Positions 1 to 64,000 of a DNA stretch of 64,000 bases are shown here, piece by piece. Below the pieces are notes generated by a model. It did not search any database and was not told where the DNA came from. It was given only the letters and a program-made list of their open reading frames with translations. The DNA is taken from NCBI GenBank assembly GCA_001508005.1, contig LGEZ01000006.1, positions 14,179 to 78,178 of the forward strand, in the 5' to 3' direction. Positions within the stretch are counted from its first letter, which is position 1. The number at the start of each line of letters is the position of its first letter. The DNA is from Clostridia bacterium 41_269 (GTDB lineage: Bacteria; Bacillota; DTU086). Both the position numbers and the translations under genes were made by a program.

Positions 1-2960
1 TGTAAATTACAATTTAACTTTTGGGCAATGGCTTCAATTAATTCCATTTCAGCATTGCTGATTCTCTTTCCATCACAAAGGATAAGGGGATTTTGTGCTT
101 TAATGAATCGAAGTGCAAAGGACATTATCTTTTCTGGTTTAGTTAAAAATCTTTTTAAAATGTTTTGCATATCTTCTAAACTATCCCTATCCCTTTCTTT
201 TGTAAATTCAGATATCAGTTTGATCAGTTTCAGCAGTTCAAAAACTTTTTTCGGACTAATATGGAGGGTTAACGCTGCTGTATTATCAAATCTGGTAGGT
301 TTGCTGTTTATAATCCCTATTTCACTCTTCCCATCCCTAACAGCCCTTCTCAGGATATTACCTAAAACTGGATAATCCAAAGACGGATCTATATTCAATA
401 ACAGAATAAAATCATTTGCTCCTATATCTTTAAATCTGGATAAATTTGGAGACTGAATTAAAGCTTTTGTCCCTTCAGAATCAGGAGAAAGAATACCAAT
501 ATTATCTGTTTTCAGTACTGTCCTGCATAATTTTAAGGCCGCAAAAGCATCTTCATTGGTTATTTTTGGTGAAATAAGACAGGCAATTTCATTCTGAGGT
601 TCACTATCTTTAATAAAACGGGAAAGACCCCAGACTGCTCTTTTATATGCATTCTCCCAAGAAGTTTTCACCAATGATCCATTAACCTTTACCAAAGGAT
701 CTGAAAGGCGCTTCCCAAACCTATTATATACGGTGTATCCAAAGGCTCCTTTAAAACACAAATTCCCTCTATTAATTTCACTATCTATGGGTGCCGTTAC
801 TTTTACCACTCCATATTTTGTGGTATTCAGCTCAATATCGCAGGCTATACTGCAGTGGGGACATACCGAAGCCGTTTTTTGGACACTCCACGGCCCTGGT
901 TTGGGCATTGACACCTTTATTAAAAGAGCTCCTGTGGGACAAACAGATACACACTGACCGCAGAACTCACACTGGGTTTTTGAAAGAGGCAGTTCTAGGG
1001 ATGGTTTAATAACGGTTTTAAGCCCTCTATTGACATAACCCAAGGCACCTACTCCTTGAACTTCCTGACAGATTCTCACACAGCTGCCGCACAATATGCA
1101 TTTGCCTGGATCTCTTAAAATATATTCATTATCATTAAGCAGCGGGTTATATTCTGCAATATTCAATAATTGGTTATTCTCAACCTTATATAGAGATGCC
1201 AATTCCCTGAGCCTGCACTCAAAGCCTTCACTGCATCCGCAGGAAAGACAGCGCTCTGCTTCCTTCACTGCCTGTTTTTCAGTAAAACCTTCCACTATTT
1301 CATCAAAATTGGTAATCCTTCTTTCGACTGACAGAACAGCTTCTTTCTGCCTTGGCTTTTTGGGAATATCTTTAAACTCTTCAGGATCTATTTCTTCAAG
1401 CCTGCCTTTACTGCAGTTGTAAGGCTTGGGTTCCGGAATTACAGCTTCACCCCTCAAGTATTTATCCACTGCCAGAGCAGCTTTTTTCCCGCATCCTATG
1501 GCTTCAACAACAGTACTTGGGCCTGTTACACAGTCGCCAGCAGCAAAAACCCATTCCACAGAAGTTCTAAATGTTTCCGGTTCCACCTCAATAAGTCCCC
1601 AGCGGCTTATCTTTATTTCAGGACTGCCCTTTAAGCTTTCAGCTTCCATGATCTGTCCCACTGCCATAATAACTGTGTCAGCCTCTATTGAAAACTCTGA
1701 ACCTTCAATGGGAACAGGTCTTCTTCTGCCGCTTGCATCAGGCTCCCTCAGTTCCATACGTATGCACTCCACTGCTTCCAATTTTCGGTCGCAGATAATA
1801 TTCACTGGACTGGCAAGAAAAATAAATTTTACCCCTTCTTCTTTAGCTTCAGCTACTTCCCTCGGTTCCGCAGGCATTTCCTTTTCTGTTCTTCTGTATA
1901 CAACTATAACTTCTTTAGCCCCCATCCTTACGGCAGTCCTCGCTACATCCATTGCTGTATTTCCGCCGCCGATAACCACCACTTTTTCCCCTAAGGAAAT
2001 ATCCCTACCGTAGGCAACGGATTTCAGAAACTCTACACCTGAATAAACTCCTGGTTTATCAATTCCTTCCATAGAAAGCCTTTGTTCTGCTTGACATCCT
2101 ATGGATAAAAAAACAGCATCAAAGCCCTGTTCTTTTAAGCTTTGAGGATTAAAATCCCTTCCCATTTTCATTCCGCATTTTGCTTCTATACCAAGTTGTA
2201 AAATATGTTCTATTTCTTTATCCAGAACTTCCTTGGGAAGCCTGTATTGGGGGATGCCGTAACGCATCATACCCCCCAATTCCTGCTCCGCTTCAAAAAC
2301 AACAACTCTGTGCCCTTTCCTGCGCAGATAGTAGGCTGCAGTTAAGCCTGCAGGACCTCCTCCTACCACCGCAACCCTTTTCCCCGTATCTGGTAGAATG
2401 TTTAATATGTGGGAATTATTATTTTTTAGGGCTTCATCCCCAGCAAAACGCTTAAGAAGGCAGATGGAAACAGGCTCATCAACTAACTGCCTGCGGCATT
2501 CCTTTTCACAAAATTTCGGACATATCCTTCCCACAGATGAAGGAAAAGGAAGATCTTCTCTTATCAGCTCAGCTGCTTCAACATAAGCACCGTTTGCAAT
2601 ATGGGCTATGAAACCTTGAATATCTATTCCAGCAGGACATGCATTGCGGCAGGGCGCTGTGCAGTCACCGTAATGATTGGAAAGAATAAGCTCAAGAGCT
2701 GTTTTCCTAATTTCAAAAAGGGTACTGCTGTTTGTTCTTACAACCATACCCTCTGACACTTCTGTTGAACAGGCTGTTACAGGCTTGGGATAATTATCTA
2801 TTTCTACAAAACATAGGCGGCAAGCACCGTAGGGTTCAATTCTGGGATCATAACAAAGGCTGGGAATATCAATCCCTACTTTTCTTGCAGCTTCAATAAT
2901 TGTGATTCCTTTTTCCACTGTAACTTCTATTCCATCAATCGTTAAATTTACTGTCTCCAT
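1..2960 (-). CDS. Multidomain oxidoreductase subunit (2Fe-2S ferredoxin-like, GltD/NfnB-like FAD/NAD(P)H domain, 4Fe-4S clusters, NuoG/Fdh-like molybdopterin-oxidoreductase domain); C-terminus lies outside the window
   Basis: Absent from the ORF track because it runs off the edge. The minus frame is open from the ATG at 2960 to base 1, and ATGGAGACAGTAA overlaps the upstream stop. My translation gives [13 protein letters not shown]...[27 protein letters not shown] and [12 protein letters not shown] (two Rossmann motifs), [23 protein letters not shown], then CPHCSIAC...NRGNLCFKG. Confidence 0.75.
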
Positions 2961-4765
2961 GAGCTTCCCTCCCCCCCGTTAAGCCCTGCTGGCATTCCTT
3001 TCGAGACAGTTTCCACTGCATCAAACCTGCAGGTTTCTGAACATATACCACACTTAATGCATTTCTTAATATTTATCCTATACGGATGATTTTTTTCTCC
3101 TTCTACAGCATTAGCAGGACATTTTTTAGCACAAAGCCCACATCCAATACATTTTTCAGCACTAATTCTGTACTCGATAAGCTCTATGCACTTACCGGCA
3201 GGACATCTTTTTTCATAAACATGGGCTTCATATTCTTCCCGAAAATATTTCAATGTTGTTAGAACTGGATTGGGAGCTGTCTGCCCCAATCCGCAGAGAG
3301 AACCCTTTATTATTTTCTCTCCTAAATCTTGAAGTCTTTCTAAATCCCCGGGCTCTCCTTGTCCGCTGCATATTCTGTCCAATATTTTAAGCATCTGATA
3401 TGTTCCTATCCTGCAAAAAGTACACTTTCCACAGGATTCACTGGTTGTAAACTTTAAAAAAAAGCGGGCAACATCAACCATACATGTATCCTCATCCATT
3501 ACTATAAGTCCCCCGGAACCCATTATAGCTCCTGCGCTTTTTAAAGCTTCATAATCAACCGTTATATCTGCCATACTTGCAGGAATGCAGCCCCCGGAAG
3601 GACCTCCAGTTTGTACGGCTTTAAAAGCTTTTTGTGTGGAAATTCCACCACCTATATCAAATACTATTTCTCTAATGGTTGTACCCATGGGTACCTCAAT
3701 TAAGCCCCCTCGCTTTACCTTTCCTGCAAGGGCAAATATTTTAGTTCCCTTACTCTTTTCTGTACCGCAGGAACTGAAAACATCAGCACCCTCGGAAAGA
3801 ATTCTTGCAGCTGCAGCCAAAGTTTCCACATTATTGATGCAGGTAGGTTTCCCCCACAACCCTTTTTGAGCAGGAAACGGAGGTTTAAAACGGGGCATCC
3901 CCCTATGGCCCTCTATGCTGGCCATAAGGGCTGTCTCCTCACCACATACAAAAGCTCCTGCTCCTTCACGAATCTCTACGTCAAATGTGAAATTTCCATT
4001 AAATATACCCTTTCCCAGAAATCCTTTTTTGCGTGCCTGTTCAATGGCTATTCTGAGCCTTTTTATGGCAAGGGGATATTCAGCACGAATATAAACATAC
4101 CCCTTTTCTGCTCCAATGGCATATGCAGCTATGGCCATTCCCTCTAACACACTATGGGGATCGCTTTCCAGCACACTTCTATCCATAAAAGCTCCCGGAT
4201 CTCCTTCATCAGCGTTGCATATTATATATTTTGGTGTACCATGGGCTTCACGGGTAAGCTTCCATTTAATATGGGTTGGAAAGCCGGCACCACCACGACC
4301 CCTCAGTCCCGCTTTCTCGATTTCCAATATAACATCAGCAGGAGTCATAGCAACGGCTTTTTCTAAGCCTTTATACCCTCCTGCTTCAAGGTAGCTGTTT
4401 ATATTTTCAGGATCAATTTTTCCGCTGTTTTTCAGAAGTATCCGGTGCTGTTTTTTGAGGTATTTACTTTCTTCTGTTTCAAAAGTGCTGGAATAAACAA
4501 TCCATTCTTTTATGGGATTTCCCTGCAGTATATGTTCTTTTACTATCCTTTCTGCCTTTTTTACATCAACACTGCCATAGATAAAGGTACCGGTTTCGTC
4601 ATTAATCTCAACAAGGGGTTCTTTAAAGCACATTCCAATGCAGCCTGTTTTCATAAGCTTAGTCTTTTCTTTTGGCAGATTAGATTCTAAATAATCAAAA
4701 ACTTTACTTGCTCCTGCTGCAATACCGCAGCTTGCCAAACCAACTTTTATTGTTTTTAGGTACAT
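2948..4765 (-). CDS. NuoF/HydB-like NADH-binding flavoprotein subunit (FMN, 4Fe-4S; N-terminal thioredoxin-like 2Fe-2S region; C-terminal 2x[4Fe-4S] ferredoxin)
   Basis: 605-aa ORF with [21 protein letters not shown], and C-terminal [12 protein letters not shown] and [11 protein letters not shown]. The stop overlaps the start of the downstream fusion gene. Confidence 0.9.
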
Positions 4766-4804
4766 TTCTCACTCTCCCCTTACTCCATGCAGAAAATAAA
4801 TAGG

Positions 4805-5299
4805 CTAATCTCTTGGCATCTTTTTTATTTCCTTTATAAGCTCCTTTGCTTTTTCCTGAGTCATCCTACCATGGGTTTCTCCATTAACCGTTATGACAGG
4901 AGCCAAACTGCAGCAGCCCAAACAGGCAACCTTTTCCACGGTAATTTTCCCGTCTGGGCCGGTTTCACCTTCAGTAATACCAGCAGCTCGACAAAGGGCA
5001 CTTGCAATCTCGTCAGCTCCAGCAAGATGACAGGCAGTTCCATGGCATACCTGAATCAGCACTTCGCCAATGGGCTTTAAGCGGAATTGTGAATAAAAAG
5101 TTACAATTCCAAAAAGATCGCTTGAATTAATGCCGGTTAATTGAGAAATCCTATAAAGGGCGAATTTTGGTATATATCCCAATTCCTTTTGAATGTCCTG
5201 CAGAATTGGAATGGCAGCACCGCGTTTATCAGCATGCCTTTTTACAATAGAATCAATTTTATCTTCTATTTTTACAGAGGCAGCCCTTTTTTCTTCCAT
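4805..5299 (-). CDS. NuoE/HydC-like thioredoxin-fold 2Fe-2S subunit
   Basis: 164 aa with the CHGTACHLAG ... CLGCCSLAPV cluster motifs typical of 24-kDa-type subunits. It lies directly upstream of the NuoF-like gene. Confidence 0.9.
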   Translation of the reverse strand: MEEKRAASVKIEDKIDSIVKRHADKRGAAIPILQDIQKELGYIPKFALYRISQLTGINSSDLFGIVTFYSQFRLKPIGEVLIQVCHGTACHLAGADEIASALCRAAGITEGETGPDGKITVEKVACLGCCSLAPVITVNGETHGRMTQEKAKELIKEIKKMPRD

Positions 5300-5301
5300 G
5301 G

Positions 5302-5595
5302 TTAAGCACCACCCAAAAGAGATTCAATATCATAAAGGGATAAACATCTTTTATCCTGTAAAGCTACAAATTTTAATACCTCTACCTTTGTAATCCAGGA
5401 AAGATTTTCTATACTGCGTGCCAATTCATCAATGCTGCCGCTGGTTTCTATCATCACTACAAGGTCATACTTACCCACAACGGGGTCCACAAAGTCCACC
5501 TCAAATTTCTTTTCCAGTTCAGACACTGCTTCAATAAAAGCGTCTTTATCCAGGGTATCTGAAACTTTAATTAAAAGATAAGCCCTTGAAGCCAT
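5302..5595 (-). CDS. Small stand-alone Lrp/AsnC ligand-binding (RAM)-like domain protein
   Basis: 97 aa (ASRAYLLIKV...YDLVVMIETSG...) with a beta-alpha-beta-beta-alpha-beta-like pattern. Its stop is 2 nt from the nuoE-like ATG, so it is probably the first gene of that operon. Confidence 0.45.
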   Translation of the reverse strand: MASRAYLLIKVSDTLDKDAFIEAVSELEKKFEVDFVDPVVGKYDLVVMIETSGSIDELARSIENLSWITKVEVLKFVALQDKRCLSLYDIESLLGGA

Positions 5596-5633
5596 CCATT
5601 TTCAACCCCCATGTCATATAAATTAAGTTTATT

Positions 5634-6614
5634 TTAGCTTTTATAATTTGATCCTGCAAGAATCCTTACAGCCAACAATGCTATCCCCACTGCATTATCA
5701 GTGCTGTAGCAGGGCTCACAAAAATGCAGCTTTGCACCAACAGCTTTGTGCTCAAGCCTTTTCTTTAAAAAACTCCTTATAAATTGATTTGCCATAACAC
5801 CACCTATAAAAAGAACATCTTTAATTTCATAATTCTCTACTGCACGTCTCACTATCTTTTCTATGGTTTTTGCTATACAGATCTCAACAGCTCTGGCTAT
5901 GGAAGGAAAATGCTCTCCTTTATTAATCAAACGCTGAGCAAAGGACTCAGGTCCAGAAAAACTGAAGCTGTAGCCCTTTACAGAAGAAGGAATCCTCAAC
6001 TTCGAATCTTTACTGCAGAGCATTGCTAATTTTTCCAGTTCCGGTCCCGACGGAAAGCTCATACCCATGTTTACTCCAACTCTATCAATAAATTGGCCGG
6101 CATAAAGGTCTTCAGATTGACCCAAAATTTCGATTTGAAAACCTCCTGTTTTACAGCATTTTACCTTTAGGAGTTCTGAAGTACCTCCGGAAAAATGAAC
6201 TGCCAAAAAATCACTTTTGGGTACAAAACCTGAAGAATAAATACCTGCCATTAGATGTCCTTCCTGATGGCTTAAAGGTAAAAAAGGCACCTGCATTACA
6301 GATGCCAAAGATGTGCCCATTCCTTTAGAAACCAAAAAAACAGGCATATGGGAATCCTCTAAAGGACGAGGTTTTACGCTTGCTGCAATACCCACTACTT
6401 TTCTCCAATCAATAAATTCTTTTAATTTTAATATTAATTTGGGAAGATTCTCCACATGCTGTAGCACGCAGTCACTCTGTTTTAGCCCCTTTGAACCTTT
6501 AGGAACTTGTAAGGAAATTCTCTCATCAAAAACTATCTTTCCCTGTTCATTAGAAACAGCAGTGGATGTCGTATAACAGCTTGTATCAAACCCTACAAAA
6601 TAACCTCTCCTCAT
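5634..6614 (-). CDS. Kae1/TsaD (peptidase M22, ASKHA fold) family protein
   Basis: 326 aa with an N-terminal GFDTSCYTTS phosphate-1-like motif and an HQEGHL metal motif. The start overlaps the nusB stop. Confidence 0.6.
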   Translation of the reverse strand: MRRGYFVGFDTSCYTTSTAVSNEQGKIVFDERISLQVPKGSKGLKQSDCVLQHVENLPKLILKLKEFIDWRKVVGIAASVKPRPLEDSHMPVFLVSKGMGTSLASVMQVPFLPLSHQEGHLMAGIYSSGFVPKSDFLAVHFSGGTSELLKVKCCKTGGFQIEILGQSEDLYAGQFIDRVGVNMGMSFPSGPELEKLAMLCSKDSKLRIPSSVKGYSFSFSGPESFAQRLINKGEHFPSIARAVEICIAKTIEKIVRRAVENYEIKDVLFIGGVMANQFIRSFLKKRLEHKAVGAKLHFCEPCYSTDNAVGIALLAVRILAGSNYKS

Positions 6615-7039
6615 TAATTCTTCTTTTTGTTTCCCTCCTTCTCAAGCTCCCTCTTAACACTATCAAGAATTCCGTTTATAAAAGCAGCTGCTTTTTCGGT
6701 ACTGTATTTTTTTGCTAATTCCACAGCCTCATCAATGGATACTTTATAAGGTATATCCGCCCCATAAAGCATTTCACAAATTGCAATTCTTAAAATATTT
6801 CTATCTACATTCGCCAATCTTTCCATTTTCCACCCTATAGAATATTTGGAAATATAAGAATCAATTTTATCTCTATTTTCCCAGGTAGTATAAGCTAGCC
6901 ATTTAGCAAATTCCCTTATTCGGAAGTCTGAACCATTATAAGTAAAAACATTTTCAAGGGCTTTTTCAATCTCAATTTCGGATATGTCTGCTTGATACAA
7001 AGCCATAAGCGCTTTTTCCCTGGATTTTCTTCTCTTCAC
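6614..7039 (-). CDS. nusB: Transcription antitermination factor NusB
   Basis: 141 aa: SREKALMALYQ..., NVDRNILRIAICEMLY, AAAFINGILD. GTG start after GGAAGGAG. Confidence 0.9.
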   Translation of the reverse strand: MKRRKSREKALMALYQADISEIEIEKALENVFTYNGSDFRIREFAKWLAYTTWENRDKIDSYISKYSIGWKMERLANVDRNILRIAICEMLYGADIPYKVSIDEAVELAKKYSTEKAAAFINGILDSVKRELEKEGNKKKN

Positions 7040-7140
7040 AACTTATACTCCTTCCAATCACAAAGACTCCAAATTTATTTATTCTCCTTAAGCCCTTTAA
7101 TAATACTTTAATAATACCACACATAATTAAAACAAATACA

Positions 7141-7182
7141 GGCCCTGGATACAGACTTGTATTTTTGTGCAAACCCAGGGCC
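7141..7182 (-). terminator. Possible intrinsic terminator after asp23
   Basis: GGCCCTGG/CCAGGGCC 8-bp stem followed by a T-rich tract (CTGTATTTGTTTTAATT). The loop is long (26 nt). Confidence 0.35.
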
Positions 7183-7204
7183 GCAAATTTTATCATTCTA
7201 TAAT

Positions 7205-7630
7205 TTAATTAACTGTACTTTCTACTTTTAAGTCTTTATTGTCATTTCCATTCCCTTGATCATTTTCCTCTTTATCCTTTTGGAGCAGCACTCCTTCAAC
7301 ATGAACATTTACTTCCCCAACTTTTAATCCTGTTATCTGTTCCACTGCGTTTTTAACCTTCTGCTGAACTTTAAATGCCACTTCCGGAATCTTTACCCCA
7401 AAATAAACTATAATATGAATATTTAAATATGCTACAGTACCGCTTAATTCCACTTTTACTCCTTTGGAAAGATACTTAAACCCCAGGAGTTCAGCTATGC
7501 CTCCAGCAATACCGCCGCTCATTCCTGCAACACCATCTACTGCCGTAGCAGCCAGTCCAGCAACCACAGCCACAACTTCCGGAGAAATTTTTATTGCACC
7601 CTTTTCATTTTTCAAAATTTCATTACCCAT
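7205..7630 (-). CDS. Asp23/Gls24 family envelope stress protein
   Basis: 141 aa: IKISPEVVAVVAGLAATAVDGVAGM. Same position as B. subtilis yqhY, between accC and nusB. Confidence 0.85.
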   Translation of the reverse strand: MGNEILKNEKGAIKISPEVVAVVAGLAATAVDGVAGMSGGIAGGIAELLGFKYLSKGVKVELSGTVAYLNIHIIVYFGVKIPEVAFKVQQKVKNAVEQITGLKVGEVNVHVEGVLLQKDKEENDQGNGNDNKDLKVESTVN

Positions 7631-7671
7631 TAATTAAACCTCCAGTTTTCATCAACTGCTGTGTTAGATCC

Positions 7672-9021
7672 TTAATTTCCTGTCAAGCGTCTTTGAATAA
7701 AGTTAGTATAAACTTCGCCCCGTTTGAAATAAACATTATCCAAAACTTTTAAATGGAATGGAATTGTAGTTTTTATTCCCTGAATTATATACTCCTTTAA
7801 AGCGCTTTTCATTCTTTGTATAGCTTCTTCTCTGGTAGGAGCCCAAACAATTAATTTTCCAATTAAAGAATCATAATAGGGCGGTATTTCATAACCTGCA
7901 AAAACAGCGCTATCAACTCTAACACCATTTCCTCCAGGAGCATGATACTTTTGTATCTTTCCAGGAGAAGGCTTAAAATCGTTTTCCGGATCTTCAGCAT
8001 TTATTCTGCATTCAATGGACCAACCTCTTATACTGACATCTTCCTGGGTAAAAGACAATTTTTCTCCACTGGCTATCCTAATCTGTTCTTTAACCAAATC
8101 AATACCGGTAACCATTTCCGTCACAGGGTGTTCAACTTGGATTCTTGTATTCATTTCCATGAAATAGAAATTTCCATTTTTATCCAAAAGAAATTCTACT
8201 GTTCCAGCACTGTAATAATCCACAGCCTTCGCAGCTTTAACAGCCGCCTCCCCCATACGGGTACGGAGCTCTTCATTAACTGCCGGTGAAGGTGCCTCCT
8301 CCAAGAGCTTTTGATTCCTTCTCTGAAGGGAACAATCCCTTTCACCTAAATGCACAACATTTCCATAGGTATCTCCAATAATTTGGACTTCAACATGTCT
8401 GGGTTCTTCAATATATTTTTCTATATAAAGCTGAGGGTTGCCAAATGCAGATTCTGCTTCCCTTTGAGCCGTTTGGAAATTCTTTATAAGCTCACTTTCG
8501 CTATAAGCTACCCTCATTCCCCGGCCTCCGCCACCGGCTGTAGCTTTTATCATAACAGGATAGCCCAGTTTATCAGCGATCAAAGCAGCCTCTTTAGAAT
8601 TGGAAACTATCCCCTCTGAACCTGGAACTACGGGAACCCCTGCCTGCTTTACAGTTTCCCTAGCTTTTGCTTTTTCTCCCATGAGTTCAATGGTCTTAGG
8701 TGAAGGACCAATAAAAACTATATCATTATCTGCACAGGCTTTTGCAAATTCTGAGTTTTCTGCAAGAAAACCATATCCTGGATGAATAGCTTCAGCTCCG
8801 CTGGCCTTTGCAGCCATTATAATGTTAGGTATATTTAAATAGCTTTTTATGGACTGACTTGGGCCGATGCAGATGGCTTCGTCAGCCAGCTGAACATGGA
8901 GTGCATCTTTATCAGCTGTAGAATAAACCGCCACAGTAGCTATATCTAACTCACGGCAGGCACGAATAATCCTTAATGCAATTTCTCCTCTATTGGCAAT
9001 CAATACCTTTTTAAACATCAA
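7672..9021 (-). CDS. accC: Biotin carboxylase (AccC / PycA type)
   Basis: 449 aa: [39 protein letters not shown]. Confidence 0.9.
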
Positions 9022-9024
9022 CCA

Positions 9025-10923
9025 CTACCCCTTTTTAATTTTAAATAATGGCTGTCCATATTCAACGGGCTGACCGTTTTCAACCAGAATAGCAACAACT
9101 TCACCATCGACTTCAGTTTCGATTTCGTTAAACAGCTTCATTGCTTCAATTATGCATAGGGTCTGACCTTTTTTCACTTTACTTCCTACTTCCACAAAGG
9201 GATCTGCATCGGGAGCAGGAGCTCTGTAAAAAGTTCCTACCATTGGGGCTTCAACTACAACAATATCCTCGCCTTCTTCTATTCCTTCTTTTTCAACTTT
9301 CTTTTCTTCATCACTTTCAGATACAGCTTGCTCTTTTTGTTCAATACTTAATACCTCTCCTTTTTCTTCGGCAAGAATCATTTTACCTCTTCTCACAACA
9401 AGACGCATTCCATCGCCCTCATAATTAAATTCCGTTGTACCCGTTTCATTAAGAACTTTCAGAAGCTCCTTGATGTCACTAATTCTCACATCGCCCACCT
9501 CCTGTTCTAAATCAGCAGCTTCATCTTCCGCAACATGCTCCCTGGTAGCAGCTACGGTTTGTTCAACTGCAAAGATCTTTTTCTTTTTCCTTCCCTCTTC
9601 GAAAAACTTTCTTGCCACCTGAGGGAATAGAGCATAAGAGATAACATCTTCTTCGCATGTTGCCAAGTCTTTAATCTCTTCCCTTGCTTTTTCCATTCCT
9701 GGCTCTAGAAGATCCGCTGGTCTTCCCTCGTATATCTCTTCATCCCCAATTATTTTTCTTCTAATTTCTTCATTAATTTTTCCAGGTGGTCTCCCATAGG
9801 CACCTCTTAAATAAGCTTTAACTTCTCCTGGAACAAGTTTATATCTCTCTCCAGTAAGAACATTTAAAACCGCCTGTGTACCTACAATCTGGCTTGTGGG
9901 AGTAACTAAAGGTGGATAACCTAAATCCTCCCTAACTCTTGGTATTTCTTTCAGTACTTCTTCCAACTTATCCGTAGCGTTTTGTTCTTTAAGCTGGTTC
10001 ACAAGGTTTGAAATCATTCCACCTGGAACTTGATGTTCAAACACCCACATATCTGTAATTCTGGTAACTCCACGCTGAAAACCATGTTTTTTCCTTATTT
10101 CTTCAAAATAGTTTGCCACTTCAAACAACTCGTGCAAATCCAAACCCGTTTCAAATTCACTTTCTTCAAGAGCTCTTACAACAGTTTCCACAGGTGGCTG
10201 CGATGAACCAAAAGCTAAAGGAACTGAAGCAGTATCAATACCATCAGCACCTGCTTCTATACCTTTTAGATAAGCACCAAAAGCAAGTCCCCCCACATAG
10301 TGGCTATGTAGATGTATGGGCACACTTAGTTTTTCTTTGAAGGGCTTAACCAGTTCCGCAGCTTTGTAAGGGGTTAAAAGTCCAGCCATATCTTTTATGC
10401 ATATGGAGTCAACCCCCATCTCCTGCAGCTGCATCGCTACATTTAGATAATGTTCCGTACTGTGAACAGGACTTACAGTATAAACTACTGCTCCCTGGAC
10501 ATGGGCTCCCTCTCTTTTTGCTACTTCAATGGATTTTTCCATGTTTCGCAGATCATTTAATGCATCAAAAATCCTAATAATATCTATTCCATTTTCGACA
10601 GCTTTGGCTACAAAACTCTCTACAACATCATCAGGATAATGCTGGTAACCTACCAGTGCCTGCCCTCTGAGAAGCATTTGAAGAGGCGTCTTTTTAGCAT
10701 ACTTTTTCAACAAACGCAGTCTTTCCCAGGGATCTTCATTAAGATAACGCATACAAACATCAAAAGTTGCTCCGCCCCAAGTTTCTAAAGAATAATAGCC
10801 CAGGGAATCCAATCTTTCAATTATTGGAAGCATATCGGACGTGGACATTCTTGTGGCCCAAAGGCTCTGATGGGCATCCCTTAATGTGGTATCAGTTATT
10901 TTTATTTTTTTAATTTTTTTCAT
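9025..10923 (-). CDS. Carboxyltransferase + biotin-carboxyl-carrier fusion (pyruvate carboxylase subunit B / oxaloacetate decarboxylase alpha-like)
   Basis: 632 aa with an N-terminal HMGL-like TIM domain ([12 protein letters not shown] ... HLHSHYVGG), an acidic linker, and a C-terminal biotinyl domain ([13 protein letters not shown]). Confidence 0.8.
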
Positions 10924-11082
10924 TTTTATTACTACCCCCTTTCTGCTACCACCAATAAAAAAGAAAGAAAAAGCACTGACTAAATATATTAAGAAAGCCT
11001 CATTAAAAATATCATTAAGGGCTTAAAAGCCTGTTTTTTTTGTGCTCATCAAAGACTCAGCAAATATAAGCGCACTACGGAT

Positions 11083-11111
11083 ATTATATTAATCAAATTT
11101 TTTTTATGCAA
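11083..11111 (-). promoter_or_regulatory. Candidate sigmaA promoter for the carboxylase operon
   Basis: Minus strand reads TTGCAT, a 17-nt spacer, then TATAAT, about 160 nt upstream of the ATG at 10923. Confidence 0.4.
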
Positions 11112-11163
11112 GGGAATAAGAAAGTGTATACATAATATTTTACTTTTCAGGCAGAAAACTGCA

Positions 11164-11204
11164 TAAAAAAGCCAAAGCCTCCTGCTTGATGCCAAAGGCT
11201 TTGG
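11164..11204 (-). terminator. Intrinsic terminator after spoIIIAH
   Basis: CCAAAGCCT / AGGCTTTGG stem followed by CTTTTTTAT on the minus strand. Confidence 0.6.
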
Positions 11205-11240
11205 AATATATTGTTCCTACTTCCTAAACAAGTCTAAATT

Positions 11241-11825
11241 TTATTTAGGCACCACAACTATATCACTGTAATCAAATCCAGTAACTTTAGAAACCATATC
11301 CGCAACTTTTGCAGCATCTTCCTCGGTTAATTCACCATCTTTTTTAATAATAACGGTTGCTGAACCCGGCTGAATAAAAAGTACTGCTTCTTTAAATCCT
11401 TTTGCTTTAATCAAACTTTCCAGCTGCATCTCTTTTTCCATATTTTCTGTCAGCTGTATAAGTTTTCTCTGAGCTTCTTTTTTCATTTGAACATCAGAAT
11501 TTGGATCACTGATAATTTTCTGCAGAAGCTCCATCTGCTGTCCTCGAATACGATCTCTTTCCATCCTATAGTTTATAAAAAATTCTTCAGTATCTTTATT
11601 CTGTATATCATTTTCCACCAATTCCATAGAAGGAGGAACAGATTGCGCAGAAACCCTATCATTTTTCTCTGTTTCTTTAACCATTTTTTCTTTTTTTACT
11701 GTATCACCACTATTAAAAAAACCCTTTATATAGTCCATCTGCTGCACACCAACTGCAGCACAAAATATCATCAAAAAAATTATTAAAAAGATATTTACTG
11801 TTCTGGTATTTGTAAAAATAGTCAT
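11241..11825 (-). CDS. spoIIIAH: Stage III sporulation protein AH
   Basis: TM segment plus FFINYRMERDRIRGQQ...LIKAKGFKEAVLFI. I prefer the ATG at 11825 (AGGTGG 7 nt upstream) over the ORF-track start at 11861. Confidence 0.8.
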   Translation of the reverse strand: MTIFTNTRTVNIFLIIFLMIFCAAVGVQQMDYIKGFFNSGDTVKKEKMVKETEKNDRVSAQSVPPSMELVENDIQNKDTEEFFINYRMERDRIRGQQMELLQKIISDPNSDVQMKKEAQRKLIQLTENMEKEMQLESLIKAKGFKEAVLFIQPGSATVIIKKDGELTEEDAAKVADMVSKVTGFDYSDIVVVPK

Positions 11826-11836
11826 TTTTAAACCAC

Positions 11837-12451
11837 CTACCTTTCTTTTTTCATGGGCCAAACACTTACTTGATGAGCAGGAATGCCCAAAATTGTCTGA
11901 ACTGCCCTACTCACCCCTGCCTTAATATAAGGATTCTCTGCCCCTTCAGCAACAACCAGAACCCCTTCAATTTCAGGCTTCAGCTCTTTTATAACAACAG
12001 CCTCTTGTCCCTCCATGCCGGCATTCTGCAGCACCACCAGCTGATTATTATTGTTGGTTTCTACAGTTACCCTTTCCCCTCCGTTGGTGTCTTTCTCTTT
12101 GATTTCCCTCTGGCTGGTATCTTCGTTTATTGCATATTCATACTGGGGGCTTGTTTTTAAAATAAGGGATACCGACACTTTTCCAACTCCCTCCATCCTC
12201 TGAAGAGTGGCTTTAAGTTTTTCTTCGAGAGCTGCTTCAGCATTTCCAATTCCTGACGTCTGATAGGTTGTATCTTTATTAATGACTTCTCCTGTTGAAG
12301 ATGCTTCTCTAATGTTCTTTCCAGCCTCCTCCTTTTTGGAAATTAAACCTCCAATACTAAGAAGAACAATTCCCAAAAACAGCAGCATTATCAGCAGCAG
12401 AAATCTCTTTCTTCCTAAAAGGATTATCTTTTCTAAATTAATAGAGGACAT
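11837..12451 (-). CDS. spoIIIAG: Stage III sporulation protein AG
   Basis: 204 aa with an N-terminal TM and the C-terminal ring-forming region (VSVSLILKTSPQYEYA...GGERVTVET...). Position in the operon fits. Confidence 0.8.
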   Translation of the reverse strand: MSSINLEKIILLGRKRFLLLIMLLFLGIVLLSIGGLISKKEEAGKNIREASSTGEVINKDTTYQTSGIGNAEAALEEKLKATLQRMEGVGKVSVSLILKTSPQYEYAINEDTSQREIKEKDTNGGERVTVETNNNNQLVVLQNAGMEGQEAVVIKELKPEIEGVLVVAEGAENPYIKAGVSRAVQTILGIPAHQVSVWPMKKER

Positions 12452-12466
12452 ATTTCCACCTCCAGG

Positions 12467-13086
12467 TTATGGATTTATAAGGCTCACCTTAATAAGCTTC
12501 TTGTCTATACCATAAAAATCACTTAAGCAGTTTAGAATTTTTTTCTTCAAATACTCATATTGACCATATTCTTTACTCTTTTTTTCTTTTATTTCTATTG
12601 GTTTCACAGGGGAAACCACTCCATCACCTTTATTTCCATCTGTAGCTTGAACCTCAACAATTACTTCTTCTATTCCATCTGCAATACCAAAGGACTTTAT
12701 AGGTTTCAGCTTGACATCTACCTCTGCCCATTCTATTTCCGGTATAAGCCCAATAAGAGCTGCCATCTGCTGTTCGAGGTTTTCACCATAAATCTCCACT
12801 GCTTCCTCACAGTTCTCTTCTGAGATATTTTGCCTTCCGCTAAAATTGTTTCAAGCTGGTCACTTCCGTTTGAGCCGGCCCATGAAAAAAAATCTAAATT
12901 CTTTGACCCATCTAAAAAATTCAGTACTGGATTTAGGATCATCACAATAATGAAAAGGCCCAAAAACAGCTGTATATACCGCCCCATTTTGCTGTTTGGT
13001 ACCAGCAGTTCTAAAAAAGTTGTAATAATTATGATAACAGCTAAATTCTGCACCAATTGGCCCAACTTTTCCATTAAAGCTATCAC
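12467..13086 (-). pseudogene. spoIIIAF: Stage III sporulation protein AF, split by a 1-nt frameshift (or sequencing error)
   Basis: The N-terminal 2-TM part (ORF 12733..13086) and the C-terminal domain (ORF 12467..12799) are in different frames. One extra A in the A4 run (plus T4 at 12828..12831) would read ...ILAEGKNISEENCEEAVEIYGENLEQQMAAL... Confidence 0.7.
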
Positions 13087-13099
13087 CTCGAAAAACCAT

Positions 13100-14292
13100 C
13101 TATCTTAGCATCACATTGAAGTTTCCCATCCCCACAACCACACTAATTGCTATAAAAAACATCAAACCAACCCCTGCAACCGCTGCAAAAACAAGGGTAA
13201 GGGCATTACCCATGGTTTGAAGAGCATCTGACACTCCGCTTTCACCAATTAGCTGAACCAGCGCTGCCGCAAGCCTATAAATTATTACCAAAGAAATAAT
13301 TTTAATTACCGGAAAAGCACAAAGCACTAATAGGATAATTATCCCAATCAGCCCCACTGCATTTTTTAAAAGGAGTGAAGTCCCTACAATCACTTCAAGG
13401 GCATCAGCCATCATTTTTCCAACTACAGGAACAAAGGTTCCCGTCATAAACTTTGCTGTTTTTAAGGTAACGCTGTCCACAACAACTCCAGCAATGCCCT
13501 GCATCCCTAAAAAGCCCACAAAAAGCGTTAAAAAAATTCCCAAGGAAGCAGTACCCAAATCCTTTAAAAAAGCAGCAAAATTTGAAATCTTAATTTTTTG
13601 TTAATATGGCTTATAATGCTTAATATGCCGGAAAAGTATATCAATGGAAATACAAAATTTTTAATCAGCGTACCCAGCAGCCCCAATGCTGCCATTATAA
13701 ATGGATGCATTATTGCTGCGGAGCTTACCCCACCTATTGAAGCAAGAAGAGTTAATAACAGCGGGAGAAGAGCTTGAACAAAACTTACCATTTTGTCGAT
13801 GCTTTCCCTACCTATTTTAATTGCTTCAGTAAAGGAACCAATGGCTATGGTGATTAATACAAGATAAACTATGGTATAAGCCACCTGACCTGTAGTACCT
13901 TCAAAAGCATCTAAAAGATTGTATAAAACAGCACAAATAACAGCCAGTATTACCAGCTTACCCATTAATGCTGAGTGCCTTATTAATTCATGAAACAGGT
14001 ACTCACCCATACCCCTTAAAAGAAAGCCAAAGCTAAAATCAATTTTTCCTTCTTTAATGCTTTCAATGATTCCCTTAATGCTTATTTCTGGTACATACTG
14101 TCCTATATCCCTATCTATTTGATTAATAAATTCCTGAAGATCTGATAACTCTATCTTCTCCATCTGCGTATCTAAAATTTTGTTGGGGTCAATTTCTGTT
14201 TGCCCCTGGGCCCTTGTACATACAGGGCAGATTAAAACATACAGCACGGAAGCCAACAACAAAATTGCTAACTTTCTCAACGCCCTTCCCAC
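13100..14292 (-). pseudogene. spoIIIAE: Stage III sporulation protein AE, split by a 1-nt frameshift in an A6 run (or sequencing error)
   Basis: ORFs 13564..14292 and 13100..13558 are the two halves of SpoIIIAE. With A7 instead of A6 (plus T6 at 13594..13599) the read-through is ...SHINKKIKISNFAAFLKDLGTASLGIF..., matching the conserved SpoIIIAE layout. Confidence 0.85.
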
Positions 14293-14293
14293 C

Positions 14294-14680
14294 TTAAGGG
14301 ATTAGTCTTATTATGGATTCCAAAAGAGCAACAATAATGGGCATAGCTAAAATAATAACCAATATCTTTGCTGCAAGCTCAATCTTCGCTGCAACAGCGC
14401 TTTCACCAGCATCTCTGCATATCTGTGCGCCAAACTCTCCGATATAAGCCGTACCGATAATTTTTAAAATAGTGCTCAAATATAAACGATTGATATCTGC
14501 TCTTCTGGTAAGCTCCTCAATGACAGAAAAAACACCGGATATTTTTTCTAAAATAAGGATAAATATAATAACCCCAGCAGCTATGCTAAGCTGAATTACC
14601 AATTCCGGCCTCTGCTGCTTTACAATTATAATAAGGATTGCTGCTATTAAACCCAATCCAACGATCTGCAGTATTTCCAT
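14294..14680 (-). CDS. spoIIIAD: Stage III sporulation protein AD
   Basis: 128-aa polytopic membrane protein (MEILQIVGLGLIAAIL...) in the expected operon position. Confidence 0.85.
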   Translation of the reverse strand: MEILQIVGLGLIAAILIIIVKQQRPELVIQLSIAAGVIIFILILEKISGVFSVIEELTRRADINRLYLSTILKIIGTAYIGEFGAQICRDAGESAVAAKIELAAKILVIILAMPIIVALLESIIRLIP

Positions 14681-14690
14681 CTATCACACC

Positions 14691-14888
14691 TCAGTGCAGC
14701 TGAAATATTGTTCTAACCATTTCAAAAAGATTAGCTAAAAGCTGGATTACCATAAGCAGGCATACAGCAACACCTGCCAGTGTTGTCAAGTGAGCCAGCT
14801 CCTCTTTTCCAAACTGTTTTAAAATGCTGTGCAGCACTGCTGTTATAATGCCAATACCTGCTATTTTAAATACCAGCTCCACTCCCAT
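14691..14888 (-). CDS. spoIIIAC: Stage III sporulation protein AC
   Basis: 65-aa two-TM protein (FKIAGIGIITAVLHSILKQ...) in the expected operon position. Confidence 0.85.
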   Translation of the reverse strand: MGVELVFKIAGIGIITAVLHSILKQFGKEELAHLTTLAGVAVCLLMVIQLLANLFEMVRTIFQLH

Positions 14889-14900
14889 GGAACCACCTTC

Positions 14901-15386
14901 CTAACATAGAATAATCACAATCAAAAGCCCGCCCCAAAAACCCATAAGCCTCCACGTTCGTTCATTTTTCTCTCTTTCCTTTTCAGCATTATCTTCCTGG
15001 TGTAAAAGCTGCTGCTGTACCAATTTTAGATGCTTTATCTGTTCTTCTCTGTCAGAGCAACCTAAGTTGTAGCCAAATTTTTCTAGTATATCAATATCAC
15101 TTTCAGAAAGAAAGGAATTTTCTTTAAGCCAATTAAGAGATTGCTTCCACGCTTCATCAGCAGTTAGAATATCTTTGCCCGTTATCAACTGGGATACTTG
15201 TAAAAAAAACTGTCCAATTTCATTTTCAAATCTTTTTCCCACTCGAAACAGAGCTTCAGGCAGAGGAGTTAGTGAATAATATATTTCCGTTTCCAACATC
15301 TGCAGAGCAAACCTAAAGCATTTTATCTGCATAGGTCTAAGTGCATATTTATAAGAAATCATTAGCCCAATAAAACTGCACGTCAA
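14901..15386 (-). CDS. spoIIIAB: Stage III sporulation protein AB (start uncertain)
   Basis: ALQMLETEIYYSLTPLPEAL...EQIKHLKL... resembles SpoIIIAB. The frame stays open upstream (IVKIFGGIITLL, the expected N-terminal TM) but has no canonical start codon before the TTG at 15386. Confidence 0.75.
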   Translation of the reverse strand: MTCSFIGLMISYKYALRPMQIKCFRFALQMLETEIYYSLTPLPEALFRVGKRFENEIGQFFLQVSQLITGKDILTADEAWKQSLNWLKENSFLSESDIDILEKFGYNLGCSDREEQIKHLKLVQQQLLHQEDNAEKEREKNERTWRLMGFWGGLLIVIILC

Positions 15387-15412
15387 AAGAGTTATAATTC
15401 CTCCAAAAATTT

Positions 15413-16450
15413 TTACAATTTTTTATCACCCCTTTTTCCCTTTTCAAGCAGGCTTTTGCCATTTGAACCATCCAGCACATCTTCTACAGTTCCAACACTT
15501 TTTGTACTGCTGAGTATAATGATTCTGTTAAACAATGTTTTCCTAAGAAGCCTATCTATCACAGGACGTTTTTTTATATCATCCAAATCAATCCCGTGAA
15601 CAGTGGTTATAAGCTTTATTCCAGCATTAAGAACTTCCTCTACCGCTGCAATATCTTCAGCTCGGCCCAGCTCATCTGTAGCTATAACATGGGGAGCCAT
15701 AGATCTAACCAGCATATACATCCCTTCAGCTTTGGGGCACCTATCCAGCACATCGGTACGCAGCCCTACATCATTTTGAGGTTGGCCGTTATAACATGCT
15801 GCAATTTCTGATCTCTCATCAACTAAACCTACATTAACTCCCCTAAACCCCATTGATTGTATCCCATTGCTGATCTGCCGAACTATATCTCTCAAGAGCG
15901 TCGTCTTTCCACAGCCAGGAGGTGAAATAATTAAAGTGTGATATACAGTATTTAAATGAATATCAATAATTAAGGGCAGAACCAGATCTGCGCAGCCTTT
16001 TATCTCTCGTGAAATTCTAATGTTTAGAGAGCTAATATTTTTCAAACTTTTTACTTTACCGTTTTGAAGAACAGCCTCCCCTGTAAATCCCACACGATGT
16101 CCACCAGAAATGGTTATAAACCCACTGCGCAGTTCCTCGTCCAAGGTATACACAGAGCTTCTGGTTAAGTTAAGGAAAATTTTCTCAATATCACTTTTAG
16201 TGATAAAATAAGCTTCCCTTGGGTTTCGAGTCACCCGACCATCATGGGTCACAAAAAATTCATCCTGTATACACCTTAAACATAAAGGCCTTTCCTGCCT
16301 CAGCCTTAATTCCTGAAGATTGCTGCTTACAGAAGTTGGAAGACGTTCTAATATTGTCCGAAGCATTGGTGAGCAGATTTCCAATATTCTTTTATCCAGT
16401 ACTCGTTCTTTAAAATTTATGCCTGTCTTTTTTGCTGAAATTACCTCCAC
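15413..16450 (-). CDS. spoIIIAA: Stage III sporulation protein AA (AAA+/secretion-ATPase-like)
   Basis: 345 aa with Walker A SPPGCGKTTLLRD. GTG start after AGGTGGG. First gene of the spoIIIA operon. Confidence 0.85.
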   Translation of the reverse strand: MEVISAKKTGINFKERVLDKRILEICSPMLRTILERLPTSVSSNLQELRLRQERPLCLRCIQDEFFVTHDGRVTRNPREAYFITKSDIEKIFLNLTRSSVYTLDEELRSGFITISGGHRVGFTGEAVLQNGKVKSLKNISSLNIRISREIKGCADLVLPLIIDIHLNTVYHTLIISPPGCGKTTLLRDIVRQISNGIQSMGFRGVNVGLVDERSEIAACYNGQPQNDVGLRTDVLDRCPKAEGMYMLVRSMAPHVIATDELGRAEDIAAVEEVLNAGIKLITTVHGIDLDDIKKRPVIDRLLRKTLFNRIIILSSTKSVGTVEDVLDGSNGKSLLEKGKRGDKKL

Positions 16451-16501
16451 TCTTGTCCCACCTGCCTTACTTATAGATATTATGTTGTTGGTAAGATTAT
16501 G

Positions 16502-16541
16502 AAAAAAAAAAGAGGCAAAGTTATTTTCTCTGCCTCTTTTT
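16502..16541 (-). terminator. Intrinsic terminator upstream of spoIIIAA
   Basis: AGAGGCA / TGCCTCT stem followed by T10 on the minus strand. Confidence 0.6.
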
Positions 16542-16607
16542 ACATGGGAGTTTTACAAAAAATAAATAAGGGGATTATTAAATATCCCTTTAAATTTTTA
16601 AATTTTT

Positions 16608-17063
16608 TTAAAAATCTTTTTCGCTTCCTTTTTTACTCCTATTATCGTTATTTCTGATATGGTCCTCACCTCTGTATTCAAATTCTTCTTCATCTAAATC
16701 ATAATCTCCGTCATTTACAAAAACCACAGAGTCACAGTTGGGACATGTTACTTCAATCAAATCTTCATCTTCAAGAATATCTGCATCAAAGCAGACCAAT
16801 TCATGACACTCAGGACATTCTACCTCTATATAACCATTTCTTCCATAAACAGTATCTTCCAGTTCCAATAGTTCTTCATCAATTGTGTTAAGATAACCCT
16901 CCAATTCAGATTGCCTAATATCCAGGTCATTTACAGCATCAGCAATATTTCCAAGCACATCAACAATATCTCTGATTATTTTACCTTCTTTAGATTCATT
17001 ATCAAACTCAATGCCCTCCATTAACCCCTGCAGGTAAGCAACATTTTCTCTTAGAGATTCCAC
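16608..17063 (-). CDS. Conserved acidic protein with a C-terminal zinc ribbon
   Basis: 151 aa with a coiled-coil-like N-terminus, then CPECHELVCF...CPNCDSVVF (two CxxC pairs). Located between efp and spoIIIAA. Confidence 0.5.
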   Translation of the reverse strand: MESLRENVAYLQGLMEGIEFDNESKEGKIIRDIVDVLGNIADAVNDLDIRQSELEGYLNTIDEELLELEDTVYGRNGYIEVECPECHELVCFDADILEDEDLIEVTCPNCDSVVFVNDGDYDLDEEEFEYRGEDHIRNNDNRSKKGSEKDF

Positions 17064-17133
17064 TATAAAAGTCCCCCCGTTAATGCTTGTGTCTGCTTAA
17101 ATATTATTCCCGCTTACCTGCTAAATTAAACAG

Positions 17134-17697
17134 TTAACTGCTAACTCTTTCCATATATTCTCCAGTGCGGGTATCAACCCGAATGATGTCTCCTGCTTCT
17201 ATAAACAGCGGTACCTGTACCTTGGCACCTGTTTCAAGGGTTGCTCCTTTAGTTGCACCAGTAGCAGTATCTCCCTTAACACCCGGTTCAGTTTCAACTA
17301 CTTTCAATTCCACAAAATTAGGCAGCTCCACGCCAATGGTTCTTCCTTTATACATCAGAACATCTATAACCATATTTTCCTTTAAATAATTAACAGCATC
17401 TCCAAGCTGTTCTGTATTTAGAGCCATCTGGTCAAAGGTTTCTTCATCCATAAAATAAAATGCCTCTCCGTCGGTATACAGGTACTGCATTTTTCTCTTA
17501 TCCAAATGAGCCCGGGGTACTTTTTCTCCTGCTCTAAAAGTTTTTTCAATTGTAGCTCCTGTTTCAATATTTTTCAGTTTTGATCTGACGAAAGCTGAAC
17601 CTTTGCCCGGTTTAACATGCATAAATTCAAGCACCATATAAACCTGGCCGTCGAGTTCAATAGTTAATCCTGTTCTAAAATCATTGGTAGAAATCAT
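17134..17697 (-). CDS. efp: Elongation factor P
   Basis: [20 protein letters not shown]...[20 protein letters not shown] lies 8 nt upstream of the ATG at 17697; the ORF-track ATG at 17712 sits inside the RBS. Confidence 0.95.
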
Positions 17698-17714
17698 AAT
17701 AAAAACCTCCATTC

Positions 17715-17736
17715 CCTTTATTACCTTTATTACCTT
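17715..17736. repeat. Perfect 9-bp tandem duplication (cctttatta x2 plus a 4-nt partial copy) in the efp leader
   Basis: Read directly: cctttatta|cctttatta|cctt. It begins 18 nt upstream of the efp ATG. Confidence 0.9.
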
Positions 17737-17945
17737 ACAACACTAACATTTTACATGGTGCTGATAAATTTTACAAGTCAGCTTTGTTCTGAACGATATA
17801 GACCGCGATGCACAGCTTTTTTACTAAAAATCAATATTTACGCAAACAGCTGTTTTTGCAGGTATTTGAAGTAAAATGTGGAATAAAAAGAAAAAATTTA
17901 ATATCAAGTATGTTTTAAGGTTATGATGAAAGGAGATAAAATCTG

Positions 17946-18340
17946 ATGAAAGTAAAACATATTATGCGCTCGCGGGTAATTGCAGTCAAACCGCAAGAAG
18001 AAGTGTCCACAGCTTTAAAAATTATGAATGAAAACAGGATAAATGGAACACCTGTTGTTGATGATAATAATAAACTGCTGGGAATAGTCGTTAAAGCAGA
18101 TATTTACCGTTTTCTCATTGCTCCTGGGCATTATGAATCCTGCCCTGTAGACTGGGTAATGACAAAAGACGTAGTAACTGCTCATCCAGAAGAAGACTTA
18201 ATTACAGCAGCTAGGAGGCTCAGAGAAAAAATGTCATTGCACTTCCTGTGGTAGATGGGGAAAATTATCTGCAAGGAATTCTAACAATTGAAGACATAGT
18301 GGATTATTTTCTGGACACCCTGGATAAAGCTAAAACATAA
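17946..18340 (+). pseudogene. CBS-pair domain protein with a 1-nt frameshift in an A6 run (or sequencing error)
   Basis: The ORF 17946..18254 ends ...RLREKMSLHFLW*. With A7 instead of A6 (18226..18231) it reads ...RLREKNVIALPVVDGENYLQGILTIEDIVDYFLDTLDKAKT*, a canonical second CBS motif. Confidence 0.75.
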
Positions 18341-18441
18341 AAATTTTTTCTGCAGATTTATATATTTTAAATTAAAAATTCTAAGAGTGAACAACATAGT
18401 GAAAACATAATAACAATAAAACAATTTTTCCTTTTACTTTA

Positions 18442-19605
18442 TCAAACATCAACATCACTAATTTTCTTGGCAGTACCGCTGAGCATTCTCAACTCTCCAT
18501 TCTCCATACCAACATGATAGGTAGCCCGATAATAACTTACGCGTTCTCCACCCTCTTGGGTTCTCTCCAGCGCCGCAATTACCACTCCAATATCTGCAGC
18601 ATCTTCGTCAACCGCGAGGATTGTTAAATCTTCAATGCTCACTGAGAGTGTATTTAAATAACCATCCCGGAATTTTTTGTACGACTGCTTCGCTTTCCAA
18701 TCACTTCCTAAAAGACTGTATGCCCCCACATAATCACCATTGTTGACACATATATAGAACCCCTCTACCAAATAGGCAGCTGCCCAAGCTAACTCCTGAG
18801 ATGAAAATTCAGACTGGTCAGACGATTGTGCCGGGGGTGATAGATCAGGGTTTTTTGACCAGTTTTCCACCAAAGGCAGCACCTGAACAATGGGTATGCT
18901 AAAACCAATACTTCCTTCCTCAGCCCCTGCAGTATTTACACCAATCACTTCACCTGTAGAGCGATCAAGAAGAGGTCCGCCGCTGCTGCCGTGGGAAATG
19001 GGTGCAGAAATTTGATACAATCCCGTATAGCGGTAATTATCAATTTCAAAGCTTCGGTTAACGCCGCTTATTATTCCCGTTGTTGCAGTGTTCTGCAATC
19101 CAAGGGGACTCCCCAATGCAATTACTTCATCTCCTACTTCTGCCGTTCTGTCTCGGGCAATTTTCATTGGCTCCATACCAGCCAGTTCAGATACCCTTAC
19201 AAGGGCTACATCAACTTCCCCACCCCTACCTATAACTGTACCAGTATAAACTGTGCCGTCATACATCTTTACACTGCAGGTTTCAGCATCACCAACCACA
19301 TGGGCATTGGTTATTATGTCTCCCTGACGGTTGTATAAAAAACCGGAACCCTGTACCGTACCGTAATAAGTATCAACTTCTATGGACACCACTAACTTTT
19401 GATTTTCTGCAATTATACTCTTTAAATCCTTAACCTCAGCCTGCTCAGAGCTGTCCTCAACGGGACCCAGTTTGGAAGTTTTAACAATTACCTGGTTGTG
19501 AGCTGCATCATAAATATGAATTAGACCCAATACTCCGGCAATAATTATTAATCCGCTTATCACAAAAGCTAAAATTTTGTTTCCGTTTCCGCTGACCGTT
19601 TTCAT
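18442..19605 (-). CDS. Membrane-anchored trypsin-like (S1C) serine protease with an extra C-terminal domain
   Basis: 387 aa with an N-terminal TM, ITNAHVV (His), DVALVRV (Asp) and GSSGGPLLD (Ser). No obvious PDZ domain. Confidence 0.7.
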   Translation of the reverse strand: MKTVSGNGNKILAFVISGLIIIAGVLGLIHIYDAAHNQVIVKTSKLGPVEDSSEQAEVKDLKSIIAENQKLVVSIEVDTYYGTVQGSGFLYNRQGDIITNAHVVGDAETCSVKMYDGTVYTGTVIGRGGEVDVALVRVSELAGMEPMKIARDRTAEVGDEVIALGSPLGLQNTATTGIISGVNRSFEIDNYRYTGLYQISAPISHGSSGGPLLDRSTGEVIGVNTAGAEEGSIGFSIPIVQVLPLVENWSKNPDLSPPAQSSDQSEFSSQELAWAAAYLVEGFYICVNNGDYVGAYSLLGSDWKAKQSYKKFRDGYLNTLSVSIEDLTILAVDEDAADIGVVIAALERTQEGGERVSYYRATYHVGMENGELRMLSGTAKKISDVDV

Positions 19606-19615
19606 AGGAATTTCC

Positions 19616-20821
19616 CTACCCTAGATACCATGTTATACTGTCAATTTTTACTTTATTACCCTGCCATAGGCCGTAAATAATACCCTCAAAATATCCTTTC
19701 TCTCTGGGATTTAAATAATTGGGATAAACATAGGCGCTATCGGAAATCAGGGCATTGCCGTATGAATCATATACAGTGAAATAAATTTCAACCATGTAAA
19801 TTGGCCGCGTAGCAATATTTTTTACTGTTCCCCATACTTTAAAATCCCCAAGAGAAGTAACACTTCCACTGTATTCCAGAACCTCAACAGCCTGAGTAGT
19901 ATTTATAATTTCTTCCTGGGCTGCAGCTATTAAGGCCTGCTCCAAAGCCATTTTTTCTCTCTGCTCAAAGGCTTCTTTCTGCTGTTCAATGGTTTGCTGG
20001 AATGACAGCAGCTGCTTGTTTTTAGAGTCGTAGCTTAACCCCTTTTCTACCAAAGCCAGCGCACCATCAAAATCTTTTTTCTTCAGGAGCTCATTGGCTT
20101 CAGCATAAATTATCTGGCATATTTTAGATTTTATGGCTTCAGCTACTTCCTGAGCTTCCTTAACCTTAAAAGTTGACACCTTTGTCAATAAGGCTGCCAG
20201 CTCTTCCACAGAGTTTTTATCATTCATTTCCTGTTTAACCTGCATAATGGTAACTGCTGATTTTTTATCATTAATCCGGCTGCTTAGATATTTAAAAAAA
20301 TCTCCTGCTTTTCCGTATATTTTTTTCTCTGCCTCTTCGATCAAAGAAAGCGCCTGCTCAAACTGCTGCTTCTTAGCATATTCCCAGGCTTCATTTAATT
20401 TATTCAGTATTTCCTTTCCTTCTTTAATAAAGGAAAGATCTTTTTGAAGGGCTTTATGCAGGGGCCGCTTTTTTAAAGCATCACTTATCAGCTTTTCCGC
20501 TGCATCCAATTCTCCTTTTAAAGCCAATTCTTCAGCTTGAACGCGCTTCTGTTCAACCAAACGATCTACATTTTTCTCATAGAAGTAGTATCCACTCAGT
20601 ACAGCTGCAACAAGAATTGCGGTAAACAAAGGAAGCAGCCAAATATTCTTTTTAAATGGTTCTTTAAGTACGGAAGCTTCAGTCTCAGAGCTATTTTCCT
20701 GCTTTTGGTTTATAATCGCTTCATCATCTAATACCGGTGGGATAAGAGTCTTCCCGCAGTTCTCACAAACAGAAGATCCTTCTTTAATCTCACTGCCACA
20801 GTACTGGCAGAACACACACAT
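19616..20821 (-). CDS. Zinc-ribbon / TM / helical-repeat / FxLYD-like domain protein
   Basis: N-terminal CQYCGSEI...CENCG, one TM, a long helical (TPR-like) region, and a C-terminal beta domain containing FTVYD. The start is ambiguous (20815..20845). Confidence 0.5.
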   Translation of the reverse strand: MCVFCQYCGSEIKEGSSVCENCGKTLIPPVLDDEAIINQKQENSSETEASVLKEPFKKNIWLLPLFTAILVAAVLSGYYFYEKNVDRLVEQKRVQAEELALKGELDAAEKLISDALKKRPLHKALQKDLSFIKEGKEILNKLNEAWEYAKKQQFEQALSLIEEAEKKIYGKAGDFFKYLSSRINDKKSAVTIMQVKQEMNDKNSVEELAALLTKVSTFKVKEAQEVAEAIKSKICQIIYAEANELLKKKDFDGALALVEKGLSYDSKNKQLLSFQQTIEQQKEAFEQREKMALEQALIAAAQEEIINTTQAVEVLEYSGSVTSLGDFKVWGTVKNIATRPIYMVEIYFTVYDSYGNALISDSAYVYPNYLNPREKGYFEGIIYGLWQGNKVKIDSITWYLG

Positions 20822-21074
20822 CCACTCCCTATAAAAAAAACACATTAAAAAATATTACAAAGCAGCAGTATTGCTATATGATTTTTTCCCCATCTTCTTA
20901 GGAATTCCTTCCATCGATGCCAAAAAATTAAATAAATTATAAAGCCAAGAAGTTTCATTCCTGACTTATACCTAACTCAATAGAACATGCCTTTATTTTA
21001 TAAAACCTGCGCTTTTCTTTATTCTCTTTGCAGTCAGTGAAATACTATTAAAAGAAATCTTCCGGTACTTTTCT

Positions 21075-21917
21075 TTAACTGTAGTTTCTTATAACAAGCT
21101 CTGTTACAGGTCCCCTTCCATCCGGCTTGCAGTTTATGGACCTTCTGGCATAAACAACCTGAATTTCATATTCAGAATAAAGCCTGCGTATAAATTCAGT
21201 ATCTGAATTGCTGAGCATTACCAGACAGCCTCTTCTGTCCAGCTCTCTAAACACTTCTGCCAGCCTCTTCTGATCTTCAGTTCCAAAAGCATCCGATGTG
21301 TAGCTTGTAAAATTAGCTGTTTCCGACAGAGGATGATAAGGAGGATCAAGATATACAAATGTACCCGCCTGTGCAAATTCCAAAACGAGGCTGAAGTCTC
21401 CGCAGATTATTTGAGCATTTTTTAAGGCATGTGAAACCCGCCATAGATTGGGTTCGTCTATGATTCTGGGATTTTTATATTTTCCATAAGGAACATTGAA
21501 TTCTCCTCGACTGTTTACTCTCCACAAGCCGTTATATGCTGTCTTATTTAGATAGAGAAACCTGGAAGCCCTTTCCACAGGAGATAGAGTTTTAGGTTCA
21601 AGAGCACGAATGTAATAGTAGTATTCCTCTGTATTTCTGTGTTTTCTGAGATCCGAAAGCAGTTCTTCAAGATTATCCCGCACAACCAAATAAAAATTTA
21701 TAAGCTCCTCGTTGCTGTCTATGAGCACCGCCTGCTGGGGAATAAGATGGAAAAATACTGCACCGCCGCCAACAAAAGGTTCGATGTAGAAATTGTATTC
21801 CTCTTTAGGAAGCAGAGGTTCAAACTGAGGTATGAGCTGCGCCTTTCCACCCGCCCACTTAACAGGAGGCTTAGGTTTTTCAACCTTAAAAGGAGTAGAA
21901 ACATTTTGTTCCTGCAT
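21075..21917 (-). CDS. dam: DNA adenine methyltransferase, Dam (D12 class) family
   Basis: 280 aa: KWAGGKAQLIPQF, EPFVGGGAVFF (SAM motif), VYLDPPY (catalytic DPPY). No adjacent restriction endonuclease ORF. Confidence 0.85.
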   Translation of the reverse strand: MQEQNVSTPFKVEKPKPPVKWAGGKAQLIPQFEPLLPKEEYNFYIEPFVGGGAVFFHLIPQQAVLIDSNEELINFYLVVRDNLEELLSDLRKHRNTEEYYYYIRALEPKTLSPVERASRFLYLNKTAYNGLWRVNSRGEFNVPYGKYKNPRIIDEPNLWRVSHALKNAQIICGDFSLVLEFAQAGTFVYLDPPYHPLSETANFTSYTSDAFGTEDQKRLAEVFRELDRRGCLVMLSNSDTEFIRRLYSEYEIQVVYARRSINCKPDGRGPVTELVIRNYS

Positions 21918-22232
21918 GCAGCTACCTCCCAGATTACTTCAAATAGTAGATTATTTCCTTCATAAAAACTGTTAGCAAATAAAATCAGTATGTTTTTTTT
22001 TGAATCCTTTGAAAAAGTTTTTTAGGAAAAATTTCTCCAAAAATGAGAATAAAGCCTGCCAGTATGATGGCAGGACAGCATGTTGAAAAAAATGTTTTCT
22101 GCTATAGATGGAGCTCACCTAGTGTTTACCCATACCGATTTGTTTTATGCTTTGCAAAAAACTAATAGCCAGCGTCTTTAAACCGTTTTTTGCAGACTGC
22201 AGCATAAACCTGCTAATACAAAATAAACTAGC

Positions 22233-22484
22233 TTATATTATGCCGTTGACACTTGCCGTTTTCTCACCAGAGATAATAGAAATGACTTTACCTCCATACA
22301 TAAACACGGCTTTCTTTGTATCAGGATACCAACCAAGCTCAACACCCAACCTTTCAAGACATCCCTTTACGGGGATCATGATTACCCCTTTTTAGCAGGG
22401 GAAGGCATAAAAGCTTCAGCCACAAACAAGGCAAGGGTTAAATATAAATAGACCAGAAACTTCTTTGCCTTTAAAAAACCAAGC
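22233..22484 (-). pseudogene. Remnant of a secreted copper-amine-oxidase-N-terminal-like domain protein
   Basis: After an AAAAGGAGG RBS there is a signal-peptide-like stretch (LGFLKAKKFLVYLYLTLALFVAEAF), a frame change at an A5/G4 run, then IPVKGCLERLGVELGWYPDTKKAVFMYGGKVISIISGEKTASVNGII*. It is truncated relative to the usual domain. Confidence 0.3.
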
Positions 22485-22628
22485 AGACCTCCTTTTTCTT
22501 TTAATAATTTTAATTGCTCATCGAAGCTCCAGAGTATCCGCAAGAATTTATGTACCTGCAAACAAACCTTTAAATTATCATCTCCAATAAATTTTTTAGT
22601 TTAAAGTCTCAGGGCCAGACTTTGATTT

Positions 22629-22669
22629 CAAAAAATCCTCCCATCACAGTTTTCTGTAATAGGAGGATT
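22629..22669 (-). terminator. Intrinsic terminator after the FGase-like gene
   Basis: AATCCTCC / GGAGGATT stem followed by TTTTT on the minus strand. Confidence 0.5.
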
Positions 22670-22747
22670 CTGCATAGAACAATTTGTTTCCTTGTAAATA
22701 TTCCCATCAATTTAATCATTATTAAAAATAAAAAATGGAGCCTCTGT

Positions 22748-23419
22748 TTATGATTTGAATGTATTATTAAATTCCTGAACCAAGCTGCTCAGCAGTTTTA
22801 CTAAACCTTCCATATAATTTTCTCTCAATGTGTTTGAGATTTCTATCTGAAAAGCATTATAATACTGGTCATAGCCTTTATAGCTTTCTCCATCTCCACA
22901 TCGGTGAAAGCATAGGGATTGATCTCCTATAAATTTTCTATCCATTATAAATAGAGTTTCTGCAGGCAGGAGCTCTGCAGCTAAAGATGAAACCCTTTTC
23001 TTAAACCACATCCGTGCTTCCGAAGAACAAGACCTGCCCAATCGAGTGCCTATTTCAACAGCATGCTCACCATAATTTGTATCTTTCATGCCGTGAACAG
23101 ATAAGTGAAGATATGGAGCTGTAAGCTTCCCCGTCTCTTCATCCAAGATACCACAGTGCATTAAAATTTCCCTTATTGCTGAACGGTACTCCTGAACGGC
23201 ATCCCTGTTGGAATTATTCGGCGGACGGTTTAAATCTGCTACTGTCCTGGAAACCGTCGCTATTATGCATCCACAACCGGTGAGGCGAGCGATTTCTTCT
23301 GCTATTTCTCCAGTTTTTTTATCTTCCCGAGGTGAAGCAGCGTGAACTGCATCAATATGTGCCCTCACCAAGCCGCTTCCTAGCGAGTATTTCAAAAACC
23401 TTTTTTTAACATATTCCAT
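22748..23419 (-). CDS. N-formylglutamate amidohydrolase (FGase)-family-like hydrolase (tentative)
   Basis: 223 aa: HIDAVHAAS...ATVSRTVADLNRPP...LHLSVHGM resembles the FGase family pattern (SR..D.NR, HG). Assignment from memory only. Confidence 0.35.
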   Translation of the reverse strand: MEYVKKRFLKYSLGSGLVRAHIDAVHAASPREDKKTGEIAEEIARLTGCGCIIATVSRTVADLNRPPNNSNRDAVQEYRSAIREILMHCGILDEETGKLTAPYLHLSVHGMKDTNYGEHAVEIGTRLGRSCSSEARMWFKKRVSSLAAELLPAETLFIMDRKFIGDQSLCFHRCGDGESYKGYDQYYNAFQIEISNTLRENYMEGLVKLLSSLVQEFNNTFKS

Positions 23420-23628
23420 TATCCAATCCTCCCCATTGATTTACGACATCAATGAGCGAAAAATTTTAATATAACCCTTCAACCTACATTTTACCAAAAT
23501 AATCCGCTAAGTACAAAAAATAATAGGTTTTTCATTAATTGTAATTTTATAAAATCAAAAAGAAACACTGAATACAGCAAAAAATATTAACATATCCAAT
23601 ACTAATAATTTCACAATAAAAAACTGTT

Positions 23629-23671
23629 AAAAAAATAAAAACGGTCTAGACATTTTAGCTGCCTAGAACCG
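23629..23671 (-). terminator. Second intrinsic terminator downstream of tRNA-Val
   Basis: CGGTTCTAG / CTAGACCG stem (one bulge) followed by TTTTTATTTTTTT on the minus strand. Confidence 0.5.
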
Positions 23672-23704
23672 CAAATATTTTTTAGTGCTTAACATACTTA
23701 TTGG

Positions 23705-23734
23705 GCAAAAAATGCCCTGCTGAAAACAGCAGGA
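23705..23734 (-). terminator. Intrinsic terminator downstream of tRNA-Val
   Basis: CCTGCTG-TTTT-CAGCAGG hairpin followed by GCATTTTTTG on the minus strand. Confidence 0.5.
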
Positions 23735-23816
23735 CAAACTGCACTAAAACTTCATTACTTGAAGCAGTAAGGAACCGTTTCCGGTACCACGAAAATTCCA
23801 GAAGCCTTGATTTCAA

Positions 23817-23891
23817 TGGTGGGCGCGGCAGGGATTGAACCTGCGACCTCTTGAATGTGAGTCAAGCGCTCTCCCACTGAGCTACGCGCCC
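23817..23891 (-). tRNA. tRNA-Val (anticodon CAC), CCA encoded
   Basis: Minus strand folds by hand into a cloverleaf: GGGCGCG-TA-GCTC-AGTGGGA-GAGC-G-CTTGA-CTCACAT-TCAAG-AGGTC-GCAGG-TTCAATC-CCTGC-CGCGCCC-A-CCA. Confidence 0.9.
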
Positions 23892-23917
23892 AATCATATT
23901 TGCATTTATCTTCTTAT

Positions 23918-23926
23918 ATTATACCA
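23918..23926 (-). promoter_or_regulatory. Candidate extended -10 promoter for tRNA-Val
   Basis: TGGTATAAT on the minus strand, 26 nt upstream of the mature tRNA 5' end. The -35 is weak. Confidence 0.4.
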
Positions 23927-23928
23927 TA

Positions 23929-23950
23929 TTCTAATAACTTCTAATAACTT
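23929..23950. repeat. Perfect 10-bp tandem duplication (ttctaataac x2.2)
   Basis: Read directly: tt|ctaataactt|ctaataactt. It lies between the pepP stop and the tRNA-Val promoter. Confidence 0.9.
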
Positions 23951-23960
23951 TATTTTTCTT

Positions 23961-25040
23961 TTAAATTTCCAGCAGCTCTTTGGTAGAAAACGTAAGTACT
24001 TGAAGACCTTTTTCTGTAACCAATACCATATCTTCTATTCTTACTCCTCCCCAACCTTTAATATATATTCCCGGCTCTATTGTAATTACCATCCCTGGGG
24101 AAAGAACTTCTCTGCTGTTTTTGCTTACCGCAGGAGCTTCATGAACCTCTATCCCTACCCCATGCCCCAAGCTGTGGCCGAATTTATCTCCCATACCGTA
24201 TTCTGCTATTACGCTTCTTGCAAGTCCATCAAGTTCTGAACAGGTCATATTGACAGCAGCAGTTTCCAATGCTCGATTTTGAGCTTCAAAAACTATATCA
24301 TAAACTTTACGCTGCTTTTCTGAAGCTTTTCCAATTACTACAGTTCTCGTTATATCAGAACAATACCCTTTATAAACTGCTCCGAAATCCATTAATAATA
24401 AATTCCCATTTCCAAGCTTCCTTTCACCCGCAGTTCCATGAGGAAGTGCAGATCTTTCACCAGAAGCAGCAATAATATCAAAAGAAGCTTTTGAAGCACC
24501 ATTTCTGCGCATAAAATATTCGATCTCTGCAGCAACTTCAATCTCTTTTAAACCTGGTTTTATAAATTTAATTATATAATCAAAGGCTGAATCAGCTATT
24601 TGAGCAGCTTTTTTTATACGATCTATTTCTTCTTCATCTTTTACAGTCCTAAGTTCCTCAACAATACCGGTAACAGGAATCAAACTGCAACGAGAAAGCT
24701 TTTCATTTAATTCATTATAAAAATCAACCGTCATATGTTTTGCTTCAATGCCCAACCTTTTAATATTTTCACTCTCAACTAAATCTTTAATTCTATCAAT
24801 TATTTTAGTGCTGCAGATAACCAGATCAAAAATTTGCAAAGAAATTTCCTTTTCTGCCTGCTCTTCATATCTGAAGTCCGTAATCAGATACGCCTTTTCA
24901 GGTGCAGCAAAAATAAAGCCGGCACTTCCCGTAAAACCGCTCAGGTAAAAAATGTTTGCAGGGTTGGTAATTAATACTGCTTCAATGTTTTTCTCTCCAA
25001 ACTTCTTCCTAAGTTTTCCAATTCTTTTCTCCCAGTTCAT
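23961..25040 (-). CDS. pepP: Xaa-Pro aminopeptidase (M24B, YqhT/PepP-like)
   Basis: M24 metal ligands in context (...DFGAVYKGYCSDITRT..., HSLGHGVGIEVHE, ITIEPGIY, VRIEDMV). The ATG at 25040 gives an N-terminus (MNWEKRIGKL) matching homologue length; the ORF track starts at 25061. Confidence 0.85.
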   Translation of the reverse strand: MNWEKRIGKLRKKFGEKNIEAVLITNPANIFYLSGFTGSAGFIFAAPEKAYLITDFRYEEQAEKEISLQIFDLVICSTKIIDRIKDLVESENIKRLGIEAKHMTVDFYNELNEKLSRCSLIPVTGIVEELRTVKDEEEIDRIKKAAQIADSAFDYIIKFIKPGLKEIEVAAEIEYFMRRNGASKASFDIIAASGERSALPHGTAGERKLGNGNLLLMDFGAVYKGYCSDITRTVVIGKASEKQRKVYDIVFEAQNRALETAAVNMTCSELDGLARSVIAEYGMGDKFGHSLGHGVGIEVHEAPAVSKNSREVLSPGMVITIEPGIYIKGWGGVRIEDMVLVTEKGLQVLTFSTKELLEI

Positions 25041-25041
25041 C

Positions 25042-25485
25042 TCACATTCCATTCCCGTCAATTATTTCAATTAAGGCATAAACTGCCAGTTTGTAACCAA
25101 AGGATCCAAACCCGCAAATCTGCCCTTTTACCACAGGTGAAATTACTGAGTGATGTCTGAAATCTTCTCGGGAAAAAATATTGGATAGATGAACTTCGAT
25201 AACAGGAACGCTAATGGAGGCAATGGCATCTCTAATGGCATAGCTGTAATGGGTAAAAGCTCCGGGGTTTATGATAATTCCATTGTAGCTTACATCTGCT
25301 TGATGGATTTTATCAATAATTTCTCCTTCATGATTAGATTGAAAAAAATCAAGCTTTACTCCATTATCTTCCCCAAATTTTTTCAGCTCTTCATTGATAT
25401 CCTCAAGACTTTTTGTTCCATATATATGAGGTTCCCTTTTCCCAAGAAGGTTTAAATTGGGCCCATTTATAATGAGAATATTCAT
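25042..25485 (-). CDS. aroQ: Type II 3-dehydroquinate dehydratase
   Basis: 147 aa: ILIINGPNLNLLGKREPHIYG...FQSNHEGEIIDKIH...IINPGAFTHYSYAIRDA...EVHLSNI. Confidence 0.9.
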   Translation of the reverse strand: MNILIINGPNLNLLGKREPHIYGTKSLEDINEELKKFGEDNGVKLDFFQSNHEGEIIDKIHQADVSYNGIIINPGAFTHYSYAIRDAIASISVPVIEVHLSNIFSREDFRHHSVISPVVKGQICGFGSFGYKLAVYALIEIIDGNGM

Positions 25486-25502
25486 AATTCACCCCAGCCC
25501 TT

Positions 25503-26855
25503 CTAATCCCCGCTTATAGTTATTTCAGACACCCTAACGGTGGGAGCTCCTTTTCCTGCGAAAAATCTTAGATCATCAGCTACGAAATCAACACTTGATA
25601 AGAATTCCAGAATGTTTCCAGCAATAACTGCACCCTTTACAGGGTATGCAAATTCCCCATCTTCAATCCAAATGCCTGCAACACCAATGGAAAAATCCCC
25701 TGAAATTGGATTTGCCGTATGCATTCCCATTACTTCCGTGACATAAAGTCCTTTTTTTACCTCGCTTATAAGTTTATCCTTTGAATATTTTCCCTCTTTA
25801 AGATAAAAGTTTGTGGTTCCCACCTCAGGGGTTCCTCTATAGGAGCTTAGTCTAACACCATTTCCTGTAGATTCAACACCATCCTTTGCAGCTGTATATG
25901 TGTTGTATAGAAATCCCTGGAGAATACCATTATTAATTAAAACGGTCTCAGAAGTGGCTACTCCTTCACCATCAAAGGGTGCAGAAAAGATACCACCGTT
26001 CATTCTGCCGTCATCCACTATTGTAATTAGTTCCGAAGCTACTTTTTGGCCTATTTTTCCTTTAAAAAGGGATTTGTCCTTTTGAACTGAATCCGCAGTA
26101 AGGGCGGGAGCTATAATACTGAAAAAATTGGTCATAACATAAGGATCCAAAACAACTGCAGCTTTTTGAGACTTAATATTTTTTGCTCCCAGCATGCTGA
26201 CAGCTTTTTGAGCTCCTTCTATCCCGATTTCTTTAGGATTTAAATCCCTTATTTTCGTGCTGAACTGCATACCAAATCCAGTTTGATGTTCTCCATTCTC
26301 CTCAGCAACAAAATATGAATATGCTCCAGCAAAGGTACCTCTGTAGGAAGATTCGATCCCCTTAGAGTTTACAATCACAATTAAATATTTGCTGTCTTCA
26401 TAAGTACACGTTTCAGTAATTTTCACTCTTTTATCAAAATTCTTACCATACTGCTCTATTTCTTTTGCCAATTCAATTTTCCGTTCTATGGAAACATGTT
26501 CAAGATCAGGATCATAAACATCCACAGAAGGGTAAATTTTAGAAGGCTCAGGTATTATGTTGTATTCATCTACTGATGTTTTCTCTGAGTTAGCCACTGC
26601 TTCACGCACAAGATTTTCCAAGCTTTCAGGTTTAATTTCAGAAGTAAAAGCAAAGCCCACTTTTTGATCTTTAATAACACGAAGGCCAATCCCAAACTCA
26701 TTGGCCTTTTTCATGGTTTCCACTTCCTGATCACGGATATCTATGGACAGCTCTTCGGAGGCTGTAAAATAAACTTCAGAGTGTTCTGCACCCGCTTTTT
26801 GTGCCTTTTTTATCACTTCGCCAGCAATTTCCATATACTTTGTTTCATCCTTCAA
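25503..26855 (-). CDS. pmbA: TldD/PmbA family metalloprotease, PmbA-like
   Basis: PmbA/TldD family C-terminal pattern (GLYVTEVMGMHTANPISGDFS). I prefer the TTG at 26855 (GAGAGGTG 7 nt upstream, no overlap with tldD); the ORF track starts at 26888. Confidence 0.8.
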   Translation of the reverse strand: MKDETKYMEIAGEVIKKAQKAGAEHSEVYFTASEELSIDIRDQEVETMKKANEFGIGLRVIKDQKVGFAFTSEIKPESLENLVREAVANSEKTSVDEYNIIPEPSKIYPSVDVYDPDLEHVSIERKIELAKEIEQYGKNFDKRVKITETCTYEDSKYLIVIVNSKGIESSYRGTFAGAYSYFVAEENGEHQTGFGMQFSTKIRDLNPKEIGIEGAQKAVSMLGAKNIKSQKAAVVLDPYVMTNFFSIIAPALTADSVQKDKSLFKGKIGQKVASELITIVDDGRMNGGIFSAPFDGEGVATSETVLINNGILQGFLYNTYTAAKDGVESTGNGVRLSSYRGTPEVGTTNFYLKEGKYSKDKLISEVKKGLYVTEVMGMHTANPISGDFSIGVAGIWIEDGEFAYPVKGAVIAGNILEFLSSVDFVADDLRFFAGKGAPTVRVSEITISGD

Positions 26856-26868
26856 TTTTGCACACCTC

Positions 26869-28272
26869 TCATTCAAGTATACCGCCAACTATAAGTTTGG
26901 GTATTCTTATTGTAGGCTGAGCATCACTAACGGGAACACCCTGGCCGTCTTTTCCACATGTTCCTATAGCCCAACCTAAATCATTTCCTACCATATCTAT
27001 GGTCTGAAGCACCTGAGGACCATTTCCTGTGAGTGTTGCACCTCTAACAGGAGCTGTGATTCTACCATTTTCAATAAGATATCCTTCAGAAACTTCAAAA
27101 GCAAAATCGCCTGTTGTGGTGTTAACCTGCCCCCCGCCCATTTTCTTTACGTAAAGTCCTTTATTGGTTTTCTTAATAATCTCTTCAGGATCGTAGCTGC
27201 CCGGAGCTATATAAGTATTTGTCATTCTAGGTATGGGCTTATATTGATAAGATTCTCGGCGGCCGTTTCCTGTAGATTTTCTTTTTTCGCGGCTCGCAGT
27301 AAGCCAATCATACATATAGGACCTCAGTACTCCATTTTCTATTAAAACAGTTTTCTGCCCCTCTGTGCCTTCATCATCAAAGGGGAAGGAACCGTATAGA
27401 TTCGGAATAGTTGCATCATCAATAACAGTAACTATATCTGCAGCAACTTTTTCTCCAATTTTACCTGCATAAACAGATAATTTTTTCTGAACAAGATCAG
27501 CTTCAAGCCCATGCCCACAGGCTTCGTGAATCATTGTTCCTCCAGCTTCACCAGCCATAACAACTGTCATTTGTCCTGCAGGCGCAGGCTTAGCCTCAAG
27601 CATCAATACCGCCCTAGCAGCAGCCTTACGGGCTAATTCAACAGGGGAAACGGTTTTATACAGCTCAAAACCTGAAAATCCCCCTGCAGATTCAAAACCT
27701 GTTTGGATATGTTTTCCATCAGAAGCTACAACATTTACAATAAGCCGCGTTCTTACTCTTTTTCCATTAATATATGTTCCTTCTGAATTAGCTACGGTAA
27801 CTTCCTGCACAGTATCCCCATAACCAACTGTAACCTGCTTTACTCTGCTGTCAAAACAGCGGGCAGCTTTATTAGCTTTACTGACAATATCTACTTTCTT
27901 ATCTACTGATACCATATCTGGAACTTCTTTTATTTCAAAGGAATACGGAGGATCTTTCTGCTTCAAATTTAAAGTTACACTGCCGCTGCTTACCTTTGCT
28001 GCTTTACTTACTTCTTCTGCAACTTTCATAAGCCCATCAAAAGTAATATCATTGGTATAAGCATAAGCCGTATTTCCATTGTAAATTACCCTAATACCTG
28101 CACCCACATCTAAACCAGAAAAGACCCTTTCGATTTTATCCGCCTCACAGGTTATTCCCGTTCCTTTTTTTCTTTCAATAAATATGTCTGCAAAATCGCC
28201 TCCGTTCCTTAAGGCTGTACTCAATATTTTTTCTGCATCACTAGGCTCAAGAATTCTGTTCAAACAAACCAC
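26869..28272 (-). CDS. tldD: TldD family metalloprotease
   Basis: 467 aa with the HEACGHGLEAD zinc motif and a GGQVNTTTGDFAF C-terminal pattern. Confidence 0.85.
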   Translation of the reverse strand: MVCLNRILEPSDAEKILSTALRNGGDFADIFIERKKGTGITCEADKIERVFSGLDVGAGIRVIYNGNTAYAYTNDITFDGLMKVAEEVSKAAKVSSGSVTLNLKQKDPPYSFEIKEVPDMVSVDKKVDIVSKANKAARCFDSRVKQVTVGYGDTVQEVTVANSEGTYINGKRVRTRLIVNVVASDGKHIQTGFESAGGFSGFELYKTVSPVELARKAAARAVLMLEAKPAPAGQMTVVMAGEAGGTMIHEACGHGLEADLVQKKLSVYAGKIGEKVAADIVTVIDDATIPNLYGSFPFDDEGTEGQKTVLIENGVLRSYMYDWLTASREKRKSTGNGRRESYQYKPIPRMTNTYIAPGSYDPEEIIKKTNKGLYVKKMGGGQVNTTTGDFAFEVSEGYLIENGRITAPVRGATLTGNGPQVLQTIDMVGNDLGWAIGTCGKDGQGVPVSDAQPTIRIPKLIVGGILE

Positions 28273-28281
28273 CCCAGCTTA

Positions 28282-29031
28282 TTATTGATAAAATTTTATT
28301 TCTGCAAGGGCAAAGGTGATTTTTGAATAATCCCCTATCCCTTGATCTCTGCATTCAACTCTAAAAGTAATATTTCTTGTTCCCATTGGAATACTCAACT
28401 TAAGATATTTCGGCTGTTCAGCCGGTGCTATTCCTTCTATTTTTTGTATTTCCTCATTACCCTTTAAAATGGTCAAATCGATAACTGAACTAGAATCCCT
28501 CGTTATATCATCAATACCAACATAACCTTCAATCTCAGAATATTTTCCCCATAATTCCAAAACAAATTCAGCCTTTTCCCTAGGCTCTAAATTTACAGCA
28601 ACAACATGGGAAAAGGGTACCCTAGCAATCCTTACTTCTCTGCTCTTCACTACAGCAAAATCTCCCACATTACGAAGGACAGTAAGGTTCTCCAAATAAT
28701 CAAATTTGCTTTTGAAAGTTTTATCTTCCGGTTTAACAACACTGCCTACATATATTGTTGAAGAAACTGGGTCCCAAACCACCGGCTCTCCCACAGCTTC
28801 AGCAATCGTACGTATGGGAACCATAACTATGTTTTTATCTTTTAAAATGAAGGCCTCTGCTGGTGCTTTTAAATATTTTCCATCTGAAGCAATTTTAATA
28901 TTTTTATACACAGCTGTTATCTTTTTTGCAAAAAATTTCTGCACCCCAAAGGCAGTGCCTGCTGCAATAAAAAGCATTACTGCTGTTAAAATCAAAAAAA
29001 TAAAAACTGCTGATATTTCTTTCTTAAGCAT
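28282..29031 (-). CDS. Secreted protein: copper-amine-oxidase-N-terminal-like domain plus NPCBM-like beta-sandwich
   Basis: 249 aa with a signal/TM, MVPIRTIAEAVGEPVVWDP, then YVGIDDITRDSSSVIDLTI...ITFRVEC. Confidence 0.5.
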   Translation of the reverse strand: MLKKEISAVFIFLILTAVMLFIAAGTAFGVQKFFAKKITAVYKNIKIASDGKYLKAPAEAFILKDKNIVMVPIRTIAEAVGEPVVWDPVSSTIYVGSVVKPEDKTFKSKFDYLENLTVLRNVGDFAVVKSREVRIARVPFSHVVAVNLEPREKAEFVLELWGKYSEIEGYVGIDDITRDSSSVIDLTILKGNEEIQKIEGIAPAEQPKYLKLSIPMGTRNITFRVECRDQGIGDYSKITFALAEIKFYQ

Positions 29032-29062
29032 AAATTCTCCCCCAGTTTAAGCTCTGTAAATC

Positions 29063-29920
29063 CTAATTTGTAGGAAATGAATAGCCTTGATAATCATTTT
29101 CTTTTGCATTATTAGAAAAACTATATCCATTATGCTGATTAGCAGAAGCTGGTTTTTGCGCTTTTTTATCATTAGGCTGTTTTTTTACATTAGTGCTGTC
29201 AGCTTTATCTGCAGCCTGGTTATCTAATTTATTATCCTTTGATGATTCTCCGCCAACTTTTTGGGTTTGCACCTCAGATTTTGTTTTCGGTCTGAATGGT
29301 TCTGTATTCGCTTTAACAGATTCCTGTATGTTTTCATTTAATTCCGCCGCAATAAAATTACGTTCATTTATAAGCTGATAAAGATATAATTTTAATTCTG
29401 CCGTAAATATTTGAGAACCGTTCTTTTCCCTGTATTCAATTTTAATATTTTCAACATCCACTATCCTTTCCCCGGATTCAAGCTTTTTTAATGCATCAAG
29501 AAAATCTTCATAATATCCCTCATACACTATGCTTATAGGTAAAATATTGTACCCCTTTCTCTTTACAGCTTCACCAGGCTGAAAAGAACTTATTGTACCA
29601 TACCTTTCAAAAAAATCAGCTATCTCCAAAACAGCACCTTTATCTGAACTGGACAAGAACCTATCAGAAATCTGCCCATACCTTTTTCTCAAATATTCAA
29701 GCTCACTCTTCATCTGTACAGCTTTATATTCCACAGACTTCCCCTGAGCAATTATATTTTCCAGATTTCCCATTTGTTTCCTAAGATTATTTAAACGAGA
29801 AAACTGGTTTTCCCACAAAAAATAATAAAACAATATAAAAACTAAAAATAAAACAGCTGTGCTAATTATTTTCTGCTCTCTCTGAGATAAATTCCTAATC
29901 TTTTCTATTAACTCCATCAT
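29063..29920 (-). CDS. pilO: PilO-like type IV pilus assembly protein with a low-complexity tail
   Basis: 285 aa with an N-terminal TM and coiled coil, directly downstream of pilN. The C-terminus is K/N/Q-rich with GYSF repeats. Confidence 0.55.
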   Translation of the reverse strand: MMELIEKIRNLSQREQKIISTAVLFLVFILFYYFLWENQFSRLNNLRKQMGNLENIIAQGKSVEYKAVQMKSELEYLRKRYGQISDRFLSSSDKGAVLEIADFFERYGTISSFQPGEAVKRKGYNILPISIVYEGYYEDFLDALKKLESGERIVDVENIKIEYREKNGSQIFTAELKLYLYQLINERNFIAAELNENIQESVKANTEPFRPKTKSEVQTQKVGGESSKDNKLDNQAADKADSTNVKKQPNDKKAQKPASANQHNGYSFSNNAKENDYQGYSFPTN

Positions 29921-30458
29921 CCTTATTCACTCCAAGGCTGCATACAATCCTAAACTCATAAAAATCTGTTCCTTCTATCATCTTAACTTCTTTTAGTTCA
30001 GCATTTTTTACAAGATCTATTGACTGAAGGGAAGGCAAAACAGACCTTATTGACGAATAGGAAGGGCTTTCACCGATCAGTAAAATAACTTTTTCAGAAC
30101 TTTTTCCCTCAAGGCTGGTCAGCCAAACATCCTCAGGAATGCAGTATTTGAGCTGTTCTAAAAAATTTCCCCATAAAAAACTGGGTTCCACTGATTTTAG
30201 ATCATTTATTTGGTTCTGCAGATTTTTTCTTTCTTTGTCCATATTCTTAAATTCCTTAATAACTTTTTCAGCACTTTTTGAATAAAAAGCAGTACTTTCC
30301 AAATCTTTTTCAGCGTCCATAATAAGGATATGCAGAACAATGGTAAACAGGATGCAGACTGATAAGGCTACCGCCGCTAATTTAAAAAACATTGAAAAAT
30401 TCAAAGAAACGCGTTTATCTCCTTTAACCTCTTCCGGCAGTAAATTTATTTTCAACAC
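29895..30458 (-). CDS. pilN: PilN-like type IV pilus assembly protein
   Basis: MLKINLLPEE (the INLLP signature), one TM, coiled coil. Confidence 0.7.
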   Translation of the reverse strand: MLKINLLPEEVKGDKRVSLNFSMFFKLAAVALSVCILFTIVLHILIMDAEKDLESTAFYSKSAEKVIKEFKNMDKERKNLQNQINDLKSVEPSFLWGNFLEQLKYCIPEDVWLTSLEGKSSEKVILLIGESPSYSSIRSVLPSLQSIDLVKNAELKEVKMIEGTDFYEFRIVCSLGVNKDDGVNRKD

Positions 30459-30460
30459 AG

Positions 30461-31462
30461 TTATTCTACCTCACGTAAAGCAAGCCCCGCAGCTATCCCA
30501 AATTTTGGAGGGATTAAAAAATAATCTCCGTCAAATTCCTGCAGGCCAAGCCTTAATGTTTCCACTGGAAGATCAATTATGCCATTCAAAACCTTTTCGG
30601 CATCTGCATCTGCACCTATGCCGCTTATTAAAACCTGGTTAACTGAAAAAACGCTGCTGCGGGATTGTAAATATTTTAAGGATCTTTCAATTTCAAAAGC
30701 TACTTCCTTTAACTTATCCTCGTATTCTGCATCTACTGATAACTTAACTATGTTATCTTCTTTATTATTTACTTCAAATTCCATGGGAATGGTACGCATT
30801 AAATGAACTTCATTCTTAGAAACTACTACAAGATTGGTATAATGATCGCCTAAATCTACTAGAGCTGTAGGAAAAGTAAAATCATGTTTCTCACCAAGCA
30901 TTATGGGCAGTCTTGCAATGGCAACAGGTTCCACCTCTATGGCTGTCAGTTCAAGACCACAGCTGGTAAATAAATCATAATACTGCCAAGATAAGCTTTT
31001 TGAAACCGCTGCAACTAATACATTAACCTGAGCATTTTCTTCATCAATATTTGTTACCGCATAATCCATTTCTACATCATTTAAATCAAAAGGTATCCAG
31101 CTTTCTGCCTCCCAAACTACAGCGGAAGCCAATTCCTTTTCGGACATCAAAGGCAAAAAAAACTGCCTGATAAATACCATATTCCCATGAACCGCAGTAA
31201 CTACCTGCCTGTTTTGAATACCTGTAATTTCTGTAAGTTCAAGCAGTGCTCGGTAAATTTCATCAGGTTTTATAATTTCACCGTTTTCACCAAAGCATCC
31301 GGGGATAAGTTCTATTTCTCCAGTTTGAGATAAAAAAATTGACTCATTTTTAAATAGCTCGGCCATACATATAGAACTTCTGCTGATGCTTATACCAATC
31401 CCCTTTTTCTTCTTGGATAAACTAAATAATTTGGAAAAATTAAACAAATCCTTATCCTCCAC
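30461..31462 (-). CDS. pilM: PilM type IV pilus assembly protein (actin-like ATPase fold)
   Basis: 333 aa. GIGISISRSSICMAEL, ALVDLGDHYTNLVVV and ISGIGA match the PilM/FtsA-like pattern. Position upstream of pilN fits. Confidence 0.8.
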   Translation of the reverse strand: MEDKDLFNFSKLFSLSKKKKGIGISISRSSICMAELFKNESIFLSQTGEIELIPGCFGENGEIIKPDEIYRALLELTEITGIQNRQVVTAVHGNMVFIRQFFLPLMSEKELASAVVWEAESWIPFDLNDVEMDYAVTNIDEENAQVNVLVAAVSKSLSWQYYDLFTSCGLELTAIEVEPVAIARLPIMLGEKHDFTFPTALVDLGDHYTNLVVVSKNEVHLMRTIPMEFEVNNKEDNIVKLSVDAEYEDKLKEVAFEIERSLKYLQSRSSVFSVNQVLISGIGADADAEKVLNGIIDLPVETLRLGLQEFDGDYFLIPPKFGIAAGLALREVE

Positions 31463-31484
31463 AAGTTACACTAAATCTCAAACT

Positions 31485-32633
31485 TTAATAAACTGGATAA
31501 AGCTCCTTCCATTCTAAAACAGCAGCTTCTTCCGCCCTTATACAATCACTAAGTTTTTCTACAAAAGAAGAATTATACAAAAAATCCTTGGTAAAACTCT
31601 CAATCTCAGCAGCTGCAGCAGCTCCCTCAATAAAGCCGCTACCGAAAACCCTTAAAACACCCTGCGATATCACTACTCCACTAAAAACACTAGTTCCATC
31701 AAAAAAAATTTCAGAACTGCTTATTAAACTTAAAGAAGATGTTCTGTCCGCTGGTACAAGCTGCTGACCGTCGTTCAGATGAATGCTTCCCTTTGATACA
31801 ATTAATGCCTGACCCATATAATTCTTGACATCACTTTCAAAGGTAACATTTCCCTCAACATAATAAATCCCACTCATATTTACAAGTTCTTCTTTAGAAA
31901 ACTGTTTGTTACCATCAAAATACTGACCCATATTCTGGGATTCCTTCATATACCAATCAAAATCAATGACAGGCGGCACAAATTTCTCTATATTTGCTCC
32001 ATCTGCCATTTTTCCCAAAACTTCTGAGCTTTCAGACGTTGATATTCTTTCTGCTGCATAAATATTTCCGTCTACCAGCGAATCATCAGCAGATGAAAAG
32101 TTTTGGCTGGAATATATATTCCCTTTTACTGCAGCATTTCCTGCCAACATAACATTACCGTTAACAAATATATCTCCTTCAATATTTGTATTATCAGCAA
32201 GGTAAAAATCAGATTCCCAGACAGTAAGCCCTCTTAAAACCATTATTAAAGAATATCTTCTGGGTTTTGAAATTTTAACCACGAGAGTCTTTTTAGCCTG
32301 ACCGCATTTGCCAATAACTGTTACCTCATAGAAATCACCCATATCCTTTACATTAATGTTTTCAATTTCTCCATCTCCCACTTTATAATTTTTGAATCCA
32401 TCCCATACTTTTTGCGACCAGTCCTCAACATCTGGGTTATAATTTAACTCCACAATAAACTTTCTAATTCCGCCCTCAGCTGCATAAAGTGCCTTATAAA
32501 AAGAAACCTCATCGTTTATTATCATTGAATCACTGAAAGTTAAATATAGAACTGCCGCCCCCAAGGATATTAAAATCAGTGTAAGCATAATCACACTTAT
32601 TAAAGCCATTCCCTTTTGTCCATTAAATCTCAT
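31485..32633 (-). CDS. PilX-N-like pilus-associated protein with beta-helix-like G-N-I/V repeats
   Basis: 382 aa with an N-terminal hydrophobic segment (GMALISVIMLTLILISLGAAVLYL), then GDIFVNGNVMLAGNAAVKGNIYSS...VDGNIYAAE (bactofilin-like repeat look). Confidence 0.5.
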   Translation of the reverse strand: MRFNGQKGMALISVIMLTLILISLGAAVLYLTFSDSMIINDEVSFYKALYAAEGGIRKFIVELNYNPDVEDWSQKVWDGFKNYKVGDGEIENINVKDMGDFYEVTVIGKCGQAKKTLVVKISKPRRYSLIMVLRGLTVWESDFYLADNTNIEGDIFVNGNVMLAGNAAVKGNIYSSQNFSSADDSLVDGNIYAAERISTSESSEVLGKMADGANIEKFVPPVIDFDWYMKESQNMGQYFDGNKQFSKEELVNMSGIYYVEGNVTFESDVKNYMGQALIVSKGSIHLNDGQQLVPADRTSSLSLISSSEIFFDGTSVFSGVVISQGVLRVFGSGFIEGAAAAAEIESFTKDFLYNSSFVEKLSDCIRAEEAAVLEWKELYPVY

Positions 32634-33106
32634 TGGGTATCTCCTTGAATAGGAAATGTTCTCACGAATACTTTTGTTTTAAGCTCAAAGCCCGTTATAC
32701 CTTTTATTACTATTTCCACAACCCCTTTTTCATCTGTTTCATTAAAGGATAAAAAACGTATCCCATAAGCAGCCACATTGTGCCCAGTTCCATTTACATC
32801 TCTAAGCAGCTGATCACCCTTTAAATAATAACGAATCTCCTCTCCCCCTGGAAGAAACATTTTCACTTCGCTATTTTTGTTTATAATTTCGTAATCTTTG
32901 GCTGTTCTCAACTCTCGGCTTACTCTGCTTACTGCTGTCCGCACATTATGCTGAATGTCAACTTTTAGTCTGCTGTATTCCCAAGCATTGAAACTAAAAT
33001 TAACCACTTGATAAATTCCCGCTGAAAACACTGCCAAAACAGCAGTAGCAACCAAAAGTTCCACAAAGGTAAATCCATTTTTTTCTTCTTTACTCTGCAT
33101 TATCAT
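32630..33106 (-). CDS. Minor pilin (prepilin-type N-terminal cleavage/methylation domain)
   Basis: KNG|FTFVELLVATAVLAVF class III signal peptide. 158 aa. Confidence 0.7.
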   Translation of the reverse strand: MIMQSKEEKNGFTFVELLVATAVLAVFSAGIYQVVNFSFNAWEYSRLKVDIQHNVRTAVSRVSRELRTAKDYEIINKNSEVKMFLPGGEEIRYYLKGDQLLRDVNGTGHNVAAYGIRFLSFNETDEKGVVEIVIKGITGFELKTKVFVRTFPIQGDTQ

Positions 33107-33459
33107 CCTCCGGAAATTAAAGTTGAAAGGGACAGCTTTCTAGATTTTCCTAGGACCTTATATGAAACAGTTACCGTTACCAAATACATTTTCTTATCTG
33201 GCACCACAGAAACCACATATGTATAACTTGGCATTTCATTAATAATCCCTTTCTCCTCAACTGCTTCTCCCTCTGCTATAATTTCTTCCATTTTCTGCTG
33301 GGCAAAATTTAAAGCAGCAGTTTTTCCCCCTGAAACCGCTGCTCCTCTACTACCCTGAGCAAATACATAAGTTAAAGGAACAATCACTACTATTAGGATC
33401 AAAAAAGCAGACAGCACTTCAATAAGAGTAAAACCATTACTGTTCTTTGGGAAAATCAT
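33103..33459 (-). CDS. Minor pilin (prepilin-type N-terminal cleavage/methylation domain)
   Basis: SNG|FTLIEVLSAFLILIVV. 118 aa. Confidence 0.7.
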   Translation of the reverse strand: MIFPKNSNGFTLIEVLSAFLILIVVIVPLTYVFAQGSRGAAVSGGKTAALNFAQQKMEEIIAEGEAVEEKGIINEMPSYTYVVSVVPDKKMYLVTVTVSYKVLGKSRKLSLSTLISGG

Positions 33460-33941
33460 TAATTTGCATCCACCTTTACTCTGCCGGTAACGGGCTGAAC
33501 TTTTACATACATTCTCTTTTTATAAATATCTTCCAAAGTTATGGTTCCCCCTTTTATTACTGTTCCCCGTGCATTAAAATGTACCGTATGATTATCAAAA
33601 TTGGTTCCCACAAGAATTACCCTTTTGGGCAGCTTCTTAATTTCATATTTCATGGGATCTTCCCTATTAAAATAGATGCGGTATGAATTGGAATGGGGCA
33701 TAAATTTAATCTTAAAAAAAGCGTATTCCTGGGCAAGTGCCATCTGCTGACCATTTCTAATGTCTGTGGCAATGGTATGAGCTGCATTTTTAAGCTCGTT
33801 TTTTGAAACAGCCTTAAGTGAAAAAGGGACTAAACAGGAAATAAGAAATACCATAAATACAATGGAAATAGCCAATTCCAACAGGGTAAAACCTTTTTCT
33901 TCTTGAATAAATAAAACTTTAAATGTCATTTCAGCACCCAA
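33459..33941 (-). CDS. Minor pilin, GspH/FimT-like
   Basis: EKG|FTLLELAISIVFMVF. 160 aa. Confidence 0.7.
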   Translation of the reverse strand: MGAEMTFKVLFIQEEKGFTLLELAISIVFMVFLISCLVPFSLKAVSKNELKNAAHTIATDIRNGQQMALAQEYAFFKIKFMPHSNSYRIYFNREDPMKYEIKKLPKRVILVGTNFDNHTVHFNARGTVIKGGTITLEDIYKKRMYVKVQPVTGRVKVDAN

Positions 33942-33982
33942 TAATGTATAAAAAATTTGCAGTGTAAAAATATATCAATTCC

Positions 33983-34729
33983 TTACCCAAAAGTATGGAG
34001 GAAATGCCCCCCCACCGCTAAAAATGGACCAAAGGGTATGCAGTCTTTTCTCCCTTTAAGCCCAAAAAAAACAAGCATTACCCCAACCAATCCGCCAACG
34101 CAAAAGGAAATAAACAGAGCTACAAGGACAAGCTTCCAGCCAAGAATAAGCCCCATAACAGCAGCCAGCTTGATATCGCCTCCACCCATACCTCCCCTGC
34201 TCAAAATACCAATTAACAAAAGAGGCATGCCGCCAGCTATTGAGCCCAAAAGCATATCTTCAACACCCGCTGTACCAACAAACAATTTAAGTATAACTCC
34301 TCCCCAAAAACCAAAAAAAACCAATGAGTTAGGAATTATCATGTTTTCCAAATCTGTAAAAACAGCAGCAGTGAGCACACTGGATATAAATAAATAAGGC
34401 AACAGTTCTCTACCTAAGCCGACTTTTAAATATATGGCAGAAAAAACTAAACCAACAAAGATCTCTGATAAGGGGTAGCGAAAACCTATTTTTTCAGCAC
34501 ACTGCCGACATTTTCCCTTCAATAAAATATAACTAAAGACAGGAATTAAATCCAACGGTTTTATAATTTCTTTGCAGCAGGGACAGCGGGATCTGTCCCA
34601 AATAACAGGTTTATTTCTAATAATTCTATATGAATAAGTGTTGATGAAACTTCCCACAATAAGTCCCACTGTAAAAATTAAAAATAATAAAATTTTCAAT
34701 GCACCTCTAAACCTTTTATTATTCTTCAT
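33983..34729 (-). CDS. pilD: Prepilin peptidase (A24 family)
   Basis: 248 aa: CPCCKEII...CRQCAEKI zinc motif, polytopic membrane protein, GGGDIKLAAVMG catalytic Asp motif. Confidence 0.9.
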   Translation of the reverse strand: MKNNKRFRGALKILLFLIFTVGLIVGSFINTYSYRIIRNKPVIWDRSRCPCCKEIIKPLDLIPVFSYILLKGKCRQCAEKIGFRYPLSEIFVGLVFSAIYLKVGLGRELLPYLFISSVLTAAVFTDLENMIIPNSLVFFGFWGGVILKLFVGTAGVEDMLLGSIAGGMPLLLIGILSRGGMGGGDIKLAAVMGLILGWKLVLVALFISFCVGGLVGVMLVFFGLKGRKDCIPFGPFLAVGGHFLHTFG

Positions 34730-35144
34730 CCTGCTGGTTTAAAAATTTCTTACCATTTTCGTCAATGGTTAATGTAAATTGGTGTCCCGAAGTTGTATTG
34801 AATATAGTGAGCACATTGTTACTGTTTACATTAATTTCATAATTTCCGCCCCAAGGATCTCTAGCACTGGAATCTATTCCGTAATCCTCTAGTTTTTCCA
34901 AATCACTGGGCCAATCATTATTTTGGTCATCAATTCTATACATCTGTGCAGCGGTCGCTATTGAATTTAAGTCAGCCTTAACCCGGGCTTCTTTAGCTTC
35001 ATTAATTCTTCCAAGAAAATTAGGAATCAAAAATCCAGTAAGTATACCAATAACCATTAACACTACCAACAGCTCAATTAATGTAAATCCCTTTTTATCC
35101 TCAAATAATGTTTTAATTGAGGTTTTAAGAAACCGTGAAAACAT
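34719..35144 (-). CDS. pilA: Major (pseudo)pilin, GspG/PulG-like
   Basis: 141 aa: KKG|FTLIELLVVLMVIGILTG after a 19-aa leader, plus DPWGGNY (GspG-type motif). Confidence 0.8.
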   Translation of the reverse strand: MFSRFLKTSIKTLFEDKKGFTLIELLVVLMVIGILTGFLIPNFLGRINEAKEARVKADLNSIATAAQMYRIDDQNNDWPSDLEKLEDYGIDSSARDPWGGNYEINVNSNNVLTIFNTTSGHQFTLTIDENGKKFLNQQDEE

Positions 35145-35180
35145 AAAATCTCCCCCAAGAAACCCTTCTAAAAAAACTTC

Positions 35181-36401
35181 TTAAAAATCATCAATAGTAC
35201 CTATAACCTTAAAAATAGGTAGCAGGATGGAAATAAGCAGCAAGCCTACTAATAGGCCCATAATTATTATCAAAACAGGTTCTATAAGTGTGGAAAGTCT
35301 TCTGGCAGTTTCCTCTACTTCTGCATCAAAAAAGCTCCCCACTTTTTCAAGCATTAAATCAATTGTTCCCGTTTCTTCGCCTACCGAAACCATTTCCACA
35401 ACCATGGTAGGGAAAACCCCACTGGCTTTTAGAGGCTCAGCCATGTTTTCTCCTTCCTTTATATTCTGGCGAACCTGATAAATGTTTTTTTCAAAGACAC
35501 TATTCCCAAGGGTTTTTTCCACCACTTCAAGAGCTTCTAGAATGGGCAAACCTCCCCTTAACAGAACAGCTAAGGTTCTGCAGAAACGGGAAATTATTAT
35601 TTTGCTGATAAATACTCCTATCAACGGAAATTTTAGAATCCAGCCGTCCCAAAGATTTCTCCCTTTTTCTTTACTCAACATATACTTAGCCAAGTAAAAA
35701 ATACACACAGCGCCTAAAAAAATCAGCAGCCAAAAATGCCTTAAAAAATCAGAAACTCCCAAGATAATCCTCGTCATCAAAGGCAGTTCTAGCTGCATTT
35801 GATTCAAAATACGTTCAAAAACAGGCAGAATAAAAACAACCACAAATGCTACAGCAAGAACAGCAACACAAAGAACTACCATGGGATATGTCAATGAAGA
35901 TTTAGCTTTTTCCCGTATGCTGTGCTCCCATTCAAAATAATCACCCATTCGCTCCAGTATACTGTCCAGAACACCTGCTGCTTCTCCTGCCGCAGCCATT
36001 TTTATCAGCACAAAGGGGAAAATTGAAGAGTGTTTATCTAAAGCTTCAGAAAAGCTTTCCCCCACCTCCAAACTTTGGCATAATTTAGCAGCTACTTCCT
36101 TTAATTTCTTTTTATTTGTCTGGTCTTCAAAAACTTTTAGAGCCGAAATAAGGGGAATACCTGATTGAATCATTAAGGAAAGCTGGCTGCAGAATATGCT
36201 TAAATCCCGCCTGCTTATTTTCTGCCCTAAAAATCCCGGCAGAATTAATTCTTTTTTTTGCTGTTTATTTTCTTCTAAATGAATAATGATTAAATTTTTA
36301 TTCCTTAACTTAAAAGCAGCTTGCTTTATGCTATCAGCATTAATACTTCCCGTAAAAAGCTGACCAGAATAATTTCTAGCTTTATAAAAAAATTCAGGCA
36401 T
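35181..36401 (-). CDS. pilC: Type IV pilus platform protein PilC (GspF family)
   Basis: 406 aa with two GspF repeats (SGIPLISALKV..., GGLPILEALEVV...) and 3 TM segments. Confidence 0.9.
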   Translation of the reverse strand: MPEFFYKARNYSGQLFTGSINADSIKQAAFKLRNKNLIIIHLEENKQQKKELILPGFLGQKISRRDLSIFCSQLSLMIQSGIPLISALKVFEDQTNKKKLKEVAAKLCQSLEVGESFSEALDKHSSIFPFVLIKMAAAGEAAGVLDSILERMGDYFEWEHSIREKAKSSLTYPMVVLCVAVLAVAFVVVFILPVFERILNQMQLELPLMTRIILGVSDFLRHFWLLIFLGAVCIFYLAKYMLSKEKGRNLWDGWILKFPLIGVFISKIIISRFCRTLAVLLRGGLPILEALEVVEKTLGNSVFEKNIYQVRQNIKEGENMAEPLKASGVFPTMVVEMVSVGEETGTIDLMLEKVGSFFDAEVEETARRLSTLIEPVLIIIMGLLVGLLLISILLPIFKVIGTIDDF

Positions 36402-36412
36402 AAATTCCTCTC

Positions 36413-37465
36413 CTAAATTTTATCTTCTCCGGAGGCGATCATTAAGCCAGCCTTGTTTACTTCATCTAGGGATATTTTATCTTCCTTTAAAAGACGCATT
36501 AAATCATTTTCCATAGTATGCATACCCAATTTCCGGCTTGACTGCATTACAGTATACAGAAGGTGAGTCTTTCCATCACGGATTAAATTTTTTACTGCAT
36601 TATTTGATATTAAAACTTCTGTTGCAGCAATCCTTCCTCTACCATCTTTAGTTGGCAAAAGTATCTGTGTAAGAACAGCACGTAAAGCATCGGCAAGCTG
36701 TATCCTTATCTGCTGCTGTTGATATGGAGGAAAAACATCGACTATCCTTTCAATGGACTGAGGAGCTCCCCTGGTATGAAGAGTGGCAAATACCAAATGT
36801 CCTGTCTCTGCTGCAGTTATAGCAGTGCTGATTGTTTCAAGATCCCGCATTTCTCCCACTAAAATTACATCTGGATCCTGCCGCAATGTAGCACGGAGCC
36901 CTTCTGAAAAGTTCTGGGTATCAGTACCGATTTCCCTTTGATTAACAATGCTTTTTTTATTTTCATGAAGATATTCAATGGGATCTTCGAGAGTTATTAT
37001 ATGACGGCTCAAAGTACTGTTGATCAAATCAATAAGGGCTGCAAGGGTTGTAGTTTTTCCACTGCCTGCAGGACCGGTTACCAAGACCAAACCGCAGTTA
37101 AATTTAGAAAAACCAGCTACTACAGGAGGCAGCCCCAGCTCATCTAAAGTTCTTATTTTACTGCTTATTATGCGTATTGCTATACCAATACAGTTTCTGT
37201 GTTTAAAAACGTTAACTCTAAACCTACCTACACTTTCTATGGAATATGCCAAATCCACATGCCCTTTTGTCAGAAAAATTTGCCATTGTTCACAGTCTGC
37301 TATGCTTTGTGCAAATTTAAAGACAGTTTCCCTGCATACAATTCCCCAATCATCTTGAATGCACAGTTTGCCGTTAATCCTAAAAACAGGTGGAGTTCCT
37401 TCAGAAATATGTACATCAGAAGCTCCCAATTCCTGAGCTTCCACAAGGATATCTCGAATATTCAC
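36413..37465 (-). CDS. pilT: Type IV pilus retraction ATPase PilT
   Basis: 350 aa: GASDVHI, Walker A GPAGSGKTTT, LRQDPDVILVGEMRD, TGHLVFATLHT. Confidence 0.9.
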   Translation of the reverse strand: MNIRDILVEAQELGASDVHISEGTPPVFRINGKLCIQDDWGIVCRETVFKFAQSIADCEQWQIFLTKGHVDLAYSIESVGRFRVNVFKHRNCIGIAIRIISSKIRTLDELGLPPVVAGFSKFNCGLVLVTGPAGSGKTTTLAALIDLINSTLSRHIITLEDPIEYLHENKKSIVNQREIGTDTQNFSEGLRATLRQDPDVILVGEMRDLETISTAITAAETGHLVFATLHTRGAPQSIERIVDVFPPYQQQQIRIQLADALRAVLTQILLPTKDGRGRIAATEVLISNNAVKNLIRDGKTHLLYTVMQSSRKLGMHTMENDLMRLLKEDKISLDEVNKAGLMIASGEDKI

Positions 37466-37493
37466 CTACAATCCACCTCAAAATCATAAAATC

Positions 37494-38976
37494 CTAAACT
37501 ATTCTCATTATCTCTTCTGTCGTTGTTTGACCTGCTAAAACTTTTGCAACCCCATCCTGCTTCATAGTAATAAAGCCTTCGCTATTTACTGCATATTCTC
37601 TTATTGCTTCAGAATGCTTTTTTCTTACAACCATCCTTTTAATACTGGAAGTTACATTTAGTATTTCTGCAACAGCCACTCTCCCTTTATATCCCGTAAA
37701 ACCACAATACTTACAGCCCTTACCTTTATATAACCTCAATTTTTTCTCCGCACCCCAGCCAAGGAAAACTTTCTCGGCATCGTCTGTAACTTCATATGCT
37801 TCTCTGCAGTTACTACATATTCTTCTAGTAACTTCTAGTAAGACGCTGCGCTACAACACCAATTACCGTAGTAGCTACTAAATAGGGTTCCACCCCCATA
37901 TCAAGAAGACGGGTTAGCGCTCCAGGTGCATCATTGGTGTGAAGTGTACTGAAAACAAGATGACCTGTATTTGCCGCTCTTACTGCTATTTTAGCTGTTT
38001 CCGTATCCCTAATCTCACCAATCATTATGACATCAGGGTCCTGACGCAATATTGCCCTCAAACCCACTGAAAAATTTAAGCCGGCTTTCTGATTAATTGA
38101 GATTTGATTTATCCCAGTGAGAACATATTCCACCGGATCTTCAATGGTTACAATATTTTTGCTTGGTGAATTAATTTCGTTAAGAGCTGCATATAGGGTA
38201 GTGGTTTTGCCGCTGCCAGTGGGACCAGTAACCAGTATCATGCCATATGGATGTCTGATAAGATGCTCAAAGGATGCTAGAGTATTTTCTGAAAAACCCA
38301 GTTCCCCTAATTTTAAAAGCCTAGTACTTCTGTCAAGAAGGCGCATAACTATTTTTTCTCCATACATCGTTGGCAAACTGGATACTCTAATATCTATTTC
38401 TCTATTTTGTATTATCTGCTGAATTCTTCCATCCTGAGGTAATCTTTTTTCAGCAATATCCATACCGGCCATAATTTTAATCCTTGAAGCAACAGAGCTA
38501 TGAGAAGTTATGGGAAAGGTCATTTTTTCTCTTAAAAGCCCATCTATACGAAACCTTACACGAACATCCCTCTTCCCGGGCTCTAAATGTATATCACTGG
38601 CATTTTCTCTTACAGCTTCACTTAAAATAGAGTTCACCAAGCTTATTATGGATATCTGCTCAGCAGAAACCGCATCATTTTCATTTGAAATCTCCAGTTT
38701 GATTTCAGTATTATCCTCTAAATTTTTTTTGAAGTCCTCATTTACCGTGATATAATAGCTTTCTATAGCATCTTCAATTTCATTTTCTGAAACATAAACA
38801 GGTTTAACCTTTTTCCCTGTACGCAGCCGTATCTCATCAATAACCATGACATCCAGAGGGTCTGCCATTGCAATAACCAACGAATCTCCTTCTTCAGCAA
38901 TTGGTACAGCCTTATATTTTAAGGCCAGTTCCTTTGGGATCAATTTTAGGATTTTATTAAATTTGCTGATTTTCAA
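37494..38976 (-). pseudogene. pilB: Type IV pilus assembly ATPase PilB (GspE family), disrupted by a 10-bp tandem duplication
   Basis: The 383-aa N-terminal ORF (Walker A GPTGSGKTTT) stops at ...AQRLTRSY*. The 81-aa ORF carries the C-terminal part (GKGCKYCGFTGYKGR). Removing one copy of TTACTAGAAG gives ...AQRLTRRICSNCREAYEVTDDAEKVFLGWGAEKKLRLYKGKGCKYC... Confidence 0.9.
37822..37841. repeat. Perfect 10-bp tandem duplication (cttctagtaa x2) inside pilB
   Basis: Read directly: t|cttctagtaa|cttctagtaa|g. Exactly two copies, with mismatches on both flanks. Confidence 0.95.
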
Positions 38977-38995
38977 AAGAATCTACTCCATACAT

Positions 38996-39015
38996 GTTTT
39001 ATTAAGTTTTATTAA
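38996..39015. repeat. Perfect 10-bp tandem duplication (gttttattaa x2) upstream of pilB
   Basis: Read directly across the 39000 line break. It lies 20-39 nt upstream of the pilB TTG start, in the aroB-pilB intergenic region. Confidence 0.9.
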
Positions 39016-39062
39016 AACATTCTCTTAACATTTGCTTATTTCCTGTTCTCTCCAAAATATTG

Positions 39063-39097
39063 AGAAAAAAAACTTATACGAAATTTTCTCGTATAAG
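39063..39097 (-). terminator. Intrinsic terminator overlapping the aroB stop codon
   Basis: CTTATACGA-GAAAATT-TCGTATAAG followed by T8 on the minus strand. It separates the aro genes from the pil operon. Confidence 0.65.
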
Positions 39098-40159
39098 CCT
39101 CAGCAATTCTCTTCTTTCAAATTGAACCATTTTAACTTTTCCTATATATTCAGGAAGCACGAAAGTGATTTTCCCTTCTCTGTTTTTCTTATCCTTATCT
39201 ATAACTTTAATAACCATTTCCGGTTCCAATGAAAAATCAGGTGAACTGGGAAGTTCGAAAGCACTAATTAGATCAAGAATTCTCTCCGCTTCATTTTTAT
39301 GTAATAATCCTATCCTTTCAGCCAGCAGGGCTTCCATACACATACCTATGGACACTGCTTCCCCATGCTTATACAGTTTTAATCCCCCAAGGGTTTCTAT
39401 TACATGGCCAAAAGTATGGCCAAAATTTAGTATCATTCTTAAACTGCTTTCCCGCTCATCAGCTGAAACTACTTCAGCTTTTATTTCACAAGATCTTGTT
39501 ATAATATGCTCAATGGCTTCCCAATCAAAATCTAATATTTTCTTTACATTATCATCTAGAAAAACAAAAAATTCTTTATCCCAAATTATCCCGTATTTAA
39601 TAACTTCTGCAGCTCCTGCTCTGAATTCTCTTAAGGGAAGGGTTTTTAGGGTTTCGGGATCGATAATTACCAGCAAAGGTTGATAAAAAGAACCTATTAA
39701 ATTCTTGTAACCTAAAAAATTTACTGCTACTTTTCCGCCAACGCTGCTGTCAACCTGAGCCAGCAAAGTGGTGGGAACCTGAACAAAAGGGATTCCCCTC
39801 ATATACGTAGCTGCAGCAAATCCAGCCAGGTCCCCTATCACTCCACCACCCAGGGCAATAATTGCAGAGTTCCGCGAAAGTCCAAATTTCACAGCATGAT
39901 GATAAATATCCTCAACAACAGAAAGAGATTTTGCTTCCTCGCCGTCTTTTACCAAAATCTTTGAATATTTAAAACCTGCGTCCTTTAGAGATTCAGTCAC
40001 TTGATCACCATAAAAAGTGTCCACAGTGCCATTTGTTATAATAAGACATTCCTTTGACAATCTAAATTTGCTTAAAAGAGGACCTATATCGTTTAGAATT
40101 CCCTTTTCAACTAAAATATCATAACTTCTTTCCCCTAAATTAACCCTGATCGTCTTCAT
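39074..40159 (-). CDS. aroB: 3-dehydroquinate synthase
   Basis: GGGVIGDLAGFAAATYMRGIPFVQVPTTLLAQVDSSVGGK..., HTFGHVIE. The ATG at 40159 follows GAAGGGA; the ORF track starts at 40183. Confidence 0.9.
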   Translation of the reverse strand: MKTIRVNLGERSYDILVEKGILNDIGPLLSKFRLSKECLIITNGTVDTFYGDQVTESLKDAGFKYSKILVKDGEEAKSLSVVEDIYHHAVKFGLSRNSAIIALGGGVIGDLAGFAAATYMRGIPFVQVPTTLLAQVDSSVGGKVAVNFLGYKNLIGSFYQPLLVIIDPETLKTLPLREFRAGAAEVIKYGIIWDKEFFVFLDDNVKKILDFDWEAIEHIITRSCEIKAEVVSADERESSLRMILNFGHTFGHVIETLGGLKLYKHGEAVSIGMCMEALLAERIGLLHKNEAERILDLISAFELPSSPDFSLEPEMVIKVIDKDKKNREGKITFVLPEYIGKVKMVQFERRELLRLIRENFV

Positions 40160-40679
40160 GTTTTTTCCCTTCAAGATAATCAATTATATTCTTCACAACC
40201 TCACTGTGCTCATTATCGGAAGTATCAAAAAATGCCTCTGCATAACGTTTATAATAAGGTTCCCTCTCTTTTAAAAGCTCTTCTATTCTTTTTATGGATT
40301 TATCACGATGCAGCAGAGGCCTATCATCTCTTCTCTTAACACGTTTCTGTATTACTTCCGGCCTAGCAGTGAGGCAGATAATTCTACCAGATTTCTGCAT
40401 AATTTCGGCATTTTCCTCATCCATTACTGCACCTCCTCCTGTTGCAATTACTGCGTTATTTAGGGAACATGCTTTCTTAAGGGCCAGCTTTTCCTCTGAC
40501 CTAAAGCGGCACTCTCCATGTTTTTGAAAAATTTGGGAAATGGTCATTCCCGTAACCCGCTCAATTTCTTTATCAGTATCTATAAATTTTTTCCCCAAGG
40601 CCTGAGCAAGTCTTTTACCCACAGCAGTCTTCCCTGTGCCCATAAAGCCTATTAAGATAATATTGTCTTTTTCTCTCAT
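40140..40679 (-). CDS. aroK: Shikimate kinase
   Basis: 179 aa: Walker A GFMGTGKTAVGK, FIDTD, ATGGG. Confidence 0.9.
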   Translation of the reverse strand: MREKDNIILIGFMGTGKTAVGKRLAQALGKKFIDTDKEIERVTGMTISQIFQKHGECRFRSEEKLALKKACSLNNAVIATGGGAVMDEENAEIMQKSGRIICLTARPEVIQKRVKRRDDRPLLHRDKSIKRIEELLKEREPYYKRYAEAFFDTSDNEHSEVVKNIIDYLEGKKHEDDQG

Positions 40680-40685
40680 AATTCC

Positions 40686-41843
40686 TTATACCTGCCTTTC
40701 ATAACCTCTGTATCTTGCAACTTCATTAAAAATTTCTTCCATATAATCTCCACCAAATTTTTCTAAAACTGCCTCAGCCAGAACTATAGACACCACTGCT
40801 TCTCCAACAACAGCAGCTGCAGGAACAGCACAAACATCAGAACGCTCCACAGCTGCTTTTACAGGTTTTTTTGTTCTTATATCAACACTGGGAAGGGATT
40901 TAATGAGAGTAGGAATGGGCTTCATGGCAGCCCTGGCAATTATGGGCTCACCATTGCTCATTCCCCCTTCAAGTCCACCAGCATTATTAGTTAAGCGGTA
41001 AAAGCCGCGATCATCATTATAGTATATGGCATCGTGAACCTCTGAACCAGGTTTTTCTGCCGCTTTAAATCCTATACCAAATTCAACCCCTTTTACTCCT
41101 GGTATGCTCATAAGAGCCTGCGCTAACCGCCCATCAAGCCGTCGATCCCAATGGGCGTAACTTCCCAATCCAGGTGGTACATTTTCAGCAATAACTTCAA
41201 ATATACCCCCTAAAGAATCCCCTTCCCGCTTTGCATTGTCAATTTCCCTAAGCATTTCTTCAGCTTTTTCACTGTCGATGCACATAACCGGAGAATCAAG
41301 AGCTTTGGAAAGCATATGGGGTTCAATCTTATTTATATCTATAGCAACATTTCCTATTCTAATAACATGACTATTGATATTTATGCCGAGAGCTTCTAAA
41401 AATATTCGAGCAACAGCTCCCACTGCGACTCTAGCTGCTGTTTCCCTGGCACTAGCTCTTTCCAGAACATTTCGCATATCTTTATGCCTGTATTTTATAG
41501 CCCCCGCCAAATCAGCATGCCCAGGCCTTGGAGCTGTAACTTTTTTAGCTTCTAAATCCGCTGACTTGTCTGCTGCCATGATATCCTGCCAATTTTCCCA
41601 ATCTTTGTTTTCAATTACCAGGCAAATGGGGCTTCCTAAAGTAAATCCACCCCTTACACCACTGGTTATTTTTACTCTGTCTCGTTCCAGCTCCATCCTT
41701 TTTCCTCTTCCATAACCCCTCTGCCGCCGCTGAAGCTGAAAATTTATAGCTTTCTCACTTAATTCCAATCCTGCAGGTATTCCTTCTATTATAGCCGTTA
41801 AACAGGGTCCATGGGATTCCCCTGCTGTCAGAAAACGAAACAT
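40686..41843 (-). CDS. aroC: Chorismate synthase
   Basis: 385 aa: [44 protein letters not shown]. Confidence 0.95.
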
Positions 41844-41880
41844 TTTTACACCCCGCTGAAGTAATATAAATTACAAAAGT

Positions 41881-42354
41881 TTAATTACCCATCTCATTTA
41901 ATTTTCGAGAAGAAATTTTGTCCTTTAAAAATTCTATAAAGCTTTTATTTTGCTCTTCAAGAAGCTTTTCCTGGATATTCTTTTTCTCCAGCCTCAAAAG
42001 CTCAACCTGTCTGGCAAGTTTTCTGCTTTCTTCCCTTGCCTTCTGCAGTTCTTCCATAATGGACGACAGCATAAAAATAACCGTATTTTTAAAGTTTTGC
42101 TCAATTCCTAAGGCACTATTTAAAGCTTTATCCAGCTCTAACCTGCGTTTAGCTCCTTTTATAGTATACTGTTCTGTATACAGCAGTTCTTTAATCTGTG
42201 CAAACATCTCCAAATGTTCTTCAGTATACCTCTTTCTTTTTCCTTTGGAATTAACTTTTAAATATTCAGCAAACTCTTTTTCCCAAAAACGTATTGTACT
42301 GGGCTCCACCTGAAGGATTTCACTTAGTTGATGGATAGTAAATTTCTCTGACAA
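41881..42354 (-). CDS. MerR-family HTH protein with a coiled-coil C-terminus
   Basis: 157 aa: FTIHQLSEILQVEPSTIRFWEKEF. Embedded between aroE and aroC. Confidence 0.7.
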   Translation of the reverse strand: MSEKFTIHQLSEILQVEPSTIRFWEKEFAEYLKVNSKGKRKRYTEEHLEMFAQIKELLYTEQYTIKGAKRRLELDKALNSALGIEQNFKNTVIFMLSSIMEELQKAREESRKLARQVELLRLEKKNIQEKLLEEQNKSFIEFLKDKISSRKLNEMGN

Positions 42355-42443
42355 AACAGGGCCCCCTTTTTACTATTTTATTTTTTGTGTATGTTTTTCA
42401 TCAGTTATAAATAAAATCCTGCAGCAAATATGGAATTATTTTC

Positions 42444-43313
42444 CTACACTTTCCGCCATAATTCGTCGTGGAGGGCCCTATACATTACCTCAACAGGAGG
42501 TTTAATACCAGTAAACAAACGAAAAGCTTCTACACCTTGGTACAGAAGCATTCCTGAACCATCAATCACTTTACATCCCATTTCCCTTGCTGTCTTTAAA
42601 AAAAGAGTTTGAATAGGGTTATAGATTAGATCACAAACAACAGCTTCAGGGTTTATGCAGCTCATATCAGAAATAGGAATCATATTTGTATTAGGATACA
42701 TTCCCACAGGAGTAGCATTTACAATTATATCAGCTTGTCTAAGCTCAAATCTCAACACTTCATCACTATTTAAACCCACAGCAAAACTCTCAGTTCCAAT
42801 TTTTTTTATATGTTCAGCAAGCTCCCATGCTCGTTTTAAATTTCTATTTGCGATGGTAATTTTTAACGCACCTTCCACCGCCAATGCAGTGGCAACAGCC
42901 TTAGCAGCTCCACCTGCACCTATAATTAATATTTTCTTTCCTTTATACAAAACACCATCTTTTTTTAAGGATTCTAAAAATCCTTTCCCATCAGTATTAT
43001 AACCATATGTTTTACCATCTTTAATAACCACTGTATTTACTGCCCCAATAAGGCACGCATTTTCGTCCAATTCATCTATATATTTAATCACAGCTTCTTT
43101 GTATGGAATAGTAACATTGAAACCCACAAAACCCAATGACAGCATTCCCTTTACAGCTTCTTCAAGATTTTCAGGCAGCACATTAAATGCAAGATAGCAG
43201 AAATCCAGCCCACAGTGATTAATGGCAGCATTTTGCATTATCGGAGAAAGGGAATGCTCTATAGGATGCCCTATTAAACCTATAGCCCTGGTGCTTGAAG
43301 TAATTCTATTCAC
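42444..43313 (-). CDS. aroE: Shikimate dehydrogenase
   Basis: GLIGHPIEHSLSPIMQN, NVTIPYKE, NTDGKGF, GAGGAAKAVA. GTG at 43313 follows a GGGGG RBS; the ORF track starts at 43358. Confidence 0.85.
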   Translation of the reverse strand: MNRITSSTRAIGLIGHPIEHSLSPIMQNAAINHCGLDFCYLAFNVLPENLEEAVKGMLSLGFVGFNVTIPYKEAVIKYIDELDENACLIGAVNTVVIKDGKTYGYNTDGKGFLESLKKDGVLYKGKKILIIGAGGAAKAVATALAVEGALKITIANRNLKRAWELAEHIKKIGTESFAVGLNSDEVLRFELRQADIIVNATPVGMYPNTNMIPISDMSCINPEAVVCDLIYNPIQTLFLKTAREMGCKVIDGSGMLLYQGVEAFRLFTGIKPPVEVMYRALHDELWRKV

Positions 43314-43348
43314 ACAAAAACCCCCAGCCAAATTATAATAGAACAAAC

Positions 43349-43825
43349 TTAGCGACAAAACTTTTCAAAAAAGCGCATAATCTTTGTTCCTATAAATTCA
43401 TGACTGCTGATGGGTTCCACTAGAATTGTATATAGCCCCATTCTATTCCCACCTAATACATCAGTAAATATTTGATCCCCGATAACTGCTGTTTCATTTA
43501 TATTGGATTCTAATATCTTTAAGGCCTGTCTAAAAGCTTTTCTACGGGGCTTTCCAGCTTTTGGTATGGAAGGTATACCCAAAACCTCCGCAATTAAGGA
43601 AACTCTTTCTCCAGGATTATTGGAAACCAAACATGCTTTAAAACCCTTTTCTTTTATTCTTTCAAACCATGAAAGAACTTCATTACTTACCTCAAGAGCA
43701 TTCCATCTAGTAATGGTATTATCAAGATCTATAATCAAGCTGTTTATTCCTTTATTTTGCAGCACTTGAAGATCTATATCAAATATAGACTTTACTTTTA
43801 AATCAGGGGTTAAAAGATCTTTCAT
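43349..43825 (-). CDS. yqeG: YqeG-family HAD (subfamily IIIA) phosphatase
   Basis: LIIDLDNTI (DxDxT), LVSNN, GDQIFTDVLGGN. The ATG at 43825 follows AAAGGTG; the in-frame upstream extension to 43873 lacks a good RBS. Confidence 0.75.
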   Translation of the reverse strand: MKDLLTPDLKVKSIFDIDLQVLQNKGINSLIIDLDNTITRWNALEVSNEVLSWFERIKEKGFKACLVSNNPGERVSLIAEVLGIPSIPKAGKPRRKAFRQALKILESNINETAVIGDQIFTDVLGGNRMGLYTILVEPISSHEFIGTKIMRFFEKFCR

Positions 43826-43856
43826 TGTAAAGCACCTTTCATTGTAAAGCACCTTT
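43819..43856. repeat. Perfect 17-bp tandem duplication (ctttcattgtaaagcac x2.2) spanning the yqeG RBS and start codon
   Basis: Read directly. On the minus strand it is GTGCTTTACAATGAAAG twice, so the RBS and ATG are both duplicated. Confidence 0.9.
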
Positions 43857-43967
43857 AAAATCTTCATTCTCAAAGTTTCGTAAACTGAGGATAATTATAT
43901 CACACCATTTACTGATAAAGAAAAATACATCCATACGCCTTTACCTTGTTATTGTAAATTTTACATC

Positions 43968-44969
43968 TTATACTTCTTTGTTTAAGCTCTTATTTAAATC
44001 ACCAAAGCTTTTGTAACCATGCAGTGAATCAGCATTTTTTACAGCCCTAACAACAGCTCTTTCAACAACATGTGCCGCAAGATATCCAAGCAGATTCAAA
44101 TCCACATTTACTTTACAAGTTGACAGCGTAAATATAGTGTCCCCATCAACCATTGTATGGGAAGGACAAACAGTTCTTGCCAACCCATCATGGGCCGCTG
44201 AAGCAATTCTGTTTGCCTGAGCTTTATTTAATACAGCATTGGTAGCTACAACTCCTATTACGGTATTACCTCCATTTAAAAAACCTAATCTGCCTCTACT
44301 GTACAAATCCAAAAGACGAACAGCAGAATCAGCAAAAGTAACTTTATCCTTATTAAGAGCACCAGCAATAATTTTATTGCCCTCAAAAGGATCTATTACA
44401 TCTCCCAAACAATTCACAGCCATTACAGCACCCACCTTTAAATCACCAAACTGAATACTGTATGTTCCAAGACCGCCTTTCATAGCATATTCAAATCCCA
44501 ACAGCTTCCCCACAGTTGCACCAGTTCCTGCTCCAACATTTCCTTCCGGACATTCTGCTTTTTCTGAATTAAGGCAGGCTTTGTAGCCCATATTTTTATC
44601 AGGTCGAACGTCATGTTTACCTATCTGAAGATCATAAAGAACAGCTCCAACCACTATGGGCACTTTTGCTGCTGCTGTTTCAAAGCCTATATTTTTTTCC
44701 TCCAAATACTGCATAACTCCAGCAGCAGCATCCAAGCCAAAAGCGCTGCCGCCTGTTAACAGCACAGCATGAACTTTTTCAACTAAATTTGAGGGATCCA
44801 ATAGATCTGTTTCCCTGGTACCAGGAGCACCTCCCCTCACATCTACACCGGCAACTGCTCCTTCTTCACACAAAATAACAGTACAGCCCGTTGCAGCCTC
44901 TAAATCCTGCTCATGACCGATCTTTAAACCTATATCGGTAAATTTTATGGTTTTCATAATCATTCCCAC
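43968..44969 (-). CDS. Peptidase S58 (DmpA / P1 family) aminopeptidase-like
   Basis: 333 aa: GCTVILCE, GAPGTRETDLL, GNTVIGVVATNAVLNKAQANR. Confidence 0.65.
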   Translation of the reverse strand: MGMIMKTIKFTDIGLKIGHEQDLEAATGCTVILCEEGAVAGVDVRGGAPGTRETDLLDPSNLVEKVHAVLLTGGSAFGLDAAAGVMQYLEEKNIGFETAAAKVPIVVGAVLYDLQIGKHDVRPDKNMGYKACLNSEKAECPEGNVGAGTGATVGKLLGFEYAMKGGLGTYSIQFGDLKVGAVMAVNCLGDVIDPFEGNKIIAGALNKDKVTFADSAVRLLDLYSRGRLGFLNGGNTVIGVVATNAVLNKAQANRIASAAHDGLARTVCPSHTMVDGDTIFTLSTCKVNVDLNLLGYLAAHVVERAVVRAVKNADSLHGYKSFGDLNKSLNKEV

Positions 44970-44994
44970 CCATTTTAAAAAATTTTATATTGAT

Positions 44995-45021
44995 AAAAAT
45001 CCCGGATTTACCGGGATTTTT
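44995..45021 (-). terminator. Intrinsic (bidirectional-looking) terminator after the M20 gene
   Basis: AAAAATCCCGG-TAAAT-CCGGGATTTTT. Confidence 0.55.
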
Positions 45022-45025
45022 ATAC

Positions 45026-46318
45026 TTAAATTTTCTCTGTATTGCACCACTCTAAAATAAATTTAAATATAATTTTAGTGTAAGCCAAAAGATTGTCAAC
45101 ACTTACACTTTCATCTACGCTGTGAGCCTTTCCCAGCTCGCCGGGACCATAAATTACTGTGGGAATCCCCGCCTCTGCAAGCCAACCTGCATCGGTTACC
45201 GTGGGTGACATATCTACCACCGGCGGACTACCCACAATTTCTGCGTGAATGCTTTCCAAAAGCTTTAACCCTTCATGGTTCCTATCCAGTTCAAGTGATG
45301 GAAAAATTTCGCCTCTATCTTCAAGCATAGATTTTCCTCCCCAGCGGAAAAGGGGTGGGTTTTCTTTAAGCCAAGGATCAGCTTTTGCAACATTTAAAAT
45401 ATGTTCTTCAATCTCTTTCGAAACATCTTCATAATTTTCATTGGGATAAAAATGCACTGTTATCCATAAAGAACATCTATCTGCTACAAACGCAGCATGT
45501 CTGCCCCCTTCAATCACAGCGGGGTTAATGGTATTGCTTCCCGGTGGAAATCCTGGATAGCTTTTCACCACTGCCCAGTGTCTTTCCAATTCCTGCAAGC
45601 CCTGTACAATTTTAACCATTTTTTCCACTGTGCTGGCAGCAAATAGGCCTCCTCCGGCATGAATCATTTTTGCTCTAACTCCATCATGATAAGTATTAGG
45701 ACTTTGAACAGTTATCCAGCCTGTAATTACACCACCCTGCCCATACTGCAGCTTAAAATCGCTTATATCTCCCACTATGGCAAAATCTGCTTTAGGTCCT
45801 TTCTGTACAGCTTCTAAGGTAATTCCTTCACCTGCTTCTTCACCTGTAACACTGTGAAAAATAAGATTTCCACCCAAAGAAACATTTTTTTCTTTAAGAA
45901 GTTTCAGAATTAAAAGATAAGCCGCTTGTGCAGCTTTCATATCCGAAGCTCCCCTACCAAACAGCCTTCCATCTTTAACAAAGGGCTTAAAGGGATCAAA
46001 GGACCATTGGGAATCATCTCCCACTTCTGCAACATCCACATGGGTATTCAGGATGAGGCTCTTATATTTTTGGGGATTAGCTCCTGAAATTACGGCTACA
46101 ATATTAGGATCTCCTTTAAAAGTTTCCCAGCGTATAATTTCTGCATCCAAATTTTTAAGATAATCCTCAATAAAATTTTGAATCTCAGTGCTATTTCTAC
46201 CAGGCGGGCTCACATTGGGAAATGATATAAGTTTTGAAGCCAATTCAATCAGTTCATCCCTGTGTTTGTCAATCAATTTTTCAACATCAAAATCAAATTC
46301 AAATTCATTTTTATTCAT
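45026..46318 (-). CDS. M20 family (ArgE/DapE/YlmB-like) amidohydrolase
   Basis: 430 aa: NTHVDVAEVGD, GRGASDMKAAQAA, SVTGEEAGEG. The start is 27 nt after the SSS stop, with a GGGGGGAG RBS. Confidence 0.75.
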   Translation of the reverse strand: MNKNEFEFDFDVEKLIDKHRDELIELASKLISFPNVSPPGRNSTEIQNFIEDYLKNLDAEIIRWETFKGDPNIVAVISGANPQKYKSLILNTHVDVAEVGDDSQWSFDPFKPFVKDGRLFGRGASDMKAAQAAYLLILKLLKEKNVSLGGNLIFHSVTGEEAGEGITLEAVQKGPKADFAIVGDISDFKLQYGQGGVITGWITVQSPNTYHDGVRAKMIHAGGGLFAASTVEKMVKIVQGLQELERHWAVVKSYPGFPPGSNTINPAVIEGGRHAAFVADRCSLWITVHFYPNENYEDVSKEIEEHILNVAKADPWLKENPPLFRWGGKSMLEDRGEIFPSLELDRNHEGLKLLESIHAEIVGSPPVVDMSPTVTDAGWLAEAGIPTVIYGPGELGKAHSVDESVSVDNLLAYTKIIFKFILEWCNTEKI

Positions 46319-46345
46319 TTAGCTCCCCCCTGAAATTTTAAAAAA

Positions 46346-47773
46346 TCAGCTGTGAATATCCTGAACCTTTTCTTTTAAAGTTTCAAAATTCAATTCACAC
46401 TTATAAATTTTTTCTAAAACCAGGGACAACACTATTGAAGCAGCTGCTGCCAGCAGGAAGCTTGTGAGAAGGTCTCCGCGCTGCATTGAAGGATCAGGGA
46501 AAAATGGTACTCCTGCAGCAATACCTCCGAGAATGGATATAACACCTGCGGTGCCGCTGTATTTCTTTGAAAACATTCCATAAAATGTGGGAAAGACAGC
46601 AGCTGTGCAAACTAAATCTGCAATTAAGAAAAGATAAAGTACGCTGTACCCCTTAGACGCCACAAATATAACAATTCCGCATATTATCGCAGTTATTACC
46701 CTTGCACAAGTTTGAAGAACAGAAGCCTTAAGTCCTGGTTTAAATCGTGCAATATCCACAGTAAAAACTGCAGCCAAAGCATTGATGAGAGTATCAACAC
46801 TGCTCATAACAAGGGCAATAGCCAGCAGAACCACAACATATATTACCCAAGAAGCTGTCTTATTCATTACAACCTCAAATAGAGCAGCAGAAGGAGACTG
46901 AAGTGTGCCTTCAGCAACTGCTAACAGCCCGAAGGAACCAGTCATCATCATGACCGGAATAATTAATATACCAGCAAGCAAAAATGATCTGCGCACAACT
47001 GTGTTATTTCTGCAGGCATAAACCCTGGACCAAAAGCCTTGATTAAACATATTCGCAGCTACTATCGCAATCGTTAGAGATGCTGCAAACCTCAAACCTC
47101 CTATATTTTTAAGGCTTAAAAGATCAGGATTAATGCTTTTTATTCTTACAATCATATCTTCAAATCCACCAGTATAATGGGCAGTTGCAAAAAATGCAAT
47201 TAAAACTGTTGGCAGAACAACCAAAGCCTGAATAACATCCGTAAAAATAGATCCCCTAATTCCGCCATAAGCTGTATATATAAGGGTTCCACACCCAATG
47301 ATAAGCGCTGTAACCCATAGGGGAATGCCAGCCGCCAAATTAACTGCTGTAGCAATACCCGTTAACTCAGCAGCTAAAAATATAGCCATGTAAAATACCC
47401 CGATTAAAAGTACCAGCGCATACATACCCCTTCCATAGCGATAAAAAACAAATTCAAATAAAGTTGTTCCTTTTGGAGCCAATTCCCGCATTCTTGGCCC
47501 AAAAAAAGCAAAAACCATTACCGCTATAGCTTGAGCTAGAGCATAGCCTCCAAAAGCAGCAATTCCACCCCATGTACCTGCTTCAGCAGGTGTAAATAAT
47601 ATCCATGAACCCATTATCGACGCAAATATAGTCATCGATGCAGGAAAAGTACTAAAACGGTTACGAGCCGTCAAATAGTCGTCAAGTTTTAAATACCTGT
47701 CATTTGTTAAATAAATATAAGCAACAGCAGTTATAGTAAACAGCATAACCACAGCAAACAGCCAAAAAATCAT
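46346..47773 (-). CDS. Sodium:solute symporter (SSS) family transporter
   Basis: 475 aa, about 13 TM segments, GGIRGSIFTDVIQALVV signature. AGGAGG RBS. First gene after the TPP riboswitch. Confidence 0.8.
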   Translation of the reverse strand: MIFWLFAVVMLFTITAVAYIYLTNDRYLKLDDYLTARNRFSTFPASMTIFASIMGSWILFTPAEAGTWGGIAAFGGYALAQAIAVMVFAFFGPRMRELAPKGTTLFEFVFYRYGRGMYALVLLIGVFYMAIFLAAELTGIATAVNLAAGIPLWVTALIIGCGTLIYTAYGGIRGSIFTDVIQALVVLPTVLIAFFATAHYTGGFEDMIVRIKSINPDLLSLKNIGGLRFAASLTIAIVAANMFNQGFWSRVYACRNNTVVRRSFLLAGILIIPVMMMTGSFGLLAVAEGTLQSPSAALFEVVMNKTASWVIYVVVLLAIALVMSSVDTLINALAAVFTVDIARFKPGLKASVLQTCARVITAIICGIVIFVASKGYSVLYLFLIADLVCTAAVFPTFYGMFSKKYSGTAGVISILGGIAAGVPFFPDPSMQRGDLLTSFLLAAAASIVLSLVLEKIYKCELNFETLKEKVQDIHS

Positions 47774-47900
47774 TTTATTGATTCCTCCTATAATTATTTT
47801 TTAATAAAATCATGAAAAAACATTATATATATATATTCCAGAAAGAAAACCCCTACGTTCATATCCCCCCTTTCTAAAATTTTCCGCCTCGGGAAATTTA

Positions 47901-47934
47901 AAAAGCTACTGCACAGCAGTAGCTTTTTTTTTTT
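47901..47934 (-). terminator. Riboswitch expression-platform terminator
   Basis: Minus strand reads A13-GCTACTGC-TGT-GCAGTAGC-TTTTTAAATTT, 30-60 nt 3' of the TPP aptamer. Confidence 0.65.
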
Positions 47935-47963
47935 TTATAAAATATCTTTCTTTTTATTTTCAA

Positions 47964-48066
47964 CTACCGCCCTGCCTACGCTGGTATTACCCAGTTCAGG
48001 TCCTAGGGGTCTGCAGCCTTTTAAAAGCTGCACTCTCAGCTTACTGAAGAGCTCCCCCGGCGGAAA
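47964..48066 (-). promoter_or_regulatory. TPP (THI-box) riboswitch
   Basis: Minus strand reads CCGCCGGGGGAGCUCUUCAGUAAGCUGAGAG-[P3 stem UGCAGC..GCUGCA]-GACCCCUAGGACCUGAACUGGGUAAUACCAGCGUAGGCAGGGCGG. It contains the conserved CUGAGA, ACCC and ACCUGA.CUGG.UAAU.CCAGCGUAGG elements and a CCGCC/GGCGG P1 helix. Confidence 0.85.
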
Positions 48067-48288
48067 ATTTTTTATTCAATTTTTCTCTTATATCTATTCT
48101 ATTACATTAACAGTTAAATTTAAAGTATTAGAAATCATAAATACTTTTAAAAATTTAAAAAAACAAAAATTTTGAAAATTATTACAAAATAAAGTGGTTT
48201 TTTAGGAATTATCTTAACATCATAAACCTCTATAAAAAACAAAAAATATTAATGGTGTGTAGTTGTTAATTAAAAAGGAGGTCCCAAA

Positions 48289-48486
48289 TTGGCAAGAAAA
48301 GGATCTATAATGTCCGATGCCTTGAAGTGGGAACTCGCAAAGGAAATGGGTGTTGATCACATTGTAGCAACAGAAGGTTGGGGAGGAGTTCCTTCCCGCC
48401 AATGCGGAATGCTTGTAAAAAAGGCTATTGAAAGAGCAGAAAGAAGTATTGCTAACAGTGATCAAACCTACCCACAACAAAAATAA
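48289..48486 (+). CDS. Alpha/beta-type small acid-soluble spore protein
   Basis: 65 aa: ALKWELAKEMGV...GGVPSRQCGMLVKKAIERAE. TTG start 7 nt after AAAGGAGG. Confidence 0.9.
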   Translation: MARKGSIMSDALKWELAKEMGVDHIVATEGWGGVPSRQCGMLVKKAIERAERSIANSDQTYPQQK

Positions 48487-48496
48487 CTACACACCA

Positions 48497-48525
48497 GCCG
48501 GGGAAATCTCCCCGGCATTATTTAT
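48497..48525 (+). terminator. Intrinsic terminator after the SASP gene
   Basis: GCCGGGGA-AATC-TCCCCGGC followed by ATTATTTAT. Confidence 0.6.
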
Positions 48526-48616
48526 CAACAAAAACAAAATGATAAAATTTTAGAAGGATTTATATTTTAAATAACTAAATTAATCTATGCATAATTCTTT
48601 TTTGGAGGGGTTTTGA

Positions 48617-49111
48617 GTGGAAGATTTCACCATTGAAGTATTTATTGAAATTCCTCGTGGAAGTAATAACAAATATGAATACGATAAGGAAAAAGGGCTC
48701 TTTCGATTAGATAGGGTCTTATATTCTCCCGTTTTTTATCCGGCTGATTACGGCTTTATACCTGATACCCTTGCAGATGATGGTGATGCCCTTGATGCAA
48801 TGGTCATGACTACTTTTCCAACTTTTCCTGGATGCCTTATAAAAGCAAGAATTATTGGTATGTTCATAATGGAAGATGAAAAAGGAAAAGATGAAAAAAT
48901 TTTAGGAGTACCAGTCAATGATCCTCGATTTGATAACATTAAATCTCTTGAAGATCTTGAAAAACATATATTAAAAGAATTTGAACATTTCTTTTCAGTC
49001 TATAAAAATCTTGAAGGGAAAGAAGTAATAGTTAAAGGGTGGACTGACAAATGGGAAGCTATGAAAACTATTGAAAAAGCCAAGCAGAAATACACCGAAA
49101 TACCTATATAA
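48617..49111 (+). CDS. ppa: Family I inorganic pyrophosphatase
   Basis: 164 aa: EIPRGSNNKYEYDK, YPADYGFIP, DGDALDAMV. GTG start after GGAGGGG. Confidence 0.9.
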   Translation: MEDFTIEVFIEIPRGSNNKYEYDKEKGLFRLDRVLYSPVFYPADYGFIPDTLADDGDALDAMVMTTFPTFPGCLIKARIIGMFIMEDEKGKDEKILGVPVNDPRFDNIKSLEDLEKHILKEFEHFFSVYKNLEGKEVIVKGWTDKWEAMKTIEKAKQKYTEIPI

Positions 49112-49166
49112 AAAAATAAGTAAAGTTTGAAAATAACCTCCATTAAAAAGTATTCCCAACCTTTTA

Positions 49167-49884
49167 TTAATCATTTATTGCTTTAATTAACTTTTGAATG
49201 GCTTTTTTCTCAATCCTTGAAATATAGGACCTTGATAATCCCATTTTTTTTTGCAATTTCTTTCTGAGTTTTCCTCAGTCCATTGATTAAGCCATAGCGC
49301 AGTTCTATAACATCCCTTTCCCGCTTATTCAGCTGACTTACATACTTTCTAATTTTCTCCTGATCAAATTCGTTTTCCACTGCATCAACAACTGTATCCG
49401 TTTCCGTTCCCAAAACATCTATCAAGGTGATTTCATTGCCTTCCTTATCAATACCAATGGGATTGTAAAGAGAAACTTCACCGCGCTGTTTCTTTTTGGC
49501 CCGCAGATGCATTAAAATTTCATTTTCAATGCATCTAGCTGCATATGTTGCCAATCTTGTTCCCTTATTAGGGTCAAAAGTATTTATAGCCTTTATTAAT
49601 CCCATGGTTCCTATAGAAATAAGTTCTTCTATATCTTCTCCACAATGCTCATATTTTTTCGTTATATGTGCCACCAAACGCAGGTTATGCTCAATCAAAA
49701 TATTTCTTGCTTCTACATCATTCTTTACCAATCTATCAATAAAAATCCTCTCTTCTTCCTCTGAAAGGGGCTGAGGAAAAGAACTGTTGTGTATATATCC
49801 AATAAAAGCAAATACTGTTCCACCTTTACTTCCTCTACTATTGAAAATTATTCTCTTAAATATTGGATGGTACAGCACAGCCAC
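49167..49884 (-). pseudogene. sigK: Sporulation sigma factor K (pro-sigmaK) with a 1-nt frameshift in an A9 run (or sequencing error)
   Basis: YIHNSSFPQPLSEEEE...NILIEHNLRLVAHITKKY...LATYAARCIENEILMHLRA closely tracks B. subtilis SigK. The ORF ends ...KEIAKKNGIIKVLYFKD*. With A8 instead of A9 (plus T9 at 49244..49252) it reads ...KEIAKKMGLSRSYISRIEKKAIQKLIKAIND*, the region 4.2 HTH. Confidence 0.85.
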
Positions 49885-49994
49885 CTCCTGAATGCAATAA
49901 GTACAGTTTATTATATGGAGTGAGCAGAGGTGCTGTGCTTGTCAAATATTAAATTATACAATTGAACAATGGGCTAAAAATTTATATAAAATAA

Positions 49995-51740
49995 TCAATA
50001 CTCTGCCAAAAATGATGCTATCTCTCTAAAAACAGGTGCAGCAGTCTCACCCCCACTTACTCCTCCCTCAACCATCACCACTACAGCAAACCTTGGTTTT
50101 TCAATAGGAAAATAACCTGCAAACCAATTATAGTACTTAGGTTTATCAATACTCAGCCCTGTTTCAGCCGAGCCTGTTTTACCGGCACTGCCGTATTTTG
50201 GTATCCACGCTTTTTTCCCTGTTCCTTCCGTAGTAGTCTTAACCATCATCTCTTGAATAATCCTGCATGTTTTTTCAGAAATAACTCGTTTCGGTTTTTC
50301 AGTATCATAAGAAATTATGGCCCTACCACTATAATCTTTAATTTCCTTTACAATTCTAGGAACCACTAGATGTCCTCCATTTGCAATCACAGATATCATA
50401 CCTGCAACTTGAACAGGAGATAAACGAACCCCCTCCTGCCCCAAGGCAGCATTGGCCATTTTCCCCTCTCCATAGGGACTTATATCAACAGATTTAAATC
50501 TGCTTCTGGGATAACCAATAAGAGCACCATCATATACTAAATTAAATTTTTCTGCATACTCAAGAATTTTTTTTCTACCTAAATGGAGTGCAGTATCAAC
50601 AAACACTGAATTGCACGATTGGGCAAAACCTTCTTTAAAAGTAATTTCTCCATGACCCTCATTTTTCCAACAGCCAATTTTCAATTGGGGATTTAAAACA
50701 TATTCTCCACTGCAGCTGAAAATATCCTCAGGATTTACAATTTTTTCTTCAATAGCCGCAGCGGCTATAAGTACTTTAAAAATGGATCCTGGATAATAGT
50801 GTTCAAAAGCTCTATTGATAAAAGGATCATTATCAGGCTTTTTTCTTACTTCCAAACACTCTGCCAAATTATTTTGGTCATAATTGGGCCTGCTGGCAAG
50901 TGCAATAATATCCCCATTTAATACGTCCATAACTACTACCGCTCCATGGGGCACCATCTGATCCATTATTTCTTCAACTTTCTTTTGAATCTGGAAATCA
51001 AGGGTAGTAACCACAGAAGGCCTGCCTGCTTTCTGATAGCCAGCAATCCTTTTAAAAGACAGCCCTGGAATAATTCTTTCCCGGGCATCAACGGTTACAA
51101 TCCAATAAAAAAGTGGGTCTTCAAGCCGCAGGTATTTTTCATATAATACTTCAATGCCTTTAACACCGATGAAATCATTTATATTATATTCCTTTTTAAA
51201 AAATGTCTTATTTTGTATAGTCTTCCATGTTTCTAAATCTATACTGTTTATATGTCCCACTAAATGTCTAGAAAGGGAATTGGGTCCATATCTGGTTTTA
51301 AAAGATATGATAAGGGTTCCCTCTAAATTCAAATTTTTTATCTTTTTAATTTGTTCATTACTTAAATTAGGAATAATTAAATATTTCTTTTTATTTAGGC
51401 TGTCTTTTAGAAGATCTTTAGAAACACCCAAAATTTTGGAAATCAACGAAGAAAACTCATCTTTTTCTTTTATCATATATGGAAATATAATGAGAGCGGG
51501 CCTTATTCCAGAATCTGTTAGGGAAATACCATTCCTGTCCAAGATTTGGCCCCTAGGATAATCTTCACCAGAAATTAAGCGAAATCGACTTTCTTGGGCT
51601 TTAATTGCCAGAGATTTTCCTCCAAAAATTTGGAGCTCAACTAATCTAAAAAGCAGTAAAATTAAAATCAAATTAAATATAACCAAAAGAAAAATTAAAC
51701 GCCCTCTTTTAAGCCCCATTATGTATTCCTTCCTGCCCAC
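49995..51740 (-). CDS. Class B penicillin-binding protein (PBP2/SpoVD-like transpeptidase)
   Basis: 581 aa with an N-terminal TM and the transpeptidase motifs SIFK (SxxK), SCN (SxN) and KTGS (KTG). Confidence 0.85.
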   Translation of the reverse strand: MGRKEYIMGLKRGRLIFLLVIFNLILILLLFRLVELQIFGGKSLAIKAQESRFRLISGEDYPRGQILDRNGISLTDSGIRPALIIFPYMIKEKDEFSSLISKILGVSKDLLKDSLNKKKYLIIPNLSNEQIKKIKNLNLEGTLIISFKTRYGPNSLSRHLVGHINSIDLETWKTIQNKTFFKKEYNINDFIGVKGIEVLYEKYLRLEDPLFYWIVTVDARERIIPGLSFKRIAGYQKAGRPSVVTTLDFQIQKKVEEIMDQMVPHGAVVVMDVLNGDIIALASRPNYDQNNLAECLEVRKKPDNDPFINRAFEHYYPGSIFKVLIAAAAIEEKIVNPEDIFSCSGEYVLNPQLKIGCWKNEGHGEITFKEGFAQSCNSVFVDTALHLGRKKILEYAEKFNLVYDGALIGYPRSRFKSVDISPYGEGKMANAALGQEGVRLSPVQVAGMISVIANGGHLVVPRIVKEIKDYSGRAIISYDTEKPKRVISEKTCRIIQEMMVKTTTEGTGKKAWIPKYGSAGKTGSAETGLSIDKPKYYNWFAGYFPIEKPRFAVVVMVEGGVSGGETAAPVFREIASFLAEY

Positions 51741-51774
51741 TTTTTATATATATCCTGGGCAAAAATGGAATACA

Positions 51775-53019
51775 TTATTCGGAAATGGGTTTTCTAACAA
51801 TATAATTTTCTCCAACAGGTACACTAACAGGTATATATACCAGCTGTTCAGGATGGGGAGCCTCTTCAATGGGTTCACCCTCCGCATTTTTCATCTCAGT
51901 AATTTTTATTTTTATGGGTTTCCCTGTAGGGCCAAATATTTCCACTATATCTCCAACAGAAAATTTGTTTTTCTGCTGCACCAAAGCCATACCTTTATCA
52001 GGATCATATTTTAAAACCTTTCCAACAAACTCACTGGCTCTGTAATAATTTGCTTCAGAATAATCATACCCATCAAAACTGGGTTTGCCGAAAAAAAAGC
52101 CCGTTGTATATTTTCTATGGCTCACCTTGCTTAACTCTTCTTTCCACTCATTCTTACATACCCATCCTTTAGGATCTTCAAAATAACTGTCTACTGCCTG
52201 TCTGTACGTTTTTACTACTGCTGCAACATAATGCAAACTCTTCATTCTTCCCTCTATTTTAAAAGAATCAATTCCTGCCTCAACAAGTTCAGGAATATGC
52301 TCAATCAAACATAAATCTTTAGCGTTAAAAATATAAGTCCCTCTCTCATCCTCAAAAATCGGCATGTATTCACCAGGTCTCTTTTCTTCCATCAAATAAT
52401 ATTTCCAACGGCAAGGATGGGAGCAGTCACCCCTATTAGCACTCCGTCCAGTTAGAAAGCTGCTTAAAAGACACCGCCCGGAATAGGACACACAAACAGC
52501 ACCATGAACAAATACTTCGAGTTCCAAAGAGACTTTCTCCCGGATCTCTTTAATTTCAGAAATGCTAAGCTCCCGAGCAAGAATAATTCTTTTAAATCCC
52601 ATTTTTTCCCAAAACAGTGCACTGGCCCAGTTGGTACAATTCGCCTGTGTGCTCAAATGGAGGGGAATAGAAGGGGCATTTTCCTTTGCAATTAATGCTG
52701 CTCCAGGATCAGATACAATTATTCCATCAACTTTTAAATCTTCTAATTTTCTAAAATAAATTTCCATCCCTTCTAAATCTTTATTATGGGCATAAATATT
52801 TGCGGTAACGTAAACTTTACAGCCTCTCTCATGGGCAAATTTAATTCCCCGCTTTAATTCATACAAGGAAAAATTTTCAGCTCCCACCCTCAAACTGAAT
52901 TCTTTTCCTCCTGCATAGACGGCATCAGCCCCATACAAAACTGCCATTTTCAGTTTTTCCAAATTGCCAGCAGGAGCTACAATCTCCGGTTTTTTCAAGG
53001 TTATCACCTTATTTTTCAT
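51775..53019 (-). CDS. Peptidase U32 family protein (YrrO/TrhP-like)
   Basis: 414 aa. Typical U32 layout (AGADAVY..., DGIIVSDPG, cysteine-rich CVSYSGRC...C..PCRW). Neighbour of mltG, as in B. subtilis yrrL-yrrO. Confidence 0.85.
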   Translation of the reverse strand: MKNKVITLKKPEIVAPAGNLEKLKMAVLYGADAVYAGGKEFSLRVGAENFSLYELKRGIKFAHERGCKVYVTANIYAHNKDLEGMEIYFRKLEDLKVDGIIVSDPGAALIAKENAPSIPLHLSTQANCTNWASALFWEKMGFKRIILARELSISEIKEIREKVSLELEVFVHGAVCVSYSGRCLLSSFLTGRSANRGDCSHPCRWKYYLMEEKRPGEYMPIFEDERGTYIFNAKDLCLIEHIPELVEAGIDSFKIEGRMKSLHYVAAVVKTYRQAVDSYFEDPKGWVCKNEWKEELSKVSHRKYTTGFFFGKPSFDGYDYSEANYYRASEFVGKVLKYDPDKGMALVQQKNKFSVGDIVEIFGPTGKPIKIKITEMKNAEGEPIEEAPHPEQLVYIPVSVPVGENYIVRKPISE

Positions 53020-53040
53020 TTTTATTTTAATTTTTTTAAT

Positions 53041-54153
53041 TTAAGAAGACTGGTTATTCTTTTTAGCCTTCAAATGTTCTTCATAAGTTCCGCTGAAAAC
53101 ATGGGAACGATCTTTTTTTTGCTACAAAATAATAGTAGGGCACATCAGCAGGATAAAGAGCAGCTTTAATTGAAGCTTCTCCAGGAGAGCAAATGGGACC
53201 AGGAGGAAGCCCCTTGTTTAAATAAGTGTTGTATGGTGATTTAACTTTTAAATCTTCTATAGTCAGAACAGGTTTCACTTTTCCTAATACGTACTGCACC
53301 GTTGCACAAGATTCCAATTTCATGCCTTTATTTAAACGGTTGTGGAATACCGCAGCTATTAAAGGTCTCTCCTCAGGTTTCTTAGCCTCCCTTTCTATTA
53401 TGGAAGCCAAAGTCACTGCCTCTAAAGTACTGAATCCCAATTCACGTGCTCTTTTTTCATATTTAGAACTATAAGATATCAACAAATCTATTAAGCATCA
53501 TTTGAATTATATCCTCAGCGCTGTAATAGTCTGGTATTTTATATGTATCAGGAAACAAAAAGCCTTCTAAACTTTTACTGCCTTTGGGCAGCTGATCAGC
53601 ATATGGAAAATTAAATTTCATAGTTTCCGCAGCCTTATAAAAATCTTCTTTTTTAATGCAACCTTTATCCGATAATAATTCAGCAATTTGGTCAAAAGTA
53701 TAACCTTCAGGTACAGTAAAGGTAATCATTTTTGTAGAACCCTTTTGAAGTTCAGCAGCTACTTGAGGAAGCGTTTGGGGGCCTTTAAATACATATGTAC
53801 CAGCTTTCAATTTTTCATCAATACCAAACAGAACAGTATAATATTTAAATAAATTTGCACTACGTACTATTCCTTTTTTCTTAAGAATTGCTGCAATCTC
53901 AGAAGTTGTTTTTTCCGGTGAAATGGCAACAGTTATATTTTTATCAATATTAACTGGAAAAAAAGCATAAGCTAAAAATAACAAAAAAAAATACCAATAC
54001 TAAAAAACCAGCACGTACAATTTTCGTATATTTTGTACAAATTTTACTGAAAATACGTAGAAAGTTAATGTTTAACCTCTTTTTTTTCTTGACATTTTCA
54101 ATAAGAATATTAAGTTTTTCTTTGATTTTTTTGATAAAGGATGGAAAAAACAT
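53041..54153 (-). pseudogene. mltG: Endolytic transglycosylase MltG (YceG family), broken into three ORFs by three frameshifts (or sequencing errors)
   Basis: The three pieces are 53950..54192 (TM), 53469..53984 and 53081..53485 (SIIEREA...PLIAAVFHNRL...). Frames are restored by T9->T8 (plus A9 at 53983..53991), a 1-nt change near 53471..53500, and A8->A7 (plus T8 at 53113..53120). The last gives ...YYFVAKKDRSHVFSGTYEEHLKAKKNNQSS*. Confidence 0.85.
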
Positions 54154-54204
54154 AACTATACTCCTCAATTGTAATCTAAAATATAAAAACATATTTCACA
54201 CTTT

Positions 54205-55554
54205 TTAGTTTGACTTTTTTTTCTTAATACCTTTTAAAATTACTTTCGGTTCAGCAGAATATTTATCTTCAGAAATAATTTCTCGGGTTATAATCTTATT
54301 TCCAAAAGTACATATCCTTTCTACCCTTGTAATATATCCAACTTTCCCTTCTTGTTCAACAAATTCTTTCCCCTCTTCCATTTCAGGATCATATTCATAT
54401 ACCGTTTTAGGTTTAATAGTTTCCATAATATAATGCCTGATTTTTACTTTTGGCCATATCCCTGCTTCCCCAAAAATATTTATTGTTAAACTATTATTTT
54501 CAACCTGCGCATTTATAACTAAATAGCTCTCTGTGTTGTTAGATAGCTTTAAATCAAGGAACCCGAAAGCAACTGCTGCATCTAGCCCAGGAGGCACATA
54601 ATTTACTAATTTAGAATGTTTATATCTTTCCTTTATATCAAGATTTGCTCTTAAAGCAGCATTGTAAAGAGTAGTAGAGGCCTGACACACACCGCCTCCT
54701 ACTCCCTCAACAAATTCATTTTTTACAATAACCAAAGCCTCTTCATAACCATTTTCCTCTGTTCTAGGGCCAACCGTTTCATTAAACGAAAATGTAAATC
54801 CAGGCGGTATTACCACTCCGTTGATGGCTTCCGCAGCAGCAGCAATATTATTAACACGACTGGAAAACCTTTCATTAAATTTCGTTGTATAAGTACCCCG
54901 AAGAACATTGATTTTTTTATCTTCAATATCTTTAGTTTTTACTCTAGGCTCGACTGTGTCAACAATTACAGGAATAATTAAACTTTTTTTAGATTCGCTA
55001 TCAGTGCTGTTAAGGATTTTTTGAAAATATTCTATAGTAGCTTCAATATCTACTCTTCTGCCCGAAGAAGAATATAGCACCTTAGGTTTACCGTTATTTA
55101 AAAAATATCTGGCATCAACAGGGTTATGGTTTATTTCCGCTGCAATTTTTTCTAAATATTTGCCAGCAGTCTTTTTATTAAGAACTAAAGGCAGCTTTAA
55201 TACATATTCCTTTTTGCCATCTCTTATTAGTAAAGAACTGCTTTTTTTTCTCAAACGAAGAGCTTGTTCTACTGCACCATTTATATCAACCTCAATCCCA
55301 GCTTCCTTAAAAAAGCAAGAAAATTCTCTTCCTAAACATTTAAAAATTACTTTCTTTTTTAAGATTTGTTCCCTTTTAGATTGCAGTCTTTTAACAGCTT
55401 CTTCAACAGTCAAGCCGCCCACATAAATTCCTTCAATTGAAACATTTTTCTCAATAACAATTCTTTCATTCTGATTTACCTTCACATTATAAAATAGAAC
55501 CAAACAAATTATGCCTAGTAATCCAGTCAATATACATAACTTTTTCCTGTCCAC
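54205..55554 (-). CDS. VanW family protein
   Basis: 449 aa with an N-terminal TM and GGGVCQASTTLYNAALRANLDIKERYKHS (VanW core). Confidence 0.75.
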   Translation of the reverse strand: MDRKKLCILTGLLGIICLVLFYNVKVNQNERIVIEKNVSIEGIYVGGLTVEEAVKRLQSKREQILKKKVIFKCLGREFSCFFKEAGIEVDINGAVEQALRLRKKSSSLLIRDGKKEYVLKLPLVLNKKTAGKYLEKIAAEINHNPVDARYFLNNGKPKVLYSSSGRRVDIEATIEYFQKILNSTDSESKKSLIIPVIVDTVEPRVKTKDIEDKKINVLRGTYTTKFNERFSSRVNNIAAAAEAINGVVIPPGFTFSFNETVGPRTEENGYEEALVIVKNEFVEGVGGGVCQASTTLYNAALRANLDIKERYKHSKLVNYVPPGLDAAVAFGFLDLKLSNNTESYLVINAQVENNSLTINIFGEAGIWPKVKIRHYIMETIKPKTVYEYDPEMEEGKEFVEQEGKVGYITRVERICTFGNKIITREIISEDKYSAEPKVILKGIKKKKSN

Positions 55555-55647
55555 TATTCTACCTCCTCGAAAAAACTGTACTTCTTTTTTTTAAATATTG
55601 TTTGTTCAAATTAATGGTTCCAATTCCTAATAGTTTATTCAGCATAA

Positions 55648-55684
55648 ATAAAAAAGCAGAACCTCGCTTTTTACGAAGTTCTGC
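55648..55684 (-). terminator. Intrinsic terminator after the DUF1292 gene
   Basis: GCAGAACTTCG-TAAAAAG-CGAGGTTCTGC followed by TTTTTTATTT on the minus strand. Confidence 0.6.
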
Positions 55685-55713
55685 TCCATCTTAATCAGTC
55701 TTATTTCACAATC

Positions 55714-56007
55714 TTAAAAAGCTTCTCCGTTGTCACCTGCTGCAACAAGCTTCTGCCAAGTTTCAGCTACCATTTCCCATTCATCATCATCTTCGATTTC
55801 ATACAATATTTCCTCACCATTTTCATCTAAACCAGTTCTAAGAATTATAGCTTCTTCTTCTTCATTATCCTCCAGGGGAAGGAGTATAGCATATTCATTA
55901 TCATCAATTTCCAAAATATCCAGAACCTCAAACTCATGTTCATTTCCTTCTTCATCAGTGAGTACAATTATATTTTCCTCTTCCATTCTGCTTTCATTAT
56001 CTACCAT
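55714..56007 (-). CDS. DUF1292 (YrzB-like) acidic protein
   Basis: 97 aa: ITLTDEEGNEHEFEVLDILEIDDNEYAILLP-type pattern. Conserved position after ruvX. Confidence 0.7.
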   Translation of the reverse strand: MVDNESRMEEENIIVLTDEEGNEHEFEVLDILEIDDNEYAILLPLEDNEEEEAIILRTGLDENGEEILYEIEDDDEWEMVAETWQKLVAAGDNGEAF

Positions 56008-56046
56008 ATTTTATCTTTTCTCCTTTCTTTTTTTTAATTTTAAATT

Positions 56047-56466
56047 TTATTCACTTTTTAAATAGTCTAAATAACTTTGCAAAATAAAAACAGCAGCAAC
56101 TTTATCAATAACCTTTTTCCTCTTTTTCCTACTTACATTACCTTCCAAAAGAATTTTTTCAGCAGCTTTAGTAGATAATCTCTCATCCCATTCAATTATG
56201 GGAACCTCTATCTTTCTCCTTAATATATCAACAAACTCAAGAACCTTCTTCCCTTGGGGGCCAAGGCTCCCATTCATATTTTTAGGCAGTCCCACAATAA
56301 TTTTTTCAGCATTATATTTCTGCACAATCTTTATTATTTCATTTACATCACATTCAGCGTCATTTTTACGTTTCAAAACCCCAATACCCTGGGCAGTCAA
56401 ACCCAAAGCATCACTAACCGCCATTCCTATGTATTTGTCTCCCACATCAAGACATAATATGCGCAA
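56047..56466 (-). CDS. ruvX: Holliday-junction-resolvase-like nuclease / pre-16S rRNA nuclease RuvX (YqgF)
   Basis: 139 aa: RILCLDVGDKYIGMAVSD, IIVGLPKNMNGSLGPQ, DERLSTKAAE. Confidence 0.9.
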   Translation of the reverse strand: MRILCLDVGDKYIGMAVSDALGLTAQGIGVLKRKNDAECDVNEIIKIVQKYNAEKIIVGLPKNMNGSLGPQGKKVLEFVDILRRKIEVPIIEWDERLSTKAAEKILLEGNVSRKKRKKVIDKVAAVFILQSYLDYLKSE

Positions 56467-56482
56467 CTTTACTATAGACTCC

Positions 56483-57436
56483 TCAGTATATCTTTATACA
56501 GAATTCAGGACAAACCACAGCACAATAACTGCACAAAATACATTTTTCTGCTGTTATTTGAGCCTTATTATTAACAATTTTAACAGCTCCGGCACTGCAG
56601 CGTTCCACACATTTGCCGCAGCCTGTACACCAGTCTGCAACAGTTATGCGCCTTTTTTTCTTACTGAGCTCTGCCGCAACACCCTCATCCACATCTCTGC
56701 CTGATACCCACGCTGCATTAACCACTACTTCAGCTTCAGACTGCATGCCCACTGCCACAGAATGTATACATTCTTGATTCAACACCCACTCCAGAGCTTT
56801 TCGAGCATTGGAAATAAGGTGTCCGCCTCCAAAGGGCTTCATAGAATAAATTCCTTTTCCATTATAATAAGCTTTCCTAACTGCCTGAAGCATTTCATCT
56901 CTAGTTCCGTCACATATACCGATCCCTTTTATATTTATCAGCGGATGAATAACATCTATCTCAGGCATTTCTGCAGCAATATTTACAGCTTCAACATAAT
57001 GACTTGAAATACCTACTGCTTTCACATATCCCTTCTCTTTAGCTTTAAGCAAAAATTCTAACGCAGGCTTATGACCTTTTAATGTTAATTCATTCTGCTG
57101 CTCATGAAGGAGAAAAATATCAATTTCCGATATATTTAAAGATTTTAAACATTCAAAAAGATCTTTTTTCATTTGGTCTTCGGTATAGGCATGGGATTTG
57201 CTTGCCAAAACAATACTTTCCCTATTACCAACACATGATAAAGCCCTAGCAATATAGGGATAGGTACCATAAGTTTTAGCAGTATCAATAAAATTTATTC
57301 CCATTTCCAGTGCCTTAATTATTACTTTACTTCCTTCCTCAATAGTTAAATTACACTGAGTTGGCCCAATGGTTAAAGCTCCAAAACAGATCCTAGAAAC
57401 CTTAAACCCAGTATTTCCTAAAATAACATAATCCAA
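56483..57436 (-). CDS. Aldo/keto reductase fused to a C-terminal 2x[4Fe-4S] ferredoxin domain
   Basis: 317 aa: LGNTGFKVSRICFGALTIG, INFIDTAKTYG, then CTGCGKCVERC and CILCSYCAVVCP. Confidence 0.75.
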   Translation of the reverse strand: MDYVILGNTGFKVSRICFGALTIGPTQCNLTIEEGSKVIIKALEMGINFIDTAKTYGTYPYIARALSCVGNRESIVLASKSHAYTEDQMKKDLFECLKSLNISEIDIFLLHEQQNELTLKGHKPALEFLLKAKEKGYVKAVGISSHYVEAVNIAAEMPEIDVIHPLINIKGIGICDGTRDEMLQAVRKAYYNGKGIYSMKPFGGGHLISNARKALEWVLNQECIHSVAVGMQSEAEVVVNAAWVSGRDVDEGVAAELSKKKRRITVADWCTGCGKCVERCSAGAVKIVNNKAQITAEKCILCSYCAVVCPEFCIKIY

Positions 57437-57471
57437 TTAAGTACTTCCCCACCTTTTGCCGCAAATAAACT

Positions 57472-57747
57472 TTACCTGTTATTTTCTAAATAAAATTTCA
57501 ATAGTTCTTCAAGGAGCTCATCCCGTTCAAGACCTCTAATTAAATTTCTCGCACCTTTATGACTGGTAATATATGCTGGGTCTCCAGATAATAGGTAGCC
57601 AATCAGCTGATTAACTGCATTGTAACCTTTTTCCTCTAAAGCCTGATAGACATACAATAGTATCTCTTTTGGATCAAGGTTCTCATCTTTATTTTTTTTA
57701 AAGTGCATCGTATCTTCAAAATTATCTTTCAAACGGGGCACCCCCAT
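57472..57747 (-). CDS. ireB: IreB/UPF0297 (YrzL) family protein
   Basis: 91 aa: DTMHF..., [50 protein letters not shown]. Confidence 0.8.
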
Positions 57748-57812
57748 TATCGCTGCATGTAGGACTTATTCTCCTACCACAGCACAATTCCTTTAATTTA
57801 TTTTTATTAATT

Positions 57813-60476
<2,664 letters not shown>

Positions 60477-60497
60477 TCACCCCTTATTCAAAATAAA

Positions 60498-60535
60498 ACC
60501 CCGTCGCTGATACCTTCAGCATCAGGGACGAGGTG
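60498..60535 (-). terminator. Intrinsic terminator / attenuator inside the alaS leader
   Basis: CCTCGTCCCTGATGC-TGAAG-GTATCAGCGACGGGG followed by TTTTATTTT. It ends 27 nt before the alaS ATG. Confidence 0.6.
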
Positions 60536-60592
60536 TTCCCTTGATGTCAGCTTCCTCTACTGACAAACCTAATAACTCTAAATTTTGCCTCC

Positions 60593-60622
60593 ATTATACT
60601 TTAAATTTCAAACCCTTGTCAA
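60593..60622 (-). promoter_or_regulatory. Candidate sigmaA promoter for alaS
   Basis: Minus strand reads TTGACA, an 18-nt spacer, then TATAAT, directly after the stop of the upstream permease gene. Confidence 0.55.
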
Positions 60623-61660
60623 TCAAGCTGTTAACTTTGAAAAGACATATAAAAAAATAATTCTTATTACTGCTGCAGTGGGAACAGCAAGGAGCATACC
60701 TATCAGCCCCAAAATTTTCCCCCCTGCAAGCAGTGCAAAAATAACAACAATGGGATGAATGCCAACACTCTCTCCCAATATGGTGGGCGATAAAATATTG
60801 TTTTCTATCTGCTGAATTATAACTATCAGAATCAGGACATAGAGAGCCATCAACTTAGATTTTAAAAATGCAAGGATTAATGCAGGAATAGAACCTATAA
60901 TAGGACCAAAATAGGGAATAATCTCACTAATACCAGCAATTAAACTTAAAAGAAGCACATAATCCATTCCTATTAATGTCAAACCTACAGCAGTCAAAAT
61001 CCCCACAATAAAAGCAACAATTAAATGTCCCTTAATAAAACTAATTAAAACCCTATCTATTTCACTCCATAAGGAAATAACTTCTTCCCTAATTTGTACA
61101 GGAAAAATAAGCTGTATTTTTTCACCTAAAACCTGCCAATCTTTCAAAAAATAAAACGCCAATATCGGTGCAAGAACAATACTTAAAATGCTGGAAAATA
61201 CACTTAATATTGCGTTGATCAACTGCCTAATTCCCCTAATTATTAGGGCTTCTGCATTTCTTATTCCTTCATCAATAACCTGTCTTATGCCATCAGAAAC
61301 CGCAATATCTTGAAAATTATTATAGAGTTTTTGGGTGTATTTCTGTATTTCAACAGTTAGAACCGGAATCATATCAGCAAGGGTACTAAGCTCTTGAGTA
61401 ATTATTGGAATACCATAGAAAAAAAGCAGCATTACAAAAACCAAACCTGCTGCGTATATTAATAAAATAGCTATAAGTCTGGAAAAATTAAAATACCGCT
61501 CTAAAATTACAACCACGGGATTCAATATATATGCCAAAATAACAGCAAATATAAAAGGAAAAAATATTCCTCTAACCATATATAAAAAGTAAAGTCCTAG
61601 CAGGAAAATTAATCCAGCCAGAACAAACTTTAAAACCTTTAAATTAAAATACATCTTCAT
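60623..61660 (-). CDS. AI-2E family transporter (PerM/UPF0118, YrrI-like)
   Basis: Polytopic membrane protein with the ISEIIPYFGPIIGSIPA family motif. The ATG at 61660 (MKMYFNLK...) avoids overlap with the upstream gene; the track ORF starts at 61729. Confidence 0.8.
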   Translation of the reverse strand: MKMYFNLKVLKFVLAGLIFLLGLYFLYMVRGIFFPFIFAVILAYILNPVVVILERYFNFSRLIAILLIYAAGLVFVMLLFFYGIPIITQELSTLADMIPVLTVEIQKYTQKLYNNFQDIAVSDGIRQVIDEGIRNAEALIIRGIRQLINAILSVFSSILSIVLAPILAFYFLKDWQVLGEKIQLIFPVQIREEVISLWSEIDRVLISFIKGHLIVAFIVGILTAVGLTLIGMDYVLLLSLIAGISEIIPYFGPIIGSIPALILAFLKSKLMALYVLILIVIIQQIENNILSPTILGESVGIHPIVVIFALLAGGKILGLIGMLLAVPTAAVIRIIFLYVFSKLTA

Positions 61661-61697
61661 TTTTAACACTTCCAAAAAACTTCTTTCTCTTAACAGC

Positions 61698-61916
61698 CTA
61701 CCTTCTAAATATGGTACGCATACCCTCACGCATACCCAATGCTGCTCTCCTTGTATTACGTCTTACCATCCGGGAGCCTCCAACCACTATTCTTCTAACA
61801 ACAGGATCTGCAGTAGACAGAGCTTTTCTCCTTAACTTTGGGCTAAAAAACAGAACTAAAACTATCCCTAAAACACTACCTGCCAACAAACCATTCCAAA
61901 ATCTGCTGGTAAACAA
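61698..61916 (-). CDS. Small YtxH-like membrane-anchored protein
   Basis: FWNGLLAGSVLGIVLVLFFSPKLRRK pattern. The TTG at 61916 lies 8 nt after GGAAGGAG. The longer track ORF (to 61982) overlaps the Zn-ribbon ORF in another frame. Confidence 0.45.
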   Translation of the reverse strand: MFTSRFWNGLLAGSVLGIVLVLFFSPKLRRKALSTADPVVRRIVVGGSRMVRRNTRRAALGMREGMRTIFRR

Positions 61917-61947
61917 AATTATCGCTCCTTCCAAAATTAATTTCTGT

Positions 61948-62106
61948 TCAGAGTGTAAGCTCCGTAAGTGTCCCATCTTCATTTATCTCAAATATTTTTC
62001 TTTGGGAATTAAATTCCACAAAACAATCCGAACAAAAAAATTGGTCATTTCCAACTTTTCCAATTTGCTTTCCTCCACAAAGGGGACATATATTCAATAC
62101 AATCAC
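61948..62106 (-). CDS. Unlisted 52-aa zinc-ribbon protein
   Basis: Below the ORF-track size cut-off. Reads VIVLNICPLCGGKQIGKVGNDQFFCSDCFVEFNSQRKIFEINEDGTLTELTL*. The GTG start overlaps the upstream TGA (GTGA) and GGAGGGG lies just upstream. Confidence 0.4.
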   Translation of the reverse strand: MIVLNICPLCGGKQIGKVGNDQFFCSDCFVEFNSQRKIFEINEDGTLTELTL

Positions 62107-62624
62107 TTCCCCTCCAAATTTACAGTATCATTTAATAACAAAGCATCTTTTCCAAAAACTTTGATATCCTCAACAGATATAAATTTTCTTCCATTATAGA
62201 GGTCACTTACAATACCCAATGAAAGCTCTATTCCTTCTAATTTCCCGTCAGGTACATTAAAATATAAATCTTCCAAAGTTCCCAACAGTTTTCCCGAGCC
62301 ATCTACAACCTTTAACCCCCAAAGCTTCTTTACCGAATTTTCCTTAAGTTTCTTTTTACCGTCTTTAACTTCGCTTAATAAAACAATTTCAGCATTTAAA
62401 CTTAATAATATGACATCACTAAACTCTTTTATAAAACCAAAATCAATCCAAAGCGATGAAAAGGGCTGATTCTTATTGGAAACTAATAGGGCAACCGCCT
62501 TTCGTTCACCGGGATCGAAAATTATATCCTTAACTCTTCCCAATTCTTCAGCTTTTTCAGAATCAATAACCACCGCATTAAGAATGTCTTTACACTTAAG
62601 CAAATGTAATCTCCATTCCAGCAT
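62103..62624 (-). CDS. PRC-barrel domain protein (two PRC-like repeats)
   Basis: [25 protein letters not shown] and LWGLKVVDGSGKLLGTLEDLYFN. The first 18 codons of the track ORF are the mnmA terminator hairpin, so the start is more likely the ATG at 62624 or the TTG at 62603. Confidence 0.55.
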   Translation of the reverse strand: MLEWRLHLLKCKDILNAVVIDSEKAEELGRVKDIIFDPGERKAVALLVSNKNQPFSSLWIDFGFIKEFSDVILLSLNAEIVLLSEVKDGKKKLKENSVKKLWGLKVVDGSGKLLGTLEDLYFNVPDGKLEGIELSLGIVSDLYNGRKFISVEDIKVFGKDALLLNDTVNLEGK

Positions 62625-62648
62625 TCTTCTATTATTATTGACAGTATC

Positions 62649-62678
62649 AAAATAAAAAATGCGTGCTTCCGCACGCAT
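62649..62678 (-). terminator. Intrinsic terminator after mnmA
   Basis: ATGCGTGC-GGAA-GCACGCAT followed by TTTTTTATTTT on the minus strand. Confidence 0.6.
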
Positions 62679-62698
62679 CCCCTTAAATTAATTAAAAA

Positions 62699-63793
62699 TT
62701 AAACTCTCTTTTCTATGGTGCCTCCTCCAACAACAATGTCGCCATCGTAATAAACTGCAGCCTGCCCTGGAGTTATTGCCCAGTGGGGTTCATCAAAAAC
62801 AACTTTAACTCTGTCTTTACCAAGGGGATATATTGTTGCTGGGGCTTCTGGTGTTTTGTATCGAACTTTTACTTTAACCCGCAGTTCCTCTTTCAGCTCA
62901 TCAAAAGGAATAAAGTTATTATCCCTAACTATAAATTCTCTGTGAAAAACATCCTCTCTTTTCCCAACAATGACAGCATTTTTTTCTACATCAATATCTA
63001 TAACATAAACAGGATATCCTAAAGCAAGGCCTAGTCCCTTTCTTTGACCTATTGTATAAAAGGGTATCCCATCATGCTGTCCCAAAACATTCCCCTTTTT
63101 ATCTAGAAAAGGGCCGGGCTTAATCTGACTGTCAGCTCTTTCCTTTATAAATCTCCTATAATTATTATCAGTAACAAAACATATTTCCTGGCTCTCCGGT
63201 TTTTCTGAAACCGGCAGACCAAGCTCCCTGGCAATTTCACGAACTTGTTCCTTGGTATATTCTCCTAAAGGAAATATAGTTCTGGACATTTGTTCTTGAG
63301 TTAAACCATACAGCACATATGATTGATCTTTATCTTTATCTACAGCTTTACATAATAAAAACCTTTTCCTCTCGCTATCAAACTTCACCAGCGCATAATG
63401 TCCTGTTGCTATAAATTCCATACCAAGCATCTTTGCCCTTAAAAGAAATGTTTCGAATTTTATTCTTCTATTACAAACAACACAGGGATTAGGCGTTCTT
63501 CCCTGCAGATATTCATCTATAAAATTTCTTATAACCTTATTTTCAAATTCACTACGAAAATTCATTACATAATGAGGAATATCAAGAATTTCTGCTACTC
63601 GACGGGCATCTTCAACAGCAGAAAGAGAACAGCATGTTTTTTCATTACCCTCATCATCAATCTCCCGAGGCCATATCTGCATGGTAACCCCAACAACTTC
63701 ATATCCCCAATCTTTTAATAAAGCAGCGGCTACTGAGCTGTCCACTCCTCCGCTCATTGCCACAAGCACTTTTTTATTTCCCTTTCTGCCCAA
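62699..63793 (-). CDS. mnmA: tRNA 2-thiouridine(34) synthase MnmA
   Basis: 364 aa: VLVAMSGGVDSSVAA (PP-loop), TPNPCVVCNRRIKF, KDQSYVLY. Confidence 0.95.
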   Translation of the reverse strand: MGRKGNKKVLVAMSGGVDSSVAAALLKDWGYEVVGVTMQIWPREIDDEGNEKTCCSLSAVEDARRVAEILDIPHYVMNFRSEFENKVIRNFIDEYLQGRTPNPCVVCNRRIKFETFLLRAKMLGMEFIATGHYALVKFDSERKRFLLCKAVDKDKDQSYVLYGLTQEQMSRTIFPLGEYTKEQVREIARELGLPVSEKPESQEICFVTDNNYRRFIKERADSQIKPGPFLDKKGNVLGQHDGIPFYTIGQRKGLGLALGYPVYVIDIDVEKNAVIVGKREDVFHREFIVRDNNFIPFDELKEELRVKVKVRYKTPEAPATIYPLGKDRVKVVFDEPHWAITPGQAAVYYDGDIVVGGGTIEKRV

Positions 63794-63808
63794 CTATTCC
63801 ACCTGCTT

Positions 63809-64000
63809 TTAATTTTCTTTCGTTTTTTCTCTATACTGTTCAATAGCCTTTTTAATTGCATCTGCTGCCATTACAGAACAGTGCACTTTAGCTGGAGGAA
63901 GCCCCCCAAGGGCATCAGCAATTTCTTTATTGGTTATTTTTAAAGCCTCATCCAACGTTTTCCCTTTAACCATCTCTGTTGCAATACTGCTGGATGCTAT
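63809..64000 (-). CDS. iscU: IscU/NifU-type Fe-S scaffold protein, C-terminal 63 codons only (5' part outside the window)
   Basis: My translation gives ...[63 protein letters not shown]. LGGLPxxKxHCS is the IscU C-terminal Cys motif. Confidence 0.8.

Follow-up and report, generated by a model that had tools for sequence, protein, structure and literature searches.

Bifurcating transhydrogenases of the Stn/NfnABC type balance NADH, NADPH and ferredoxin in anaerobes. They are widespread in Firmicutes, have been purified from three organisms, and cryo-EM structures are available. In the acetogen Sporomusa ovata, the enzyme StnABC (PDB 8oh5/8oh9; PMC7483475, PMC10482914) is encoded in the order stnA-stnB-stnC by genes that follow the Wood-Ljungdahl cluster (metVF). 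Its large subunit assembles a 2Fe-2S domain, a GltD insert, a NuoG-like region and an FdhF-like domain, the last being inactive (PMC10482914). NfnABC of Caldicellulosiruptor saccharolyticus (PDB 9bov/9bp5; PMC11829005) has the same three-subunit architecture, and no pterin density is observed in its structure (PMC11829005). The Nfn-Bfu of Thermococcus sibiricus (PMC9304861) and the solved archaeal NfnABC (PDB 9n5u; PMC12018979) share the BC core and a GltD-type A subunit, the archaeal A subunit being 963 amino-acids long with one cluster fewer.

A stretch of 64,000 nucleotides from Clostridia bacterium 41_269 (GCA_001508005.1 LGEZ01000006.1:14179-78178), hereafter the window, carries a locus that very probably encodes such a flavin-based electron-bifurcating transhydrogenase (Nfn-Bfu, or type 1 Bfu), judging from its sequence. 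Four co-directional ORFs lie on the minus strand; the first two junctions are intervals of 2 and 39 nt and the third an overlap of 13 nt, in full agreement with the first-pass annotation. From the first to the last gene, they encode a 97-residue RAM protein (5302..5595), StnA (also NfnC or BfuC; 4805..5299, 164 aa), StnB (NfnB or BfuB; 2948..4765, 605 aa) and the large subunit StnC (NfnA or BfuA; 3..2960), whose ORF runs off the window after residue 986. Its full length of 1129 residues was recovered from the contig (L002:13749-17138, minus strand); the other 143 residues are encoded by the contig sequence that precedes position 1 of the window (G000:C4:13749-14180). This order, with a NuoE-like gene first, a NuoF-like gene second and the large NuoG/GltD fusion third, is that of S. 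ovata, and was found in all of the 31 other stn loci examined. The best PDB matches of the three subunits are the three solved StnABC/NfnABC complexes (9bov, 8oh5 and 9n5u, E 1e-43 to 1e-249). C. saccharolyticus ranks first for StnB and StnC; for StnA it comes just behind a HydC chain. The resemblance to StnABC proposed in the first-pass annotation is thus borne out by these matches and by the diagnostic residues described below. This architecture has already been purified and solved three times, and is no new kind of enzyme.

For the two smaller subunits, Pfam confirms both earlier assignments. StnA is a NuoE-like thioredoxin-fold [2Fe-2S] subunit matching PF01257 over positions 1-145 of the 145 in the profile (E 6e-49). 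Its cluster ligands are C85, C90, C126 and C130, in the pattern C-x4-C-x35-C-x3-C, and its top PDB matches include 9bov_C, 8oh5_A and 9n5u_C (E about 1e-43). StnB, the NuoF-like FMN/NAD(H) subunit, is of the HydB type as claimed: Pfam and NCBIfam identify PF01512 and PF10589, along with a thioredoxin-like piece at the N-terminus and a 2x[4Fe-4S] domain at the C-terminus. It aligns over nearly its full length with 9bov_B (E 5e-249), 9n5u_B (1e-240) and 8oh5_B (2e-236). In these alignments, the FMN/NADH motifs, the B1 cluster ligands (C445, C448, C451, C491), the B3/B4 clusters and the N-terminal three-Cys site are all kept. The C-terminal ferredoxin domain harbors eight Cys between 539 and 579, while the N-terminal site (C13/C42/C46) corresponds to the 3Cys+Glu site in the B subunit of C. 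saccharolyticus.

StnC is the large fusion protein that had been described from the window, and Pfam and NCBIfam find in its window part the domains Fer2_4, Fer4_20 and Pyr_redox_2 (GltD type), Fer4_Nqo3, Molybdop_Fe4S4 and the start of Molybdopterin. It matches 9bov_A (E 3e-246), 8oh5_C (2e-215) and 9n5u_A (6e-206), and has the domain order of the S. ovata subunit, the long bacterial form rather than the shorter archaeal one. The N-terminal [2Fe-2S] domain (PF13510; residues 2-78, 2727..2957) possesses the ligands C36, C47, C50 and C64. It is followed by the GltD/NfnL-like insert (residues about 100-505, 1446..2663), with two [4Fe-4S] sites, and by a NuoG-like Fe-S region (residues 571-735, 756..1250), delimited by Pfam and by PDB and orthologue alignments. 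This region comprises the ligand sets C571/574/576/582, C621/624/627/631 and C664/667/670/674, and the Molybdop_Fe4S4 cluster C700/703/707/735. In total, StnC displays one [2Fe-2S] and six [4Fe-4S] ligand sets, all complete. Up to residue 680, the ligands of the [2Fe-2S] and of five [4Fe-4S] sites are invariant in five orthologues, and the sixth [4Fe-4S] set (C700/703/707/735) is conserved relative to C. saccharolyticus.

In the solved enzymes, Cys108, Cys147 and Cys151 ligate the FAD-proximal [4Fe-4S] cluster together with Lys170, which is strictly conserved (PMC11829005, PMC10482914). The numbering of StnC matches that of S. ovata and C. saccharolyticus up to residue 178, and StnC presents C108, C147, C151 and K170 under identical numbers; its R240 is the counterpart of S. 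ovata R239. At position 114, where C. saccharolyticus has a Cys and where S. ovata Cys114 is a possible alternative ligand of this cluster, StnC has an Ile; this is not disqualifying, because the active archaeal enzyme has a Val there. The GltD-like domain, described as complete from the window, indeed holds both nucleotide sites intact: GGGPAG at 200-205 for FAD, and GGGNTAMD at 331-338 followed by YRR at 355-357 for NADPH. In the five orthologues, no variation is seen in GGGPAG, [11 protein letters not shown], GxGxxG, GGGNTAMD or YRR.

By analogy with the solved homologues, the predicted reaction is 2 NADPH + NAD+ + oxidised ferredoxin <-> 2 NADP+ + NADH + reduced ferredoxin. NADP(H) would react with the FAD bound in the GltD-like insert; single electrons would leave via the 3Cys+Lys [4Fe-4S] cluster, travel along the Fe-S chain to the N-terminal [2Fe-2S] and arrive at the bifurcating site. 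This site would be formed by the [4Fe-4S] and FMN of StnB together with the [2Fe-2S] of StnA. There, NAD+ would receive a hydride, while low-potential electrons would be relayed to ferredoxin by the pair of [4Fe-4S] clusters at the C-terminus of StnB. The tail resembling formate dehydrogenases would be a structural relic on a dead-end cluster branch, which in homologues mediates tetramer contacts. The genome is a small Bacillota genome, 95.5% complete, with four POR_N genes for 2-oxoacid:ferredoxin oxidoreductases. No Rnf-Nqr, no NfnL or NfnSL-type enzyme and no [FeFe] hydrogenase (Fe_hyd_lg_C, PF02906) were found in it, whereas C. saccharolyticus has a bifurcating hydrogenase. StnB is its sole PF01512 protein and no other NuoF-type enzyme was found; the only other GltD-type gene encodes a 593-residue fusion with an MTHFR C-terminal domain. 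Among the Wood-Ljungdahl genes, the genome was searched for FTHFS only. Considering the several oxidoreductases and the lack of Rnf, [FeFe] hydrogenase, NfnSL and other NuoF in this incomplete genome, the enzyme likely works towards NADPH, with reduced ferredoxin and NADH yielding 2 NADPH for biosynthesis.

The tail raises the question of formate, which the first-pass annotation had left undecided against transhydrogenation. Residues 751-1107 of StnC (751-986 in the window, 3..710) match PF04879 and PF00384 across the whole profile, and align with the alpha subunits of solved formate dehydrogenases (E 1e-17 to 1e-26), which would suit a formate dehydrogenase, either NAD(P)+-linked or bifurcating (Fdh-Bfu type), whose C-terminal domain would house a catalytic Mo/W-pterin. 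Both motifs quoted earlier are real, CPHCSIAC...NRGNLC at 756-872 and [14 protein letters not shown] at 471-512. In the HMMER alignment with solved formate dehydrogenases, the latter faces the active-site segment C-S-R-x-C-Q / C-A-R-L-Sec-H without any Cys or His, as in C. saccharolyticus. Moreover, PF01568 (Molydop_binding), the last pterin-binding domain, is absent from full-length StnC; the solved enzymes likewise lack both this domain and the Sec/Cys-His site. This agrees with the vestigial Mo/W domain suspected from the window, and the solved orthologues are devoid of pterin. Next to the StnC gene lie folD and xseA rather than fdhD or moa genes; MoaC, MoeA_N and FdhD were not found in the 95.5%-complete genome, of which StnC is the only PF00384 protein. 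Given these missing genes and the lack of another molybdopterin-fold protein, the tail is best described as a putative cofactor-less relic. Its length falls ~45-50 residues short of that in the two solved bacterial enzymes (StnC has 1129 aa, vs 1172 and, in C. saccharolyticus, 1178 aa). Since the Sec/Cys-His and Molydop_binding are lacking and both nucleotide sites are intact, the sequence favors NADH/ferredoxin:NADP+ transhydrogenation, and formate oxidation at the tail appears extremely improbable. The Mo/W formate dehydrogenases FdhF, FdsA and Fdh-Bfu are rejected on the absence of the catalytic Sec/Cys-His and of PF01568. The bifurcating [FeFe] hydrogenase HydABC is discarded as well, its H-cluster domain (PF02906) being found in neither StnC nor the genome. 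NfnSL/NfnAB, formed by a ~470-residue NfnL and a ~280-residue FAD/[2Fe-2S] NfnS without NuoEF, does not fit a GltD module fused into a 1129-residue NuoG-like protein beside NuoEF. A non-bifurcating NADPH oxidoreductase (NADPH:ferredoxin or NADPH:NAD+), or an electron-input module for a further partner such as the adjoining folate C1 enzymes, was also considered: folD lies 45 nt downstream of the operon on the same strand, the S. ovata stn genes also adjoin C1-pathway genes (PMC7483475), and NuoEF homologues without bifurcation exist (PMC9304861). However, StnB carries the C-terminal 2x[4Fe-4S] and N-terminal thioredoxin-like domains that mark Bfu enzymes, and groups within the Stn set by similarity. 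The operon sits, unlike that of S. ovata, between nusB and folD of the ancient housekeeping array nusB-folD-xseAB-ispA-dxs; the stn insertion is confined to the present genus, and FolD was matched in no other extended stn locus examined. Such a role is accordingly regarded as quite improbable.

The StnABC/NfnABC-type operon presents a single feature that we did not find described, the RAM gene heading it in one branch of the family; no such gene is mentioned for C. saccharolyticus in PMC11829005. The 97-residue protein has no direct Pfam match, and several approaches agree on the RAM domain proposed in the first-pass annotation. Its ESM Atlas neighbours support this identity, 15 of the 39 members of its family match PF01037, and a profile search retrieved four solved stand-alone RAM modules. 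The AlphaFold2 model (pLDDT 89) folds as beta-alpha-beta-beta-alpha-beta, with an extra C-terminal helix predicted at residues 87-94, and its top Foldseek matches are Lrp/AsnC RAM domains. From sequence and model, the protein is thus assigned as a stand-alone RAM (Lrp/AsnC ligand-binding) module of the PF01037 type, without HTH or other DNA-binding domain. It shares fold, size and the lack of a DNA-binding domain with P. horikoshii DM1 (2e1a) and PHS023 (2cvi), S. tokodaii STS042 (2zbc) and T. thermophilus TTHA0845 (2djw), but with an identity of only about 21-27%. We know of no solved RAM module reported beside a bifurcating enzyme.

As a guess, this module would probably sense a small molecule and, as a partner, control the operon or the enzyme. 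Across the phylum, StnC occurs in 54 of 301 genomes and the RAM protein in 10, all of which also possess StnC. In the nine other genomes, from seven genera, the RAM gene is always directly upstream of stnA-stnB-stnC and co-directional, and the same order is seen at 12 further named loci, one of them outside Bacillota (an Elusimicrobia genome). The RAM-linked operons all fall within one StnB subclade, which includes cultured Desulforamulus and Pelotomaculum species. The RAM protein might be a fourth component, both dedicated and ancestral, in one Stn/NfnABC subfamily, sensing a metabolite (e.g. an amino acid that reports on biosynthetic NADPH demand) and tuning the enzyme, either as a bound regulatory subunit or via Lrp/AsnC hetero-oligomers; we put this forward tentatively, and consider it rather unlikely. 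A RAM gene functionally separate from the enzyme, acting as an independent small regulator or as partner of a full-length Lrp/AsnC protein and merely sharing a promoter region with stn, is given somewhat less than an even chance. Indeed, 44 of the 54 Stn-bearing genomes sampled have no RAM homologue; in Chloroflexota, the homologues adjoin other genes (GltD-like, pyridine-nucleotide-disulfide oxidoreductase, NuoG-like, citrate synthase); the natively purified C. saccharolyticus enzyme consists of three subunits; and the genome does encode one full-length Lrp/AsnC regulator (at G000:C21). Conversely, the presence of StnC in 10 of 10 RAM-bearing genomes against its base rate of 54 in 301, the invariable upstream position at these genomes and named loci, and the 2-nt distance between the RAM gene and stnA here argue against a separate function.

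The enzyme itself appears ordinary and adds nothing new. The genome nevertheless offers a natural control for the view of the tail as a relic, as the whole domain is kept while molybdopterin-synthesis genes and other molybdoenzymes were not found. The RAM companion, as read from sequence, may be a lead of modest value: it provides a concrete, experimentally testable handle on the regulation of bifurcating transhydrogenases, and a dedicated fourth component, if true, would make this the first Bfu-type bifurcating enzyme known to be under allosteric or dedicated control.

The stn operon lies on the reverse strand. It opens with a gene for a 97-residue protein (5302-5595), followed by stnA (4805-5299, 164 aa), whose NuoE-like product is a thioredoxin-like [2Fe-2S] protein by Pfam/NCBIfam, and by stnB (2948-4765, 605 aa), encoding a NuoF-like subunit with FMN and [4Fe-4S] domains, a C-terminal 2x[4Fe-4S] module and an N-terminal thioredoxin-like piece. 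The last gene, stnC (3-2960), runs off the window edge after 986 residues. The contig extends 14 kb beyond the window (G000:C4:14179-78178, G000 being the genome of this bacterium), and the rest of the gene read from it gives a complete stnC of 1129 codons (L002:13749-17138, reverse strand, in the extended locus). The Pfam/NCBIfam domains of the StnC part in the window are Fer2_4, a GltD-type Fer4_20 plus Pyr_redox_2, an Nqo3-type ferredoxin, Molybdop_Fe4S4 and the start of Molybdopterin. The packing reported in the first-pass annotation (2-nt gap, 39-nt gap, 13-nt overlap) agrees with the ORF listing, and both peptide strings that it quoted are encoded at window 756-872 and 471-512. Promoter and terminator scans around the operon gave site counts at or below shuffled expectation and do not define the transcription unit.

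The same annotation had proposed a bifurcating enzyme of the StnABC type. PDB searches with the three subunits retrieve the three solved complexes of this kind: C. saccharolyticus NfnABC (9bov; PMC11829005), S. ovata StnABC (8oh5; PMC10482914, PMC7483475) and an archaeal Nfn-Bfu (9n5u; PMC12018979). They are the best matches of StnC (9bov_A 3e-246, 8oh5_C 2e-215, 9n5u_A 6e-206) and StnB (9bov_B 5e-249, 9n5u_B 1e-240, 8oh5_B 2e-236), and are among the best for StnA (9bov_C, 8oh5_A and 9n5u_C, each ~1e-43). Up to residue 178, StnC can be aligned to both bacterial structures with no gap, and the published ligands of the FAD-proximal cluster therefore fall on the same residues with identical numbering: Cys108, Cys147, Cys151 and Lys170, the latter reported to be strictly conserved and required for activity (PMC10482914). 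R240 is the counterpart of S. ovata R239. The single departure is S. ovata Cys114, replaced by an isoleucine here; the active archaeal enzyme has a valine.

In an alignment of StnC with four orthologues, the invariant columns comprise C36, C47, C50 and C64; H96, C100, C104, C108, C147, C151, C155 and K170; C571, C574, C576 and C582; and the eight cysteines of the ferredoxin-like pair. The GxGxxG, GGGNTAMD and YRR motifs are also invariant, and the second nucleotide site of the GltD-like domain is thus present. The Molybdop_Fe4S4 site (C700/703/707/735) is kept relative to C. saccharolyticus. StnB retains its FMN/NADH motifs, the B1 cluster, the eight cysteines of B3/B4 and the N-terminal 3Cys(+Glu) site, and StnA has the set C85/C90/C126/C130. 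Judged by sequence, this StnABC belongs to a well-characterised kind of enzyme, not a new one: the type 1 Bfu, clade 53, found "mainly in the Firmicutes" (PMC9304861). The observations of the first pass (ORFs, spacings, peptide strings) are confirmed, and its interpretation is supported by structures, residues and the C-terminal tail.

This tail could also suggest a formate dehydrogenase, as the Molybdopterin profile is matched over its full length (StnC residues 751-1107). The domain scan of the full 1129-residue protein detects no C-terminal Molydop_binding domain. Residues 690-1129 were aligned to B. subtilis YjgC, a Sec-containing F420-dependent FDH, R. capsulatus FdsA and E. coli FdhF: the active-site segment of these enzymes falls opposite a 14-residue stretch of StnC devoid of Cys, Sec and His, and the large subunits of C. 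saccharolyticus and S. ovata equally lack these residues. The neighbouring genes are folD and xseA, and searches of G000 (95.5% complete) for MoaC, MoeA_N and FdhD gave no match, while control genomes did. In the same genome, StnC is the sole PF00384 protein, and the sole PF01512 protein is likewise encoded in the stn locus. A formate dehydrogenase is therefore rejected. With no intact Sec/Cys-His site or fdhD/moa neighbours, and with a complete GltD-like domain, the earlier reading of a vestigial Mo/W domain stands. In the solved enzymes, pterin density is absent from the Fdh-like domain (PMC11829005). The authors describe the domain as an inactive remnant of evolution, with clusters that make up a dead-end branch and are important for assembling the tetramer (PMC10482914, PMC11829005).

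To note, some bacterial StnC forms are short (about 685-750 residues) and lack the entire Fdh-like domain; they occur in about 9 of the 54 sampled genomes with Stn. Examples are L041:7456-9507 (genome G027) and L072 (G169), besides about seven other genomes; the G169 protein is 64% identical to StnC of G000 over residues 1-693. Since in S. ovata the Fdh-like domain and its clusters proved necessary for assembly (PMC10482914), these natural truncations deserve attention.

The first protein of the operon has no direct Pfam match, and several lines of evidence identify it as a RAM module, the ligand-binding domain of Lrp/AsnC regulators. Its ESM Atlas neighbours are clusters of ~100 residues labelled "Lrp/AsnC ligand-binding" (feature score 0.96, TM 0.7-0.84). 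A less exhaustive homologue search matched the sister-genus copy alone, while an exhaustive HMMER search gave 57 cluster representatives at E <= 1e-3, mostly of 85-103 aa with a few tandem doubles; metagenomic relatives (P0004 and others) include such 2xRAM forms. PF01037 matches 15/39 aligned family members, and the family profile finds the solved stand-alone RAM modules 2cvi, 2zbc, 2e1a and 2djw. In the AlphaFold2 model (pLDDT 89), a beta-alpha-beta-beta-alpha-beta fold is accompanied by a C-terminal helix, and Foldseek matches the model best to Lrp/AsnC RAM domains. The 97-residue protein lacks a DNA-binding domain; elsewhere, G000 encodes one canonical full-length Lrp/AsnC regulator, at G000:C21:39087-39569.

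Among 301 genomes of the phylum, 54 (41/221 genera) encode a StnC orthologue at E <= 1e-150 and 10 a RAM homologue, all ten also having StnC. In the nine besides G000, the RAM gene is directly upstream of stnA-stnB and co-directional, and a full-length stnC comes next in all seven loci that could be extended. The RAM family HMM finds no RAM ORF in 20 RAM-less stn loci, nor does a profile search across five entire genomes, those whose RAM-less StnC is closest. A maximum-likelihood tree of 32 StnB sequences places all nine RAM-linked operons on one side of a 100/100 branch. Of the 16 rows there, seven are RAM-less, and the label requires at least 4-5 changes, hence a patchy distribution within the subclade; the rows are kin, so the counts describe the sample and are no statistical test. 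Among named genomes, a scan with a 4-row RAM alignment retrieved the RAM-stnA-stnB order in Desulforamulus putei DSM 12395, D. aquiferis, Pelotomaculum terephthalicicum JT, Dethiobacter, a Moorellales metagenome-assembled genome and an Elusimicrobia genome. In Chloroflexota, RAM homologues adjoin a citrate synthase gene and, in Chloroflexota/Dehalococcoidia loci, stand directly upstream of genes for a stand-alone GltD/NfnL-like protein, a pyridine-nucleotide-disulfide oxidoreductase and a NuoG/FdhA-like protein (L105:2501-4317, L104:2501-4298 and L102:2501-4594). The association may concern NAD(P)H-linked Fe-S flavoproteins in general.

Two other candidates were discarded. A putative RAM-NuoE fusion (515-aa ORF, G022, L040) has a 360-aa N-terminal extension with a non-coding/antisense codon-position GC pattern. 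A weak tblastn match of the RAM protein (E 0.02) inside the NuoE gene of G005 was treated as chance, since that region gives no match to the RAM HMM.

The Stn and Nfn-Bfu papers PMC7483475 and PMC11829005 do not mention a RAM gene, and a full-text search returned, among the matches listed, no paper pairing a RAM-domain term with electron bifurcation or transhydrogenase. Our preferred guess is that the RAM protein controls the operon or the enzyme in response to a ligand. As a lead this companion gene is minor; it did not turn up in the literature searched and can be tested in cultured organisms.

Downstream of stnC follow folD, xseA, xseB, ispA, an unassigned ORF, dxs and a TlyA-like methyltransferase gene; upstream of the RAM gene are a divergent TsaD-like gene, nusB, asp23, two pyruvate-carboxylase-type genes and the spoIIIA genes. 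This is a classical Bacillus-type housekeeping array that carries, between nusB and folD, an insertion of the TsaD-like gene, RAM and stnABC, and the arrangement is identical in a sister-genus genome (L003, a "Clostridia bacterium" metagenome-assembled genome, Bacillota). The TsaD/Kae1-like protein (5634-6614, reverse strand, 326 aa) scores well under the TsaD cut-offs (136 against 208 bits) and is 79% conserved in the sister genome. A second copy on contig 15, presumably the true TsaD, is only 28% identical to it; the 326-aa protein has the appearance of a diverged paralogue that came in with the stn operon. In the spoIIIA-acc-asp23-nusB array, the accC/accB position is taken by a biotin carboxylase (449 aa) and a carboxyltransferase/biotinyl-domain protein (632 aa; 7672-10923, reverse strand), a split pair of the pyruvate-carboxylase or oxaloacetate-decarboxylase type.

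The genome is small (1.67 Mb, 40.7% GC) and belongs to a spore-former lineage; near-identical DNA occurs in terrestrial and hot-spring metagenome runs. It encodes four 2-oxoacid:ferredoxin oxidoreductase alpha-type proteins, two [NiFe]-large-subunit-like proteins and FTHFS. The only other GltD-type gene (G000:C20:4010-5791; L042:4010-5791, reverse strand) encodes a 593-aa fusion of a 2x[4Fe-4S] and FAD/NADPH module to an "MTHFR C-terminal" (DUF5981, MetV-like) domain. The remaining three genomes of the family encode similar ~600-aa proteins, and the fusion may serve methylene-THF reductase as an NADPH-linked partner. The literature describes Stn and NfnAB as nearly exclusive of each other (PMC9304861, PMC7483475). 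As genome searches found no [FeFe] hydrogenase, Rnf or NfnL-sized GltD protein, StnABC is the only complex in G000 recognisable as connecting ferredoxin with NADH and NADPH. From this gene content, the enzyme most likely runs towards NADPH formation for biosynthesis, the direction also suggested for C. saccharolyticus (PMC11829005).

Follow-up and report, generated by a model that had tools for sequence, protein, structure and literature searches.

The window (the whole 64-kb stretch of DNA that was analysed) holds a pilus gene cluster whose extension ATPase gene, pilB, is split into a 383-aa and an 81-aa open reading frame. The host is an uncultured heat-loving anaerobe. We asked whether the break in pilB is present in the cells and, if so, whether it is best read as a reversible switch of piliation, as the footprint of a mobile element or as a step in the loss of the gene.

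A 10-bp tandem duplication in the pilB reading frame

A perfect 10-bp tandem duplication had been named in the first-pass annotation as the cause of the break, and this was confirmed (Table 1). At the break the minus strand reads ...GCGCAGCGTC TTACTAGAAG TTACTAGAAG AATATGTAG... (equal to ...GTAGCGCAGCGTC-TTACTAGAAG-TTACTAGAAG-AATATGTAGTAACTGC...). The repeat amounts to exactly 2.0 copies, neither flank extends it, and a third TTACTAGAAG 10-mer was not found elsewhere within the 64-kb window. The reading frame is shifted after codon 381 (...AQRLTR(381)-S-Y-TAG), which gives the 383-aa ORF; what remains of the gene is read in the +1 frame, and the 81-aa ORF, which starts from TTG 37739, is its final part. 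Deletion of either TTACTAGAAG copy yields a single 490-aa pilB frame that includes the tetracysteine motif at residues 384–421, again as first proposed. Of these 490 residues, 109 are lost from the product, among them all four cysteines of the CxxC-x30-CxxC zinc motif.

For the 383-aa ORF the matching models are those of GspE/PilB (E about 1e-150); the downstream 81-aa ORF matches positions 408–485 of 486 of the GspE profile, its final 78 positions. When repaired, PilB matches Pfam T2SSE (PF00437, E 2e-139) over residues 106–488 (profile positions 4–370 of 370) and aligns over residues 8–489 to the solved PilB structures 3jc8, 5tsg and 6olj (E about 1e-137). The junction is ungapped in the alignment to the solved structures, including PilB 3jc8, and the nearest relatives (P0002 to P0004), which read ...VVAQRLARRICNSCRQEY... 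at the junction, are gap-free there as well. The Walker A motif (GPTGSGKT, residues 251–258), the DPDVI sequence of the Walker B/Asp box (313–317) and the TGH of the His box (337–339) all lie upstream of the break and are thus within the 383-aa product. The four cysteines of the CxxC-x21-40-CxxC pattern are all missing from this product; the motif is present in the DNA, but out of frame. This tetracysteine zinc motif separates extension from retraction ATPases and is essential in GspE/PilB ATPases; in EpsE, deletion of the domain or substitution of any of the cysteines abolished function (PMC5061722). Compared with the solved GspE/PilB ATPases (Myxococcus PilB 3jc8, Geobacter PilB 5tsg/5tsh, Thermus PilF 6f8l, Vibrio EpsE 4ksr), the repaired window PilB is alike in its Walker A motif, Asp and His boxes and zinc motif, whereas the actual product of the window ends ahead of the zinc motif. 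We infer from these motifs that the 383-aa PilB would be unable to form an active extension motor, so that this pilus would not be assembled by cells of the window's population.

Two routes by which a broken pilB might still be used were considered and rejected. For a functional split PilB, the downstream frame offers no start before TTG 37739, which itself lies past the first CxxC, and the break falls within the ATPase C-domain. For rescue by recoding or frameshifting, a slippery heptamer is missing at the site and the in-frame TAG lies inside the second copy.

Even when repaired, PilB of the window is missing 66 N-terminal codons that all close relatives (553–556 aa) have. In the DNA alignment, TTG 38976 and its GGAG fall opposite the ATG and GGGG of the relatives; the start codons are homologous, and the 66-codon loss is therefore an in-frame deletion. 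The deletion is shared with the near-identical strain X2 (see below), because an X2 contig spans 38866..39622 without gaps. An ATG-TTA-AGA at 39030 was considered as a remnant of the relatives' MLR start, which would make a second break, at the 5' end of pilB beside the 10-bp repeat at 38996, and was rejected because the DNA of the relatives that aligns with it is intergenic. Binding of c-di-GMP by MshEN domains involves two tandem 24-residue motifs, RLGxx(L/V/I)(L/V/I)xxG(L/V/I)(L/V/I)xxxxLxxxLxxQ, in N-terminal position (PMC5013675). Relative P0002 has both motifs (residues 6–29 and 35–58, the first with K at the Gly position). No tandem c-di-GMP-binding motifs were found in the window's PilB sequence, both being within the 66-codon deletion, and the C-terminal part of the MshEN domain is retained.

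The neighbourhood of pilB consists of pilT, pilC, a pilin gene, pilD, minor pilins and pilM/N/O, preceded by aroK and aroB, and the pilus genes have the same order as in the relatives L081 and L084. Exact-protein searches with PilT and AroB returned no record. The cluster had been described as otherwise complete; this did not hold, as pilD is frameshifted at its G7 run and PilB lacks the 66 N-terminal codons. The pilD frameshift swaps the last 24 or so residues. The window form ends ...GGHFLHTFG*, and pilD in X2 (G6) and in the relatives ends ...GGISSILLGKELIYFYTANF..., the X2 end ...PFGPFLAVGGISSILLGKELIYFYTANFLYIIGC matching the relatives' ...PFGPFLALGGIFSILFGRELIYFYTANFYV. Because pilD is altered too, reversion of pilB alone might not restore piliation. 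The pilB gene is ~80% identical to its L081 orthologue, compared with 76% for aroB, 76% for pilT and 75% for pilC. Since pilB is conserved like its neighbours, it was under normal constraint until recently, and its inactivation is therefore recent.

Table 1. Positions of the pilus genes, the gene-breaking indels and the tandem duplications in the window.
Feature	Position	Strand	Remarks
Tandem duplication	7095		intergenic
spoIIIAF indel	12827, within 12470..14301	-	window A4, X2 A5; gene split in window, intact in X2
spoIIIAE indel	13593, within 12470..14301	-	window A6, X2 A7; intact in X2 and X9
Tandem duplication	23929		beside tRNA-Val
Minor pilins, 382-aa protein, pilM, pilN, pilO (rest of pilus cluster)	29063..33941	-	order as in relatives
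pilD, prepilin peptidase	33983..34729	-	frameshifted C-terminal tail; G7 run 34007..34013
pilD indel	34007	-	window G7, X2 G6; C-terminal tail frameshifted in window
Prepilin-type major pilin	34719..35144	-	
pilC, platform protein	35181..36401	-	intact
pilT, retraction ATPase	36413..37465	-	intact in window
pilB 3' remainder	37494..37823	-	out of frame; 109 codons and stop; zinc motif and C-terminal end of ATPase domain
Perfect tandem duplication TTACTAGAAG x2, inside pilB	37822..37841	-	copy 1 = 37841..37832, copy 2 = 37831..37822
pilB indel	37822	-	window two copies, X2 one copy; +10 frameshift
pilB, 383-aa shortened product	37825..38976	-	TTG start 38976, GGAG SD 9 nt upstream; ends ...LTR-S-Y-TAG
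Tandem duplication, 10-bp	38996		aroB-pilB spacer
Tandem duplication	43819		duplicates SD and ATG region of next gene
sigK	49210..49884	-	A9 run 49244..49252; X2 A8 = canonical form
mltG	53044..54195	-	+1 at 53983, 53473 and 53113; three fragments; X2 one 383-codon frame

Duplicated and single-copy pilB in public metagenomes

Nine public runs share words with the region; X1, X2 and X3 span the pilB site, and X4, X5, X6, X8 and X9 do not. The evidence on alleles consists of Logan assembler contigs, which are consensus sequences in which rare variants are dropped. From X1, a terrestrial metagenome of study P1, a 9190-nt Logan contig (depth 167.7) covers 32587..41776 with 0 differences from the window. 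From X3, another sample of the same study, a 658-nt contig (depth 5.44) runs through both copies plus 21 nt, also with 0 differences. X1 and X3 belong to one study and do not represent independent populations; they are 2 SNPs apart (at 47334 and 63317), and X3 therefore does not come from the same DNA pool. The intact allele was found in X2, a hot-springs metagenome of a different study (2025), in one 567-nt contig at about 5x depth (5.44) that covers 37466..38042 with 0 mismatches and one gap of exactly 10 letters at 37822. This single-copy pilB has the tetracysteine zinc motif in frame. Of the two states the duplication is the derived one, and single-copy pilB occurs in a strain ~99.95% identical to the window. 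It had been considered at first that close relatives might carry the same two copies with a compensating change; this came out negative, the near-identical X2 having a single copy. Pattern scans of public metagenome and genome contig collections with either junction form gave no match, the window's own contig being missed as well.

Were the duplication absent from the cells, it would have to have been introduced at library preparation, in sequencing or by the assembler. A JGI metagenome contig (sample 3300010240) is identical to the window, and X1 probably represents the same data, which leaves some room for such an origin; no paper was found to mention this sample. However, Logan's independent assemblies of X1 (depth about 168) and of the second library, X3, both have the duplication, and X3 derives from a different DNA pool. 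The contig ends carry Illumina TruSeq adapters, and this chemistry makes no 10-bp duplications at the consensus level. Since the re-assemblies of two libraries carry the duplication and X2 lacks it, we do not take it for an assembler or homopolymer artefact, and the chance that it arose outside the cells appears very small. The first-pass view that it is not a base-calling artefact was thus borne out.

Short tandem duplications recur in the window. Five perfect ones have a unit of at least 10 nt, against 0.21 expected (300 first-order Markov simulations), and four of the five are intergenic or harmless (Table 1). The lengths of short tandem duplications in the species are 5, 10, 11 and 17 bp. 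At the pilB duplication no flanking microhomology was found, and no hairpin or quasi-palindrome either, the folding energy being no better than that of shuffles (z −0.02 for the single-copy and −0.78 for the duplicated form); an origin from a hairpin or quasi-palindrome was rejected on this ground. Exactly two copies without flanking microhomology would fit a filled-in staggered cut, that is, a 10-bp target-site duplication left by an IS that inserted into pilB and was then excised. Bacterial IS excision with the target duplication left intact is rare. The contigs of the 9 runs held no insertion allele at pilB, a site left uncovered in X4, X5, X6, X8 and X9; in no strain was an element seen here, and the only other allele is the empty site with a single copy. 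A transposase was not noticed in its vicinity either, and duplications of 5, 10, 11 and 17 bp favour a general duplication process over one transposase with a fixed stagger. The mobile-element footprint suggested in the first-pass annotation found no support in the alleles or in the recurring, varied duplication lengths, and we regard it as highly improbable.

Frame-breaking indels in the window's lineage

X2 was compared with the window over 10940..64000 (about 53 kb), in which 24 SNPs and 12 indels were found (roughly 99.95% identity). Eight of the 12 indels, checked site by site, break genes in the window's lineage only; they lie in pilB, the tail of pilD, spoIIIAE, spoIIIAF, sigK and, three times, mltG (Table 1). 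The families of the broken genes were confirmed on the unrepaired pieces. The two pieces of the split spoIIIAE match profile positions 1–227 and 224–379, and the sigK frameshift loses the region 4.2 helix-turn-helix (...MGLSRSYISRIEKKA...). Three indels have no clear coding effect: one at 16501 (window T10, X2 T11), one at 18225 (intergenic) and one at 21993 (window A9, X2 A7). X2 has a lesion of its own, a 5-bp tandem duplication (TTAAT) at 60972, which puts an AI-2E/YtvI-like permease gene out of frame. The compared region contains three A/T9 runs, one T10 run and a single G7 run, and the window and X2 differ in every one of them.

The pilB duplication had been set apart at first from breaks that might be homopolymer errors. 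This contrast fails. The breaks in sigK, mltG (all three), spoIIIAE and spoIIIAF are reproduced in X3 and absent from X2, and are therefore real mutations of the window's lineage; X3 has the window's state at all gene-breaking indel sites that it covers.

Eleven SNPs were polarised with L081 and L084 as outgroups: the change lies on the X2 side for 7 and on the side of the window's lineage for 3, and 1 is ambiguous. The gene-breaking indels fall the other way, 8 having arisen in the window's lineage and 1 in X2. On the window's branch indels are therefore many and substitutions few, and on that of X2 it is the reverse. One of the X2 substitutions, C>A at 36802, turns Gly222 of PilT (in the His-box TGH) into a TGA stop; both outgroups as well as X3, X4 and X5 have G there.

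Switch or decay

Tandem duplications that frameshift a pilus gene are events of a known kind; the added value here lies in direct evidence for both pilB alleles, in near-clonal populations from different sites, and in showing that the many frame breaks of this metagenome-assembled genome are biological. We consider it probable that pilB underwent a recent spontaneous loss of function of the slippage type, in a lineage that is accumulating frame-breaking indels. Ten bases were copied in tandem after codon 381, and the shifted frame adds two wrong residues before TAG, leaving a product without the last 109 of the 490 residues; the copying would have been an event of the replication-slippage or template-switch type. 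Frame-breaking indels would be made unusually often in the window's lineage, tolerated unusually well, or both, and the duplication would be an early pseudogenisation step, not a dedicated switch. Precise reversion by slipped-strand deletion would be possible, as for any perfect tandem duplication. Set against X2, the lesion in pilB stands among many indels that break reading frames and therefore looks like ongoing gene decay, not like a dedicated on/off switch. Several pathways have taken more than one hit (pilB and pilD; spoIIIAE, spoIIIAF and sigK; mltG three times), as neutral decay after a first loss produces.

Under reversible phase variation, the duplication would be the OFF state of a stochastic piliation switch, kept because loss of the pilus pays under some conditions, for example in the presence of pilus-specific phages. 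A perfect tandem duplication is indeed a substrate for precise slipped-strand reversion, both alleles occur in nature in near-identical strains, and each lineage has independent hits in pilus genes (pilB and pilD in the window's lineage, pilT in X2). There is also a precedent in pneumococcal capsule genes. Spontaneous tandem-duplication phase variation of Streptococcus pneumoniae cap3A, cap8E and tts (Waite et al., 2001, 2003) is described in passages of later papers that cite it (PMC11163986, PMC4243769). According to these passages, the pneumococcal case resembles pilB in that a perfect duplication arises de novo and frameshifts an ORF free of repeats, the single copy being the functional form; two copies mean OFF and one copy means ON, and the gene is restored when one copy is lost precisely. 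As described there, switching was measured in culture and a single gene yielded many different duplications. In contrast, pilB of the window has a single duplication, seen in the consensus of one natural population and beside many unrelated frameshifts, not a family of different duplications as in cap3A. The ancestral state is a single copy with no prior repeat tract, and each sample shows one allele, though contigs cannot show minorities. The second lesion in the pathway (pilD) and the six frame breaks in unrelated genes fit decay better. On balance a switch at pilB seems unlikely.

Simple-sequence-repeat contingency loci, at which homopolymers or short repeats cause phase variation, offer another comparison (reviewed in PMC11868660 and PMC3315296). 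They share with the present case slipped-strand frame changes in surface-structure genes and alleles that vary among closely related strains, and the G6/G7 difference in pilD and the A8/A9 difference in sigK are mechanically of that type. Contingency loci, however, have long standing tracts kept by selection, and the pilB site has none: the functional X2 allele has one copy of the 10-mer, and the relatives have unrelated codons there. Unlike at contingency loci, the genes struck here include housekeeping and sporulation genes.

The natural knock-out of pilB shows that in at least one habitat the pilus can be dispensed with or is selected against. The frame breaks at the window sites should be annotated as real pseudogenes. 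Physiology deduced from this metagenome-assembled genome, such as spore formation, twitching or DNA uptake, or the synthesis of aromatic amino acids, needs to be read accordingly: the gene set of the population is damaged and that of the species is not.

The number of knock-outs per pathway calls to mind a laboratory case. Bacillus subtilis under relaxed selection, in the work of Maughan and colleagues that appeared in Genetics in 2007, is reported to have lost the ability to sporulate, along with other functions not in use, as mutations accumulated. The window's lineage is alike in having several independent knock-outs in one pathway (here spoIIIAE, spoIIIAF and sigK) and in other dispensable systems. 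The Bacillus experiment was done in the laboratory and its history is known, whereas the population here is uncultured; its lineage may be a case from nature in which indels rapidly remove sporulation, pili and other functions. More tentatively, and as a possibility that we hold to be rather doubtful, this could be a natural lineage with an indel-dominated mutation spectrum and a fast reductive loss of sporulation, pilus and wall genes. Roughly 11 slippage-type indels (+/-1, +2, +10) would then have been fixed in 53 kb since the split from X2, against a handful of substitutions, and the cause would be a defect of repair or polymerase specific to indels, or non-growth (stress-type) mutagenesis in a subsurface habitat. 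If true, a free-living spore-former would here be undergoing reductive evolution at very high speed, of which natural examples are rare. The indel excess would fit a classical mismatch-repair mutator, but there is no substitution excess on the window's branch (3 of 10 polarised SNPs), and such a mutator is therefore disfavoured. Between the window and X2 overall, the ratio of transitions to transversions is 19:5.

Lesions in the pilus genes

The lineage of the window carries a second pilus-pathway lesion, a frameshift in pilD, in addition to the 10-bp tandem duplication that frameshifts pilB. In a comparison with X2, the nearly identical hot-spring strain with an intact single-copy pilB, the pilD homopolymer run was G7 in the window versus G6 in X2. 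The G6 form encodes the same end as in relatives (...GGISSILLGKELIYFYTANF...), whereas the window product after the frameshift ends in ...GGHFLHTFG*.

Window PilB also lacks 66 N-terminal codons that are present in all close relatives (window 38976 upstream to 39073 compared with the closest-relative loci L081:1978-2180 and L084:9001-9200). This deletion is in frame, retains the SD and start position, and takes out both tandem RLGxx...Q motifs, the c-di-GMP binders in the N-terminal MshEN domain. Because it is common to X2 and the window, the deletion predates the 10-bp duplication.

X2, with pilB intact, has a C>A substitution in pilT that puts a TGA in place of Gly222, a conserved glycine of the His box (...ETGHLV...). 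The G at this codon site is retained in X3 (a second library of the window's lineage), in the public metagenome runs X4 and X5, and in both outgroups. Together with the pilB lesion in the window's lineage, the X2 pilT stop therefore indicates that pilus motor genes were hit independently in two lineages.

Positions of the genes and tandem duplications, relative to the window
Feature	Position	Strand	Detail
spoIIIAF + spoIIIAE	12470..14301		one-base deficits at 12827, 13593
pilD, prepilin peptidase	33983..34729	minus	homopolymer run 34007..34013
pilT	36413..37465	minus	X2 substitution at 36802
sigK, sporulation sigma factor	49210..49884	minus	A9 run 49244..49252
mltG, endolytic transglycosylase MltG	53044..54195		three frames in window
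Permease gene, AI-2E/YtvI-like	60623..61729	minus	X2 duplication at 60972
Perfect tandem duplication, 11-nt unit	7095..7117		intergenic, between 7039 and 7205
Perfect tandem duplication, 10-nt unit	23929..23950		intergenic, adjoins tRNA-Val 23817..23891; same in X2
Perfect tandem duplication, 10-nt unit	38996..39015		intergenic, aroB-pilB spacer; same in X2
17-bp unit x2.2	43819..43856	minus	SD/ATG region of HAD-phosphatase gene

Other short tandem duplications

A second disruptive short tandem duplication segregates in the species: 5 bp (TTAAT) are duplicated in X2, frameshifting the permease at residue 253 of 368. The 17-bp repeat, found in X2 as well, leaves the HAD-phosphatase gene with two copies of its translation start region (AAAGGTGCTTTACAATGA x2) and gives rise to a 6-codon mini-ORF overlapping the real start.

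Gene-breaking indels on the two branches

Over window positions 10940..64000, the window and X2 branches are asymmetric. Substitutions that could be polarised lie mostly on the X2 branch (7/10), whereas gene-breaking indels fall almost entirely on the window's side (8, versus 1 on the X2 branch). Every A/T9, T10 and G7 run in this interval differs between the two strains.

Window mltG owes its broken frame to three separate +1 insertions, at 53983 (T9), 53473 (non-homopolymer) and 53113 (A8); in X2 the gene is a single open frame of 383 codons. Sporulation genes are also affected. The sigK frameshift at the A9 run removes region 4.2, whereas X2 has A8 and the canonical end (...MGLSRSYISRIEKKAIQKL...). 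One-base deficits split spoIIIAF (A4 versus A5 in X2) and spoIIIAE (A6 versus A7); both genes are intact in X2, and spoIIIAE also in X9, from a fourth study. Library X3 shows the window's sigK state and both spoIIIA splits.

Follow-up and report, generated by a model that had tools for sequence, protein, structure and literature searches.

The window analysed here, a 64,000-nt stretch of contig LGEZ01000006.1 from Clostridia bacterium 41_269, contains a two-gene operon, thiV-ylmB, located on the minus strand behind a TPP riboswitch. The first gene, thiV (46346..47773, ATG at 47773), encodes a 475-aa protein with a Pfam SSF domain and is preceded by an RBS, AGGAGG, read directly from the sequence at 47784..47789. 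The second, a ylmB-like M20 gene (45026..46318), follows after a gap of 27 nt and encodes a 430-aa protein with Peptidase_M20 (PF01546) and M20_dimer (PF07687) domains. The operon ends in an intrinsic terminator hairpin (44993..45023), identified by a terminator scan, with a 13-bp stem positioned between an A run and a U run; because these runs flank the stem, the terminator could act bidirectionally. A first-pass annotation of the same DNA had described a THI-box aptamer, a hairpin with a T-tract, the RBS, a 475-aa sodium:solute symporter (SSS) gene, a 430-aa M20 gene 27 nt after it, and a closing terminator, and every one of these elements is found where it had been placed. The annotation had further described the operon as carrying no thi biosynthesis gene, and tblastn searches identified no homologue of thiD, thiM, thiE, thiL, thiW, or tenA in the operon or anywhere else in the 64-kb window.

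A consensus scan places a promoter-like site (TTTAAA-17 nt-TAGAAT, 9/12 matches) at 48096..48124 on the minus strand, preceding the aptamer by approximately 20 nt, within the intergenic region between the operon and a divergently oriented SASP-like gene. The site is tentative, because a score of 9/12 is not above shuffle expectation. A divergent plus-strand ORF at 48289-48486 delimits this region.

The leader of thiV contains a complete TPP aptamer (THI element, 47955..48068, minus strand). Specifically, a search with Rfam RF00059, which the first-pass annotation had suggested as a check, yields a match at 47955-48068 that covers model positions 1-105 of 105 with a score of 71.2 bits (E 5e-12; gathering score, 54.3), and that is the only riboswitch match obtained with Rfam in the 64-kb window. 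The P1 helix is formed by CCGCC (48063-48059) and GGCGG (47971-47967), and the aptamer cores CUGAGA and ACCUGA...UAAUACC...GCGUAGG are all present. The cores are invariant across six related leaders, and the aptamer as a whole is near-invariant in the orthologous leaders of loci L001, L090, L081, and L093.

The expression platform comprises an intrinsic terminator (47900..47928, minus strand; terminator scan and folding) in which stem strand AGCUACUGC (47924-47916) pairs with GCAGUAGCU (47912-47904) across a UGU loop, with an A run before the stem and a U run at 47903-47900. The terminator stem is 100% paired across the six leaders and contains one compensatory pair (U-A in four leaders, C-G in two). 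Constrained folding and nascent-transcript folding indicate that GCGGUAGUU (47962..47970), comprising the P1 3′ strand and its flank, is able to form an antiterminator with AGCUACUGC, the 5′ half of the terminator. The computed MFE of the antiterminator fold, with the terminator 3′ half withheld or untranscribed, is -49.1 kcal/mol, as compared with -60.1 kcal/mol for aptamer P1 plus terminator, and the antiterminator helix has 86.8% of cells paired across the six leaders, with no covariation. In these computations, P1 governs which pairing forms: its 3′ strand takes the terminator 5′ half if the terminator is blocked. The first-pass annotation had missed this ordinary antiterminator.

The thiV leader is predicted from these folds to be a classical terminator/antiterminator OFF switch, and the riboswitch itself is ordinary. 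In particular, it shares with the TPP riboswitches of Bacillus thiamine operons a full aptamer with all cores, an intrinsic terminator downstream, and a P1 3′ strand that serves as antiterminator strand. It differs from them in a further conserved segment, downstream of the terminator, with which the P1 and P2 5′ strands could pair.

This post-terminator "anti-P1" segment, CCCGAGGCGGAAAAUUU (47877..47893, minus strand), is complementary to AAAUUUUCCGCCGGGG, which comprises the 5′ flank together with the P1 and P2 5′ strands; within the anti-P1 segment, CCCGAGGCGG (47893-47884) is the complement of the P1 5′ strand. A complement at this position had led the first-pass annotation to suspect a more complex expression platform, and the complement does exist and is kept in the closest relatives, but statistics and covariation lend the suspicion little weight. 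We regard as possible, tentatively, that the segment is a third riboswitch element, a clamp that, once transcription has read through, would catch the P1/P2 5′ strand and would either make the ON decision irreversible or provide a 5′-terminal structure shielding the mRNA from 5′-end-dependent decay. Such a role is consistent with the duplex energy, -27.2 kcal/mol for the anti-P1 helix versus -11.2 kcal/mol for native P1, and with the presence of the helix in the full-leader MFE structures of five orthologous leaders (window, L001, L093, L090, and L081). The 8-bp core of the helix is 95.8% paired in the six leaders, versus 36-55% when slid, with one covarying pair (U-A to C-G), and the helix is degraded in L095, a locus where thiV has been lost. 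The pairing lies approximately 5 sd beyond shuffled controls in the window and in L001, and is significant in those two only; in L090 and L081, it lies within approximately 1 sd of the controls. Further points against a clamp are that the comparison comprises only six related sequences, in which the count is not above the shuffle control (90/500), and that neither the Bacillus ylmB leader nor the distant thiV leaders compared contain the element. The segment cannot affect the termination decision itself, because it is transcribed after that decision; it is separated from the RBS by a spacer of approximately 100 nt.

Sequence comparison assigns the transporter to the known ThiV/SSSP family. Its SSF domain (PF00474) spans residues 33-406 (E 2e-23), and the protein is 39% identical over 430 aa to SAR11 ThiV (SAR11_0811, Q4FMG0; E 3e-95) and 26-33% identical to eukaryotic riboswitch-linked SSSP/SSSQ carriers. 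Bit scores are 286 for SAR11 ThiV, 172 for Phaeodactylum SSSP, 59 for PanF, 47 for SiaT, and 30 for PutP. The resemblance to PanF (E 8e-13) and PutP (E 8e-4) is weak, the protein falls far below the cut-offs of the NCBIfam equivalogs for both, and no NCBIfam equivalog is reached; an NJ tree places it inside the ThiV clade. It shares with the SAR11 and eukaryotic symporters the SSS fold, the motifs N[LM]F[HN]QG[FY]W and SVLYLFLIADL, an upstream TPP riboswitch, and, in relatives, thi-salvage neighbours, and it differs from them in that the gene, both at this locus and in a limited group of Clostridia, is co-transcribed with that of a YlmB-type deformylase. ThiV is a predicted sodium-coupled importer of thiamine pyrimidine vitamers. 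A Candida relative has been described as a thiamin transporter.

Relatives of ThiV occur at at least 583 genome loci, 80 of which were fetched for analysis of neighbourhoods and leaders. A THI-like pattern is present on the same strand within 450 nt upstream in at least 50 of these 80 loci, against a background of 9 other matches in 1.88 Mb of two-strand sequence. Rfam confirms TPP riboswitches at L001, L009, L010, L081, and L090, and detects a sub-threshold TPP riboswitch variant at L084, where the gene order is thiV-thiW-thiD-thiM-thiE-thiL. Across the 80 loci, the neighbours of ThiV-family genes include ThiD (33), ThiE (20), TenA (18), ThiW (12), ThiL (11), and ThiM (10). SAR11 ThiV is the accepted, riboswitch-controlled candidate HMP symporter for which whole-cell uptake kinetics have been measured (PMC11452348). 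The first-pass annotation had asked whether orthologues of the SSS gene stand behind THI elements in other genomes, which they do, and had called THI-controlled SSS carriers rare and uncharacterised; the THI boxes and thi-gene neighbours indicate that such carriers are not rare, and the SAR11 measurements that they are not wholly uncharacterised. The present locus is unusual in linking the transporter to YlmB; the transporter itself is not unusual.

The M20 protein is predicted to be a formylaminopyrimidine deformylase of the YlmB type. It passes NCBIfam NF006370 with 664.5 bits against a cut-off of 412; this family presumably includes B. subtilis YlmB (O31724). It is approximately 60% identical to proteins of Bacillaceae and Paenibacillaceae, some of which have been named formylaminopyrimidine deformylase by JGI. 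The metal-binding and catalytic motifs are intact (H93-x-D95, D126, E160-E161, and H399) and are invariant in 13 family members. These motifs and the M20 catalytic and dimerisation domains are common to ArgE and DapE (acetylornithine deacetylase and succinyl-diaminopimelate desuccinylase), as is the name given by NCBI automatic annotation. The protein differs from ArgE and DapE in that it reaches neither the ArgE equivalog TIGR01892 (118 vs 297.7), nor the DapE equivalog TIGR01246 (85 vs 361.8), nor TIGR01900 (84 vs 304.2), the scores being a quarter to two-fifths of the cut-offs, in that the best match among solved structures attains no more than E 1.5e-24, and in that its genomic context is thiamine rather than arginine or lysine; NF003474 is likewise not reached (92 vs 460). 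The NCBI label of NF006370, "acetylornithine deacetylase", is probably a misnomer for this M20 family. TPP riboswitches are located upstream of M20-carrying loci in the window, L001, L081, L090, and L095, and a Bacillus locus, L087, contains a TPP riboswitch-M20-tenA operon with a homologue of the M20 gene. Loci L087, L091, and L095 carry the M20 gene but lack thiV; in L091 it stands alone, with no THI box.

The thiV-M20 pair was found in one of the 80 genome loci and in five metagenome loci, all in one group of Clostridia. The pair is present in L001, L081, L090, and L093, of which L081 has a different neighbourhood; L088 has the order thiV-M20-tenA; and L089, the sequence of which begins mid-aptamer, has the order thiD-thiM-thiE-HAD-thiV-M20-tenA. 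No riboswitch was detected at L088, and this, together with the M20 gene without a THI box in L091, indicates that riboswitch control is not universal. A gene for an S58 (DmpA-like) peptidase follows the M20 gene in the window, L001, L090, and L093, and is absent from L081, L088, and L089. The 27-nt spacing, the retention of the pair across the differing neighbourhoods of the window and L081, and the presence of tenA behind the pair in two other branches suggest co-selection. The thiV-ylmB operon is a new arrangement of known parts, in which riboswitch, symporter, and deformylase are all of known kinds.

In Bacillus, base-degraded thiamine is salvaged by ThiXYZ (ABC importer), YlmB (deformylase), TenA (thiaminase II), and ThiD. 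The present locus shares with that pathway a YlmB-type M20 protein under THI control and the logic of the pathway, with tenA directly downstream in relatives L087, L088, and L089; it differs in that import would fall to a secondary Na+ symporter, where Bacillus uses an ABC system, and in that tenA lies outside the operon and the window. We consider it likely that thiV-ylmB is a thiamine-pyrimidine salvage operon, shut off by TPP through a transcription-terminating riboswitch. The first-pass annotation had proposed such a salvage module, and the proposal is well supported by membership of the ThiV family, by NF006370, by M20-tenA arrangements behind TPP riboswitches, and by the occurrence of the pair with tenA and with thiD, thiM, and thiE; TenA, required for the full pathway, is not encoded in the operon or window. 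Two outcomes that the annotation had named as speaking against the proposal were looked for, and neither was observed: a leader with no significant RF00059 match, and an M20 protein grouping with ArgE/DapE in lysine/arginine contexts together with SSS orthologues that are known proline/pantothenate carriers never linked to THI elements.

In the proposed mechanism, plentiful TPP would bind the aptamer and lock P1, so that the P1 3′ strand would no longer be available to the 5′ half of the terminator hairpin, the hairpin would form, and transcription would end before thiV. When TPP is scarce, GCGGUAGUU would form the antiterminator by taking up the terminator 5′ half, allowing RNA polymerase to read through; in the read-through RNA, the conserved post-terminator segment may capture the P1/P2 5′ strand, which is then free, and keep the aptamer unfolded. 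ThiV would then import pyrimidine vitamers of thiamine in a sodium-coupled manner. YlmB converts FAMP, a formylated pyrimidine from thiamine degradation, to AmMP, which is the substrate of TenA (PMC5627462; PMC10470507), and TenA and ThiD, presumably encoded elsewhere, would provide HMP and then HMP-PP for thiamine synthesis. Here, we infer the ligand response, the transported substrate, the enzyme activity, and the presence of tenA and thiD elsewhere in the genome. As seen, the pathway is incomplete, because tenA, thiD, thiE, and thiM are absent from the operon and the 64-kb window.

The coupling to YlmB points to FAMP or AmMP, not HMP alone, as candidate cargo of ThiV. It is unlikely, in our estimate, that ThiV instead imports HMP or thiamine, as has been proposed for relatives in SAR11 and yeast, while the YlmB-type enzyme acts only on FAMP from damaged intracellular thiamine, the two proteins having a regulator in common but not a substrate stream. 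SAR11 transport is reported to be specific for HMP (PMC11452348), and thiD, encoding HMP kinase, neighbours ThiV-family genes more often than do the M20 gene or tenA (33 vs 1 and 18 of the 80 loci). Moreover, the M20-linked ThiVs do not form one clade: all six group together in 0/100 bootstraps and are interspersed with thiW- and thiD-linked ThiVs, a pattern that speaks for a carrier of broad pyrimidine specificity and not for one dedicated to FAMP. M20 genes that stand without thiV point in the same direction. The indications of joint selection, namely the close spacing, the pair kept in differing neighbourhoods, and the tenA-containing orders, weigh against separate substrate streams, as does the adjacency of tenA to 18 of the 80 ThiV loci, since TenA is needed only for aminomethyl and formyl pyrimidines, not for HMP. 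It is very improbable that the pair is unrelated to thiamine, consisting of an ArgE/DapE-type deacylase or peptidase and an importer of amino acids, pantothenate, or peptides, perhaps acting with the downstream S58 peptidase: the NCBI name of NF006370 and the S58 gene would fit, but that reading is largely refuted by the high-scoring TPP riboswitch directly upstream, by family scores (ArgE, DapE, PanF, and PutP far below cut-offs, and the carrier far closer to ThiV), and by tenA, thiD, thiM, and thiE beside relatives, and a terminator separates the M20 gene from the S58 gene, which some relatives lack.

A more specific form of the salvage reading, which we hold to be doubtful, is that the Clostridia ThiV clade travelling with ylmB is a sodium-coupled importer of FAMP, and perhaps of AmMP, and would be the first secondary carrier identified for base-degraded thiamine, replacing ThiXYZ functionally, under a riboswitch whose post-terminator clamp would fix the ON state or stabilise the mRNA.

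The finding is sound but modest. The post-terminator complement raises a small question about the fate of the aptamer in riboswitch RNAs that have been read through. Concentrations of FAMP in coastal and ocean water have been measured in the tens of picomolar, and certain plankton are able to use the compound; transporters for FAMP and AmMP are stated to be unknown, and most users to lack a recognisable YlmB (PMC10470507; PMC10881298). A ThiV encoded in one transcript with YlmB, to which relatives add TenA, is a concrete candidate gene for a FAMP importer, and its close relatives linked to thiD only are natural comparison sequences with which substrate specificity may be mapped.

Reading of the minus strand from 44800 to 48400, together with an Rfam scan, bears out the operon described in the first-pass annotation. 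In particular, a TPP riboswitch (RF00059, full model; 47955-48068; 71.2 bits against a gathering score of 54.3, E = 5e-12) is followed by a terminator hairpin comprising AGCUACUGC-UGU-GCAGUAGCU and a U run (47900-47928), an AGGAGG RBS (47789-47784), a 475-aa ORF (thiV, 46346-47773), a 430-aa M20 ORF beginning 27 nt past thiV (45026-46318), and a second terminator (44993-45023), all on the minus strand. No further riboswitch was detected by Rfam in the entire 64-kb window. Aptamer helix P1 pairs CCGCC (48063-48059) with GGCGG (47971-47967, minus strand), and a weak promoter-like site (48124-48096, minus strand) precedes the aptamer by ~20 nt, within the intergenic region between the operon and a divergently oriented plus-strand gene. 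That gene, a 65-aa ORF (48289-48486, plus strand), resembles alpha/beta-type small acid-soluble spore proteins by eye in translation (MSDALKWELAKEMGV...), and the ORF that follows it (48617-49111, plus strand) likewise appears inorganic-pyrophosphatase-like. SigK and SpoVD-like genes occur a short way upstream, and the source organism is a spore former within the Clostridia. The nearest genome locus (L001, contig JAAYIF010000056.1 of the "Clostridia bacterium" MAG JAAYIF01) encodes proteins 87-89% identical to those of the window, in unchanged gene order. Beyond the terminator after the M20 gene lies an S58 (DmpA-like) peptidase gene (43968-44969, minus strand), as in L001 and the related loci L090 and L093. 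We rejected it as a third operon gene: the terminator intervenes, and S58 is missing from the thiV-M20 loci L081, L088, and L089. Two Chloroflexota loci also carry an S58 homologue at a distance of ~3 kb from thiV (L042:~1836-2828 and L077:~2338-2838), a proximity that is probably coincidental.

The 475-aa protein belongs to the SSF family (Pfam), and neither of the NCBIfam equivalogs PanF and PutP comes near its cut-off. Comparison with the transporter reference sequences in the supplement of PMC11452348 reveals its closest similarity to SAR11 ThiV (Q4FMG0; 39% over 430 residues, E = 3e-95), followed by the riboswitch-linked eukaryotic SSSP/SSSQ (26-33%, E = 3e-30 to 2e-51), with partial matches to PanF (E = 8e-13) and SiaT (E = 6e-9) and a weak match to PutP (E = 8e-4). 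The motifs N[LM]F[HN]QG[FY]W and SVLYLFLIADL are common to the protein and the ThiV/SSSP references. These similarities, together with the THI boxes and thi neighbours of its relatives, identify the protein, at the level of sequence, as a bona fide ThiV. ThiV is regarded as a riboswitch-controlled symporter of the thiamine pyrimidine HMP, and whole-cell uptake kinetics have been measured for SAR11 (PMC11452348, PMC10881298). The earlier description of THI-controlled SSS carriers as rare and uncharacterised is therefore out of date: besides the published kinetics, a genome scan found ThiV relatives at no fewer than 583 loci in Bacteria and Archaea. Of the 80 ThiV loci analysed, at least 50 carry a same-strand THI-box pattern no more than 450 nt ahead of the gene. 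Elsewhere in the 1.88 Mb of two-strand sequence the pattern turns up just 9 times, mostly further upstream within the same operons. Rfam confirmed the TPP riboswitch at the ThiV loci checked. Neighbours of thiV in the 80 loci include the genes for ThiD (33), ThiE (20), TenA (18), ThiW (12), ThiL (11), and ThiM (10), and one locus, L084, carries a complete salvage operon, thiV-thiW-thiD-thiM-thiE-thiL. The Firmicute operons of type thiV-thiW-thiD-thiM-thiE(-thiL) are preceded by a TPP aptamer with a ~31-nt hairpin insertion in the P3 arm (L084:5796-5933; L082:~5230-5335; probably also L002-L008), which is missed by standard annotation because its score (41.5 bits, E = 5.5e-07) falls below the gathering score of 54.3. 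In a Symbiobacterium MAG (locus L005), thiV is preceded at a distance of ~1 kb by a group II intron domain (4864-5025, minus strand; RF02001, 99 bits).

The 430-aa protein contains Peptidase_M20 and M20_dimer domains and scores 664.5 bits against NCBIfam NF006370 (cut-off 412), and only a quarter to two-fifths of the cut-offs of the ArgE and DapE equivalogs. The metal-binding and catalytic motifs (H93-x-D95, D126, E160-E161, and H399) are intact and invariant in 13 family members. No close solved structure was found, the best being 3pfo (E = 1.5e-24). Many Bacillaceae and Paenibacillaceae proteins are ~60% identical to the 430-aa protein; NCBI names these homologues "acetylornithine deacetylase", and JGI names several "formylaminopyrimidine deformylase". 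In a Bacillus locus (L087), the M20 gene overlaps tenA by a few bases, and a 78.5-bit TPP riboswitch precedes the pair. This arrangement is the one described for YlmB, which converts formylaminopyrimidine (FAMP) to the TenA substrate (PMC10470507, PMC5627462), and we infer from sequence and context that the 430-aa protein is orthologous to B. subtilis YlmB. The product name of NF006370 (PRK08596), "acetylornithine deacetylase", has been propagated to hundreds of proteins. Wherever we inspected NF006370 proteins, their genomic context comprised tenA and/or a TPP riboswitch, and YlmB-type deformylases have probably been misannotated systematically under this name.

The order thiV then M20 gene is present at four loci with a common neighbourhood (the window, L001, L090, and L093) and in L081, which has a different neighbourhood (argS/pyrG), indicating that the pair moves as a unit. 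Two further loci extend the pair with tenA: L088 (thiV-M20-tenA) and L089 (thiD-thiM-thiE-HAD-thiV-M20-tenA, on a contig that opens partway through a TPP aptamer, retaining its 3' half). Rfam found no riboswitch in the 400-nt leader of L088, even at permissive thresholds; a PucR-family regulator gene immediately precedes the L088 cluster (2350-4444), which may be under protein-based rather than RNA-based control. Among loci with the L081-type neighbourhood, L095 and L096 retain the M20 gene and, ahead of it, a TPP riboswitch and terminator of the window type; between them lies a 36-nt tandem-repeat array (L095:1505-1742; L096:1-~200; 6.6 copies, 90% matches) at the position that thiV occupies in syntenic L081. 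The transporter gene thus appears to have been lost, with the array in its stead. In L091, likewise of this neighbourhood, the M20 gene stands alone, and pattern inspection of its leader showed no THI-box motif. The pairing is a rare, lineage-restricted arrangement, as it occurs in only one of the 80 genome loci. In a neighbour-joining tree, the transporters of the window, L001, L090, and L081 cluster in 100 of 100 bootstraps; a single origin of the pairing was rejected, since all six M20-linked transporters are never united (0/100). Instead, they are interspersed with thiW/thiD-linked ones, which argues against a dedicated FAMP carrier and suggests that ThiV could be a general pyrimidine-vitamer importer whose gene partners decide the usable vitamer.

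Folding of the nascent leader without the terminator 3' half pairs GCGGUAGUU, which comprises the P1 3' strand and flank, with the terminator 5' half AGCUACUGC. This antiterminator fold has a predicted energy of -49.1 kcal/mol, compared with -60.1 kcal/mol for P1 plus terminator. These alternatives follow the logic of a standard OFF-switch, in which TPP would stabilise P1, the antiterminator would be blocked, and transcription would stop. The terminator is 100% paired in six leaders, with one compensatory change. A segment after the terminator had been taken as a hint of a more complex expression platform: CCCGAGGCGGAAAAUUU (47893-47877, minus strand) is indeed complementary to the P1 5' strand, but it is made only once the termination decision has been taken, and therefore has no part in it. 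Specifically, 16 of 18 positions are complementary to the 5' flank and the 5' strands of P1 and P2, and the duplex energy is -27.2 kcal/mol versus -11.2 kcal/mol for native P1. In each of the five thiV-linked orthologous leaders, the full-leader MFE contains the helix; its 8-bp core is 95.8% paired, versus 36-55% with the partner slid, and contains one covarying pair (U-A in three, C-G in two). Support for the helix is weak, however. Across six related sequences it did not beat the shuffle control; in a separate comparison with shuffled sequences it stood out clearly only in the window and L001; and neither the Bacillus ylmB leader nor distant thiV leaders contain it. A metagenome scan for the invariant aptamer core added only two near-identical L001-type copies, leaving the covariation analysis underpowered. 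A plausible role for the segment would be to hold the aptamer open, or to fold the 5' end of the mRNA made by read-through. Translational (anti-SD) control was rejected: the segment offers no convincing AGGAGG complement, and the spacer to the RBS is poorly conserved. The spacer (47790-47876, minus strand) starts with a G-rich GGGRGGAU common to the window, L001, L093, L090, and L081, for which neither a conserved ORF nor an evident pairing partner was found; a 22-codon ORF after GGGGGG in the window spacer was rejected as a candidate for a conserved upstream ORF, having by eye no equivalent start or frame in L001 or L081.

The ThiV family match, NF006370, and the riboswitch, tenA, and thi context of relatives uphold the core interpretation of a thiamine-pyrimidine salvage module, in which the TPP response, transporter cargo, and M20 activity are predicted. 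Completing the pathway would require tenA and thiD, both absent from the 64-kb window. As members of known families, the components are ordinary. The difference from the Bacillus pathway lies in the importer: a ThiV symporter beside the YlmB-type gene here, the ThiXYZ ABC importer there, an uncommon variant. Our search of a limited literature collection found no published account of thiV-ylmB linkage; the single paper there to name both genes uses them as separate BLAST queries. Recent marine vitamin-B1 work describes the importer of FAMP/AmMP as missing (PMC10470507). The chief value of the thiV-ylmB operon is as a testable candidate for that importer, and it draws attention as well to the probable misannotation of an M20 family.
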